From: a virus
Taxonomy: Duplodnaviria; Heunggongvirae; Uroviricota; Caudoviricetes
DNA: 25,842 nt
Strand: one strand, 5' to 3'
IMG/VR virus record: IMGVR_UViG_2609459774_000006
Coordinates: 1 to 25,842 of that record
In this document: one piece after another, positions 1 to 25,842 of the stretch
Layout of the letters: every line of letters begins with the position of its first letter
Position numbering within the stretch: the stretch's first letter is position 1
Made by a program: the position numbers and the translations under genes
The notes under the pieces: generated by a model
The model's input: the letters and a program-made list of their open reading frames with translations, nothing else
Database searches by the model: none
What the model was told of the DNA's origin: nothing

Positions 1-405
1 ATGGATCAGGTCGTTGTTTTTCAAAAGATGTTTGAGCAAGTGAGAAAAGAGCAAAACTTCTCCTGGTTTTATTCAGAATTAAAACATCACCGTATTGCAC
101 ATTACATTTATTATCTGGCTACGGATAACATCAGAATTATTACTCACGATGACACGGTTTTGTTATTAAGAGGAACCAGGAACCTGTTAAAAGTTAGTAC
201 GACCAAGAACCCTGCTAAAATAAAAGAGGCCGCATTGCTTCATATTTGCGGAAAATCTACATTTCGGGAATACTGTTCAACACTAGCAGGCGCGGGCGTT
301 TTCCGGTGGGTTACTGATGTTAATCATAACAAACGCAGTTACTACGCCATTGATAATACGCTTTTATATATTGAAGATGTAGAAAATAATAAACCATTAA
401 TCTAG
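1..405 (+). CDS. ycgX: YcgX-like DUF1398 family protein (134 aa), chromosomal
   Basis: Complete 134-aa ORF starting at base 1; size and position next to iraM match the E. coli ycgX-iraM neighbourhood as recalled; no search run. Confidence 0.5.
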   Translation: MDQVVVFQKMFEQVRKEQNFSWFYSELKHHRIAHYIYYLATDNIRIITHDDTVLLLRGTRNLLKVSTTKNPAKIKEAALLHICGKSTFREYCSTLAGAGVFRWVTDVNHNKRSYYAIDNTLLYIEDVENNKPLI

Positions 406-610
406 CTAAAGTTGGATGCTTAAGAAATGCTTCATAATTCAGTAAGGCATTAGCATAATGGGAATAAAAGTACAGAGACTATCCCTATGGATGATAAATA
501 CTGTCCTTTTATTGCTACCCATAAATAATCACCATGCCAATACTATCAAATTGATATTTGAAATGTGATCACTTGACTTTCTATACGTTATTTTATAACG
601 GTTAATATAT

Positions 611-668
611 TTATAAAAACAACGGGTGTGCCATACGCCCGTTTCAATACTTAACGCACATGTGTTTT
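611..668. repeat. Copy A of a ~58-bp repeat containing a stem-loop (621-643); near-identical to the sequence following the icd fragment at 1471-1528
   Basis: Direct alignment by eye: aacgggtgtgccatacgcccgtt vs aacgggcgtgttatacgcccgtt with similar flanks; on the minus strand the hairpin is followed by a T-rich run. Confidence 0.45.
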
Positions 669-1100
669 GGTTTAGTCATCATCCAGTTATATGTATTTTA
701 GCCAGGAACAGGTTAAACCTTTCCTATATAACTCAAAAATTGAAACCTTATTCTCATGTCATGCTTATATTCATTATTATCGTTATATAAAAAGGCAACC
801 ATAATGTTTAGCAAATTGGCACAAAGTAGCATAAAGGCTATGTTTTAATTACAGGATGTTCAGTCATTTGAATGTATAACATTATAGCTAAACAAATCTA
901 AAACGAAGTGAATAATTTATTGTTTTCTCTAAATCTCATTTTGTTTAACATCCATTGAGATTCCTTGCTTTAAATTTTGTTTTATATAAGCAATCGTTTT
1001 AATTAATTTATTTTTTGAAGGGGTAATATACTCATATGCAAAATAAAGAAATGAACATCCAAATGAACTATATTAAATACCGTGGGATAAGACATAACAA

Positions 1101-1424
1101 ATGAAGTGGATAGTAATTGACACGATAATTCAACCTTCATGCGGCATATCTTTTTCAGCCATATGGGGTAATATGAAAATGATCATCTGGTATCAATCTA
1201 CTATATTTCTCCCTCCTGGCAGTATATTTACACCGGTTAAATCTGGAATTATCCTTAAAGATAAAGAATATCCTATTACTATTTATAACATCGCACCATT
1301 CAACAAGGATTTATGGAGTCTACTCAAAAGCAGTCAAGAGTGTCCTCCAGGAGAAAGCAAAATAACAAATAAATGTTTGCATAATAGTTGCATTATAAAA
1401 ATATGCCCATATGGGCTCAAGTAA
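1101..1424 (+). CDS. iraM: Anti-adaptor protein IraM (RssB inhibitor), 107 aa
   Basis: 107-aa [35 protein letters not shown]... closely matches recalled IraM sequence and length. Confidence 0.8.
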
Positions 1425-1470
1425 AGGGTTTTATATAAATATGCTCGATATGCTATTAATAATACCTACA

Positions 1471-1528
1471 TAAATAAAACAACGGGCGTGTTATACGCCC
1501 GTTGCAATATTAAACACATGTAGTGATT
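1471..1528 (-). terminator. Copy B of the repeat; intrinsic terminator of icd on the minus strand (stem-loop 1481-1503 followed by T-run when read on the minus strand)
   Basis: Perfect stem aacgggcg/cgcccgtt directly downstream of the icd-fragment stop codon (1527-1529). Confidence 0.55.
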
Positions 1529-1691
1529 ACATGTTCTTGAGGATCGCATCACCAAATTCTGAACATTTCAGCAGTTTAGCGCCTTCCATCAGACGTTCGA
1601 AGTCATAGGTTACGGTCTTGGCATTGATTGCGCCTTCCATACCTTTAACAATCAGGTCTGCGGCTTCGGTCCAACCCATGTGGCGTAACAG
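1527..1691 (-). pseudogene. icdC: 3' fragment of isocitrate dehydrogenase gene (last 54 codons, icdC-type remnant) marking the prophage attachment junction
   Basis: Minus-strand translation [54 protein letters not shown] matches the Icd C-terminus; no 5' part of the gene is present upstream. Confidence 0.85.
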
Positions 1692-2390
1692 TATATAAAA
1701 ACATTAAGTTCAAGCCATTGATATTTAATGATAAAAATTATTTTATTGTTTTTTTATTAGCCAAAATCAACTTTATTCAACCGTTTGATTTCATTGACGT
1801 TCGTTTTTATTTTGGGGAAAGGTTTTCTCTACCATTTATATCCAAATTACAAGTCTACATTTTATTAACATCTCAATACATGTGAGGCCTTGCAGACCTT
1901 TGTGAGACCTTATGTGTCTCTGTTTTGTCCCAACTTATGTTAAGAGGCACATAATTAAAAATAAGATAACGATGCCGCCAAGCAGTGCAAAACCTTGTTT
2001 ACTCCACGACTGTCTGCCCCATTATCTGCATACATAATTATCTTCCATAACTGAGATAAATGTCGGTTATGAGCGAACAACAGACGTTTAGTTTATGATG
2101 GCTGTGTCTATACATTAAACATAACATCCATTACCGGCACCGCTTATTAATTGCTATCTGATATTGTCACTAAAAAATAGGCATTCCCCGATATAATAAT
2201 CACAAAGAAGCTTTTGGTGCTGGCAATCGGTATACCTAATAGTGGACTGCGACTTTCCGGACTCGACAAGGATATATCAATGTATGAGCAGGAAAATTAG
2301 ACCGTGGTGCGTCATATGATGACTAAGCACGGATAACAGCTACTTAATTGAAACTATTGATTATATTACAGCCAGTGCCTTATAGGATGG

Positions 2391-3512
2391 TTAGTCATCA
2401 ACCGCGACTCCTGCACAATCATGGGCTATTGCCAGCAATTGTTTTTTAATTGCTTTAGCATCTACCGTCATATCTACTGTAGCAAAATGGATCTTATGTC
2501 CCTGAGTGACAACATACTCATTAAGCATATAGCCAACAGCTGGATGAAGTAGAAGACCAGCGGCATTGAGCGAAAGCGGATCCGTCTTGTTCTCCTGTGT
2601 TCTAAGGTAGGTATATAGCTGATAAATATAGCCATTACGTAGTGATTGCTCCCGATGCCAACCCTTTGTCAGAATCGAATTAAATTTGGTATCGATAATA
2701 ATACGCCGCTGGGCAGTCTTGTGTTCCAGAATAATGTCTGACTTCATTGTCGGGAAAATCTCTGCACTACCTGCACTTTGATCGCTCAACGCCCATTTCA
2801 GCTCTTTCCCTGCAGAGACCTGCCAAGTTGTTTTGGCAAGGTGTACACGATATAAGCCAGCGATACCTTTTTCAAATAGTCTTCTCATCCAGTAAAGGTT
2901 ATTTGAGGGCGCAGGTAAAAGATATTGGCCTTGATCTTCGGTCGGCATCAGCAGTTCAAAAGCTAATCGTGCGGCATCGACCATCGGTTTATCTGCGGCA
3001 TCATGGCGTCCAAAACGCCACACTGAGGGTAATTCGTGGGGGGCAGGATATCCTCCATTTATCCCCTCACGGCGAAGTGATATTGCCATAAAATGGCAAT
3101 CTGCCGCCAAAGACGGTTTCACTATGATTGAGGCCAGATGTTCTAACGCACAGCGAACATAGCGATTTCGGGGGGTGTTGAGGGTTATGTCTTGAAAATG
3201 GCAGGCAACCTGTCCCCGTTCCAGTAGTTGATGACTGGCAGTATACAGTATGTCAATGCGCCCTCTCACTCGGTTCAGGGCCGCATGACAAGTTTGGTAT
3301 CCCATATTTAAATTGCGACGTCGGCGCAGCGTAATCTCATGAAGGAGGATTGTCGCCACCAGGTCGGGGATTTCTGCTGGGTTATCTTCTACTGCGATCT
3401 GATTGCGCCCTAACTGACGAAACAGATCTGAAGCGTACAGCATCAGCATCCAGATATTTCGCATGGGAATACGTGATGCTGTATGTTGCTCACTCCCGGT
3501 TATTGTCGTCAT
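2391..3512 (-). CDS. McrC-like subunit of a McrBC-type (type IV, modification-dependent) restriction system, 373 aa
   Basis: Follows and overlaps the McrB-like gene by 4 bp; C-terminal PD-(D/E)xK-like segment (..ILEHKTAQRRIIIDTKF..). Confidence 0.7.
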   Translation of the reverse strand: MTTITGSEQHTASRIPMRNIWMLMLYASDLFRQLGRNQIAVEDNPAEIPDLVATILLHEITLRRRRNLNMGYQTCHAALNRVRGRIDILYTASHQLLERGQVACHFQDITLNTPRNRYVRCALEHLASIIVKPSLAADCHFMAISLRREGINGGYPAPHELPSVWRFGRHDAADKPMVDAARLAFELLMPTEDQGQYLLPAPSNNLYWMRRLFEKGIAGLYRVHLAKTTWQVSAGKELKWALSDQSAGSAEIFPTMKSDIILEHKTAQRRIIIDTKFNSILTKGWHREQSLRNGYIYQLYTYLRTQENKTDPLSLNAAGLLLHPAVGYMLNEYVVTQGHKIHFATVDMTVDAKAIKKQLLAIAHDCAGVAVDD

Positions 3513-5491
3513 TTTGCTAATAACACTTTTCTGGCTTCATCGACTTTATTTGGAGCATCGAACCAATATTCGGCGAGCAAAGGGCAGATCTCTGTATCAA
3601 CGACTTGTTCATACCAAGCCTGGGCATCGTTGATTTTTTGGCCGATAGCTGGGGTGACATAGCTGTGACCGATACAAAACTGTGGTCCTAAGGTAACATC
3701 TTTTGCCAGCATATCGTTAAGTACCGTCAGTCGAGATTTGATGAATGCTAACATGTCAAAATCAATTGCGTAATTATAATTTACCCAGTTTCTCCACGCG
3801 TCATTAAAAGCTGGCTTTAGATCGATAAACGCGAAACGACGGCGCAGCGCTAGGTCAAGTAGTGCGAGTGAGCGGTCTGCAATATTCATCGTACCGATGA
3901 TATATAGATTCTCAGGAATGTATATTTTTTCATCATCATTTTTAGGATAGGAAAGAGATAATGCCTCAGTCGGCGTGCGTTTATCTGCTTCCATCAACGT
4001 GAGTGTTTCACCGAAGATTTGCGCCGGATTGCCACGATTAATCTCTTCAATTATCACCACATATTTCGAGGTAGGATTATTGACTGCAGTTTTGATTGCA
4101 TTTACAAAAGGTCCATCAATTAGCGTCAATTGCCCTTCTTTACCTGGACGCCAGCCGCGAATAAAGTCTTCGTAAGAGAGGTTCGGGTGAAATTGCACCG
4201 CGCTAATACGCTCAGGTGCTTTTTCTCCCATCAAGCAGTACGCCAGACGTCGCGCTAACCAGGTTTTTCCAGTTCCGGGTGGTCCTTGTAATATCAGGTT
4301 TTTCTTGTCGATCAGGCGCTGAAGTGTGAGTTGGATCTTAGCCTCTTCCAAGAAACAGCCATCCTGCACCAGATGACTGATGTCATAAGGAACGTGAGTG
4401 AGTTTTGGCAACGGCGCACTCTCTTCGACAGTTTCCTCAGTTATCGTCTGGGATTCATTTTTCTCAAAATTCAGGTATTCATAATTTCCGGACTCAAGGG
4501 ACTTTAACTCATCATCATTGCATAGTTTCTGTAGATAAAAGTAGATTGAGCTTGTAACTGTTTTGCTCTCAGGATGCTCTACCTTGAATACGTCCAAGTA
4601 GTTTTCTTCCAACTCCGAAGCAGTGAAATAAGGGCCATTTTTTTTCAGGCATAACGCCTTAATTTTATTCAGTAAAGAGGCTTTCCACGTTCTATTTGCC
4701 ACCTCATCTTTAGACTGGCTAAGATCTGTATTCCACGCTGATAAAGAAAGTTCTGGGAAAGAATGAACCGGATAGTTTGGTTGGGTAAAGACCTCGTTCA
4801 GCGCCCGCATAAGACTCAGGTAACTTTGTCCACTACAGCGACCTTTTGCCCCGTTTTTAATGATCTTAATGTTTAACACTGTCTGAATGTAATACTGCGA
4901 CTGGCTATCTAAAGTAGGGTAGAACCAAGGACGGGTCCAGTACAACCCCATGGTGAGATTCCAACCGACATTCATTACTGTAGAAGCAATGTCATATGCG
5001 GCAGTGAAGTCTGCAGAGTTAGTATTCTGGTTATCCGCAAAGGTCATTGCCTGCGAGAACATTTCCCACAAGCATTCAATGTCATTAGGGTCGCGTGACT
5101 TTTCATAACCAAAGAACCAAGATTTTTGGTTATTCAACAGCGGGATTCCGGCAAAGGAGTCAGGAATCGGTTCGTTCACGCCCAACAAATTCGCTAGCTT
5201 GGCAGCAATAATTTTGCGATTGCTGTCGGTCAAGTTACGATTGAACAAGCCCATAGTAGTAAACGGACAAATGTCTTTTAAGGGAAAGATCTCTCCCATA
5301 ATAGATTTGTCCTGCAGATGGGACATTCCTTCCACACCTGAGGCAATTAGATGAATACCTTTGACTAATTCATCTCTACGATTTCGCCAAGTCAGTAACG
5401 CGTTGGCAAAAGCCTCATAAAAACTAGCCCAAGCAAATTTGCCATCATGTTCTGCTGTATCCACGGGAACTCCATTATACTTGTTGAGCAA
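3509..5491 (-). CDS. McrB-like AAA+ GTPase (660 aa) with a ~395-aa N-terminal region unlike canonical McrB
   Basis: Walker A LILQGPPGTGKTW and McrB-type signature IIGTMNIADRSLALLDLALRRRF in the C-terminal ~260 aa; N-terminal region not recognised. Confidence 0.8.
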   Translation of the reverse strand: MLNKYNGVPVDTAEHDGKFAWASFYEAFANALLTWRNRRDELVKGIHLIASGVEGMSHLQDKSIMGEIFPLKDICPFTTMGLFNRNLTDSNRKIIAAKLANLLGVNEPIPDSFAGIPLLNNQKSWFFGYEKSRDPNDIECLWEMFSQAMTFADNQNTNSADFTAAYDIASTVMNVGWNLTMGLYWTRPWFYPTLDSQSQYYIQTVLNIKIIKNGAKGRCSGQSYLSLMRALNEVFTQPNYPVHSFPELSLSAWNTDLSQSKDEVANRTWKASLLNKIKALCLKKNGPYFTASELEENYLDVFKVEHPESKTVTSSIYFYLQKLCNDDELKSLESGNYEYLNFEKNESQTITEETVEESAPLPKLTHVPYDISHLVQDGCFLEEAKIQLTLQRLIDKKNLILQGPPGTGKTWLARRLAYCLMGEKAPERISAVQFHPNLSYEDFIRGWRPGKEGQLTLIDGPFVNAIKTAVNNPTSKYVVIIEEINRGNPAQIFGETLTLMEADKRTPTEALSLSYPKNDDEKIYIPENLYIIGTMNIADRSLALLDLALRRRFAFIDLKPAFNDAWRNWVNYNYAIDFDMLAFIKSRLTVLNDMLAKDVTLGPQFCIGHSYVTPAIGQKINDAQAWYEQVVDTEICPLLAEYWFDAPNKVDEARKVLLAK

Positions 5492-5829
5492 TGATAATTT
5501 ATCTGTGTGAGTTTTAACATATTACTATCAGTTATAGAAAAATTTAACTACCCGATACAGAGAGCGGCATGCTGAATTTGACCTGACTTGCTTCCAACTA
5601 ATTAAAATCAACTTATTTATCAATTGGTTATTTTGGCGCATAGCGGTCATCAAGGGAATATCGCGTTGTCATAAGGTGTCGAGGCTCGGAGGTTCAAATC
5701 CTCTCATGCAAAAAATAAATAAAATTAATGACGGTTGGAAATTATTCAATACATACACTCTCGAAAGTGCATCAGCCAACCGCAGCACGTCTTGCATACG
5801 GCGTGTCTGCAGTTTTATATAATCCTGGC

Positions 5830-6055
5830 TGGAAACCTCTTATACAAAGTAGATACACCAATATCATAGATGATCGCCACCTTCTGACGCGGGACTTTTG
5901 ATGCAATTAATCGCCCGGCCTGCGCCCATTGTTCTGATGTAAGTTTAGGACGACGTCCACCAATTCCTCCCTGTGCGCGAGCATCTTCCAGTCCAACTTT
6001 TGTTCAGTCATCAATCAGTTCACGCTTCATTTCAACCAGGGCTCCATCACATGGA
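5830..6055 (-). pseudogene. C-terminal remnant of a Pin/Gin-family serine DNA invertase (HTH domain only, frameshifted)
   Basis: Minus-strand translation ..TKVGLEDARAQGGIGGRRPKLTSEQWAQAGRLIASKVPRQKVAIIYDIGVSTLYKRFPAS; upstream catalytic domain absent and frame broken. Confidence 0.6.
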
Positions 6056-6529
6056 AAAATAAAAAAAACCATCGATGTTGACGTGTCAATGTTACCTGTC
6101 AGGCTACGGAAATCCCCCCCTTACCCGCAGCTACTCGGTAAGTATAATAAGATGTTTCCTGCTCCTTCCTAACCTGTCCAGTTTCCAGACAATTAAAGTA
6201 TCACCTTATATAAGAGACTGCAGAGCGCACTTTAACCTAGGTCGTTCTGAAATAGTTGCAGATTCGATTAATCAACGATTATACTCCCCGGCACTCCAGA
6301 GGATCTGGTAAACATAAAGTCAGAGCTTGGGTATACTGGCACACAAATGGCAGATCTTGCAGGTGCAGCCAGTCATAGCCAGTGGCGAAAATACACGAGT
6401 GGTTCTGAGCCCCGCGCCATGTCATCACATATCTTGTTTTTTTATTGCTACCAATCTGACTTTGAGTACTAATGAGCTAGATAGAATTGTTTGTAAAATA
6501 AAAAAAATTGGAACAGTGATTATATAAAA

Positions 6530-7618
6530 ATGAAGAAGGTAAAATCAATTCACTATTTGCGAGGTGTAGCAGCATTACTCGTTGTTGCATATCACAATAA
6601 ACAATACCTAAATGAAGTTTACGCACAAAAAGATCTAGGTGATTTATTGTTTATTAGTGGTGGTTTTGGGGTTGATCTGTTTTTTATTATAAGTGGATTT
6701 ATAATAATGTTATCGAGTCAAAAAAAAGAAACAAATTCTCCTATTAACTTTATGACCAGGCGTTTTTTCAGGATTTACCCTGTATTTTTCATTTGCACAA
6801 TCTTATTCTTTTTATTGAACCCAGTCTTCACCGAAAGTGAATTATTGCGTTCATTGTTTCTGCTTCACCTGGACTATTATTCAGAAGCGCCATTCTTCGG
6901 ATACAACGTGCTTTATCCAGCATGGACATTAACCTTTGAAGTCTATTTTTATTTCATTTTTATGCTTGCAATATCGATGAGTCATAAAAACAGATTATTA
7001 ATATCAGTTATTGCATTGATAGTCCCGCTACTTCTCATACAGTTGAAATTTTCCAACAGCCTTTCTCTATCAAGTAAGTTTACGATTGGTGATACAGGTC
7101 ATTGGCATATTGGCTTTCTAAACTTAATGTCATCACCCATGCTGTTAGAATTCGTTTATGGGATGTTTCTGTATATAATACACAGAAAATTTAAATATAT
7201 AAAAAACGCAAAGGCGATATCATTCCTTTTGGTTTCATTTGGTGTTTGCTCATATTTTTATCAATTCAGATTTGGTCATGGCCCTTTAAACTTCGGATTG
7301 TGGGCAGCCTCCATAATTACGGGAGTTTTACTTTATGAAGTTAACTTCGGATTAAGGGAAAATAAAATACTCAGTAAGCTAGGTGATATCTCTTACTCTC
7401 TGTATTTATCCCATGCGATAGTAATGCTATTTTTAATTAATTTTAAGGATTTCATTCCGCTTTATGAAAAACCTGGGTTCTCTAAGTTTTCATTCATTAT
7501 TGCTCTTAGCTTGTTCTTATCATTCTTTATTTATAAATATATTGAAACTCCATTCATTAATATCGGAAAAACAATATCCAAAAGACTTTCAAAACCAACA
7601 TTAACTTATAGCGAATAG
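6530..7618 (+). CDS. Acyltransferase family 3 (OafA/Oac-like) integral membrane protein, 362 aa
   Basis: N-terminus MKKVKSIHYLRGVAALLVVAYH and multi-TM hydrophobic profile typical of the family; strongly AT-rich gene. Confidence 0.7.
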   Translation: MKKVKSIHYLRGVAALLVVAYHNKQYLNEVYAQKDLGDLLFISGGFGVDLFFIISGFIIMLSSQKKETNSPINFMTRRFFRIYPVFFICTILFFLLNPVFTESELLRSLFLLHLDYYSEAPFFGYNVLYPAWTLTFEVYFYFIFMLAISMSHKNRLLISVIALIVPLLLIQLKFSNSLSLSSKFTIGDTGHWHIGFLNLMSSPMLLEFVYGMFLYIIHRKFKYIKNAKAISFLLVSFGVCSYFYQFRFGHGPLNFGLWAASIITGVLLYEVNFGLRENKILSKLGDISYSLYLSHAIVMLFLINFKDFIPLYEKPGFSKFSFIIALSLFLSFFIYKYIETPFINIGKTISKRLSKPTLTYSE

Positions 7619-7922
7619 TACTCACAAGAGCAAGTGGCGCAATAGTAAAAATCTGTTGCGCCCACATTATAAATCGCTCTCCAATAGCAAAGTATCTTAG
7701 TGACTAAGCATTACCTAAGTTATCACTATAAACACAAAATACTACGCGGAGCGGAATAGTGCTCTCCTTTTGACCAGCTATTGCATGGTAAATAGTGGGG
7801 CTGTTTTTCTATTTGACCGAGCTGTATCTGCCCCTCGATATGTTGCCCTCACGCAATATTCCAAATGTCAGTAAAACGGCAGGTGTAGCGGTATTATGCG
7901 CAGCTATTTAGGAGTTGCTGGG

Positions 7923-8093
7923 CTATCGCTTCGAAGGTGGAGGCCAGACGGGGTTTACTGTATCAACACGGTTCAGCAATACCCGATATGTTTTCCATGC
8001 GGCCAGAAACGCTTTCTCTTCCTCCGTTGCGATCTCCAGCTCAGCAAGAGTCTGAACGTACCAGGAACAGCCTCCTTCAGGGCTTGAAGGATA
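7923..8093 (-). pseudogene. Tail fibre assembly (Tfa)-like C-terminal remnant, in frame with the upstream tail-fibre fragment beyond its TGA stop
   Basis: Translation ..[41 protein letters not shown] resembles the conserved Tfa C-terminal motif; no start codon. Confidence 0.35.
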
Positions 8094-8808
8094 TCAATGT
8101 TCGCTTCCTGTTAACTGCCGGACAAGTGCAACCAGTTCGCTTACCTGATTTTCCAGAGTGCTGATCCGGGTGCCTGCTGTTGCCAGATTTTGACGTAGCG
8201 TTGTGTTTTCCTCTTCCAGCGCGGTAACGCGATCATCTGTTTCACGGGCGACCTGAACAAGTAAACCCGTCACGGCGGAGTAGTCAACATTAAGATAGCG
8301 AGTTTCTTCGCGTAGCTCGTTGCCGTCAACGGTCGGACCTTGCAACTCTTCACCATAATGAGTAAACGATCCCACAGCTTCTGGTATCGCCTCCATTACT
8401 TCCTGTGCAATAACGCCAGCATAAGGCATCCCGTTTTCCTTGAGCGTGTAGGTGTATCCGTTCATTTTACGGATTGCTTTCGTCGCGTCGCTGATAACGA
8501 GAATATCGTCTTTAAGGTCGCGGTCTGATGACTGATTCAGCGTTGTGCAATTAATAGCGCCATTTACATCAAACAACTGGCCTGCTGACGTTTTTTGCGC
8601 ATAAAACAGATACGCAGCAGACGTTCCAACCTCAAAAACGTTTTGTCGAGTACTGGAACCCCACACCCTGACAGAAAACGGTAGTTCTGCATTACCTGAG
8701 TTCTGTAAAACAAAACGATTACCAGTCCCTGATTGCTTTGTAAGGGTTAAATCAACGGTTGAGTTAACCTCATTCTTGTTGATAGTGAGCGTCTGCGCTG
8801 TAGCCCCG
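8094..8808 (-). pseudogene. C-terminal fragment of a side tail fibre protein (no start; fused to lysozyme remnant)
   Basis: Frame stays open upstream of the 190-aa ORF to ~8808 (..[22 protein letters not shown]..); coiled-coil tail ..TALEEENTTLRQNLATAGTRISTLENQV. Confidence 0.55.
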
Positions 8809-9091
8809 TTATATCAACTTTTATGTACGGGTTAATTTGTCTGGCGACCGTGGCAAGGTCTTTATTCAGGAGGGCTTTGCATTCTGCTTTGGTATACGTT
8901 TTACCGAGCATGATGTCTTTTCCTGTATGCCCGTGACATACAGTCCATACACCAACAATATCTTTGTATGGTATGTAGCTGACACCTTCCAGACCATCGT
9001 TACCACTTGGGCCAGTGATTAACACTGATGCTATAGCAATTGCTCCGCCACCAATAGCAGCAGCAACGGCTTTTCGTAATGATGGAGGCAT
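8747..9091 (-). pseudogene. rrrD: Truncated phage lysozyme (RrrD-like N-terminal ~94 aa, then out-of-frame junk)
   Basis: [57 protein letters not shown]... matches lysozyme N-terminus; homology ends near 8812 where the tail-fibre frame begins. Confidence 0.75.
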
Positions 9092-9306
9092 TATTCACCT
9101 CTCGCAGCCTTGCGCTTATCTTCTTTAATCTTGAAATAAAGGTTTGTCAGGTACGTCAGCAGGCCAAATACCAGGCTACCCAGCACACCTATTGCTGCCC
9201 ACTGTGAGGGCGTGACTTTATCGAGCAGCTGTAAAAACCAGTAACCGGCACTACCTGCTGAGGTGCCATAGGCGACACCCGTTGTTAACTTATCCATGGA
9301 TTTCAT
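9091..9306 (-). CDS. essD: Class II holin (phage 21 S / EssD-like), ~71 aa; the ORF extends to 9351 with an upstream TTG/ATG
   Basis: [26 protein letters not shown]... with dual-start MKSM motif and TM segments; stop overlaps the lysozyme start (ATGA). Confidence 0.75.
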
Positions 9307-9894
9307 AACCCCACCTCGCAGACAAAGCGGGTGTAAATTGAGGGAATACAACGTATCGCAAAAAAGCAGAAACGTAACAGACTCGGAGTCAGTGAATAAC
9401 TCAGGTATTGAGTTATCAGCTAATATCGAGACTCAAAAAATGGAAAAACCAGCTCGACGGCGGGTTTAAGCTGTGTGACGAAGTAACCACTCTTAACAGC
9501 ATAACCAATTTTTTACGTACGTAAACCACTGAATGATATTTATGAGAATGCTACCGAGTGTTCAAAACACCACCACAAATACATAAGAAAACCTCAACAA
9601 ATAACCAATAAATAATTTCAGACGTTATTTTTAGTTGATTTAAATTAAACTGCCGAATTATAGAACCTCCATAAATAACAACCATTAATATAAATTAGCT
9701 AATAGGTTTATTTTTGTTCAAATAAGAGCCATAAATAGGTTTCGATAGAAAAAGTTCAGATAAAAATAGAGATCTACTTCACAAATTAAATGAGAAACTA
9801 AAACTTACATCTTGAAATAATCACATTGATTAGATGAATATTTATCGCGCAGTGACATCATTTTTTAATAATAGTTCAAAAAAAAGGGCTCACG

Positions 9895-10977
9895 ATGAAA
9901 AAATTAACAGTGGCAATTTCTGCTGTAGCTGCATCAGTACTGATGGCGATGTCTGCTCAGGCAGCTGAAATTTATAATAAAGACAGTAACAAGCTGGATC
10001 TATATGGGAAAGTTAATGCCAAGCACTACTTCTCCTCTAATGATGCAGATGATGGTGATACTACTTATGCCCGTCTTGGCTTCAAAGGTGAAACCCAAAT
10101 CAACGATCAACTGACTGGTTTCGGTCAGTGGGAATATGAATTCAAAGGCAACCGCGCTGAATCTCAAGGCTCCTCCAAAGACAAAACCCGTCTTGCATTT
10201 GCAGGCCTGAAATTCGGGGACTACGGCTCAATCGATTACGGCCGTAACTACGGTGTAGCATATGACATCGGTGCGTGGACTGACGTTCTGCCAGAATTCG
10301 GTGGCGATACCTGGACCCAAACAGATGTGTTCATGACTGGTCGCACCACTGGTGTTGCAACTTATCGTAACAACGACTTCTTTGGTCTGGTTGATGGTCT
10401 GAACTTTGCTGCTCAGTATCAGAGTAAAAATGACCGCACTGACGTAACTGAAGCTAATGGTGATGGTTTCGGTTTCTCCACTACTTATGAGTATGAAGGA
10501 TTCGGTGTAGGTGCAACCTATGCTAAATCTGACCGCACTAATAATCAGGTTATCTACGGTAACAACAGCCTGAATGCATCTGGTCAAAATGCTGAAGTAT
10601 GGGCAGCTGGTCTGAAATATGATGCGAACAACATCTATCTGGCTACCACCTATTCTGAAACCCAGAACATGACTGTTTTTGGTAATAACCATATTGCCAA
10701 CAAAGCACAAAACTTCGAAGTAGTTGCACAATATCAGTTCGACTTCGGTCTGCGTCCGTCCGTTGCTTACCTGCAATCTAAAGGAAAAGACTTGGGTGCG
10801 TGGGGTGATCAGGACCTGGTTGAATATATTGATGTAGGTGCAACCTATTACTTCAACAAAAATATGTCCACTTTTGTTGATTACAAAATCAACCTGATTG
10901 ATAAGAGCGATTTCACGAAAGCATCTGGCGTTGCTACCGATGATATCGTTGCTGTAGGTATGGTTTACCAGTTCTAA
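9895..10977 (+). CDS. nmpC: Outer-membrane porin of the OmpC/OmpF family (NmpC/OmpD-like), 360 aa, intact
   Basis: Signal peptide [23 protein letters not shown], porin-type beta-strand sequence ending ..VGMVYQF; SD aaaaaggg upstream. Confidence 0.85.
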
Positions 10978-10992
10978 TTTGATTACTAAAAG

Positions 10993-11048
10993 ATATGTTG
11001 CGGGAGGCTTTGCCTCCCCAACATATAAGTGGCTCCCTCAAGCCACTT
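10993..11048 (+). terminator. Two tandem stem-loops downstream of the porin gene (10993-11026 and 11027-11048)
   Basis: atatgttgcgggaggctttgcctccccaacatat and aagtggctccctcaagccactt are self-complementary; no strong T-run. Confidence 0.35.
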
Positions 11049-11114
11049 CCTTTAGGAGCACAACCTTGCTTCTAACTATATAAACCTTCTGTTATATATT
11101 ACCCTTTATTTTTG

Positions 11115-11148
11115 GGGGCGTTGCAACGCCCCATTTTTAATAATTTTT
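11115..11148 (+). terminator. Intrinsic terminator (GC stem ggggcgttgcaacgcccc followed by ATTTTTAATAATTTTT)
   Basis: Perfect 18-bp palindrome followed by T-rich run on the plus strand. Confidence 0.55.
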
Positions 11149-11165
11149 AGTAAACAATTGGCATA

Positions 11166-11549
11166 TTAATTAGAGTTATTAACAACGATATCCATCTCTA
11201 ACCGGATATCTAATGCCATTAACATCCCTTCAATTATGCCCTCAGCCTTCTGTAACCTTTTCCCGATATAACCATCAGAGCAGCAATGCTTACCTGCCAG
11301 TGACATGAATGTCATACCGACTACATAATAATCTACTAATAAATCGTGCAAATCGCTGTTGTTCTTTTTCAGACGGGCCATGCACCCGCAAATAATCATC
11401 GCGTCATCGTCACAACATTGCGGGCGAGATTTTACTTTTGAAGTAATTAATCCCTTAAAACCGGCGGCAATGGACGACCAGGTCACATCTTCATGATTAT
11501 TAGCCGCCCACGCTCCCCAACGCTCAAGAACCATCTGAATATCACGCAT
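11166..11549 (-). CDS. quuD: Late-gene antiterminator Q (QuuD-like), 127 aa
   Basis: [33 protein letters not shown]... matches recalled QuuD; the ORF track extends 5 codons upstream. Confidence 0.85.
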
Positions 11550-11634
11550 CAACTTACTCCACAAAAATCAGACCAGAACGCCAATTACAAGCAAAAATCA
11601 ACAAAACAGTATTAGTTGATTGTTATCTCTGACT

Positions 11635-11772
11635 TCATACTCCTGCTCCTGTCAGGGTTTTGGCGTAATTCTTCAGTATTCGGTAATCGGTCAAAACAGA
11701 ACCGGGGAAACGATATAAGCGCAGATGCCCCCAGCGGTGGCGAAGAAGTTCTGCCATATAAAACTCAAACAT
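11635..11772 (-). CDS. ylcG: YlcG-like small protein, 45 aa
   Basis: Hand translation [45 protein letters not shown]; start overlaps the rusA stop (TGATG). Confidence 0.55.
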   Translation of the reverse strand: MFEFYMAELLRHRWGHLRLYRFPGSVLTDYRILKNYAKTLTGAGV

Positions 11773-12134
11773 CATTCATTCCCCATTTCGGTGATGGTCA
11801 GTTCCAGCCTCCCACCTTTGGTAACAGGCATCTTCACAACGCGGTAATCAACGACCTGAGCATCATCCAGCCAGAAACCTGCTTTGGTGAGTGCGTCAAA
11901 AGCGGCTTTTTGCAGATTATCCAGGTCACGGCGACGGCGATCCGGCATGTGGCACTCAATACGGATTTTCACTGGCATAGCCAGGCCGATATCCAGCATT
12001 GCGTTTTTAATGATTCGGGTGACGTTATCGCGGTATGCCTGCCCTTCTGCGCTGATGTGCGTGCGCCCGCGATTATGGCGGTAATAGCGATTATTGCTCG
12101 GAGGCCAGGGTAATGTGATGCTGTAGGTATTCAC
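11772..12134 (-). CDS. rusA: Holliday junction resolvase RusA, 120 aa
   Basis: [36 protein letters not shown]... RusA family. Confidence 0.9.
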
Positions 12135-12421
12135 GCCTTAATAACCCCCTCTTTCAGCCAGATAACCTGTGTTCTCGCCATACCTTCCAGCGCGCATTCT
12201 TTTGCATATGCAGCATCGACAAAATGTGTGCGGCGGTCGATTTCGTCGTGGCAGGCAGAACATGCAATGGTGGCAATCAGGTCTGGCGGTTTGATACCGG
12301 TACCGCACAATCCAGCCAGCCGGATATGTGCCAGTACAGACGTTTCAGAATTGCCATTACATACGCCAGGGATTCTTACCTGGCATTCCCGACCACGCGC
12401 TGCTTTTCTCAAATCAGCCAT
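12131..12421 (-). CDS. ybcO: YbcO-like DUF1364 protein (nin-region putative nuclease), 96 aa
   Basis: [37 protein letters not shown]; ORF track extends upstream to 12460. Confidence 0.8.
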
Positions 12422-12584
12422 GATTCCTCCTTGCTGCCAGTCGCAACCATTTTTTATCAACCAGGCTGGCGGTATATCCGAGCAGAGTTGGTATTTCGGA
12501 TGGCTTCAGCTCAGGTTTACGCTTACGACGATTTGGTACTTTGTAGATGTGTCCGTTCATGACACGAATAAGCGGTGTAGCCAT
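12414..12584 (-). CDS. ninE: NinE-like protein, 56 aa
   Basis: [56 protein letters not shown]; start overlaps the ninB stop. Confidence 0.75.
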   Translation of the reverse strand: MATPLIRVMNGHIYKVPNRRKRKPELKPSEIPTLLGYTASLVDKKWLRLAARRNHG

Positions 12585-13039
12585 TACGCCTCCTGCTTGT
12601 CGCGCAGCAGCTGGAACTCGCAGCGCTGCGGAATAGTCAGGTGGCAACCAATATTCATCGCCCAGGCTTCAACCTTACACAGGAAGACATACATCTCTCC
12701 GGTATCAAGATCGGAGGTATGGCGTAACGACTGGATAGTGGTGATATCACCGGTTACGACATCAACCAGTTCTTTGGTTTCATAACCGAGATAAGTGTGT
12801 TTCAGAGCATCCTTCACCCACTCTGGCGTAGCGAAAGTCTTACCCCGGCTGATGAGGTATTCGCTGATTTCGGTGTACCACATGTGGCTTAAGCTATTTT
12901 GAGACAGGCTGCGCTTATCGCGCCATGGCTTCAGTACCATGCGGAAGCACTTGCCGTCCTCCAGATAAGGCTGGAGCTGCTGACCGATAGCGGTGAAGTT
13001 ACCGCGATGAAGTTTGATGCCGTCTTGTGGGAGGTTCAC
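12584..13039 (-). CDS. ninB: NinB/YbcN recombination protein, 151 aa
   Basis: [60 protein letters not shown]... NinB family. Confidence 0.85.
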
Positions 13040-13160
13040 GCTTCACCTCCGCAGAGGTCAAACGCTGGATGCAAAAAATCGCAGGTGCATTTCTGCATCT
13101 GTGGCGGGAGAAGAGAGTTTAGATTGTATGTGCGCATAAACGTCCCCGTTTAGCGCAGAA

Positions 13161-13189
13161 GTCACCGGAGTTGTTCAGGCTCCGGTGAC
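13161..13189. other. Perfect 10-bp stem-loop (gtcaccggag-N9-ctccggtgac) between NADAR and ninB
   Basis: Self-complementary arms seen directly; no adjacent T-run on either strand, so not a canonical terminator. Confidence 0.4.
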
Positions 13190-13299
13190 ATGATTATGGC
13201 TGGTTGATTATAGAAAATCAAAAACCTTTTATGGCAACAAAAAAACGCCGAGGGAGGTACGCCAGTTAATTTATGGAAGAAAATGCCCCAGATGGAACG

Positions 13300-13929
13300 C
13301 TAAAACAAGGATAAACTTTGCCCTGCTCCAGGCGTTGGCTTTACAAATGTTACATCTTTAATTCTTTCGCCTAGGAGAAAAAATTTGTCCAAAGATAGCG
13401 ATGGTATTGTTGCAAACCCATCAGCCCCCTTTTTCCTAGCAACCCCTCTCACGTCCATGAGAATTCGCCCTAATACGTTCATACCATAATAGTTACCTTC
13501 TGGGTCTTTACTGGCACCCCAGAATTGGTCCTTCTCTGAGTGTTCCACGATGAAATGGTCGCCTGTACTGTCTAACAGCGCAAAGAACGTATCCCAGTTC
13601 TGGCATAATTTTACGCATACACACCACTTCATAATCGAAACTCGATTCTTATCCCATCCTGCGCGAGTTTTGGATTCAAACGATCTTGCGGTCTGCTTGG
13701 CTTCATAGGGGTTTCCTTGAGTAATGATGGCCTTTTGTATATCCGGATAGTCTGGATATCGGCATGCTTGGTAAAGGATTTCACTTGATTGAATAGGCAA
13801 CCCATTGATTAACAATGGATATCCTTTAGCCATGTTGGAAAGCCCCCCCCATTTTTCGGTGGTTTTCCTGAAGGAAACTGTGTTCTGTAGCGGATATAAT
13901 CTATAGCTCATACCACTCATTATACCCAT
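13300..13929 (-). CDS. NADAR (YbiA-like, DUF1768) domain protein, ~203-209 aa; alternative starts at 13929, 13920 and 13911
   Basis: Family hallmarks: ..GGLSNMAKGYPLLINGLPIQSSEILYQACRY.. and ..LLDSTGDHFIVEHSEKDQFWGASKDPEGNYYGMNVLGRILMDVRG; overlaps the upstream gene. Confidence 0.75.
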   Translation of the reverse strand: MGIMSGMSYRLYPLQNTVSFRKTTEKWGGLSNMAKGYPLLINGLPIQSSEILYQACRYPDYPDIQKAIITQGNPYEAKQTARSFESKTRAGWDKNRVSIMKWCVCVKLCQNWDTFFALLDSTGDHFIVEHSEKDQFWGASKDPEGNYYGMNVLGRILMDVRGVARKKGADGFATIPSLSLDKFFLLGERIKDVTFVKPTPGAGQSLSLF

Positions 13930-14932
13930 TCCGCTTCATTAGTGGATACCAGCAGTCCAATGCGGGAGCACCTGTTGGTTCATAATCTCCCCACCAAAAA
14001 GCCAGCGGCACATTATTCGGGCAATTTCGATAAGTAAATGTTGTTCCCCCAAAACCCAAACCGTCAAAAGTAGAAAAACCTAGAGGTTTGAGCACCTCAC
14101 TAGGGGTTTTCCTGTGCAGCAAGATATTAAAGCCGACTTTAGTAAGGATAGATTCGAAACGATCCCTTGAGGCTTCATTTCTAAAACTATCAGAAGAGGC
14201 ATATCCATCTCTGAATACGCCTTTGTAAAGCTCACACTCCTCGAATTTCTCGGGAGTATCTACACTATATTTCCTTGGCCAGAAAACACCTGATTGAGCA
14301 GAACGACTTTTTCGGTTTTCAACCTCACGCATACCACCATTCTTCACGTGTACAAAAATGTTTCTATCCTTAAAAATATATTCTAATCGTCTTTTTATAT
14401 TATAGTCAGATAACGTATGAGATGAAAAAAAATATACATTGAATTTAATATCTCTTAAATTAAATTTTAAAACAAAATTACTTATCGATTTGATGGCCTT
14501 TTCTCCTGAAAACGACACATCATCAATATATACAAATGTATCAAATTTATTTACTTCATCTTGAGTTGATGATTCAGTAACGATGTTAAATTTGATCCCT
14601 ACTGTTTCATAAAGAGATTTAAGCAATTCCTTCTGACTAGAACCTTTTTTTTGAATATCTAAAAAACCTGCATATCTGAAGAATTTCGCGTTCTTTTCAC
14701 TTCTTGCAATGGCTTTTATTTTTCGTTGATATTGACTTTCGGATAGGTAACCTGCATTAAGTAGATAAAGCGTTTCATCTAAGATAAATCGTCTATCCTC
14801 CACTGCAAATTGCTTAATCCATTTGCTGACATGTTCAGAGTTCATACCTTCAGCCGGAGGATATTTATAATCGCTCAACTTTTCAGCAATTTTATTGATT
14901 ACTTTTTCACCAGATAAAATATTCGAGGACAT
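13901..14932 (-). CDS. Unknown 343-aa protein with a PRPP-binding-loop-like motif (FVYIDDVSFSGEK); partner of the NADAR gene
   Basis: Long ORF with SD AAGGAA 8 nt before ATG; very AT-rich; motif hhhhDDxxxSG resembles type I phosphoribosyltransferase loop, but the fold is unverified. Confidence 0.6.
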   Translation of the reverse strand: MSSNILSGEKVINKIAEKLSDYKYPPAEGMNSEHVSKWIKQFAVEDRRFILDETLYLLNAGYLSESQYQRKIKAIARSEKNAKFFRYAGFLDIQKKGSSQKELLKSLYETVGIKFNIVTESSTQDEVNKFDTFVYIDDVSFSGEKAIKSISNFVLKFNLRDIKFNVYFFSSHTLSDYNIKRRLEYIFKDRNIFVHVKNGGMREVENRKSRSAQSGVFWPRKYSVDTPEKFEECELYKGVFRDGYASSDSFRNEASRDRFESILTKVGFNILLHRKTPSEVLKPLGFSTFDGLGFGGTTFTYRNCPNNVPLAFWWGDYEPTGAPALDCWYPLMKRNGYNEWYEL

Positions 14933-15088
14933 AAAAATTCCTTTTCACAACACAGAATCTAAAAAATAAGAATACTTTTATTTATTTCAAGTATAGACCG
15001 TATATTCAACTACTTTTTTTTATAGTAGGGAGATACCGATCACAATTTTTAGATATCTAATGTGATGGTTTAATAACCAGCAGTCTTA

Positions 15089-15108
15089 CGTGTTAATTCA
15101 CGTAAAAA
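15089..15108. promoter_or_regulatory. Palindrome TTACGTG-N6-CACGTAA in the AT-rich leader upstream of the 343-aa/NADAR cassette
   Basis: Perfect 7-bp inverted arms; no T-run in terminator configuration, so more likely an operator-type site. Confidence 0.3.
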
Positions 15109-15143
15109 AACTCATCAAACCTTCCTCTTTTCAGTTAATTCTT

Positions 15144-15728
15144 TTAAGAATAAACATCAGTAACTCGGGCCGGGCTTAATGCTACGGTTGGCGAATCACA
15201 CTTGTTTCCCCATACGTCGAAACCGTGGGAGGATTTACGCGCAAAGAGCTCAATACGTGGAAGATTACCCAGCAACCGAACCAGCATTTCACGCACGCAG
15301 TCTGGTTTACGTGAGTGCTCATGTCGCGGCGAGGTGTAGTGCTGGATGATCGAGGCGTCCTGCTGTGGTGCCCGCTTACCCTTTACCGCGAAAAGACAAT
15401 CTTCACGGTTCGCCCGGATCAGGTGTCCCATTCCCATCGCCGATTTGTCAGTTTGCTTCGGGTAGGTTTTATCCCAAGTGAAACCTTTCATTGTGATCAG
15501 GCGAAATCCCCAGGCATCGACGACTTTCATCGCCTCGAACGTTTGAGTTGGCAACCACCACATCGCCAGCTGGCAGCTTTCTGCAACCCGCTCCCTTACT
15601 GGCAGCCAGCAGATATCCTGCACCGTCATAACCAAGTATTTATGCCCGGTGCCACGCTTACCAGAATTGCATTTATCCTCGTACGTCCAGGGCGGATCCG
15701 CTTAGATCAACGTGTATTTCTTGTTCAT
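15144..15728 (-). pseudogene. MT-A70-type phage DNA N6-adenine methyltransferase interrupted by a TAA at codon 9
   Basis: Minus-strand reading MNKKYTLI*ADPPWTYEDKCNSGKRGTGHKYLVMTVQDICWLPV...; DPPW catalytic motif lies just after the stop (15702-15704). Confidence 0.7.
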
Positions 15729-15730
15729 GG

Positions 15731-15925
15731 TTAAATAAATCCGACTGCTTTACGCGCTTTGTATTGCTCAAGCAAAAGCTGAGCGGGAGTCGGCCCGGGC
15801 ACGTGGCGCGGAGCCGAGATTTGTTTTCTGACCGGAGGGATTGGTTTGCCCTCACTGACGCGCTTCTCCCACATGTCCAGCAGGTCACCAGCCTCGCATG
15901 CCAGCTCGCCATGCGTTAAACCGAA
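15731..15925 (-). pseudogene. P: C-terminal fragment of replication protein P (about 63 aa)
   Basis: ..GLTHGELACEAGDLLDMWEKRVSEGKPIPPVRKQISAPRHVPGPTPAQLLLEQYKARKAVGFI* aligns with the lambda P C-terminus as recalled; no N-terminus on this strand. Confidence 0.5.
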
Positions 15926-15929
15926 TTTT

Positions 15930-16178
15930 GCAGGGTGGGCTAACGATATCCGCCTGATGCGTGAACGTGACGGACGTAACCACCGCGACATGTGCGTGCT
16001 GTTCCGCTGGGCATGCCAGGACAACTTCTGGTCCGGTAACGTGCTAAGTCCGGCCAAACTCCGCGACAAGTGGACCCAACTCGAAATCAACCGTAACAAG
16101 CAACAGGCTGGTGTGACTGCCAGCAAACCAAAACTCGACCTGACAAACACTGACTGGATTTACGGGGTGGAGCTATGA
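15930..16178 (+). pseudogene. O: C-terminal fragment of replication initiator O (about 81 aa), on the opposite strand to the O N-terminus
   Basis: ..ANDIRLMRERDGRNHRDMCVLFRWACQDNFWSGNVLSPAKLRDKWTQLEINRNKQQAGVTASKPKLDLTNTDWIYGVEL* matches the lambda O C-terminus. Confidence 0.6.
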
Positions 16179-16765
16179 AAAATATTGCCGCGCAGATGAT
16201 TAACTTTGACCGTGAGCAGATGCGTCGAATCGCCAACAACATGCCGGAACAATACGACGAAAAGCCGCAGGTGCAGCAGGTGGCGCAGATCATCAACGGT
16301 GTGTTCAGCCAGCTGCTTGCGACATTTCCGGCAAGCCTCGCGAACCGCGACCAGAACGAGCTGAACGAAATCCGCCGTCAGTGGGTTATGGCTTTCCGTG
16401 AAAATGGAATTACCACTATGGAGCAGGTTAACGCCGGAATGCGCGTGGCCCGCCGACAGGAGCGACCATTCCTGCCGTCGCCCGGCCAGTTCGTAGCGTG
16501 GTGTAAGCAGAGTGGCGGGGCGTTAGGTATCACTGTTGACCAAGTCATAACCGAATACTGGGATTGGCGTAATCGTTCCTTCGAATTCACTTCCAGCGAG
16601 CATTTCCCGTGGTCACAGCCTGTCATGTACCACATCTGCGTCGAACTGCGCCACCGTAGCATTGAGCGCCAGTTTCTGGCTGATGGCGCGATGGTCTTCA
16701 CCATGTCAAACATCCACTCTGCGGCGGTCAGGTCTTCTGCTGTCCCCCACCTGCTGCCGCTCTGA
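16175..16765 (+). pseudogene. P: N-terminal ~170 aa of replication protein P (helicase loader); the ORF tail after ~16680 is probably not P
   Basis: MKNIAAQMINFDREQMRRIANNMPEQYDEKPQVQQVAQIINGVFSQLLATFPASLANRDQNELNEIRRQW.. matches the lambda P N-terminus; start overlaps the O stop as in lambda. Confidence 0.65.
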
Positions 16766-17343
16766 ATTGCAGCATCTGGTTTCTCCACAGGAAGATCGTT
16801 TTCTGGTTGGTCAGAGGATTCGCCAGAATTCTCGGACGAAAAAGGTTTTATATTGTCTTTTGTTAGTTTGTCTTTTGTGTTTACCTGATTCGGGTAAACG
16901 CCTTTACCTGATTTAGGTAAACTTTTCTTACCTGATTCAGGTAAATTTACCTCTTTCAGGTAAACTTTATTTTTCTTACCCGATTCGGGTAATGTTGACC
17001 ATTCACTGACCACATTATTGATGCCGATATTCCGCCCGCTCTGAATAAAAATCCCACGCTTTACCAGAACACTTTTTGCAGCAGAACACTTGTGCGGCAA
17101 TATCCCGGTTAATTCGGAAAGTTGCTCGTTGCTAACCCAATCCAGTTTTTTATTAAAGCCATATGTTTTGCGCATGACAGCCAGAAAGACCAGAAGCTGG
17201 TGCTGTGTTAATCCGGCCAGCATCACAGCTTCCAGCAACTCATTTGCAATGCGCGTATAACCATCATCGAGATCTGCCACGCGCCGCTCCTTTTGTGCCA
17301 CATCCGGCACAGGAAAATTGAATATCTCAGCAGTGTTTGCCAT
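16680..17343 (-). pseudogene. O: N-terminal part of replication initiator O (iteron-binding domain plus linker); likely start at 17343, the ORF track extends to 17433
   Basis: MANTAEIFNFPVPDVAQKERRVADLDDGYTRIANELLEAVMLAGLTQHQLLVFLAVMRKTYGFNK.. with SD GGGAGG before the ATG at 17343; contains the iterons. Confidence 0.65.
16881..16992. repeat. Replication origin iterons: five copies of the palindromic ~18-bp unit TTACCTGATTCGGGTAAA, with an AT-rich stretch at 16835-16880
   Basis: Copies at 16881, 16904, 16928, 16947 and 16976 read directly from the sequence, inside the O N-terminal coding region. Confidence 0.75.
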
Positions 17344-17429
17344 AATTCCTCCCGCAATGAGTGTGTTACGATTTGCACCTGAAAGTCGGTTCTGTTCCCG
17401 CAGACCGACTTTCGCCATTTTTGAACCTG

Positions 17430-17969
17430 TCATATTGCCCCCAGCATGGTGGTGACCATCGCCATCAATGGACCAGCCAGATCCGGGTCCACTCGAAACA
17501 TCGACACAATGCCTTCACTCATCTCCTTCAGTTTCTGGTGGCGTGGTGCGTTGAGAATGACCGCCTGCTTTGCCTCACAGAGTTCCTTTTCCATTTCAGC
17601 CAGCCGAGCCATGAAGCTATCCTGCTCAACCAGGTGGCCGCGATATTCCAGCGGTAGTACCGCCAGAATTGCCGGGGTCAGTTCACGCACGTTATTTCGG
17701 TATTTTTCAGAATCGAATTTGTTATCGAGGAAGCGGAACAGCTTCTGGCGTGCACGGCTGACATCATCAGGGAAATCGATAGTGCCGCCGCCCTGCTCCC
17801 GATACTCATTCACAATGAGTGTGGCAACGACATCCTGATTATCTTCAGCCGACCAGGCGCGGACGGCATCACGGATTTTTTCGTGGCCTGGCACCTGTTT
17901 TGTTTGAGAACGATTTATCACCGCAGTCGGGCTAAATCCGCTAGTCTGTTGGTATGTAAGTGGTTGCAT
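17430..17969 (-). CDS. YdaT-like protein at the cII position, 179 aa
   Basis: Segments ..VATLIVNEYREQGGG.. and ..LTPAILAVLPLEYRGHLVEQ.. resemble Rac prophage YdaT; directly downstream of the cro-like gene. Confidence 0.6.
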   Translation of the reverse strand: MQPLTYQQTSGFSPTAVINRSQTKQVPGHEKIRDAVRAWSAEDNQDVVATLIVNEYREQGGGTIDFPDDVSRARQKLFRFLDNKFDSEKYRNNVRELTPAILAVLPLEYRGHLVEQDSFMARLAEMEKELCEAKQAVILNAPRHQKLKEMSEGIVSMFRVDPDLAGPLMAMVTTMLGAI

Positions 17970-18038
17970 AATTGACTCCTTTAGTTTGAATTGACTGTTA
18001 AGTTGATTGCTTATTGTTAAAGAGCGTGAAATGGAAAT

Positions 18039-18269
18039 TTAAGCTGCGTTCTTTTCGGTGTGTGGAAACAACTTCGGAAGATCCGGGCGAATCTGGTATG
18101 CCTTCACTACTCCACCAGTAGCCGTAACAATGCTGCCGACATGTTCAGGGGATACCTTTGCTTTGTTGTGAAGCCACTTATAGACGGCCTGCTGTGAAAC
18201 TTCGCAGGCAGCGCCCAGTTTCTTTTGTGAACCAACGATATTGATCGCTGTTTTGATAGCTGGATTCAT
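18039..18269 (-). CDS. cro: Cro-like HTH regulator (YdaS family), 76 aa
   Basis: Small HTH protein ..QKKLGAACEVSQQAVYKWLHNKAKVSPE.. divergent from the CI-like repressor. Confidence 0.7.
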   Translation of the reverse strand: MNPAIKTAINIVGSQKKLGAACEVSQQAVYKWLHNKAKVSPEHVGSIVTATGGVVKAYQIRPDLPKLFPHTEKNAA

Positions 18270-18373
18270 AACAACCTCCGTGGTTAATTTGAATCAAGAT
18301 TAAAACTATGGTTGTTTTTAGTCAACAACCATTTTCGTTTGATGGAATAAAACCTTGGTTGTACATTTGGACT
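18270..18373. promoter_or_regulatory. Right operator/promoter region between cro and cI with dyads built on AACAAC/GTTGTT half-sites
   Basis: ATGGTTGTT-N7-AACAACCAT (9-bp perfect inverted arms) plus AACAACC..GGTTAAT in the divergent intergenic region. Confidence 0.5.
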
Positions 18374-19063
18374 ATGAAAACAACACTCTCAGAAAGACTT
18401 AAAGAAGCCAGATTAGCGCGAGGCCTTACACAAAAGGCGCTTGGGGATTTGGTCGGGGTTAGCCAAGCTGCTATTCAGAAAATCGAAACAGGGAAAGCTA
18501 ACCAAACAACTAAAATCGTGGAGATCGCGAACGCTTTGGGTGTGCGCGCAGAATGGTTATCTTCTGGCGTTGGAAATATGTCAGACAGTACAGTGCAACC
18601 AATACAATCAACTGTCAGCCATTCCAAATACTTTAAGATTGACGTTCTTGATATAGAAGTGAGTGCCGGGCCGGGAGTCATCAACCGTGAATTTGTAGAA
18701 GTTCTACGCTCGGTTGAGTACTCGTTTGACGATGCTCGTCACATGTTCGATGGCAGGAAGGCGGAAAATATCCGCATCATTAACGTGCGTGGTGACAGCA
18801 TGTCAGGAACGATCGAACCAGGTGATCTGCTGTTCGTTGATATCACGGTTAAATCTTTCGACGGTGATGGTATCTATGCGTTTCTGTACGACGACACAGC
18901 CCATGTAAAGCGCCTGCAAATGATGAAAGATAAGCTACTGGTTATCTCTGATAACAAGAGCTACTCACCGTGGGACCCGATCGAGAAAGACGAGATGAAC
19001 CGGGTGTTCATTTTCGGGAAGGTTATTGGCAGTATGCCGCAGACGTATAGGAAACACGGATAA
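18374..19063 (+). CDS. cI: CI-type repressor with N-terminal HTH and C-terminal S24 (LexA-like) autopeptidase domain, ~229 aa
   Basis: HTH ..LTQKALGDLVGVSQAAIQKIETGK..; S24 motifs ..VRGDSMSGTIEPGDLLFVD.. and ..HVKRL..; the ORF track starts earlier at 18308 inside the operator. Confidence 0.85.
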   Translation: MKTTLSERLKEARLARGLTQKALGDLVGVSQAAIQKIETGKANQTTKIVEIANALGVRAEWLSSGVGNMSDSTVQPIQSTVSHSKYFKIDVLDIEVSAGPGVINREFVEVLRSVEYSFDDARHMFDGRKAENIRIINVRGDSMSGTIEPGDLLFVDITVKSFDGDGIYAFLYDDTAHVKRLQMMKDKLLVISDNKSYSPWDPIEKDEMNRVFIFGKVIGSMPQTYRKHG

Positions 19064-19142
19064 TCAGCTGCGTGCTGATGAGGCTTTTGGGTAATGCGCT
19101 GAAAGAATTCTTTATAAAAATAACATTACGGGAAAGGCAAAA

Positions 19143-19412
19143 ATGAGTGATAAAAAACTTATAAAAAAATCAAATAACTGTGTAGATGCATATGCTGATG
19201 CATTTGGATATTCATCTTTTGGGGAAGATGACGATCGCTTAGGCTCCATATCTTTCTTTCAGCATGTTACAGAATGGGGCGCTGATGGTAGTAATGACAC
19301 TGAAAACGTAAAGTACAACATTGCAACAATTCGCATGACGGAAGATTTAATGCTTAAACTCGCTGACTTTATTCGCGATCAGCATGATAGAGCTAAAACC
19401 AATAAGTCATAA
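19143..19412 (+). CDS. Unknown acidic 89-aa protein in the immunity operon (rexA position)
   Basis: ORF with SD GGAAAGG before ATG, same strand as cI; no recognisable family. Confidence 0.5.
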   Translation: MSDKKLIKKSNNCVDAYADAFGYSSFGEDDDRLGSISFFQHVTEWGADGSNDTENVKYNIATIRMTEDLMLKLADFIRDQHDRAKTNKS

Positions 19413-19420
19413 TATTAACA

Positions 19421-19861
19421 ATGAAACACGGTTATTACGAAGCTCCAAACCTAACTGAAAAGCTTGAACAAGCGGCAAGATCATCATCTTTGCACACTGC
19501 AGCATTTTCTCAATCAGCTGGTATGTCTGGCGGTAATGTACCTATGCTACAATCAAGTGGTAGCGGTGGCTCTGGGAGTAATAATGTGCTTGAATCGAAA
19601 GTTGCAAAGCTTGAGTCTGATGTGTCCTATATCCGACGTGACGTTGATGAGCTTAAGACAGATGTCAAATCTATCGACAGAAACATGATCGCTGTTCTGG
19701 AGCGACTCGATTCAATAAAAGATTCACTAGCCAAAAAACCCTCCATCGATGCTGTCGATAGAAAGATTTCAGACGCAAAGCTTGCGGTATTGCTTGGTGT
19801 TCCAGCAATCATCGCTGCAGGAACAGGTCTTTATAAGCTATCAATGTACTTTTTTCTTTAG
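19421..19861 (+). CDS. Unknown 146-aa protein: Ser/Gly-rich N-terminus, coiled-coil, C-terminal transmembrane anchor (rexB position)
   Basis: ..VAKLESDVSYIRRDVDELKTDVKSIDRNMIAVLERLDSIKD.. then hydrophobic tail LAVLLGVPAIIAAGTGLYKLSMYFFL; starts 9 bp after the previous gene. Confidence 0.55.
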   Translation: MKHGYYEAPNLTEKLEQAARSSSLHTAAFSQSAGMSGGNVPMLQSSGSGGSGSNNVLESKVAKLESDVSYIRRDVDELKTDVKSIDRNMIAVLERLDSIKDSLAKKPSIDAVDRKISDAKLAVLLGVPAIIAAGTGLYKLSMYFFL

Positions 19862-19936
19862 TGCTTAAGAAACTGCTCGCCACCTTGCATTACGCAAAGC
19901 GATTTTTCATTCCCTATTACCCTTTCTTATCCATCT

Positions 19937-19966
19937 AAACCCGGCCCCAGTGCCGGGTTTTCTTTT
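19937..19966 (+). terminator. Intrinsic terminator ending the immunity operon
   Basis: Stem acccggc/gccgggt with 6-nt loop followed by TTTTCTTTT. Confidence 0.6.
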
Positions 19967-20080
19967 GCCTCCCCTCATCACACAAACCGTTCAAAAAACC
20001 ACCACAACCTCGCTTCAGTTATCGCTATGCGATGCAAGTCACAAAATAAATCCATCTTAAATACAACCAGTTATATCTAA

Positions 20081-20140
20081 AACAACCAATAAAACAACTT
20101 TTGTTGTTGACGATAAAACAACTATAGTTTTAAATGAATT
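20081..20140 (+). promoter_or_regulatory. Putative pL/oL: -35 TTGACG (20107-20112), 17-bp spacer, -10 TTAAAT (20130-20135), overlapped by AACAAC-TTTT-GTTGTT dyad
   Basis: Hexamers and spacing read from the sequence; same half-site as the cro-cI operators. Confidence 0.4.
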
Positions 20141-20208
20141 CATCGCAACAACACAACGATACGGCAATCACCTGATTCACCGTTGCGATGACCGCTTAGA
20201 TCCGCAGC

Positions 20209-20619
20209 TTGAATTTCAGCAGGCTCCGGGGAGTGCGAGGGGTGAAGCGGACGCGTGAACGTCGGTGTGACCAGCTGAAATCAACTCAACACTTCATACC
20301 TCAGTCGCTTCAACGAGGCGACTTAGTTATGACAACCGGCGGCCATCCACCGCCTGAATACGCGCAGAAGTCTCTATATGTTCAGCAGCCCAGCTTACGG
20401 GCAGGAGTTTTTATGGTTCATCAACATTACGGAACGCAGACCGTTAATCGAGGTGCGGTCATGCCAGGAATGCTGGTCAAACACAAAGATGGTACCTGGA
20501 CTGCATCAGCTAATTTACGCGGACGGCTATATCTGCATCGCGGCATCGAGCGCACTTATACCCGTGATTTGCTCGTGGAAGTTTTTCTCGACGGACGCGG
20601 TAACGGCCTGAATCACTAA
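20209..20619 (+). CDS. Hypothetical protein at the N/kil position of the leftward operon (TTG start in track; ATG alternatives at 20329 and 20414)
   Basis: Open frame between pL and gam; Arg-rich N-terminal stretch [15 protein letters not shown] if translated from the TTG. Confidence 0.35.
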
Positions 20620-20694
20620 TCCCCTTTCCTGTTTTCCTAATCAGCCTGGCATTTCGCGGGCGATATTTTCACAGCCATTTTCAGGAGTTCAGCC

Positions 20695-20991
20695 ATGAAC
20701 GCTTATTACATTCAGGATCGTCTTGAGGCTCAGAGCTGGGCACGTCACTACCAGCAGATCGCCCGTGAAGAGAAAGAGGCAGAACTGGCAGACGACATGG
20801 AAAAAGGCCTGCCCCAGCACCTGTTTGAATCGCTATGCATCGATCATTTGCAACGCCACGGGGCCAGCAAAAAAGCCATTACCCGTGCGTTTGATGACGA
20901 TGTTGAGTTTCAGGAGCGCATGGCAGAACACATCCGGTACATGGTTGAAATCATTGCTCACCACCAGTTTGATATTGATTCAGAGGTATAA
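20695..20991 (+). CDS. gam: Gam, RecBCD inhibitor (short form), 98 aa
   Basis: [60 protein letters not shown]... matches lambda Gam. Confidence 0.9.
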
Positions 20992-20996
20992 AACGG

Positions 20997-21782
20997 ATGA
21001 GTACAGCACTCGCAACGCTGGCAGGGAAGCTGGCTGAACGTGTCGGCATGGATTCTGTCGACCCACAGGAACTGATCACCACTCTTCGCCAGACGGCATT
21101 TAAAGGTGATGCCAGCGATGCGCAGTTCATCGCATTGTTGATCGTCGCCAACCAGTACGGCCTTAATCCGTGGACGAAAGAAATTTACGCCTTCCCTGAT
21201 AAGCAGAACGGCATTGTTCCGGTGGTGGGCGTTGATGGCTGGTCCCGCATCATCAATGAAAACCAGCAGTTTGATGGTATGGACTTTGAGCAGGACAATG
21301 AATCCTGTACATGCCGGATTTACCGCAAGGACCGCAATCATCCGATCTGCGTCACCGAGTGGATGGATGAATGCCGCCGCGAACCATTCAAAACCCGCGA
21401 AGGCAGAGAAATCACGGGGCCGTGGCAGTCGCATCCCAAACGGATGTTACGGCATAAAGCCATGATTCAGTGTGCCCGTCTGGCCTTCGGATTTGCTGGT
21501 ATCTATGACAAGGATGAAGCCGAGCGCATTGTCGAAAATACCGCATACACTGCAGAACGTCAGCCGGAACGCGACATCACTCCGGTTAACGATGAAACCA
21601 TGCAGGAGATTAACACTCTGCTGATTGCCCTGGATAAAACATGGGATGACGACTTATTGCCGCTCTGTTCCCAGATATTTCGCCGCGACATTCGCGCATC
21701 GTCAGAACTGACACAGGCCGAAGCAGTGAAAGCTCTTGGATTCCTGAAACAGAAAGCCTCTGAGCAGAAGGTGGCTGCATGA
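20997..21782 (+). CDS. bet: Bet (Red-beta) single-strand annealing protein, 261 aa
   Basis: [66 protein letters not shown]... matches lambda Bet. Confidence 0.95.
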
Positions 21783-22459
21783 CACCGGACATTATCCTGC
21801 AGCGTACCGGGATCGACGTGAGAGCTGTCGAACAGGGAGATGATGCGTGGAACAAATTACGACTCGGCGTCATCACGGCTTCAGAAGTTCACAATGTGAT
21901 AGCAAAACCCCGCTCCGGTAAAAAGTGGCCTGACATGAAAATGTCCTACTTTCACACCCTGCTGGCTGAGATTTGCACCGGTGTGGCTCCGGAAGTTAAC
22001 GCTAAGGCGCTGGCCTGGGGAAAACAGTACGAGAATGACGCCAGAGCCCTGTTTGAGTTTACTTCCGGCGTGAATGTTACTGAATCCCCGATCATCTATC
22101 GCGACGAAAGTATGCGCACCGCCTGCTCTCCCGATGGTTTATGCAGTGACGGCAACGGCCTTGAGCTGAAATGCCCGTTTACCTCCCGGGATTTCATGAA
22201 GTTCCGGCTCGGTGGTTTCGAGGCCATAAAGTCGGCTTACATGGCCCAGGTGCAGTACAGCATGTGGGTGACACGAAAAGATGCCTGGTACTTTGCCAAC
22301 TATGACCCGCGTATGAAGCGTGAAGGACTGCATTATGTCGTGGTTGAGCGGGATGAAAAGTACATGGCGAGTTTTGACGAGATGGTGCCGGAGTTCATCG
22401 AAAAAATGGACGAGGCACTGGCTGAAATTGGTTTTGTATTTGGGGAGCAATGGCGATGA
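21779..22459 (+). CDS. exo: Exo (Red-alpha) 5'-3' exonuclease, 226 aa
   Basis: [64 protein letters not shown]... matches lambda Exo; overlaps bet by 4 bp. Confidence 0.95.
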
Positions 22460-22614
22460 CGCATCCTCACGATAATATCCGGGTAGGCGCGATCACTTTC
22501 GTCTACTCCATTACAAAGCGAGGCTGGGTATTTCCCGGCCTTTCTGTTATCAGAAATCCACTGAAAGCACAGCGGCTGGCTGAGAAGATAAATAATAAAC
22601 AGGAGGATATATGA
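22456..22614 (+). CDS. Small hypothetical protein (52 aa) bridging exo and the DGQHR gene
   Basis: Hand translation [52 protein letters not shown]; ATGA overlaps at both ends. Confidence 0.4.
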
Positions 22615-23675
22615 GTCAGGTTGGTAATCATTCATTCGAATTTCCGGCATCGCAAGGTGTACAGGGTGGTACTGTTACACTCTTCCTTACCATACCAGGA
22701 AGATCGCTGGCTCGTTTCCTCGCTTCAGATAATTACGGCCATACACTGGAACGCTCTCAGCGAGAAATTAATCCAAATCGAGTACGAAAATTTTTAAATT
22801 ATCTCACTAACGCAGACTCAAGAAATGAGTCTTTTATCATTCCCCCTCTCGTAGGTAACTGTGATTCGAATATAGAATTTGTACCGTTTGGCAACACAAA
22901 TGTTGGTATAGCCAGAATTCCCCTCGACGCCGAAATAAAACTTTTTGATGGCCAACATCGTGCAGCTGGCATTGAGATATTTTGCCGAAGTTCCCCATCA
23001 ACGCTCATGGTTCCCATGATGCTTACAATGAATCTGCCGCTAAAAACCCGGCAGCAGTTCTTTTCGGACATAAATAACAACGTTTCTAAGCCATCAGCGA
23101 CCATCAATATGGCGTATAACGGCCGGGATGATATTGCTCAGGGAATGATATCCTTCCTGACCCAACATACTGTATTTGCCGATATAACCGATTTTGAACA
23201 CAACGTAGTGCCATTAAAAAGTAATATGTGGGTGAGTTTCAAGGCACTCACTGATGCAACGTCAAAGTTTGCTAGGAACGGCAATCAACAACTTGAAATG
23301 GGATATATAGAATCTGTCTGGGAGGCATGGATTACACTAACTCAGATTGACTCAATCCGACATGGTGTACACCACGCTACGTACAAGCGCGATTATATTC
23401 AGTTCCATGGAGTAATGATTAACGCTTTCGGTTTTGCGGTTCAACAGATGATGGTTAATCATTCCATCGCAGAAATAACTTCTATGATCGAAAAACTCTG
23501 TGCAACTACCAGCTCTGCAGAAAGAGAGGATTTTTTTCTGATGGATAACTGGGCGGGGATCTGCACGAAAGCCAGCCAGGAAAAACTATCGGTTATTGCC
23601 AATGTGGCAGCGCAGAAAGCAGCAGCAAACAGACTGATACAAGCTTTTACCAAAGGAAGTCTGGAAACAACTTAA
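22611..23675 (+). CDS. DGQHR-domain protein (DndB-like, ParB/sulfiredoxin-fold superfamily), 354 aa
   Basis: Literal motif ..AEIKLFDGQHRAAGIEIF.. in a 354-aa ORF; family assignment from motif only. Confidence 0.65.
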   Translation: MSQVGNHSFEFPASQGVQGGTVTLFLTIPGRSLARFLASDNYGHTLERSQREINPNRVRKFLNYLTNADSRNESFIIPPLVGNCDSNIEFVPFGNTNVGIARIPLDAEIKLFDGQHRAAGIEIFCRSSPSTLMVPMMLTMNLPLKTRQQFFSDINNNVSKPSATINMAYNGRDDIAQGMISFLTQHTVFADITDFEHNVVPLKSNMWVSFKALTDATSKFARNGNQQLEMGYIESVWEAWITLTQIDSIRHGVHHATYKRDYIQFHGVMINAFGFAVQQMMVNHSIAEITSMIEKLCATTSSAEREDFFLMDNWAGICTKASQEKLSVIANVAAQKAAANRLIQAFTKGSLETT

Positions 23676-23752
23676 TGAATCAACATTGTCTCATATCAGC
23701 ATGCTGTACGGCGTCTTTAAGGAACGGTGAGCATGAAAAACAAAATCATCAT

Positions 23753-23776
23753 GGAGCTACAGGCTCCTTTTTTATT
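23753..23776 (+). terminator. Intrinsic terminator downstream of the DGQHR gene
   Basis: Stem ggagc/gctcc with 5-nt loop followed by TTTTTT. Confidence 0.5.
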
Positions 23777-23828
23777 ATTCGCATTCACCCTCAAGCGTAT
23801 TAACCAACAATTCAGGGATTAATGAAAG

Positions 23829-24047
23829 ATGGCAGACATCATTGATTCAGCATCAGAAATTGAAGAATTACAGCGCAACACAGCAATAAAAATGCGCCGC
23901 CTGAACCACCAGGCTATATCTGCCACTCATTGTTGTGAGTGTGGCGATCCGCTAGATGAACGAAGACGCCTGGCCGTTCAGGGTTGTCGGACTTGTGCAA
24001 GTTGCCAGGAGGAGATCGAACTTAAGAACAAACAATGGGGACTGTGA
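23829..24047 (+). CDS. TraR/DksA-family C4 zinc-finger protein, 72 aa
   Basis: ..CCECGDPLDERRRLAVQGCRTCASCQEE.. four-Cys motif typical of phage TraR homologues. Confidence 0.75.
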   Translation: MADIIDSASEIEELQRNTAIKMRRLNHQAISATHCCECGDPLDERRRLAVQGCRTCASCQEEIELKNKQWGL

Positions 24048-24094
24048 TGGCCTCAAAGCAGCAAATTTCAACATCGTCCAACTGAGGTGTAAAA

Positions 24095-24334
24095 ATGTTC
24101 AGAATCATTTTTCCTAACACCTGGTACGTCGACCACCACGGCACTCCCTGCAAAATCCTGCGTTCTACCCACAACAAAGTTCACTACATCCGAAAAGGCA
24201 GAACATGTATCGCCAGCATGTTCCGCTTTAATCATGACTTTGAACCTGTGAATAAAGCTGATGCAGATCGGATAGCAGAAGAGATCGAAACGGCAGAACA
24301 CATTAAGAAGTTACGTGCCATACGCAGGAAATAG
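24095..24334 (+). CDS. Hypothetical protein, 79 aa
   Basis: ORF in operon context between traR-like and xis-like genes; no recognised family. Confidence 0.4.
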   Translation: MFRIIFPNTWYVDHHGTPCKILRSTHNKVHYIRKGRTCIASMFRFNHDFEPVNKADADRIAEEIETAEHIKKLRAIRRK

Positions 24335-24473
24335 AAAAATTGATAAATTCAATACTGCATTTCTCAGCATTAAATTTATCTCTATGACCAGTCAAGAGAT
24401 GTACCTGCCATGAGCTTAATATCATGTCAGATATATCGGTCACAAACTCCCTCAGCAGCTAAGAGGAGGACAA

Positions 24474-24710
24474 ATGTCTCGACTAATCACTTTACAGGAC
24501 TGGGCTAAAGAAGAATTTGGGGACTTAGCACCAAGTGAGCGAGTTCTGAAAAAATACGCGCAAGGGAAAATGATGGCCCCACCCGCTATAAAAGTTGGTC
24601 GCTACTGGATGATTGACCGAAATTCCCGTTTTGTAGGAACGCTGGCAGAACCGCAACTCCCAATAAACGCAAACCCAAAACTCCAACGGATAATCGCTGA
24701 TGGCTGCTAG
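24474..24710 (+). CDS. xis: Excisionase-like DNA-binding protein, 78 aa
   Basis: MSRLITLQDWAKEEFG.. small protein immediately upstream of and overlapping the integrase gene; SD AGGAGG. Confidence 0.65.
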   Translation: MSRLITLQDWAKEEFGDLAPSERVLKKYAQGKMMAPPAIKVGRYWMIDRNSRFVGTLAEPQLPINANPKLQRIIADGC

Positions 24711-25842
24711 ACCCCGATCTCACAAAATCTCTATACCCAATTTATATTGCAAATTAGATAAGCGAACCGGAAAGGTATATTGGCAATACAAACATCCACT
24801 ATCCGGTCGTTTTCATAGCTTAGGAACTGATGAGAATGAAGCAAAACAAGTTGCTACTGAAGCAAATACCATTATTGCTGAACAACGTACCAGACAAATA
24901 TTAAGCGTCAATGAGCGTCTGGAAAGAATGAAAGGCAGGCGCTCAGACATTACGGTGACAGAATGGCTTGATAAATATATTTCTATCCAGGAGGACAGGC
25001 TGCAACATAATGAACTAAGACCCAACTCCTATCGGCAAAAAGGCAAACCCATTCGTCTTTTCCGTGAGCATTGTGGAATGCAACACCTCAAGGATATTAC
25101 CGCACTTGATATTGCCGAAATAATTGATGCTGTAAAGGCTGAAGGTCATAACAGGATGGCGCAAGTCGTGAGAATGGTGTTGATCGACGTCTTCAAAGAA
25201 GCACAACACGCAGGACATGTTCCGCCAGGATTTAACCCAGCGCAGGCAACAAAACAACCGCGAAATCGAGTAAACCGCCAAAGATTGTCACTGCCCGAAT
25301 GGCAGGCAATATTTGAAAGCGTAAGCAGACGGCAGCCCTATTTAAAATGCGGCATGCTACTTGCTCTTGTTACTGGACAACGTTTAGGCGATATCTGCAA
25401 TTTGAAATTCTCTGATATATGGGACGACATGTTGCACATTACTCAGGAAAAAACCGGTTCAAAACTTGCTATTCCGCTTAACCTGAAATGCGATGCTCTG
25501 AATATTACCCTTCGTGAAGTTATATCTCAGTGCAGGGATGCTGTTGTTAGTAAATATCTGGTCCATTACCGTCACACTACCTCTCAAGCAAACAGAGGAG
25601 ACCAGGTTTCTGCAAATACTCTGACAACGGCTTTTAAAAAGGCCAGGGAAAAATGTGGCATAAAATGGGAGCAAGGAACTGCGCCCACATTTCATGAGCA
25701 GCGATCTCTGTCAGAACGGTTATATCGGGAACAGGGTCTGGATACGCAAAAGTTGTTAGGCCATAAATCCAGAAAAATGACCGACCGATACAATGATGAT
25801 CGTGGTAAAGACTGGGTTATCGTAGATATCAAAACAGCATAG
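24700..25842 (+). CDS. int: Tyrosine recombinase / phage integrase (e14 IntE-like), 380 aa
   Basis: MAARPR..VYWQYKHPLSGRFHSLGT.. and C-terminal catalytic region ..HEQRSLSERLYREQG..LLGHKS..; stop at window end. Confidence 0.9.
   Translation: MAARPRSHKISIPNLYCKLDKRTGKVYWQYKHPLSGRFHSLGTDENEAKQVATEANTIIAEQRTRQILSVNERLERMKGRRSDITVTEWLDKYISIQEDRLQHNELRPNSYRQKGKPIRLFREHCGMQHLKDITALDIAEIIDAVKAEGHNRMAQVVRMVLIDVFKEAQHAGHVPPGFNPAQATKQPRNRVNRQRLSLPEWQAIFESVSRRQPYLKCGMLLALVTGQRLGDICNLKFSDIWDDMLHITQEKTGSKLAIPLNLKCDALNITLREVISQCRDAVVSKYLVHYRHTTSQANRGDQVSANTLTTAFKKAREKCGIKWEQGTAPTFHEQRSLSERLYREQGLDTQKLLGHKSRKMTDRYNDDRGKDWVIVDIKTA

What the first reader, a model, noticed from the sequence alone, without database searches (positions are those of the whole stretch)
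2391..5491. McrBC-like restriction module with an atypical long N-terminal domain, at the prophage end beside the icd junction
The 660-aa protein has an unmistakable McrB-type GTPase core (GPPGTGKTW, MNIADRS) but about 395 aa of unrecognised N-terminal sequence where canonical McrB has a short m5C-binding domain. The 4-bp-overlapping partner has a PD-(D/E)xK-like C-terminus. The pair lies between the icd remnant and a Pin-invertase remnant, which is where e14 of K-12 carries mcrA (established knowledge). This suggests a swappable defence slot in icd-integrating prophages and a possibly new modification specificity.
Basis: partly seen in the sequence, partly recalled or inferred. Interest (0 to 1): 0.6.

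Follow-up and report, generated by a model that had tools for sequence, protein, structure and literature searches.

The report
McrBC restriction system, unusual targeting domain
An intact two-gene McrBC-type anti-phage restriction system sits at the end of a decayed E. coli prophage, and instead of the usual methylcytosine-binding head its motor protein carries a widespread but uncharacterised domain (DUF8425) plus a DpnI-type winged helix, so what DNA it attacks is unknown.

Summary
Window 3509-5491(-) encodes a McrB-type GTPase and 2391-3512(-) its McrC nuclease partner. All catalytic motifs are intact. The pair is chromosomal in 305 of 5426 complete E. coli genomes at >=99% identity. It lies between the e14-type attR/icd remnant and a pin remnant, exactly where K-12 e14 carries mcrA.

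The N-terminal region is not an orphan. It comprises DUF8425 (Pfam PF28527, about 250 aa, all-alpha), a DpnI_C-type winged helix (about 76 aa) and an acidic linker. This matches the 'NTD-wH-NTPase + McrC' class listed but not characterised by Helbrecht et al. 2024.

DUF8425 has 1,953 cluster representatives across many phyla. In 55 of 55 full-flank loci it is joined to a McrB motor, and in 54 of 55 McrC is present. It is also fused to a McrC nuclease half, a KAP NTPase and an FRG domain, so it behaves like a mobile specificity module.

It is unrelated to the canonical McrB N-domain and is not a PUA/EVE/SRA/YTH fold. Its nearest structural neighbours are HhH-GPD DNA glycosylases, but only weakly. 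The winged helix lacks DpnI's G6mATC-reading residues. The slot is variable but also holds non-defence cargo.

Verdict: a known kind of system with an uncharacterised targeting module. Interest is moderate.

The parts
3509..5491 (-). mcrB-like gene. The maximal ORF is 660 aa from TTG 5491. The probable start is GTG 5464, giving 651 aa (WP_000379042.1, annotated 'AAA family ATPase').
4718..5464 (-). DUF8425 domain (ORF residues 10-258). All-alpha, AF2 pLDDT 93. Conserved motifs are KDICPFT and WNLTMGLYW..P..F.TLD, with Asp186 in RefSeq numbering (ORF residue 195).
4457..4684 (-). DpnI_C-type winged-helix domain (ORF residues about 270-345). The recognition helix reads S-S-I-Y-F-Y-L-Q where DpnI has E-K-I-R-Q-Q-L-Q.
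4358..4456 (-). Acidic linker predicted to be disordered (ORF residues 346-378, pI 4.2, pLDDT below 50).
3512..4357 (-). McrB-type AAA+ GTPase plus lid. Motifs (ORF numbering): Walker A GPPGTGKT 403-410, Walker B VIIEEINR 479-486, signature MNIAD (NxxD) 535-539, RRRF 550-553. It is 47% identical to K-12 McrB 166-459.
2391..3512 (-). mcrC gene (373 aa from the overlapping ATG; RefSeq also uses M17, giving 357 aa). PD-(D/E)xK residues are D259 and D274-T-K276, matching K-12 D244 and D257-A-K259.
1694..5802 (.). Cargo segment with no counterpart in K-12 e14, which has 1.2 kb with mcrA here. It is bounded by attR and by the pin remnant. GC is 0.39-0.50.
1527..1693 (-). icd 3' remnant (icdC). The e14-type attR boundary is at about 1693.
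5803..6262 (-). Remnant of a Pin-type invertase gene (frameshifted, internal stop), 76% identical to K-12 pinE over 404 nt.

Best explanation
The pair is a functional McrBC-type (Type IV, NTP-driven) restriction system carried as cargo at the attR end of a defective lambdoid/e14-like prophage integrated in icd.

Shown here: McrB has a K-12-like GTPase motor and lid, and McrC has the DUF2357-type activator region plus a PD-(D/E)xK nuclease with the catalytic D...D-x-K triad. The two genes are translationally coupled.

Inferred from the K-12 and T. gammatolerans McrBC structures and biochemistry: McrB forms a hexamer that McrC plugs into. The N-terminal modules tether the complex to target DNA, GTP hydrolysis drives translocation, and McrC cuts.

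What differs is the tether. The 5mC-flipping DUF3578 domain is replaced by DUF8425 plus a DpnI-type winged helix. I infer that DUF8425 is the primary DNA or modified-base sensor. It is the constant partner of the motor across phyla, and it is also fused directly to a McrC-type nuclease half and to other effectors. The winged helix is an optional accessory duplex-DNA-binding module, present in about one third of relatives.

The target is probably a base modification absent from the Dam+ Dcm+ host, because no methyltransferase accompanies the system. It is not read as G6mATC in the DpnI manner. The actual ligand is unknown.
For: - McrC passes the NCBIfam equivalog NF007277 (355.8 bits against cutoff 338). 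McrB residues 378-654 match McrB profile positions 176-452.
- A PDB sequence search gives E about 1e-77 to EcoK McrB, residues 174-450.
- Walker A, Walker B, NxxD and RRRF are intact, and so is the McrC D259/D274/K276 triad.
- The genes overlap as ATGA. The same coupling is seen in distant loci.
- 305 of 5426 complete E. coli genomes carry the locus at >=99% identity. The exact protein occurs on at least 1000 contigs.
- DUF8425 has 1,953 cluster representatives. In species-representative genomes, 55 of 55 full-flank loci have the motor, 54 of 55 have McrC, and 18 of 55 have the winged helix.
- Other DUF8425 fusions are to a McrC nuclease half, a KAP NTPase, an FRG domain and a zinc ribbon.
- The relative on Proteus R997 lies in a cluster of type I R-M genes, mcrC and another restriction endonuclease.
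- DpnI's methyl-pocket and GATC-reading residues E228/K229/R231/Q232 (PMC3424567) are replaced by S/S/Y/F.
- No methyltransferase is adjacent in the window or in three distant loci.
Against: - There is no experimental evidence for this protein or for any DUF8425 protein. A literature search found nothing, and the only reported purification attempt on the class failed (PMC11037411).
- DNA binding by DUF8425 is inferred from architecture alone. The domain is acidic (pI 5.4) and has no significant match to any DNA-binding fold.
- The host prophage is decayed, so expression is not assured. The promoter scan found no more sites than shuffled sequence, and none directly upstream of mcrB.
- The winged-helix match in this particular protein is below the Pfam threshold (16.3 bits against 23).
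Confidence: 0.7

Rival explanations
1. DUF8425 is a divergent HhH-GPD-type module that acts enzymatically. It would be a DNA glycosylase that excises a modified (perhaps purine) base from invading DNA, and the McrBC motor and nuclease would then act at or between the resulting lesions.
For: - Nearly all of the top 50 Foldseek hits are Ogg2, OGG1 or MutY. The best is SsOgg at E 0.16, probability 0.69.
- hhalign against MutY aligns DUF8425 151-199 with the MutY HhH-to-D138 motif.
- Asp186 is at least 90% conserved, lies at the N-cap of a helix after a Pro-rich loop, and is kept in the McrC-, KAP- and FRG-fused versions.
Against: - The profile search of PDB sequences gives no hit at E <= 10.
- hhalign against EndoIII, MutY and AlkA gives probabilities of 0.5% or less.
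- There is no Pfam HhH-GPD match.
- The G-x-G hairpin of a canonical HhH is not conserved across the family.
- PDB redundancy for OGG1 inflates the Foldseek list.
- A conserved Asp can be purely structural.
Confidence: 0.12
2. The system is sequence-specific rather than modification-dependent, like the LlaJI, LlaI and BsuMI McrBC relatives. It would cut unmodified sites and rely on a cognate methyltransferase for self-protection.
For: - Non-canonical McrBC homologs that target DNA site-specifically exist (abstract of bioRxiv 10.64898/2026.08.31.748284).
- Winged-helix domains commonly read sequence.
- The R997 relative lies next to type I R-M genes.
Against: - No methyltransferase gene is adjacent in the E. 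coli locus or in three distant loci.
- The only methyltransferase gene in the prophage is a pseudogene that carries the same stop in prophages where I saw no pair.
- The two-gene organisation differs from the three-gene organisation that abstract gives for LlaI and BsuMI.
Confidence: 0.06
3. DUF8425 does not read DNA. It would sense a phage protein or small molecule, or act as a regulatory or oligomerisation domain, and DNA contact would come only from the winged helix and the motor.
For: - The domain is acidic (pI 5.4).
- It has no significant similarity to any DNA-binding fold.
- It is fused to KAP NTPases and FRG domains, which occur in conflict systems of varied logic.
Against: - Two thirds of DUF8425-McrB proteins have no winged helix or other recognisable DNA-binding module. 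DUF8425 then sits where every characterised McrB has its DNA-targeting domain.
- A direct fusion to a PD-(D/E)xK nuclease half mirrors the sensor-nuclease enzymes.
- Tandem copies occur.
Confidence: 0.08
4. The pair is an inactive relic of a decaying prophage.
For: The surrounding prophage has a pin pseudogene, a 5.9-kb deletion, an inversion and an MT-A70 pseudogene.
Against: - Both ORFs are intact with all catalytic motifs.
- They are >=99% identical in 305 genomes.
- Close orthologs (70-89% identity) are kept in seven other Enterobacterales genera.
Confidence: 0.04

Closest known systems
EcoKMcrBC (E. coli K-12 mcrB/mcrC)
   Same: - Two translationally coupled genes.
- The McrB GTPase and lid are 47% identical, with Walker A, Walker B, NxxD and RRRF.
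- McrC has the same D...D-x-K nuclease triad.

   Different: - The N-terminal DUF3578 5mC-flipping domain is absent, and there is no detectable similarity to it.
- McrC is only 24% identical.
- The location is a prophage end at icd rather than the hsd-mcr region.
NTD-wH-NTPase + McrC-like class of Helbrecht et al. 2024 (PMC11037411)
   Same: [quoted passage not shown]
   Different: - The class was only listed there, with no member characterised.
- Here the NTD is identified as DUF8425, and the winged helix turns out to be an optional insert in a much larger DUF8425-McrB family.
- This member lacks the 6mA/GATC motif.
R.DpnI C-terminal winged helix (PDB 4esj, 4kyw)
   Same: The winged-helix family (Pfam DpnI_C) and the 'LQxL' recognition-helix framework with Q235 are shared.
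   Different: - E228, K229, R231 and Q232, which form the methyl pockets and read GATC, are S, S, Y and F here.
- The domain is attached to a motor rather than to a PD-(D/E)xK domain.
EcoKMcrA of prophage e14
   Same: It occupies the same slot between pin and attR of an icd-integrated prophage, and it is also a Type IV restriction function.
   Different: It is an unrelated single-chain NEco-HNH enzyme. There is no sequence similarity between the two cargo segments.
McrB homologs with other reader heads (T. gammatolerans YTH-McrB; EVE- and PUA-type fusions)
   Same: The design principle is the same: a swappable N-terminal specificity domain on a conserved McrB motor (PMC11037411 and PMC11090510).
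   Different: DUF8425 is all-alpha. It is not a PUA-superfamily beta-barrel.
HhH-GPD DNA glycosylases (Ogg2, OGG1, MutY, EndoIII)
   Different: - Similarity is below every significance threshold.
- There is no sequence-profile link.
- The glycine hairpin is not conserved.

Membership tests
McrBC Type IV restriction system | McrB-type AAA+ GTPase with Walker A, Walker B and the NxxD signature | tested here: met
   AAA_5 at E 3.5e-27. PDB McrB at E about 1e-77. GPPGTGKT, VIIEEINR, MNIAD and RRRF are present.
McrBC Type IV restriction system | Adjacent McrC with an N-terminal activator region and a PD-(D/E)xK nuclease | tested here: met
   Pfam McrBC at E 1.2e-20. NCBIfam NF007277 scores 355.8 bits, above the 338 cutoff. 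D259 and D274-T-K276 align to K-12 D244 and D257-A-K259.
McrBC Type IV restriction system | mcrB upstream of mcrC in one operon | tested here: met
   The genes overlap by 4 bp as ATGA. Distant loci show the same coupling.
McrBC Type IV restriction system | GTP-dependent cleavage of modified DNA | not testable with these tools
   This needs biochemistry or phage plating.
EcoKMcrB equivalog (NCBIfam NF008457) | N-terminal DUF3578 5mC-binding domain and a full-length score above the cutoff | tested here: not met
   The score is 265.5 bits against a cutoff of 637, and only profile positions 176-452 match. hhalign probability to K-12 McrB-N is 0.1% and the best blastp E is 8.3.
NTD-wH-NTPase/McrC class (Helbrecht 2024) | A DpnI_C-type winged helix between an N-terminal domain and a McrB-like NTPase | tested here: met
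NTD-wH-NTPase/McrC class (Helbrecht 2024) | The 6mA/GATC recognition motif of the DpnI winged helix (present in about 10% of wH fusions) | tested here: not met
   DpnI E228-K229-x-R231-Q232 aligns to S-S-x-Y-F in the window. None of the aligned NTD-wH-McrB homologs whose recognition helix is present keeps the motif.
Pfam DUF8425 (PF28527) | A match to the family model | tested here: met
   This is indirect, because the local Pfam copy lacks the model. Homologs at 42-72% identity over the whole domain carry the precomputed PF28527 hit.
HhH-GPD DNA glycosylase superfamily | The two-lobed all-alpha HhH-GPD fold | tested here: inconclusive
HhH-GPD DNA glycosylase superfamily | An HhH hairpin (h-x-G-h-G) followed about 20 residues later by a conserved Asp | tested here: inconclusive
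   Asp186 is at least 90% conserved and 21 residues after 'GVG' in the consensus. The Gly positions vary (G/A/K/N/S) across the family.
HhH-GPD DNA glycosylase superfamily | Sequence-profile similarity to known members | tested here: not met
   There is no Pfam hit at E <= 10. The profile search of PDB sequences gives no hit at E <= 10. hhalign against Nth, MutY and AlkA gives probabilities of 0.5% or less.

The most novel reading that the evidence does not exclude
DUF8425 is a highly diverged HhH-GPD-derived base-flipping module. It could be an active glycosylase or a catalytically silent reader. That would make this the first glycosylase-fold sensor coupled to a McrBC motor, and it would probably be specific for a modified purine that known E. 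coli Type IV enzymes do not see (for example a 7-deazaguanine or Mom-type adenine adduct). With 1,953 cluster representatives across many phyla, it would be a major unrecognised specificity class of Type IV restriction, with a native E. coli member available for testing.
Probability: 0.15. Interest if true: 0.75.

Novelty: new variant of a known kind. Interest (0 to 1): 0.4.

Why it matters
McrBC systems are among the commonest Type IV restriction systems, and their biology is set by what the N-terminal head recognises. DUF8425-McrB is a large family found across many phyla, and no member has a known ligand, structure or phenotype. The only published attempt to purify a member failed.

About 5.6% of complete E. 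coli genomes carry a member that can be tested in the best genetic system available, using existing collections of modified phages. Identifying its target would assign a function to a Pfam DUF. It could also explain host-range barriers in the E. coli lineages that carry it.

The locus also documents that the attR-proximal end of icd-integrated prophages is a cargo slot that exchanges defence genes (mcrA, this pair, an AAA+HNH pair) and fitness genes (sitABCD).

Tried and rejected
1. Canonical McrB N-domain. There is no similarity by NCBIfam, blastp or hhalign.

2. PUA, EVE, SRA and YTH folds. These are rejected by the all-alpha, high-confidence model and by the fold-search lists.

3. DpnI-like G6mATC reading by the winged helix, which would be suicidal in a Dam+ host. 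It is rejected because the pocket and GATC-reading residues are replaced.

4. Sequence-level proof of an HhH-GPD relationship. hhalign against E. coli Nth, MutY and AlkA and a profile search of PDB sequences gave nothing significant. An attempt to assemble a diverse HhH-GPD profile from PDB hits was abandoned because the best matches were too similar to each other. The AFDB fold libraries were unavailable.

5. The idea that the prophage MT-A70 methyltransferase was inactivated because it conflicts with the mcrBC-like pair. It is rejected because the same internal stop is annotated in FREC5 and in L73, where the related prophage sits at tRNA-Arg, and neither fetched stretch shows the pair.

6. 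Known reader domains in the extra N-terminal or inserted regions of longer DUF8425-McrB relatives. Pfam found none in ten proteins.

7. Phage carriage. No DNA or protein match exists in 50,697 phage records.

8. Rfam. No RNA family is found in the window.

9. PADLOC. Only generic restriction-enzyme and ATPase models hit McrB, and nothing hits McrC.

It was repeated with the single protein.
Full report
**1. The observation**

The six-frame ORF list shows a 660-aa ORF at 3509..5491(-) and a 373-aa ORF at 2391..3512(-). They overlap by 4 bp, with the mcrC ATG inside the mcrB stop as ATGA. Pfam gives AAA_5 (E 3.5e-27, residues 398-553) for the first and the McrBC family (E 1.2e-20) for the second.

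NCBIfam places the second above the McrC equivalog cutoff (355.8 bits against 338). It matches the first to the McrB model only over residues 378-654, which correspond to profile positions 176-452, at 265 bits against a cutoff of 637. A search of PDB sequences gives E about 1e-77 to E. coli McrB residues 174-450 and nothing for residues 1-374.

Pairwise identity to K-12 is 47% for the motor and 24% for McrC. Walker A (GPPGTGKT), Walker B (VIIEEINR), the McrB signature NxxD (MNIAD) and RRRF are present. In McrC, D259 and D274-T-K276 align with the K-12 catalytic residues D244 and D257-A-K259.

There are two start-codon corrections. The GTG at codon 10 has GGAG 5 nt upstream and is the RefSeq start, giving 651 aa. 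RefSeq uses either M17 or the overlapping ATG for McrC in different genomes. The conserved 'IP.RNI' upstream of M17 favours the overlapping start.

**2. Context**

The locus is chromosomal in 305 of 5426 complete E. coli genomes at >=99% identity. It is absent from 50,697 phage records at both the DNA and protein level. The annotated order in strain E94 is ycgX, iraM, icd remnant, mcrC, AAA ATPase, recombinase pseudogene, acyltransferase, tail fibre.

Against K-12, window 1-1693 is collinear with ycgX to icdC up to the e14 attR (95.6% identity). Window 5803-6206 matches pinE (76%). The 4.1 kb in between has no K-12 counterpart, and K-12 has mcrA in 1.2 kb there.

Sampling other lysogens at this junction shows several cargos:
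- the same pair (ETEC1739);
- an AAA ATPase plus a 'retron system putative HNH endonuclease' (LH09-a);
- acetyltransferase, IS66 and ompT (2014C-3011);
- sitABCD (Ecol_244 and XYEH3783).

The slot is variable cargo space that is often, but not always, used for defence.

**3. The N-terminal region**

A word-indexed search with residues 10-375 found 277 proteins at 42-72% identity. Most are McrB-type ATPases, with precomputed Pfam tags PF28527, PF28529 and, for those covering residues about 270-350, PF17726. A later context look-up gives the names: PF28527 is DUF8425 and PF28529 is McrB_lid. PF17726 is DpnI_C.

The architecture is DUF8425 (ORF residues 10-258), a winged helix (about 270-345), an acidic disordered linker (346-378) and then the motor. 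Helbrecht et al. [quoted passage not shown] They did not characterise them, and their one purification attempt failed (PMC11037411). A literature search for DUF8425, PF28527 or the protein accession found nothing.

**4. How common, and with what partners**

An exhaustive HMMER search of 1.84 billion cluster representatives with DUF8425 alone gave 1,953 proteins at E <= 1e-3 and 293 at E <= 1e-30. Of the 146 top-listed representatives analysed, 101 have a detectable McrB motor downstream, and most of the rest are short, probably partial sequences. Variants have an extra domain of about 160 aa in front, two or three tandem DUF8425 copies, or inserts of 100-500 aa. Pfam recognises nothing in those extras in ten proteins tested.

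In species-representative genomes, 80 loci were recovered from Enterobacterales (70-89% identity in Buttiauxella, Serratia, Citrobacter, Erwinia, Lonsdalea, Enterobacter and Leclercia). They also came from Desulfobacterota, Cyanobacteria, Bacteroidota, Chloroflexota, Nitrospirae, Acidobacteriota and others. Of the 55 loci with full flanks, all 55 have the motor, 54 have McrC and 18 have the winged helix. The winged helix is therefore an optional insert in a larger DUF8425-McrB/McrC family.

DUF8425 also occurs in these contexts:
- fused directly to a McrC-type nuclease half (P0232);
- fused to a KAP P-loop NTPase (P0224);
- fused to an FRG domain on Bacteroidales plasmids;
- fused to a zinc ribbon (P0142);
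- free-standing next to a DUF8425-McrB gene.

On Proteus R997 a relative lies in a cluster of type I R-M genes, mcrC and another restriction endonuclease. This is how the specificity modules of modification-dependent nucleases behave, and it is the main basis for inferring that DUF8425 is the targeting domain.

**5. Fold of DUF8425**

AlphaFold2 with a 97-sequence alignment gives a confident all-alpha model (pLDDT 93, pTM 0.91).

hhalign against E. coli MutY aligns DUF8425 151-199 with the MutY HhH-to-Asp138 segment, but with P = 0.11. Asp186 is at least 90% conserved and caps a helix after a Pro-rich loop. It is kept in the McrC-, KAP- and FRG-fused forms.

Against the link:
- a profile search of all PDB sequences gives no hit at E <= 10;
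- there is no Pfam HhH-GPD match;
- the glycine hairpin of a canonical HhH is not conserved across the family.

I therefore treat 'HhH-GPD-like' as a lead, not a finding.

**6. The winged helix and Dam**

DpnI's recognition helix uses E228, K229, R231, Q232 and Q235 to form the two 6mA methyl pockets and read GATC (PMC3424567). In the window protein the aligned residues are S, S, Y, F and Q. None of the aligned NTD-wH-McrB homologs whose recognition helix is present keeps the E-K-x-R-Q motif.

The protein is thus not predicted to read G6mATC in the DpnI manner. That removes the apparent conflict with the Dam+ host. It also means 6mA specificity cannot be assumed.

**7. Most likely mechanism**

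Shown: an intact McrB motor, an intact McrC nuclease, coupled genes, and a conserved two-gene core across phyla. No adjacent methyltransferase is seen in the window or in three distant loci.

Inferred from the solved K-12 and T. gammatolerans complexes (known biology, cited in PMC11090510): a McrB hexamer is activated by McrC, the N-terminal heads bind target DNA, GTP hydrolysis drives translocation, and McrC cleaves.

Inferred here: DUF8425 is the primary sensor and the winged helix adds duplex contacts. The target is a modification foreign to E. coli. The ligand is unknown.

**8. Side test**

The prophage carries an MT-A70 methyltransferase pseudogene with a stop just before the DPPW motif. 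The same stop is annotated in FREC5 and in L73, where the related prophage sits at tRNA-Arg, and neither fetched stretch shows the pair. It is therefore not evidence of a conflict with this system.

**9. Verdict**

The finding is real and correctly placed. It is a McrBC system (a known kind) with a targeting region that has been catalogued (Pfam DUF8425; the Helbrecht class) but never characterised.

It is a good experimental entry point because it is native to E. coli. The general idea that McrB heads are swappable is well established, so a specialist would be interested rather than surprised. Interest is 0.4. The glycosylase-fold reading, if confirmed, would raise it considerably.

Noticed in passing
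window 15144-15734 (-): An MT-A70 family (6mA-type) methyltransferase pseudogene has a stop codon immediately before the catalytic DPPW motif ('MNKKYTLI*ADPPW'). Only 19 of 5426 complete genomes carry the gene. The stop is annotated in all three copies inspected, including one in a prophage at tRNA-Arg. A conserved stop could mean recoding or an old inactivation.
   Followed up: partly
window 13300-14932 (-): Overlapping genes for a 'phosphoribosyltransferase-like protein' (343 aa) and a NADAR family protein (about 204-209 aa) lie in the nin region of the prophage. They are conserved in related prophages, and some relatives have a DGQHR-domain protein nearby. This could be an accessory or defence/anti-defence pair.
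   Followed up: no
window about 8806-8811: Relative to strain E94 the window lacks 5.9 kb (tail fibre, lom, terminase fragments, nohD, ylcI, iss). The deletion fuses the tail-fibre gene remnant to the lysis region.
   Followed up: partly
window 15918-16674: A 757-bp segment within the replication genes (P and O-like) is inverted relative to strain E94, with 100% identity on both sides. It could be a real inversion or an assembly difference.
   Followed up: no
window 6530-7618 (+): An AT-rich (GC about 0.32) acyltransferase family gene (362 aa, multi-pass membrane protein) lies between the pin remnant and the tail-fibre remnant. It resembles prophage O-antigen or surface-modification morons.
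   Followed up: no
window 9895-10977 (+): A prophage-borne OmpC-like porin gene (360 aa) lies between the lysis genes and the Q antiterminator gene.
   Followed up: no
L007 8145-10134 (E. coli LH09-a): The same attR-proximal slot holds an AAA family ATPase plus a 'retron system putative HNH endonuclease'. This two-gene pair looks like a different defence system.
   Followed up: no
L010 7976-11425 and L011 8132-11581: In Ecol_244 and XYEH3783 the slot next to the icd remnant carries sitABCD (an iron/manganese transporter). The cargo position is therefore shared by virulence or fitness genes.
   Followed up: partly
L012 5948-6703: A free-standing, very divergent DUF8425 protein (251 aa, lacking the conserved Asp) is encoded just upstream of a DUF8425-McrB/McrC pair in a metagenomic genome.
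   Followed up: no
P0121, P0123 and other proteins: Some relatives have two or three tandem DUF8425 copies or a conserved leader of about 160 aa ('...FTF..KPQDIDRFRNAPYWRERFGD') before DUF8425. Pfam recognises none of these extras.
   Followed up: partly
window 759 versus L001 17034-18364: Strain E94 has an IS2 insertion between ycgX and iraM that the window lacks, so the window comes from a different strain than its best full-length match.
   Followed up: no

Follow-up and report, generated by a model that had tools for sequence, protein, structure and literature searches.

A prophage cassette identical to the anti-phage system DS-32 pairs a phosphoribosyltransferase-like protein with a YbiA-type NADAR

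The window, a stretch of 25,842 nucleotides of viral DNA, contains a two-gene cassette that is almost certainly DS-32, an anti-phage operon carried here as accessory cargo of a lambdoid prophage. The 343-aa product of its upstream gene (DS-32A) was identical to WP_000097610.1 at 343 of 343 residues, and the product of its downstream gene (DS-32B) was identical to WP_032260665.1 at 203 of 203 residues. The cassette and published DS-32 have the same length (1,633 bp), gene order and overlap, and no difference was seen between them at the sequence level. Both proteins also scored above the cutoffs of their NCBIfam equivalog models (NF053875, 312.7 bits against 250 for DS-32A; NF053876, 257.4 bits against 240 for DS-32B), and RefSeq names both products as anti-phage proteins. 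The first-pass annotation had taken the pairing for an undescribed one, which was wrong. DS-32 is the DefensePredictor system “NADR” (bioRxiv 2025; Science 2026), so that a pair of a phosphoribosyltransferase (PRTase) and a NADAR had already been predicted and cloned, had proved to defend, and had received its name. The constant adjacency of the two genes, the YbiA type of the NADAR, its fusion to HsdS and a clamp-like peptide at its C-terminus are new beyond published DS-32.

According to Table S7, part 1, of that work, DS-32 in E. coli MG1655 reduced the plating of Bas26, a T5-like phage of the Demerecviridae, about 5,000-fold (-log EOP 3.70) and that of RB69 about 40-fold (-log EOP 1.60), and shrank the plaques of T5, SECphi18 and Bas67. 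No effect on T4, T7 or T3 is entered in this part of the table, RB69 and Bas67 being affected. The published construct was driven from the native upstream region, and the two genes alone suffice for the phenotype. As far as these data extend, DS-32 almost certainly shields a lysogen from unrelated lytic phages, most strongly from T5-like phages.

An ORF check confirmed the two overlapping minus-strand genes that the first-pass annotation had described (Table 1), the first with an ATG start. The longest ORF of the NADAR gene encodes 209 aa and the RefSeq start, at the third Met, gives 203 aa; the overlap with the 343-aa gene is accordingly 29 nt or 11 nt. This stop/start overlap implies translational coupling of the two genes in one operon. 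The AT-richness and Shine-Dalgarno sequence reported for the 343-aa gene also held: its GC content is 35.6%, and AAAGGA lies 7 nt ahead of its ATG. The NADAR gene has a GC content of 43.3%, the 211-bp spacer upstream 27.5%, the window as a whole 43.7% and the phage genes on either side about 52%. A promoter and terminator scan around the cassette gave 6 promoter-like sites against 6.0 in shuffled sequences, and the listed sites are weak. The cassette is placed between the replication genes and ybcN/ninB of an E. coli lambdoid prophage. The slot named in the first-pass annotation was thus correct in position and needed refinement in its neighbours: directly upstream lies an MT-A70 methyltransferase pseudogene, and the “ninB” on the downstream side is a YbcN-type member with a score under the Pfam NinB threshold. 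No inverted repeats of note were found beside a 757-bp inversion in O/P. The cassette occurs in prophages and IMG/VR contigs, and a megablast search of the INPHARED phage collection with the cassette gave no match.

Table 1 Positions of the cassette genes and of sequence elements within and upstream of them, in window coordinates.
Feature	Position	Strand	Basis or remark
DS-32A, 343-aa PRTase-like anti-phage protein (PRTase-CE family), presumed toxin/effector	13901..14932	(-)	
DS-32B, 203-aa YbiA-type NADAR N-glycosidase, presumed antidote	13300..13911 (longest ORF to 13929)	(-)	
DS-32A stop/DS-32B start overlap, ATGAGCTATAG	13901..13911	(-)	sequence and RefSeq coordinates in identical loci
PRPP-binding loop of DS-32A, TFVYIDDVSFSGEK, residues 131-144, acidic pair D137-D138	14498..14539	(-)	translation
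R-N-C-P-N-N-V-P signature in the C-terminal half of DS-32A, residues 302-309	14006..14029	(-)	translation
Q-S-L-S-L-F peptide, C-terminal tail of DS-32B	13303..13320	(-)	translation; putative clamp-binding role, by resemblance
AT-rich upstream spacer with Shine-Dalgarno sequence, presumed own promoter/regulatory region	14933..15143	(-)	27.5% GC
Sigma-70-like site, TTGAAA-16-TATTTT	14990 to 14963	(-)	weak consensus match
Perfect palindrome, 7-bp arms	15086-15105		in upstream spacer

DS-32A has a single Pfam domain, PRTase-CE, and ends at residue 343. The first-pass annotation had noticed a motif like a PRPP-binding loop in this protein, and the profile and structure comparisons that it proposed agree with it: besides the equivalog match, the predicted model folds as a type I PRTase, with a five-stranded parallel beta core that superimposes on known PRTases. 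Solved PRTases align over only about 135 of the 343 residues. The loop reads FVYIDDVSFSG, that is, a hydrophobic strand, two acidic residues and a Gly turn. In 55 homologs, with identities down to 28%, D137 and D138 were invariant, and Y135, F141 and G143 were conserved in at least 90%. Also invariant in the 55 homologs were Q94, G97, S99 and Q100 in a PPi-loop-like segment, and R302, N303, P305, N306 and P309 in the C-terminal signature. This signature is without counterpart in metabolic PRTases and is likely an acceptor-site element; its PNNxP core is the reported hallmark of retron type III-A PRTase effectors (PMC12746101). The name “PRTase-CE” was not used in any of the papers searched for it. 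In the toxin ShosT, the equivalent DD pair contacts the ribose of PRPP, and its change to AA removes toxicity (PMC12961424). ShosT binds PRPP, and none of the purines tried as acceptor bound. In Retron-Eco11, PRPP fell by about 50% once the effector was activated, which was the sole significant metabolite change (PMC12746101). The PRPP loop, the PPi-loop-like segment, the type I fold and these parallels with ShosT and Retron-Eco11 together suggest that DS-32A is an active PRTase.

The downstream gene had been called a NADAR, and Pfam PF08719 matched it with an E value of 5.7e-23. Foldseek aligned the DS-32B model with E. coli YbiA (2b3w; E 6e-8, TM 0.62/0.73) and with the Phytophthora NADAR-ADPr complex (8bau; TM 0.66/0.70). 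Residues E44, E123, D128 and W131 are invariant, E44 and E123 having been checked in 42 homologs, and the segment I-V-E123-H-S-E-K-D128-Q-F-W131-G aligns with V-E-H-T-E-N-D-A-Y-W-G of YbiA. In the last strand, the residue that occupies the distinguishing catalytic position of DS-32B is Glu (E123), not Asp or His, and the upstream Glu is also kept. DS-32B is a YbiA-type NADAR. The DS-32 authors likened it to the NADAR of DarTG, whereas in our analysis it came closest to YbiA. R51 stands where other NADARs have a conserved phosphate-binding/catalytic Lys (K50 in P. nicotianae, K95 in E. coli C7), and 105 of the 109 clade members have Arg at this position. The change from Lys to Arg is conservative and may signal an altered phosphate geometry. 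Since R51 replaces a conserved Lys, the substrate of DS-32B may differ from any characterised. R51 was also considered as a mark of PRTase-linked NADARs and rejected, because a non-linked subgroup has Arg too. The NCBIfam model for riboflavin-intermediate N-glycosidases gave 70.4 bits, just under its cutoff of 73.7. NADARs are known to cut ribosyl N-glycosidic bonds, in guanine-N2-ADPr and in riboflavin intermediates. All NADARs assayed removed guanine-ADPr in vitro, and in vivo neither YbiA-type nor T4 NADARs rescued DarT1 toxicity.

The first-pass annotation had proposed a co-occurrence analysis of the pair, and the linkage proved constant. A PRTase gene was followed by a NADAR gene in all loci examined (37 of 37 viral contigs, 7 of 7 other contigs and 62 E. 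coli genomes), with both genes adjoining on one strand and the PRTase first in every related locus, which supports a single functional unit. In one sub-branch the NADAR is fused to HsdS within hsdM-...-hsdR type I restriction-modification (R-M) operons, at no fewer than six independent loci, and another fusion joins a NADAR to a helix-hairpin-helix (HhH) domain. Relatives of the cassette also occur beyond phages, within R-M operons and on integrative islands. No further pathway genes were conserved beside them in the loci examined.

DS-32B ends in a tail that its model leaves poorly ordered (pLDDT 46-55 for the last 13 residues and above 90 for the remainder). The published consensus forms of beta-clamp-binding peptides are Q-phi-x-L-F, QL[S/D]LF and the hexapeptide Q-phi-x-L-x-L; such peptides sit on exposed, flexible segments, mostly at the C-terminus. 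The end of DS-32B, G-Q-S-L-S-L-F, corresponds to xLSLF with its Gln displaced by one position and is near-canonical only, and exact-form peptides are present in many relatives (QISLF, QNSLF, QDSLF, QLNIF and QPSLF). A pentapeptide pattern, Q..[LMIF]F, misses the closest relatives, which have the hexapeptide-spaced form; a unified pattern was used for the counts and matched 53 of 98 homolog tails, compared with 2.3% of shuffled tails. The motif is kept internally in each of the six NADAR::HsdS fusions, and a motif-less NADAR subgroup showed no PRTase linkage. These patterns suggest that Q-S-L-S-L-F is a conserved short linear motif similar to the beta-sliding-clamp-binding one, and PTPGAGQSLSLF is a candidate peptide for binding E. 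coli DnaN. QSLSLF might just as well dock onto DS-32A.

The mechanism to which we lean, tentatively and at somewhat less than an even chance, is that the PRTase adds a PRPP-derived phosphoribosyl adduct to DNA and that a DNA-tethered NADAR removes it. DS-32A would be an active type I-fold PRTase that transfers 5-phosphoribosyl from PRPP to a target nitrogen through an N-glycosidic bond. The target would most probably be a nucleobase in DNA, in parallel with DarT1, which ADP-ribosylates guanine from NAD+. DS-32B would hydrolyse the adduct bond, releasing ribose-5-phosphate and keeping the host genome clean, and would thus be an enzymatic, type IV-like antidote. The roles of toxin for DS-32A and antidote for DS-32B are presumed by analogy with ShosT, the retron effector, DarT1-NADAR and YarT-YbiA. 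It may be kept on host DNA by its flexible C-terminal Q-x-x-L-F clamp-motif-like tether in the E. coli form, and by covalent fusion to HsdS or HhH domains in other branches. During infection, phage DNA synthesised by a phage replisome may escape the cover of the antidote, or the balance may shift to the PRTase; adducts would then stop the phage from replicating, and the infected cell might be sacrificed. The opposing chemistry is suggested by the bond specificity of NADARs, the antitoxin role of YbiA in YarT-YbiA and the kept catalytic residues of DS-32B. DNA as the site of action is suggested by the HsdS and HhH fusions, the tail motif, the ybiA operon of E. coli K-12 and ShosT, which is reported to damage DNA and whose antitoxin binds DNA. 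Against this mechanism, the host range in the available part of the published table (T4, T7 and T3 versus RB69 and Bas67) does not divide neatly according to replisome type, the unified motif pattern leaves out about 40% of the homolog tails, and the HsdS fusions could mean “guarding” of the R-M enzyme, not DNA repair. A bolder form of the proposal, which we regard as unlikely, is that DS-32A is the first PRPP-dependent DNA nucleobase phosphoribosylase and that the NADAR erases its mark only where it is tethered, to the beta clamp or to HsdS. The cell would then distinguish self from non-self through the replisome or DNA-bound machine that is present, not through DNA sequence or methylation.

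A different account, possible but on the unlikely side, is that DS-32A loads a small-molecule acceptor and drains PRPP, either in a futile cycle with DS-32B that converts PRPP to R5P and PPi or by released DS-32A alone, and so starves phage nucleotide and NAD synthesis. The NADAR would then be a co-effector or a detoxifier of small molecules rather than a DNA repair enzyme. Such a role would agree with the loss of about half of the PRPP caused by the homologous Retron-Eco11 effector (PMC12746101) and with the disturbance of purine metabolism by ShosT. Moreover, the sole physiological activity assigned to YbiA concerns small-molecule riboflavin intermediates, and the score of DS-32B comes close to the cutoff of the riboflavin-type model. 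However, PRPP drain leaves the repeated fusion of NADAR to HsdS and HhH and the clamp-like peptide unexplained, and a PRPP loss of 50% is not large. Phages of the T5-like and T-even kinds turn host DNA into dNMPs, and this recycling should make them suffer less from PRPP starvation.

The second reading of the tail leads to a guard or sensor, which we consider quite unlikely. DS-32B would bind and silence DS-32A, with Q-x-S-L-F as the docking element, and would monitor the beta clamp/replisome or a type I R-M enzyme; disturbance by a phage would free the PRTase, and catalysis by the NADAR would be secondary. The module does sit inside hsd operons with its NADAR fused to HsdS, an arrangement that resembles classical PrrC-EcoprrI, in which PrrC is released from EcoprrI. 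DarG also neutralises DarT through direct binding, and the motif, which is borne by a flexible tail, is still present in the fusions. The invariance of the NADAR catalytic residues throughout the clade nevertheless argues for selection on catalysis.

Counter-defence, which the first-pass annotation had offered as one role of the pair, is very improbable. By this account the prophage pair would reverse DNA ADP-ribosylation by DarT1 or rebuild NAD+ after depletion by Thoeris- or SIR2-type systems. Orphan phage NADARs are reported to neutralise DarTG1 (PMC11825919), all assayed NADARs strip guanine-ADPr in vitro, and the cassette occupies a phage accessory slot. However, the identical cassette restricts phages by itself in a prophage-free host, according to the available part of the published data, and this phenotype already largely refutes counter-defence. 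In addition, the cassette also resides in R-M operons and integrative islands, YbiA-type NADARs failed against DarT1 in vivo, DS-32A has the type I fold and not that of a NadV-type nicotinamide PRTase (TIM-barrel catalytic domain), and counter-defence would not need an obligate toxin-like partner. NAD+ salvage was rejected because the PRTase is of the wrong class and the phenotype is defence. It is scarcely credible that the pair produces a modified base or nucleotide as a mark on the DNA of prophage or host, with no toxin and antidote: an MT-A70 methyltransferase gene does adjoin a PRTase and an N-glycosidase of suitable chemistry, but that gene is a pseudogene here and missing from the 78% variant loci, defence needs two genes only, and no other pathway genes are conserved nearby. 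The earlier interpretation is partly supported overall.

If the DNA adduct mechanism is true, phosphoribosylation would be a nucleic-acid modification chemically apart from ADP-ribosylation, and the long-sought acceptor class of defence PRTase toxins (ShosT, PsyrT and retron III-A effectors) would be identified. Among these toxins and DS-32A, only DS-32 pairs its PRTase with an enzyme of defined bond specificity. Because this partner is a ribosyl N-glycosidase, DS-32 is the most tractable route to the question of the PRTase acceptor. With the adjacency, the fusions of the NADAR to HsdS and HhH domains and the clamp-like peptide, specific and falsifiable experiments can take the place of a vague “TA-like” label.

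The logic proposed for DS-32 parallels that of DarTG1 (DarT1-NADAR), a two-gene defence module in which the NADAR removes the guanine adduct made in DNA by its partner transferase. However, the DarTG1 partner is an ADP-ribosyltransferase (ART) using NAD+, whereas DS-32A has a PRTase fold and presumably uses PRPP, and the DS-32 authors found no similarity of DS-32A to DarT. The NADARs linked to DarT1 belong to the BC4488 subfamily, with a catalytic Asp and an N-terminal DNA-binding extension, while in DS-32B this residue is the YbiA-type Glu (E123) and the extension is C-terminal. Identity with DarTG1 was therefore rejected, the ART partner being absent and the NADAR subfamily wrong. YarT-YbiA of myxobacteria demonstrates that a NADAR of the YbiA family can serve as a specific enzymatic antitoxin, but its toxin is a small ART rather than a PRTase, ybiA lies upstream in the reversed order, and the published account of it describes no defence phenotype.

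On the PRTase side, the retron III-A effector (e.g. Retron-Eco11) and DS-32A belong to the same PRTase-CE lineage and have the PRPP loop and PNNxP in common. The PADLOC PRTase_III-A model matched DS-32A with E 7.5e-11 over nearly its full length, the best HHblits match of DS-32A in the DS-32 paper is a retron III PRTase, and retron III-A likewise defends against T-even and T5-type phages (PMC12746101). In the retron, a reverse transcriptase and msDNA keep the effector in check, and the effector carries a C-terminal winged-helix domain as well as a CTP tail; none of these is found with DS-32A, whose partner is a NADAR. Gene listings of related loci showed no reverse transcriptase, and retron identity was rejected for want of an RT/ncRNA context, the neighbours being the MT-A70 pseudogene and ybcN. 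ShosTA and systems of the PsyrTA/RqlHI type have a PRTase-domain toxin with an essential PRPP-binding DD pair and a DNA-damage phenotype, and an antitoxin that acts at or close to DNA and does not bind the toxin. Unlike DS-32, ShosTA combines an N-terminal pyrophosphatase domain, an APRT-like PRTase and a DprA-like antitoxin, and a sequence search of DS-32A against solved structures found no similarity to ShosT. Finally, in the LexA-controlled operon dinG-ybiB-ybiA of E. coli K-12, a YbiA NADAR is independently associated with YbiB, which is PRTase-like and binds nucleic acids, in a DNA-damage context. The TrpD2-type fold of YbiB is not related to that of type I PRTases. This operon has a chromosomal housekeeping/SOS setting, whereas DS-32 is a mobile defence cassette.

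The cassette is DS-32, an anti-phage system already known and named in the DefensePredictor study (bioRxiv 10.1101/2025.01.08.631726; Science 2026, PMC13092281), with which it agreed on each testable feature. The 343-aa protein belongs to the PRTase-CE family (Pfam PF24390; E = 5.9e-39, all 253 model positions covered) and the second protein to the NADAR family (Pfam). They scored 312.7 and 257.4 bits against the NCBIfam equivalogs [quoted passage not shown] (cutoff 250) and "DS32_2_antiphage, NADAR family anti-phage protein" (cutoff 240), and RefSeq uses the product names "phosphoribosyltransferase-like anti-phage protein" and "NADAR family anti-phage protein". The cassette spans 1,633 bp, equal to the published unit (NZ_QOXQ01000027.1:48629-50261, 1,633 bp; study supplement, PMC13092281), and direct comparison revealed 100% identity to DS-32A (WP_000097610.1) and DS-32B (WP_032260665.1). 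The first-pass annotation had not recognised the pairing as a described system; identity to both validated proteins shows that the cassette is an exact copy of one.

The cassette lies in a lambdoid prophage of the E. coli chromosome, and strain E94 is 100% identical over 97% of the window length. All the features named in the first-pass annotation were present. The two minus-strand ORFs overlap, by 11 nt (ATGAGCTATAG) when the NADAR gene starts at 13911 as in RefSeq (203 aa). The DS-32A gene is AT-rich (GC content 35.6%, with 27.5% in the spacer before it and about 52% in flanking phage genes), and a Shine-Dalgarno sequence AAAGGA is located 7 nt 5′ of its ATG. The slot runs from the replication genes O and P and an MT-A70 methyltransferase pseudogene upstream to ybcN (NinB-like), ninE, ybcO, rusA and Q downstream. 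The AT-rich spacer contains a perfect palindrome, a possible operator or RNA hairpin. The MT-A70 gene directly upstream of DS-32 carries a pseudogene annotation in both E94 and TD225-C4; prophages with a 78% variant of DS-32 lack it, and it is therefore not part of the unit.

Locations of features in the window (loci named where they differ)
Feature	Position	Strand	Remark
McrC gene	2391-3464	-	
AAA-family ATPase gene	3509-5464	-	McrB-like by position
Late/nin region	7982-13150		large indels versus closest relatives (L001, L057)
NADAR ORF, longest form	13300-13929	-	ORF call; 3′ of 343-aa ORF
DS-32B tail peptide	13303-13320		counterparts: tails of P0121-P0214, linkers in L006, L012, L045, L047, L051, L052
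DS-32A ORF, 343 aa	13901-14932	-	ORF call
Sigma-70-like site, weak	14963-14990		
Perfect palindrome	15086-15105		TTACGTG-AATTAA-CACGTAA; preceded by a T7 run on coding strand
MT-A70 family DNA methyltransferase gene	15144-15728	-	internal stop codon after residue 8
Inverted 757-bp segment	15918-16674		
Lambda-P-like ORF	16175-16765	+	
O ORF	16378-17433	-	
YdaT toxin-domain protein gene	17430-17969	-	
DGQHR-domain protein gene, 354 aa	22611-23675	+	early-left region, after exo/bet/gam
HipA-family kinase and DUF3037 genes	L002 14208-15781		
R-M-embedded operon	L006 2698-11020; L012 2704-10799		further loci: L045, L047, L051, L052

Elsewhere in the window, a 757-bp segment, which takes in the 3′ end of O and most of gene P, matches TD225-C4 and E94 at 100% identity but in the opposite orientation. 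The inversion thus creates the lambda-P-like ORF on the plus strand and gives the O ORF an unrelated C-terminus. A search for inverted repeats flanking it gave none that were significant. Either the inversion is real, specific to this strain and disruptive to the prophage replication module, or it arose in assembly. About 5.2 kb of the late/nin region (nin genes, Q and more) is missing from TD225-C4, and E94 additionally carries IS2 together with tail-fibre and lysis genes. DS-32 has stayed intact in this decaying, mosaic prophage remnant. The McrC and ATPase genes, beside which lie a fragment of icd, an acyltransferase gene and a recombinase gene in decay, make up a second defence locus, of restriction type, where prophage and chromosome meet (e14-like icd integration site). 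DGQHR-domain proteins, one of which is encoded in the window, are a DndB/DpdA-like family often linked to DNA-modification defence. In strain 268.2, whose prophage carries the 78% variant, the HipA-family kinase and DUF3037 genes are flanked by the repressor gene on one side and the cell-division-inhibitor/gam genes on the other. Both domains are among those newly validated in defence (PMC13092281), so that several cassettes of this kind may occur in the prophage family.

The DS-32 pair was found in 62 of 5,426 complete E. coli genomes, 19 copies at ≥99% identity and 43 as the variant at ~78%. All 62 copies are chromosomal with the two genes adjacent, and both variants occupy one prophage slot directly after gene P. 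Homologs of DS-32A at identities down to ~26-30% occur in Enterobacterales, Vibrio, Myxococcota and metagenomes. The NADAR gene was directly downstream on the same strand in all six distant homologs looked up individually and in 37/37 IMG/VR loci that a family-specific pattern had picked out; a search starting from one NADAR homolog (P0200) likewise found PRTase-CE upstream (1/1). With the genes adjacent in every locus examined, DS-32A and DS-32B form an obligate unit.

The first-pass annotation had noticed a PRPP-loop-like motif in the 343-aa protein, and this was borne out: DS-32A is a conflict-system PRTase and not a metabolic one. The catalytic acidic pair D137/D138 of the PRPP loop is invariant across the family, as are a PPi-loop-like segment (Q94/G97/S99/Q100) and a C-terminal block (R302, N303, P305, N306, P309, L310, W313, W314, G315, W328, P330, L331 and R334). 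The AlphaFold model of its fold, built from a 55-sequence alignment, is confident (pLDDT 91.9, pTM 0.90).

In both sequence (phmmer E = 2e-11) and fold (Foldseek E = 6e-8, 27% identity), the nearest match of DS-32B is E. coli YbiA, and a Phytophthora NADAR-ADPr complex is also among its nearest matches. Its E123, within I-V-E-H-S-E-K-D-Q-F-W-G, is the glutamate typical of the YbiA subfamily according to the Glu/Asp/His criterion of published NADAR work. Across 42 homologs the catalytic residues E44, E123, D128 and W131 do not vary; where characterised NADARs have a Lys in contact with the ADPr phosphates, DS-32B has Arg, as found in 105/109 clade members. NADARs are known to hydrolyse ribosyl N-glycosidic bonds (guanine-N2-ADPr; riboflavin-pathway intermediates), and in YarT-YbiA a YbiA-family NADAR is a specific antitoxin. 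Frelin and colleagues reportedly found in 2015 that the riboflavin intermediates cleaved by YbiA are N-(5-phosphoribosyl)amino-pyrimidines. This linkage is exactly the kind that a PRTase would make.

Stand-alone NADARs of the family have a variable tail that ends in a conserved peptide: GQSLSLF, GHTMELF or GQTMDLF in the window and close relatives, and QISLL, QNSLFD, QDSLFDV, QLNIFDV or QINMFDV in more distant ones. The unified pattern ([QH]-x2-3-[LMIF]-[FL], ≤3 residues from the C-terminus) matched 53/98 tails and 2.3% of shuffled tails (maximum 7%), with low entropy only at positions -1, -2, -4 and -5/-6. The DS-32B model has pLDDT >90 except for its 13 C-terminal residues, which are disordered. 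A NADAR subgroup not adjacent to PRTase (P0215-P0230; tail ...EVTRRIGDE) lacks the motif; its gene neighbours are of the Prok-E2/JAB/ThiF kind (L014). The conserved peptide is similar to the beta-clamp-binding motif of bacteria (Q-phi-x-L-F, consensus QL[S/D]LF, usually C-terminal, positions 1, 4 and 5 weighing most), to which GQSLSLF is near-canonical only. From this resemblance we tentatively propose that the tail may bind the beta clamp.

A remote branch of the family has the DS-32-like module integrated into type I R-M systems; at least six loci independent of one another (L006/7, L012, L045, L047/48, L051 and L052) show the order hsdM - PRTase-CE - NADAR::HsdS - (RhuM, YhcG or nothing) - hsdR. 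In the fusion, NADAR forms the N-terminal part and Methylase_S (HsdS) is the sole other Pfam match; the fused protein is the only carrier of an HsdS-type domain among the genes examined. The peptide is kept in all six fusions (QISLFD, QPSLFD, QGSLFG, QPSLFE, QAGLFG and QGSLFG), within a Pro/Ala-rich linker, and this internal position indicates more than a C-terminal degron. Another NADAR homolog is fused to helix-hairpin-helix domains instead; physical coupling of NADAR to DNA-recognition modules is thus recurrent. These fusions and the tail peptide are observations absent from the DS-32 paper.

We infer that DS-32A would use PRPP to form a phosphoribosyl N-glycoside, a DNA base being the most probable target, and that a tethered DS-32B would strip the adduct from host DNA; infection would expose unprotected phage DNA or shift the balance to the PRTase. 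As a whole this reading is plausible, if tentative. A metabolic model of PRPP drain or futile cycling would agree with the fall in PRPP of ~50% upon Retron-Eco11 effector activation (PMC12746101), but it leaves the fusions to DNA modules unexplained and is doubtful. A guard or sequestration model is unlikely. The phage counter-defence role suggested in the first-pass annotation is highly improbable, being contradicted by the published defence phenotype and by the occurrence of the pair in P4-like islands, recombinase islands and defence neighbourhoods, settings which rule out a purely phage-side role. A modification pathway is the least credible of all. In the part of the published data drawn on here, -log10 EOP with DS-32 was 3.70 for Bas26, 1.60 for RB69, 0.88 for SECphi18, 0.62 for T5 and 0 for Bas67, plaques of all five were smaller, and lambda, T4 and T7 were not among the phages listed as affected (PMC13092281). 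Bas26 is a T5-like Demerecviridae phage, SECphi18 a Dhillonvirus and Bas67 a T7-like Berlinvirus. This range (T5-like strong, RB69 moderate) is only loosely compatible with the idea of protection through the host replisome, and is no proof of it.

Three known systems were rejected for the cassette. It has no RT, ncRNA or winged-helix domain of a retron; no ART of DarTG1, its NADAR being YbiA-type and not BC4488-type; and neither a PPase domain in DS-32A nor a DprA-like partner as in ShosTA. DarT1-linked NADARs have Asp and T4-type phage NADARs His where DS-32B has E123. Crystals show PRPP bound to ShosT, whose toxicity is lost in the DD-to-AA mutant; expression of ShosT leads to DNA damage, and no acceptor was found (PMC12961424). 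The C-terminal block of DS-32A shares the PNNxP hallmark of retron type III-A PRTase effectors (PMC12746101), and the PADLOC model of these effectors matches DS-32A (E = 7.5e-11).

What the first reader, a model, noticed from the sequence alone, without database searches (positions are those of the whole stretch)
15731..17343. Replication module scrambled: apparent ~0.75-kb inversion with breakpoints inside O and P
The O N-terminal domain with its five iterons is on the minus strand, like cro and the nin/Q genes. The O C-terminal ~81 aa and P N-terminal ~170 aa are on the plus strand (15930-16680), and a P C-terminal fragment is again on the minus strand (15731-15925). Re-inverting roughly 15925-16680 would restore O of about 300 aa and P of about 233 aa, so this is most simply one inversion that inactivates both replication genes and leaves the prophage replication-defective. 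Precise breakpoints are uncertain by tens of bp.
Basis: partly seen in the sequence, partly recalled or inferred. Interest (0 to 1): 0.5.

Follow-up and report, generated by a model that had tools for sequence, protein, structure and literature searches.

The report
Private inversion breaking prophage replication genes
A 755-bp piece of DNA spanning the boundary of the two replication genes (O and P) of an already crippled lambda-like prophage has been flipped in this one E. coli isolate, which cuts both genes in two; it is a real but ordinary, strain-private decay mutation.

Summary
Window 15920-16672 is inverted, with a 2-bp AA/TT overlap at each end, so the breakpoints can be written as 15918/15920 and 16672/16674. 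Compared with E. coli TD225-C4, E94 and E92, the segment is 100% identical but reversed, and no base is gained or lost. Re-inverting it in silico restores O (309 aa, or 339 aa from the upstream ATG) and P (228 aa). The restored 2.1 kb then matches 19 of 5,426 complete E. coli genomes end to end. The sequence as found matches none.

The window is identical to GenBank contig JNPW01000027.1 (E. coli 2-210-07_S4_C1). An independent Logan assembly of run SRR1186782 spans both junctions, so an assembler artefact is unlikely.

The junction sequences occur nowhere else in the collections searched. The breakpoints have no inverted repeats, no IS element and no invertase-type sites, which points to a one-off non-homologous inversion.

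The host element is a cryptic lambdoid prophage at icd that lacks head and tail genes. Relatives lost O/P independently, through IS1 or deletion. Interest is low.

The parts
15731..15919 (-). P C-terminal fragment (codons 167-228 plus stop). It is left without a start codon or its N-terminal domain.
   Evidence: Translation LTHGELACEAGD...KAVGFI*. It joins in frame to ...RHRSIERQ after re-inversion. It is 100% identical to the 3' end of the P gene WP_000788795.1 in TD225-C4.
15918..15919 (.). Left junction: the 2-bp overlap AA, shared by both parental sequences.
   Evidence: Overlapping BLAST segments. Junction analysis shows 2 bp of microhomology, which has about 0.15 probability by chance.
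15920..16672 (.). Inverted segment (unambiguous core; about 755 bp counting the shared dinucleotide).
   Evidence: 757-bp, 100% reverse-strand match to TD225-C4 and to E94. Re-inversion restores O and P and collinearity with 19 complete genomes.
15918..16178 (+). O C-terminal fragment (last 86 aa plus stop, the P-binding domain), now on the opposite strand and lacking a start codon of its own.
   Evidence: Translation KPNFAGWANDIRLMRE...DWIYGVEL*. It aligns almost identically to a lambda O sequence recalled from memory. The role of the domain is taken from PMC6022878.
16175..16765 (+). Chimeric ORF P' (196 aa): P residues 1-166 followed by 30 residues read from the antisense of O. It is deposited as KDW85987.1.
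   Evidence: Pfam Phage_lambda_P covers 134 of 162 profile positions, E = 3e-42. The exact protein sits on one contig, in a cluster of one. No promoter-like site was found upstream.
16673..16674 (.). Right junction: the 2-bp overlap TT.
16378..17433 (-). Chimeric ORF O' (351 aa from the upstream ATG at 17433; the lambda-equivalent start is at 17343). Genuine O sequence runs down to 16675 (253 or 223 residues). It is followed by a 98-residue nonsense tail read from the antisense of P.
   Evidence: Pfam Phage_rep_O DNA-binding domain is complete, E = 7e-34. ORF list. The exact protein is present in the Logan SRR1186782 contig.
16876..16992 (.). Replication origin iterons: five copies of TTACC(T/C)NNTT(C/T)(G/A)GGTAA-type 18-bp palindromes. 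They lie outside the inversion and are intact.
   Evidence: the repeat finder family D1, 5 copies. Sequence shown.
16836..16875 (.). A+T-rich stretch next to the iterons (75% A+T). It occupies the position of the lambda origin unwinding region and is intact.
   Evidence: 75% A+T against 56% for the whole window. The position is judged by analogy with ori-lambda (PMC6022878).
17318..17346 (+). Promoter-like site antisense to the start of O, in the position of lambda pO (the oop RNA promoter). It is unaffected by the inversion.
   Evidence: Promoter scan TTGAAT-17-CATAAT, 9 of 12 matches with an extended TG. The position of pO relative to O is taken from PMC6022878. Its function was not tested.

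Best explanation
This is a single real mutation: a base-conservative, non-homologous inversion of about 755 bp inside the replication operon of a cryptic lambdoid prophage integrated at icd in E. coli 2-210-07_S4_C1.

One break fell in O between codons 223 and 224. The other fell in P between codons 166 and 167. The segment between them holds the O C-terminal domain, which binds P, and the P N-terminal part, which binds O. That segment was rejoined backwards across a shared AA/TT dinucleotide.

Consequences (inferred, not measured):
- Transcription from pR can still make an O fragment that carries the origin-binding domain, but it lacks the domain that recruits P.
- P is split. Its C-terminal part, suggested to bind DnaB, has no start codon. 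Its N-terminal part faces against pR transcription and has no recognisable promoter.
- The intact origin (five iterons plus the A+T-rich stretch) can therefore no longer be fired by the prophage's own proteins.

The lesion is one of several independent ways in which this prophage family has lost O/P. It is probably neutral or mildly advantageous, because it removes P toxicity and in-situ replication after derepression.
For: - Shown: perfect reversed identity of 757 bp between perfect forward flanks, against TD225-C4 and E94.
- Shown: re-inversion restores O (309/339 aa) and P (228 aa), and end-to-end single-piece matches to 19 of 5,426 complete genomes, against 0 for the sequence as found.
- Shown: the window is 100% identical to NCBI contig JNPW01000027.1 and to a 16.1-kb Logan contig from SRR1186782. 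Both junctions lie more than 6 kb inside that contig.
- Shown: the rearranged junction 28/29-mers are absent from the IMG/VR (left junction only), JGI metagenome (both junctions) and GTDB genome (left junction only) collections. The ancestral junction 29-mers are present in 5 and at least 120 viral contigs.
- Shown: chimeric P' sits on one contig only, in a cluster of one.
- Shown: there is no inverted repeat beyond 2 bp, and in-register identity around the breakpoints equals background.
- Shown: the domain content of the fragments (Pfam), and the match of P to the lambda P helicase loader structures 8v9t and 6bbm.
- From the literature: the O N-terminus binds DNA and the O C-terminus binds P; the P N-terminus binds O and the P C-terminus binds DnaB; even Oam205, truncated at 294 aa, is listed there among the O amber mutants (PMC6022878).
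- From the literature: P toxicity and 'replicative killing' by derepressible trapped prophages select for O/P mutants (PMC3640518; PMC6022878).
- Shown: relatives of the same icd prophage carry IS1-truncated O, or no O/P at all.
- Shown: only 5 SNPs separate the 22.5 kb shared with E94, so the event is recent.
Against: - No read-level data could be examined, so a low-level mixture of orientations cannot be excluded.
- If SRR1186782 is the run behind the GenBank assembly, which is likely but unverified, the two assemblies are independent in software only, not in DNA.
- Loss of replication function, and any selective benefit, are inferred. int and xis look intact, so the classical 'replicative killing' argument for non-excisable prophages applies only loosely.
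- The molecular agent of the inversion is unknown.
Confidence: 0.86

Rival explanations
1. Assembly or sequencing artefact. On this reading the isolate really has collinear O-P, and the inversion was introduced by the assembler or by chimeric library molecules.
For: - The arrangement is known from one isolate only.
- The GenBank record is a short-read draft assembly (47.9-kb contig).
- No reads could be inspected.
Against: - Two assemblies from different pipelines, NCBI GCA_000703925.1 and Logan SRR1186782, contain both junctions well inside 48-kb and 16-kb contigs and are 100% identical.
- Assemblers mis-orient segments at repeats longer than their word or overlap length. Here the only shared sequence is 2 bp.
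- Both junctions are exactly reciprocal, with no base lost or gained. Random chimeric reads would not produce that at consensus depth.
Confidence: 0.07
2. Recombinase-catalysed inversion. On this reading a serine invertase (Din family: Pin, Hin, Gin or Cin type) or another site-specific recombinase acted on sites in O and P. The event could be a programmed, reversible switch or an off-target event at cryptic sites.
For: - The exchange is perfectly conservative and has a 2-bp overlap, which is the length of the staggered cut made by serine recombinases (the enzyme property comes from general knowledge).
- The prophage carries a remnant of a recombinase gene at window 5815-6262. RefSeq annotates it in TD225-C4, in a block 99.95% identical to the window here.
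Against: - The 12-bp half-sites at both breakpoints match a Din consensus (recalled from memory) at 3 of 18 specified positions each. That is below the background mean of 4.6.
- The window has no match to the 26-bp consensus with up to 3 mismatches.
- There is no inverted repeat at the ends.
- A 2-bp overlap arises by chance in about 15% of random breakpoint pairs.
- The local recombinase gene is a frameshifted, N-terminally truncated pseudogene.
- All 19 complete genomes with this module have the collinear orientation.
- Contigs are not broken at the junctions, as they would be for a mixed, switching population.
Confidence: 0.04
3. Mosaic acquisition. On this reading the reversed segment was imported from another phage or prophage by recombination, rather than flipped in place.
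For: Lambdoid replication modules are highly mosaic, and O C-terminal/P N-terminal sequences are shared by many phages.
Against: - The reversed 757 bp is 100% identical to the segment occupying exactly that interval in the closest relatives, and the flanks are also identical.
- Import in reverse orientation would need homology at the ends, and there is none.
- No donor with a reversed arrangement exists in any collection searched.
Confidence: 0.02

Closest known systems
Bacteriophage lambda replication module (O initiator, P helicase loader, ori-lambda inside O)
   Same: - Same gene order and translational coupling once re-inverted. The O stop overlaps the P start, at ATGA.
- The O C-terminal 130 aa and the P N-terminal 110 aa are nearly identical to lambda, compared with sequences recalled from memory. 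P also matches the PDB chains of lambda P.
- The iterons and an A+T-rich stretch lie inside O.
- Pfam Phage_rep_O and Phage_lambda_P both match.
   Different: - There are five iterons rather than four.
- The O N-terminal domain and the P C-terminal half are diverged alleles.
- In this window the module is broken by the inversion, so neither protein is encoded whole.
Collinear O-P module of the same icd prophage in E. coli TD225-C4, E94 and E92 (WP_077890207.1, WP_000788795.1)
   Same: 100% nucleotide identity over the 2.1-kb region after re-inversion. The integration site and neighbouring genes are the same.
   Different: Orientation of the 755-bp segment. E94 additionally keeps 5.9 kb of lysis, terminase and tail-fibre remnants that are deleted in the window. 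TD225-C4 lacks the nin-Q-porin-lysis block.
RK- (replicative-killing-defective) mutants of trapped lambda prophages, and decay of 'grounded' prophages
   Same: Inactivation of O and/or P in a prophage that cannot complete a lytic cycle. Laboratory survivors carry insertions and deletions in O or P (PMC6022878). Reviews list inversions among prophage-decay lesions (PMC6379469). Natural relatives here carry IS1 in O.
   Different: The lesion here is a small intragenic inversion spanning two genes, without repeats or IS elements. Selection for it is conjecture. int and xis appear intact.
Din-family invertible segments (Hin/hix, Gin/gix, Cin/cix, Pin of e14)
   Same: It is a small inversion in a prophage at the e14 attachment site, with conservative exchange and a 2-bp overlap.
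   Different: There are no crossover-site repeats, no functional invertase next to it, no second orientation in the population, and the inversion destroys genes rather than switching between alternatives.

Membership tests
Lambda-type replication module (O/P/ori) | Initiator with a Phage_rep_O origin-binding domain | tested here: met
   PF04492, E = 7e-34, full-length domain match in the O' ORF.
Lambda-type replication module (O/P/ori) | Helicase loader of the lambda P family | tested here: met
   PF06992, E = 3e-48 for restored P. The PDB chains 8v9t and 6bbm also match.
Lambda-type replication module (O/P/ori) | Iterons and an A+T-rich stretch inside the initiator gene | tested here: met
   Five iterons at 16876-16992. 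75% A+T at 16836-16875.
Lambda-type replication module (O/P/ori) | Uninterrupted O and P reading frames (a functional member) | tested here: not met
   Both genes are split by the inversion. The frames are whole only after in-silico re-inversion.
Programmed DNA-inversion switch (Din-family serine invertase) | Inverted-repeat crossover sites (about 26 bp) at both ends of the segment | tested here: not met
   Only 2 bp are shared. In-register identity equals background. Half-site matches are 3 of 18. There is no consensus match in the window. The consensus was recalled from memory.
Programmed DNA-inversion switch (Din-family serine invertase) | Functional invertase gene adjacent to the segment | tested here: not met
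   The only recombinase-family remnant (window 5815-6262) is annotated as frameshifted, carrying an internal stop and lacking its N-terminus, in TD225-C4, in a block 99.95% identical to the window. It lies 9.6 kb away.
Programmed DNA-inversion switch (Din-family serine invertase) | Both orientations found among related genomes or within a culture | tested here: not met
   All 19 complete genomes with this module are collinear, and the inverted form is found in one isolate only. Heterogeneity within a culture cannot be tested without reads.
IS-mediated inversion | IS copies or target-site duplications at the junctions | tested here: not met
   The junctions join O and P sequence directly, with no inserted bases.
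Homologous-recombination inversion | Inverted repeats of tens of bp or more at the breakpoints | tested here: not met
   No inverted-repeat pair sits at both breakpoints. The overlap is 2 bp.
Cryptic (grounded) lambdoid prophage at the icd/e14 site | Integration next to icd with a duplicated icd 3' end, integrase and excisionase present, morphogenesis genes absent | tested here: met
   - The window ends at the integrase gene that adjoins icd in TD225-C4 and E94.
- Window 1474-1690 is 95% identical to the icd 3' end.
- The gene list runs int-xis-exo-bet-gam-kil-cI-cro-cII-like-O/P-nin-Q-porin-S-R' and then directly to a tail-fibre fragment.

The most novel reading that the evidence does not exclude
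The exact, base-conservative exchange across a shared 2-bp AA/TT core may be the footprint of a serine recombinase, which makes a 2-bp staggered cut, acting at cryptic sites. On this reading, a Din-type invertase encoded elsewhere in the genome made an off-target inversion that knocked out a prophage's replication genes, and the event might be reversible. That would make stray invertase activity a mechanism of prophage grounding.
Probability: 0.04. Interest if true: 0.4.

Novelty: new member of a known kind. Interest (0 to 1): 0.12.

Why it matters
The matter is mostly one of bookkeeping. The isolate's O and P are pseudogene fragments, and the deposited 'replication protein P' (KDW85987.1 / WP_248699997.1) is a chimera with 30 nonsense residues.

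The lesion also adds a clean natural example to a pattern. In this icd prophage family the replication module is lost repeatedly and by different routes: IS1 insertion, deletion, and here an inversion. The immunity, recombination and defence-like genes persist. That fits the laboratory finding that trapped lambda prophages are selected to lose O/P.

It does not open a new question.

Tried and rejected
- Inverted repeats at the junctions. The repeat finder with a 6-nt seed and in-register comparison of the ancestral breakpoints found nothing beyond AA/TT.
- Din-type (hix/gix/cix/pix) crossover sites. A consensus search of the window with up to 3 mismatches gave 0 hits, and half-site scores at the breakpoints were below background. 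The consensus was recalled from memory, so this is a weak test.
- IS involvement. There are no extra bases at the junctions.
- Search for clonal sister isolates, to date the event. I looked up strain-specific alleles. The acyltransferase and porin alleles are private to this isolate, and the tail-fibre fragment occurs in 6 contigs, none with the same prophage. No sister was available.
- Junction k-mers in the metagenome, GTDB and IMG/VR collections gave no hits. Ancestral junction controls did give hits.
- A promoter that could drive the inverted P' ORF. The consensus scan predicted none.
- Rfam and tRNA scans of the window found nothing.
- A literature search for the strain name gave no paper.
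- My first brute-force scan of breakpoints by ORF length was uninformative. Alignment to a collinear relative replaced it.

Full report
**What is in the sequence.**
- On the minus strand, an ORF from 17433 (the lambda-equivalent start is at 17343) reads as a lambda-type O protein as far as ...MVKTIAPSAR at 16675. It then runs on as nonsense to 16378.
- On the plus strand, 15918-16178 reads KPNFAGWANDIRLMRE...DWIYGVEL*, the O C-terminus. The overlapping ATG at 16175 opens a P reading frame that is genuine up to ...RHRSIERQ at 16672.
- On the minus strand again, 15919-15731 reads LTHGELACEAGD...KAVGFI*, a P C-terminus.

Pfam finds a complete Phage_rep_O domain in the O piece and 134 of 162 positions of Phage_lambda_P in the P piece. 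Five iterons lie at 16876-16992, next to a 75% A+T stretch at 16836-16875. Both are outside the rearranged segment.

**Exact anatomy.** A megablast of 15400-17500 against 5,426 complete E. coli genomes found no genome with 80% or more of the query in one place. In 19 genomes, both flanks lay on one strand exactly 2,101 bp apart, with a second match elsewhere in the record. I fetched one of them, TD225-C4. A direct BLAST gives:
- window 13151-15919 = reference 15752-18520 (100%)
- window 15918-16674 = reference 19275-18519, reversed (757 bp, 100%)
- window 16673-25842 = reference 19274-28443 (99.97%)

So a segment of about 755 bp is flipped (unambiguous core 15920-16672). No base is gained or lost, and a 2-bp overlap (AA on the left, TT on the right) makes each junction ambiguous by two bases. 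In the reference, O (WP_077890207.1, 339 aa) and P (WP_000788795.1, 228 aa) are intact, adjacent and on one strand.

Reverse-complementing 15920-16672 in silico restores O (309 aa from the lambda-equivalent start, 339 aa from the upstream ATG) and P (228 aa). The region 13151-25842 then differs from TD225-C4 at 3 positions. The restored 2,101 bp matches 19 complete genomes end to end in a single piece, three of them at 100.0% identity: TD225-C4, E94 and E92. The polarity of the change is therefore clear. The collinear form is ancestral and the window carries the derived form.

**Is it real DNA or an artefact?** The chimeric 196-aa P' and 351-aa O' products were looked up by exact sequence.
- P' is KDW85987.1 of E. 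coli 2-210-07_S4_C1, on contig JNPW01000027.1 of GCA_000703925.1.
- O' is called on a 16.1-kb contig of the Logan assembly of run SRR1186782.
- The window is 100% identical to both, and the Logan contig spans both junctions with more than 6 kb on either side.

Two pipelines therefore reconstruct the same two novel junctions. There is no repeat longer than 2 bp that could mislead an assembler, and the two junctions are exactly reciprocal. I could not inspect reads. I also could not verify that SRR1186782 belongs to this isolate, although a private acyltransferase allele of the isolate is also recorded from Logan. I put the artefact reading at about 7%.

**How common is it?**
- The rearranged junction 28/29-mers are absent from the JGI metagenome contigs (both junctions), and from one genome per GTDB species and IMG/VR (left junction).
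- The ancestral junction 29-mers occur in 5 (P allele) and at least 120 (O) IMG/VR contigs.
- P' forms a cluster of one among 5.8 billion clusters.
- No phage record has the arrangement.

The inversion is therefore private to this isolate as far as public data go. Attempts to find clonal sisters failed, because the isolate's acyltransferase and porin alleles are also private. The closest complete genome, E94, differs by only 5 SNPs over the 22.5 kb shared, plus a 5.9-kb deletion and the inversion. The event is therefore recent.

**Mechanism of formation.** Around the ancestral breakpoints, the in-register identity between one site and the reverse complement of the other is at background level: 15 of 62 positions. 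The 2-bp overlap would occur by chance in about 15% of random breakpoint pairs. There is no IS element. There is also no match to a Din-family (hix/gix-type) crossover consensus. That consensus was recalled from memory, and the breakpoints match it at 3 of 18 specified positions each, against a background mean of 4.6. The only recombinase-family gene nearby is a truncated, frameshifted remnant. The event is best described as a one-off illegitimate (non-homologous) but conservative inversion. The enzyme responsible cannot be named from sequence. A serine recombinase acting at cryptic sites is not excluded, since a 2-bp overlap equals its cut stagger, but nothing else supports that reading.

**What it does (inferred).** According to the literature on lambda, the O N-terminal region binds the iterons and its C-terminal region binds P. 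The P N-terminal part binds O, and the P C-terminal part was suggested to interact with DnaB. Even an O amber at residue 294 of 299 is listed there among the O amber mutants (PMC6022878). Here:
- O is cut after residue 223 of 309, so it keeps DNA binding but loses the P-binding domain.
- P is cut after residue 166 of 228, which separates its two functions.
- The O C-terminal and P N-terminal pieces now face against pR transcription, with no promoter-like site upstream.

The origin itself and a pO-like promoter at 17318-17346 are untouched. The prophage should therefore be unable to fire its own origin.

**Context.** The element is a lambdoid prophage integrated at icd, the e14 site. Its gene order is int, xis, a DndB-like gene, exo, bet, gam, kil, cI, a YdaS-like cro, a YdaT-like gene in the cII position, O/P, an MT-A70 pseudogene, a PRTase-like plus NADAR pair, nin genes, Q, a porin, holin and a truncated lysozyme. 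It then runs straight to a tail-fibre fragment, an acyltransferase, a recombinase remnant, McrBC-like genes and the duplicated icd end. It has no head or tail genes, so it was already cryptic.

Relatives of the same prophage show other, independent losses of the replication module:
- O truncated next to IS1, or missing beside IS1 (L004, L005, L008, L009)
- the whole region deleted (L006, L007)
- the region intact (L010, and the 19 complete genomes)

Laboratory work shows that derepressible lambda prophages that cannot escape the chromosome kill the host through O/P-dependent replication, and that survivors are O/P mutants. P alone is also toxic (PMC6022878; PMC3640518). Inversions are listed among the lesions of 'grounded' prophages (PMC6379469). 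Selection for the inversion here is plausible but unproven, and int and xis look intact.

**Verdict.** This is an ordinary, strain-private inactivating rearrangement in a decaying prophage, and it has low novelty. The only unusual details are its neatness (no base lost, no repeats) and the fact that one event disables two genes.

Noticed in passing
window 8806-8811 (junction), compared with E94 locus L143 5498-11406: Relative to E. coli E94, the window lacks 5.9 kb: part of the lysozyme gene, Rz, iss, nohD, terminase and lom fragments, and most of a tail-fibre gene. The BLAST segments overlap by 6 bp at the junction. This is a second illegitimate rearrangement in the same prophage. It leaves a 114-aa lysozyme fragment next to a 190-aa tail-fibre C-terminus.
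   Followed up: partly
window 13300-14932, minus strand: Two overlapping genes sit in the nin region: a PRTase-CE (phosphoribosyltransferase-like) protein of 343 aa and a NADAR protein. Both give weak PADLOC matches (retron type III-A PRTase, E = 7.5e-11; candidate system PDC-M42C, E = 1.5e-8). This may be a prophage-borne anti-phage gene pair.
   Followed up: partly
window 22611-23675, plus strand: A solitary DndB-like (DGQHR domain) protein lies between exo/DUF1317 and xis (PADLOC DndB, E = 1.6e-37). No other dnd genes are in the window. The exact protein is very widespread in E. coli, listed in 3,571 index blocks.
   Followed up: partly
window 15144-15728, minus strand: An MT-A70 family DNA methyltransferase gene lies directly downstream of P, in the ren position. 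It is interrupted by an internal stop in the collinear relatives too, so this pseudogene predates the inversion.
   Followed up: partly
window 2391-5491, minus strand, and 5815-6262: An McrC gene and a 651-660-aa AAA ATPase (McrB-like, with an nSTAND3/DUF8425 N-terminal region) lie at the far end of the prophage. Next to them is a truncated, frameshifted recombinase-family (invertase-like) pseudogene.
   Followed up: no
window 9895-10977, plus strand: A porin gene (OmpC/OmpD/Lc type, 360 aa) sits between Q and the holin gene, on the opposite strand. The exact allele is private to this isolate.
   Followed up: no
window 1474-1690: This stretch is a 217-bp copy, 95% identical, of the 3' end of icd. 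It is the attachment-site duplication typical of elements integrated at the e14 site.
   Followed up: partly
window 17318-17346, plus strand, with iterons at 16876-16992: A pO-like promoter lies antisense to the start of O, and the iterons are intact. In lambda, oop plus iterons carried on plasmids are enough to block replication of incoming phages with the same replication type (PMC3349717). The remnant could still have such an exclusion effect, which was not tested here.
   Followed up: no
loci L004, L005, L008, L009 (relatives of the same icd prophage): In many E. coli genomes, IS1 sits where O is truncated (a 162-aa O fragment next to IS1 in L008 and L009) or missing (L004, L005), and the region from there to the McrBC-like genes is deleted. 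This is an independent and much more common way of losing the replication module.
   Followed up: partly
window 18308-19063, plus strand: The cI-like repressor ORF is 251 aa from its first ATG. RefSeq annotates 229 aa for the same gene in relatives, so the true start is uncertain. A 9-bp-stem hairpin overlaps the upstream ATG at 18308-18332.
   Followed up: no

Follow-up and report, generated by a model that had tools for sequence, protein, structure and literature searches.

Proteins of the DGQHR domain family are defined by a QR pair, the DGQHR pentapeptide and an FxxxN motif (PMC4619093). One member, DndB, has been described as a ParB-like protein with a HEPN domain, related to AbiU1, AIPR and COG1479 (PMC3632139), and a bacterial DndB-like protein binds both ATP and GTP (PMC12704722). 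Related to these in fold and motifs are the DUF262 (DGQQR) domains of GmrSD, SspE, DndI and BrxU (PMC4619093), host defence enzymes whose DUF262 domain, an NTPase, responds to modification of the DNA and gates binding to it, with the ATPase of DndI requiring the arginine of its DGQQR motif (PMC11662687). Nucleotide-gated DNA binding is the behaviour reported for DndB, DndI and SspE. Fusions of the ParB-CTPase fold to methyltransferases are in turn enriched in prophages, where an anti-defence role has been suggested for them (PMC12704722). A search of the literature recovered no study of phage or plasmid DGQHR proteins, and viral dndB is not discussed in the 2021 Nature Communications paper on dnd. 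Here we describe a DGQHR protein gene in a 25,842-nucleotide stretch of Caudoviricetes DNA (the window), which derives from a now-defective lambda-like Escherichia coli prophage at icd, and in which the gene sits in the delayed-early leftward operon.

Family membership and fold of the DGQHR protein

The 354-aa product matches TIGR03187 with 189.4 bits (cutoff 58.85, E 1e-55) and the Pfam DndB family PF14072 with 158.4 bits (cutoff 29.1, E 3e-46), and the DGQHR assignment, first made in a preliminary description from the sequence alone, is thereby seen to be genuine. The QR pair (Q50-R51), the DGQHR motif (residues 113-117, nt 22947-22961) and FxxxN (residues 151-155, F151-N155) are invariant in two alignments. 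The N-terminal domain has the ParB/sulfiredoxin (Srx) fold, while the C-terminal half is helical and without a significant PDB match; a BFVD fold search with the protein returned low-TM matches only, to DndB-like, AIPR and GmrSD-like viral proteins. The gene is under purifying selection: 18 alleles from the window's own clade, whose members are solitary in the sense set out below, differ by 19 synonymous and 7 nonsynonymous changes.

The protein is a distant but full-length and collinear homologue of DndB: aligned over 292 aa with an authentic E. coli DndB it shows 23% identity, and the two have the same Pfam and TIGRFAM superfamily, all three motifs in common, a similar length (354 aa as against 361 aa) and a similar two-domain layout. 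The relatives furthermore resemble DndB (DptB) in lying upstream of a DNA-modifying enzyme; they differ from it in that these neighbours are methyltransferases, not sulfur-transfer enzymes, and the window's gene differs in being phage-borne, within an early lytic operon. Its score against the DndB equivalog model TIGR03233 is 108.6 bits, below the cutoff of 328, and dndC, dndD and dndE are absent from the window and from the identical region as annotated in E. coli E94; based on these two observations we rejected a true Dnd component, and found no link of the gene to phosphorothioation. DpdB of the 7-deazaguanine (Dpd) DNA modification system is a ParB-like ATPase encoded together with DpdC and the TGT-like transglycosylase DpdA; the annotated map of the region contains no TGT-like gene. 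As for canonical ParB of ParABS partition, in which ParB_N is joined to an HTH and a dimerisation domain and which works with ParA and parS, the protein has no ParB_N or HTH_ParB Pfam match, its sole match being to phrog_1033 (E 0.0097), and there is no parA in the window. Finally, GmrSD, SspE, DndI and BrxU carry a C-terminal HNH/DUF1524 nuclease, whereas the Pfam and NCBIfam profiles recognize no nuclease domain, HNH/DUF1524 included, in the window's protein, which is moreover encoded on a mobile element.

An exchangeable cassette in the lambda exo-xis region

The genes from bet to the DGQHR gene (Table 1) are joined by successive ATGA overlaps of stop and start codons, at 21779-21782 (bet/exo), 22456-22459 (exo/DUF1317) and 22611-22614 (DUF1317/DGQHR), as the preliminary description had read them. 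The first two are already present in lambda, which matches positions 20613-22613, a segment spanning bet, with 96.8% identity in blastn. The cassette itself brings in just the third, where the 3' end of the DUF1317 ORF is unlike that of the 60-aa lambda orf60a and overlaps the DGQHR start. The Salmonella phage SPN1S has the same junction, with its overlap, and altogether 17 of the divergent viral loci considered below show this junction. In addition to this overlap, the DGQHR gene has a strong Shine-Dalgarno sequence of its own, AGGAGG.

Table 1. Features of the window around the DGQHR gene, and the methyltransferase pseudogene of the nin region
Feature	Position	Strand	Evidence
MT-A70 DNA methyltransferase pseudogene, nin region	15168..15728	-	66% identity (tblastn) to SPN1S MT-A70
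bet (RecT family)	20997..21782	+	Pfam RecT, E 2.7e-33
exo (lambda exonuclease, YqaJ domain)	21779..22459	+	Pfam YqaJ, E 9.2e-30
52-codon DUF1317 ORF, lambda orf60a family	22456..22614	+	Pfam DUF1317, E 3.8e-31; phrog_1998
Counterpart of lambda tL3, Rho-independent terminator	22520..22552	+	Terminator scan; 9-pair stem 22520-22542, T-rich tail
Shine-Dalgarno AGGAGG of the DGQHR gene	22601..22606	+	Sequence; alignment with lambda, SPN1S and L036
DGQHR-domain (DndB-like) protein gene, 354 aa	22611..23675	+	
Right cassette end, non-lambda bases	23676..23694	+	blastn and alignment against lambda
Hairpin GGAGCTACAGGCTCC with T-run	23753..23773	+	Terminator scan; identical in lambda
TraR/DksA zinc-finger gene (lambda orf73 equivalent)	23829..24047	+	Pfam zf-dskA_traR, E 4.6e-07; lambda homology 23695-24024

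Homology to lambda stops at 22613 and resumes at 23695; the DGQHR start codon coincides with the ATG of lambda orf63, and the left joint of the swap is the Shine-Dalgarno sequence itself, where lambda homology fades in the alignment with lambda, SPN1S and L036. The DGQHR gene is therefore an exchangeable cassette in place of lambda orf63 and orf61: among the lambda exo-xis genes (orf60a, orf63, orf61, orf73, ea22) it fills exactly the orf63-orf61 slot of the same operon, replacing two proteins of ~60 aa, to which it has no sequence similarity, with a single enzyme-like protein of 354 aa. The next gene of the exo-xis region after the cassette is the one coding for the TraR/DksA zinc finger. With a 1451-bp query that spans the cassette, and a match to 80% or more of it required, we counted the cassette in 283 of the 5426 complete genomes of E. 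coli (~5%), as against 3636 of the 5426 for the flanking sequence. These counts, together with the replacement of orf63 and orf61, support the placement of the gene, proposed at the outset, as an accessory gene of this region and not a conserved core lambdoid gene. If it turns out to be an inert passenger, its presence reflects mosaic exchange of the ordinary kind within the variable exo-xis interval.

The DGQHR gene had also been described as followed by its own terminator. The hairpin and T-run are real, but they are identical in lambda and lie within the resumed lambda homology, upstream of the TraR/orf73-like gene, and hence belong to the backbone. A counterpart of lambda tL3 is found within the DUF1317 ORF, upstream of the DGQHR gene, and the annotation of phage O276 (NC_049951) places tL3 at the corresponding point of orf60a. 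The chaining of the gene to its upstream neighbours holds; simple co-expression with Gam, Bet and Exo leaves tL3 out of account, and would need antitermination. The protein would appear only in induced or infected cells, once antitermination passes tL3.

Methyltransferase and anti-restriction neighbours of the relatives

We then examined the gene neighborhoods of the relatives, which on phages and on conjugative plasmids lie in early regions. A direct ORF search of 54 divergent phage and IMG/VR loci detected a methyltransferase one or two genes downstream on the same strand (+1 or +2) in 42 of them, drawn from five families: MT-A70, phage Dam (PF05869), N6_N4, D12 and C5. When slots were counted with a greedy gene caller, methyltransferases occupied 44 of 213 slots at +1/+2 as opposed to 13 of 2264 other slots, a ~36-fold enrichment which departs from the count of loci because the caller shifted some gene indices relative to the ORF search, and which overstates independence because the loci are phylogenetically redundant. 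After clustering at 80% identity, only 9 of 34 clusters had a methyltransferase at +1 to +3, and a set of 59 lambda-like loci without a DGQHR gene yielded no methyltransferase. The association recurs in relatives just 30-38% identical, in Rheinheimera and Vibrio, and very distant relatives keep the DGQHR gene ahead of the methyltransferase gene, the stop codon of the one often overlapping the start codon of the other; in SPN1S an MT-A70 gene directly follows the DGQHR gene.

The ~30 loci of the window's own clade have no methyltransferase of the seed types within 8 kb upstream or ~3 kb downstream. As this solitary clade is nonetheless conserved under purifying selection, we rejected an obligate methyltransferase partner. 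In the window's prophage, the one sequence located near the DGQHR gene that resembles a methyltransferase is the MT-A70 pseudogene of the nin region, which is interrupted by a stop at codon 9, just before its DPPW motif, and is labelled 'internal stop' in RefSeq.

This arrangement recalls the prophage fusions of the ParB fold (PMC12704722), in that a ParB/Srx nucleotide-binding module is associated with several methyltransferase families; it differs from them in that the DGQHR relatives, a divergent branch of the fold, keep the two functions as separate genes, and in that the window's copy has no adjoining methyltransferase at all. Among ten representatives of unusual (extended) length there was no fusion of DGQHR protein and methyltransferase; one of the ten is a fusion of DndB with MutS_I. 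M.EcoGII, which we checked for a ParB domain or a DGQHR neighbour, has no extra domain according to its paper.

Homologues are also present in 1071 plasmid records, 885 of them conjugative. On conjugative plasmids, homologues that are 37-42% identical are encoded among ArdA, ArdC, PsiA and SSB genes, and the carbapenemase plasmid type pOXA-48 carries one in its establishment region; across the relatives as a whole the further neighbours are PsiA, SSB, ArdA, ArdC, RadC and Lar. The leading and establishment regions of plasmids are typically anti-defence (PMC11541004), and these homologues reside within leading-region arrays of that kind (ArdA, ArdC, PsiA/B, SSB and orphan methyltransferases). 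The preliminary description had suggested a DNA-targeting early role, such as anti-defence or a nuclease or NTPase acting on modified DNA: the orphan methyltransferase and Ard/Psi/SSB neighbourhoods fit an anti-defence or DNA-modification role, and the Pfam and NCBIfam profiles recognized no nuclease domain.

Proposed function and its alternatives

In light of an anti-defence function to which the gene neighbourhoods point, we tentatively propose, with confidence somewhat short of even, that the DGQHR protein is an NTP-gated DNA-binding protein of an anti-restriction or DNA-modification programme, acting by a mechanism that we infer as follows. The free-standing DndB-family protein, with its ParB/Srx-fold nucleotide-binding domain and succeeding helical domain, would bind ATP or GTP in the pocket formed by the QR, DGQHR and FxxxN motifs, and nucleotide turnover would gate its binding to DNA. 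Most likely it would stimulate, direct or control the methylation that protects the DNA of the element, and in many relatives the enzyme involved would be the methyltransferase whose gene comes next. For the window's clade, where no seed-type methyltransferase was found in the intervals given above, the protein would need either to work by itself or to rely on an enzyme whose gene lies elsewhere. If this role is true, DGQHR proteins help phages and conjugative plasmids to pass their DNA through restriction, and a family known only as a non-essential regulator of phosphorothioation gains a second, more mobile role; it would also supply a separate-polypeptide counterpart to the ParB-fold/methyltransferase fusions lately noted in prophages. 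A broader version, which we consider rather doubtful, is that DGQHR proteins outside Dnd constitute an unrecognised, widespread companion module of orphan methyltransferases and anti-restriction islands on temperate phages and conjugative plasmids, those of the pOXA-48 type included, perhaps an NTP-gated ParB-fold clamp or sensor that licenses or directs protective methylation of newly entered or replicating DNA, or shields modified DNA from modification-dependent restriction. The link to five methyltransferase families offers a directly testable hypothesis. It is difficult to see how a single specific protein-protein interface could serve five unrelated families, and the adjacency could reflect mere shared residence in anti-restriction islands.

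The diversity of methyltransferases, producing m6A as well as m5C, would better fit a modification-general role than a specific partnership, and we weighed a stand-alone anti-defence protein with no need of a methyltransferase: a nuclease-less decoy or shield akin to the DUF262 modification sensors, which would guard phage DNA bearing methylation or host marks against modification-dependent restriction, or hinder Dnd or Ssp defence. Methyltransferases would on this account be co-selected neighbours, since a phage that methylates itself becomes a target of modification-dependent enzymes. The purifying selection on the solitary clade, the residence of homologues amid diverse anti-restriction genes on both plasmids and phages and the kinship in fold and motifs to DUF262 proteins (PMC4619093) are consistent with such a shield; the conserved order of DGQHR gene and methyltransferase, often with overlapping codons, suggests more than co-residence in islands, and on balance we regard it as unlikely. 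That order can also be read as regulatory, mirroring the position of dndB before dndCDE, with DndB itself an ATP-modulated repressor of dndBCDE (PMC4507180; Xia et al. 2019, as cited in PMC11662687). The DGQHR protein would then be an NTP-modulated transcriptional regulator like DndB or KorB, repressing or timing adjoining early genes or host genes, and its target in the relatives would be the downstream methyltransferase, which can be toxic when overexpressed; toxicity and silencing are reported for prophage methyltransferases of low specificity, M.EcoGII among them (PMC5778455). Translational chaining in a long antiterminated operon leaves scant room for promoter control of the next gene, however, and in the solitary clade there is no modification gene downstream for it to control, which makes a regulator of this kind improbable.

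The placing of DndB, as a ParB-like protein with HEPN, among the kin of AbiU1, AIPR and COG1479 (PMC3632139), the classification of the window's protein as DndB by PADLOC and the presence of AIPR and GmrSD-like viral proteins among its weak structural matches could instead indicate a prophage defence or superinfection-exclusion factor. It would be an Abi/AIPR-like ParB-fold nuclease or NTPase with a HEPN-like C-terminal effector, attacking incoming or unmodified DNA or RNA, with the adjoining methyltransferase providing self-protection, and the pair of methyltransferase and putative effector does resemble a restriction-modification module. Yet a gene of the pL operon behind tL3 should be silent in the lysogen, an effector attacking unmodified DNA would be self-toxic in the solitary clade that is conserved with no methyltransferase, the partner methyltransferases are of unrelated specificities, and the plasmid copies belong to the leading or establishment portions of their plasmids, where anti-defence functions are typical (PMC11541004); a defence role thus appears quite improbable. 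Against the preferred NTP-gated role in anti-restriction or modification we lastly set that of a helper in Red-type recombination or in the processing of DNA ends. Such a role would account for the chaining to bet and exo and agrees with the RecT/YqaJ, RdgC, DNA ligase and Rv2179c-like exonuclease genes near some relatives. We consider this far-fetched: many relatives, including those on plasmids and in a Vibrio prophage, have no recombination genes nearby, lambda recombines without a DGQHR gene, and the chaining to exo is a by-product of the swap into the lambda orf63 slot.

Exchange of a cassette in the leftward early operon

A defective lambda-like prophage of E. coli, with icd as its integration site, makes up the window, and E. 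coli E94 matches it at 100% identity across most of its length. The + strand carries its leftward early operon, in the order S24 repressor gene, two unknown genes, kil, gam, bet, exo, a small ORF, the DGQHR gene, a TraR-like gene, a DUF4222 gene, xis and int. Sequence reading bears out the three successive ATGA stop/start overlaps by which the preliminary description had chained bet, exo, a 52-codon ORF (DUF1317, the lambda orf60a family) and the 354-aa ORF.

Coordinates of the features discussed (window positions unless stated otherwise)
Feature	Position	Strand	Remark
MT-A70 DNA methyltransferase pseudogene	15168-15728	-	nin region; stop at codon 9 just before DPPW
gam	20695-20991	+	
ATGA overlap bet/exo	21779-21782	+	sequence reading
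ATGA overlap exo/52-codon ORF	22456-22459	+	sequence reading
tL3 counterpart	22520-22542	+	terminator-like hairpin, inside the 52-codon DUF1317 ORF, upstream of the DGQHR gene
Shine-Dalgarno AGGAGG	22601-22606	+	DGQHR gene's own
ATGA overlap 52-codon ORF/354-aa ORF	22611-22614	+	sequence reading
Downstream hairpin and T-run	23753-23773		identical in phage lambda
427-aa DGQHR homologue	5989-7272 of L215 (NC_021488, pKPoxa-48N1)		plasmid matches H110-H122

In blastn comparison with lambda, identity is 96.8% at 20613-22613 and 95.5% at 23695-24024, with none between, the DGQHR ORF and about 20 bp having replaced lambda 31193-30748, a stretch comprising orf63, orf61 and the 3' end of orf60a. The ATG of the DGQHR gene occupies exactly the position of the orf63 ATG, with homology fading about 12 nt upstream, and Salmonella phage SPN1S has the same DUF1317/DGQHR ATGA junction; the DUF1317 gene was probably the left-hand homology used in the exchange. 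The GC content of the cassette is 42-44% versus 50-55% for the red genes. Its flanks are present in 3636 of the 5426 complete E. coli genomes, whereas a 1451-bp query spanning the cassette is at least 80% covered in only 283 of them, and in the collection searched lambda-like phages match the flanks only, no phage record carrying the cassette's own DNA sequence. The gene is therefore accessory, as had been supposed, rather than a core lambdoid gene, and is an unexceptional mosaic replacement within the variable exo-xis region.

The gene had also been credited with its own terminator. The downstream hairpin, identical in lambda, falls within sequence that again matches lambda, so it is part of the phage backbone, upstream of the orf73/TraR-like gene, rather than a terminator of the DGQHR gene. 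The terminator-like hairpin within the DUF1317 ORF is stronger; it corresponds to lambda tL3, annotated at the same orf60a position in phage O276, and lies between exo and the DGQHR gene, and transcription from pL should reach the latter only with antitermination.

A divergent branch of the DndB family

The 354-aa product, with DGQHR at residues 113-117, matches TIGR03187 (E 1.1e-55, 189 bits, cutoff 58.85), Pfam DndB PF14072 (E 3.1e-46), the PADLOC DndB model (E 1.6e-37) and, over its full length, the unknown-function family PHROG 7901; a spurious match is thereby ruled out. Both this identity and the history of the cassette are well supported. The protein is collinear over 292 residues with DndB of E. 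coli NADC 6564, encoded beside dndCDE (23% identity, E 5e-26), but its 108.6 bits fall far below the equivalog cutoff of 328 bits for true DndB, and no dndC, dndD or dndE is found in the surrounding region. The DGQHR domain is defined by a QR pair, DGQHR and FxxxN (PMC4619093), and all three motifs are invariant among homologues. In an AlphaFold2 model from 23 homologues (pLDDT 81, pTM 0.56) the N-terminal domain is alpha/beta and the C-terminal half helical; neither a nuclease domain nor a match to HEPN, as proposed for DndB (PMC3632139), was found. The family is modest in size, with 591 clusters at E <=1e-3 among 1.84 billion representatives. One relative, P0230 (591 aa), fuses a DndB-like domain to MutS domain I, a mismatch-binding domain, and the Rheinheimera locus L203 has two tandem DndB-like genes (3846-5201 and 5301-6326).

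Methyltransferase and anti-restriction neighbourhoods

Homologues at 55-73% identity are common in Enterobacterales, many on viral contigs or in phage genomes. Of 54 divergent phage and IMG/VR loci, 42 carry a same-strand DNA methyltransferase at +1 or +2, in many cases with stop and start codons that overlap; a protein with three HTH repeats intervenes at +1 in 26 of the 42, the methyltransferase then being at +2 in every case (26/26). The enzymes are MT-A70 (two subtypes), phage Dam PF05869, N6_N4 PF01555, D12 PF02086 and C5 PF00145. The link extends to relatives at only 30-38% identity, with C5 neighbours in the prophage-derived Vibrio phage Va_PF430-3_p42 and in a Vibrio genome, and in Rheinheimera a D12 neighbour and also Dam then C5. 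Across 130 loci methyltransferases fill 44/213 slots at +1/+2 and 13/2264 others, and the link occurs in 9 of 34 clusters (80% identity), although the loci are not independent and these and related ratios are indicative only. Among 59 lambda-like loci that have DUF1317 but lack a DGQHR gene, none has such a methyltransferase within 5 kb. That the association recurs with five unrelated enzyme families speaks for either a functional link or strong co-selection.

Further contexts agree with this. Klebsiella and Salmonella prophages encode a ParB-HTH protein just upstream of the DGQHR gene, one Salmonella prophage has a Lar restriction-alleviation domain protein nearby, and a one-genome-per-species sample yields PsiA, SSB, KorA/KorB/ParA, ArdA, ArdC, RadC and KleE as neighbours. 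Homologues occur in 1071 plasmid records (885 conjugative); in the establishment region of pOXA-48-type IncL plasmids the 427-aa homologue (about 42% identity) accompanies DUF3085, RadC/JAB, HTH, DUF4942, Hha, an antirestriction protein and ssb. Common 63,589-bp pOXA-48-type variants have it split by IS1B.

At locus L043, genes for small proteins made of three sigma-70-region-4-like HTH repeats lie on both sides of the DGQHR gene (1711-2247 and 208-669, both +), with equivalents in 26 and 10 loci, respectively; such proteins are absent from the window. In Pseudoalteromonas phage KB12-38 (L088, 1-8553) the DGQHR gene clusters with two PAPS-reductase-like genes, a C5 methyltransferase and a second methyltransferase, possibly a phage DNA-modification island of a different kind.

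Solitary copies and proposed function

Among about 30 near-identical E. coli loci, the window's included, no methyltransferase was found in the 8 kb upstream or the 3 kb downstream. The MT-A70 pseudogene, the only methyltransferase in this prophage, is 66% identical to the MT-A70 directly following the DGQHR gene in SPN1S. Nevertheless, the 18 alleles of this clade differ by 19 synonymous and 7 nonsynonymous changes; the protein is thus maintained for a function not needing an adjacent partner. Codon 47 (Glu; 22749-22751) shows three changes among the 18 alleles, to Asp, Ala and a stop, and adjoins a low-confidence model loop (residues 42-46).

A DndB-like protein from bacteria binds both ATP and GTP (PMC12704722), DndB is a reported ATP-modulated repressor (PMC4507180; also Xia et al. 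2019, as cited in PMC11662687), and in DndI the arginine of a related DGQQR motif is required for the ATPase gating DNA binding (PMC11662687). We infer function from context and mechanism by analogy with this work on DndB and DndI, and tentatively favor an NTP-gated, ParB-fold DNA-binding protein of the mobile element's anti-restriction or DNA-modification program, which would most likely aid or control protective methylation. Its close rivals are an anti-defense role independent of any methyltransferase, which we consider rather unlikely, and DndB/KorB-like regulation, which seems less likely still. Defense by the prophage is disfavored because the gene sits behind tL3 and its solitary state is conserved, and a role in recombination because the chaining to exo arose incidentally through the swap.

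The gene is real, was correctly recognized and falls in a branch of the DndB family that has received little study. Our literature search found no publications on the phage/plasmid DGQHR group, and the recurrent coupling of this branch to orphan methyltransferases and anti-restriction islands appears undescribed so far; it is open to experiment.

Elsewhere in the window, McrC and an AAA ATPase (McrB-like; 2391-5491, -), a modification-dependent restriction system, adjoin a recombinase pseudogene close to the truncated icd copy, at the end of the prophage remnant away from int. The nin region also holds a NADAR-family gene overlapping a phosphoribosyltransferase-like gene (13300-14932, -; names taken from RefSeq for the identical E94 region), which may form a further accessory or anti-defense pair.
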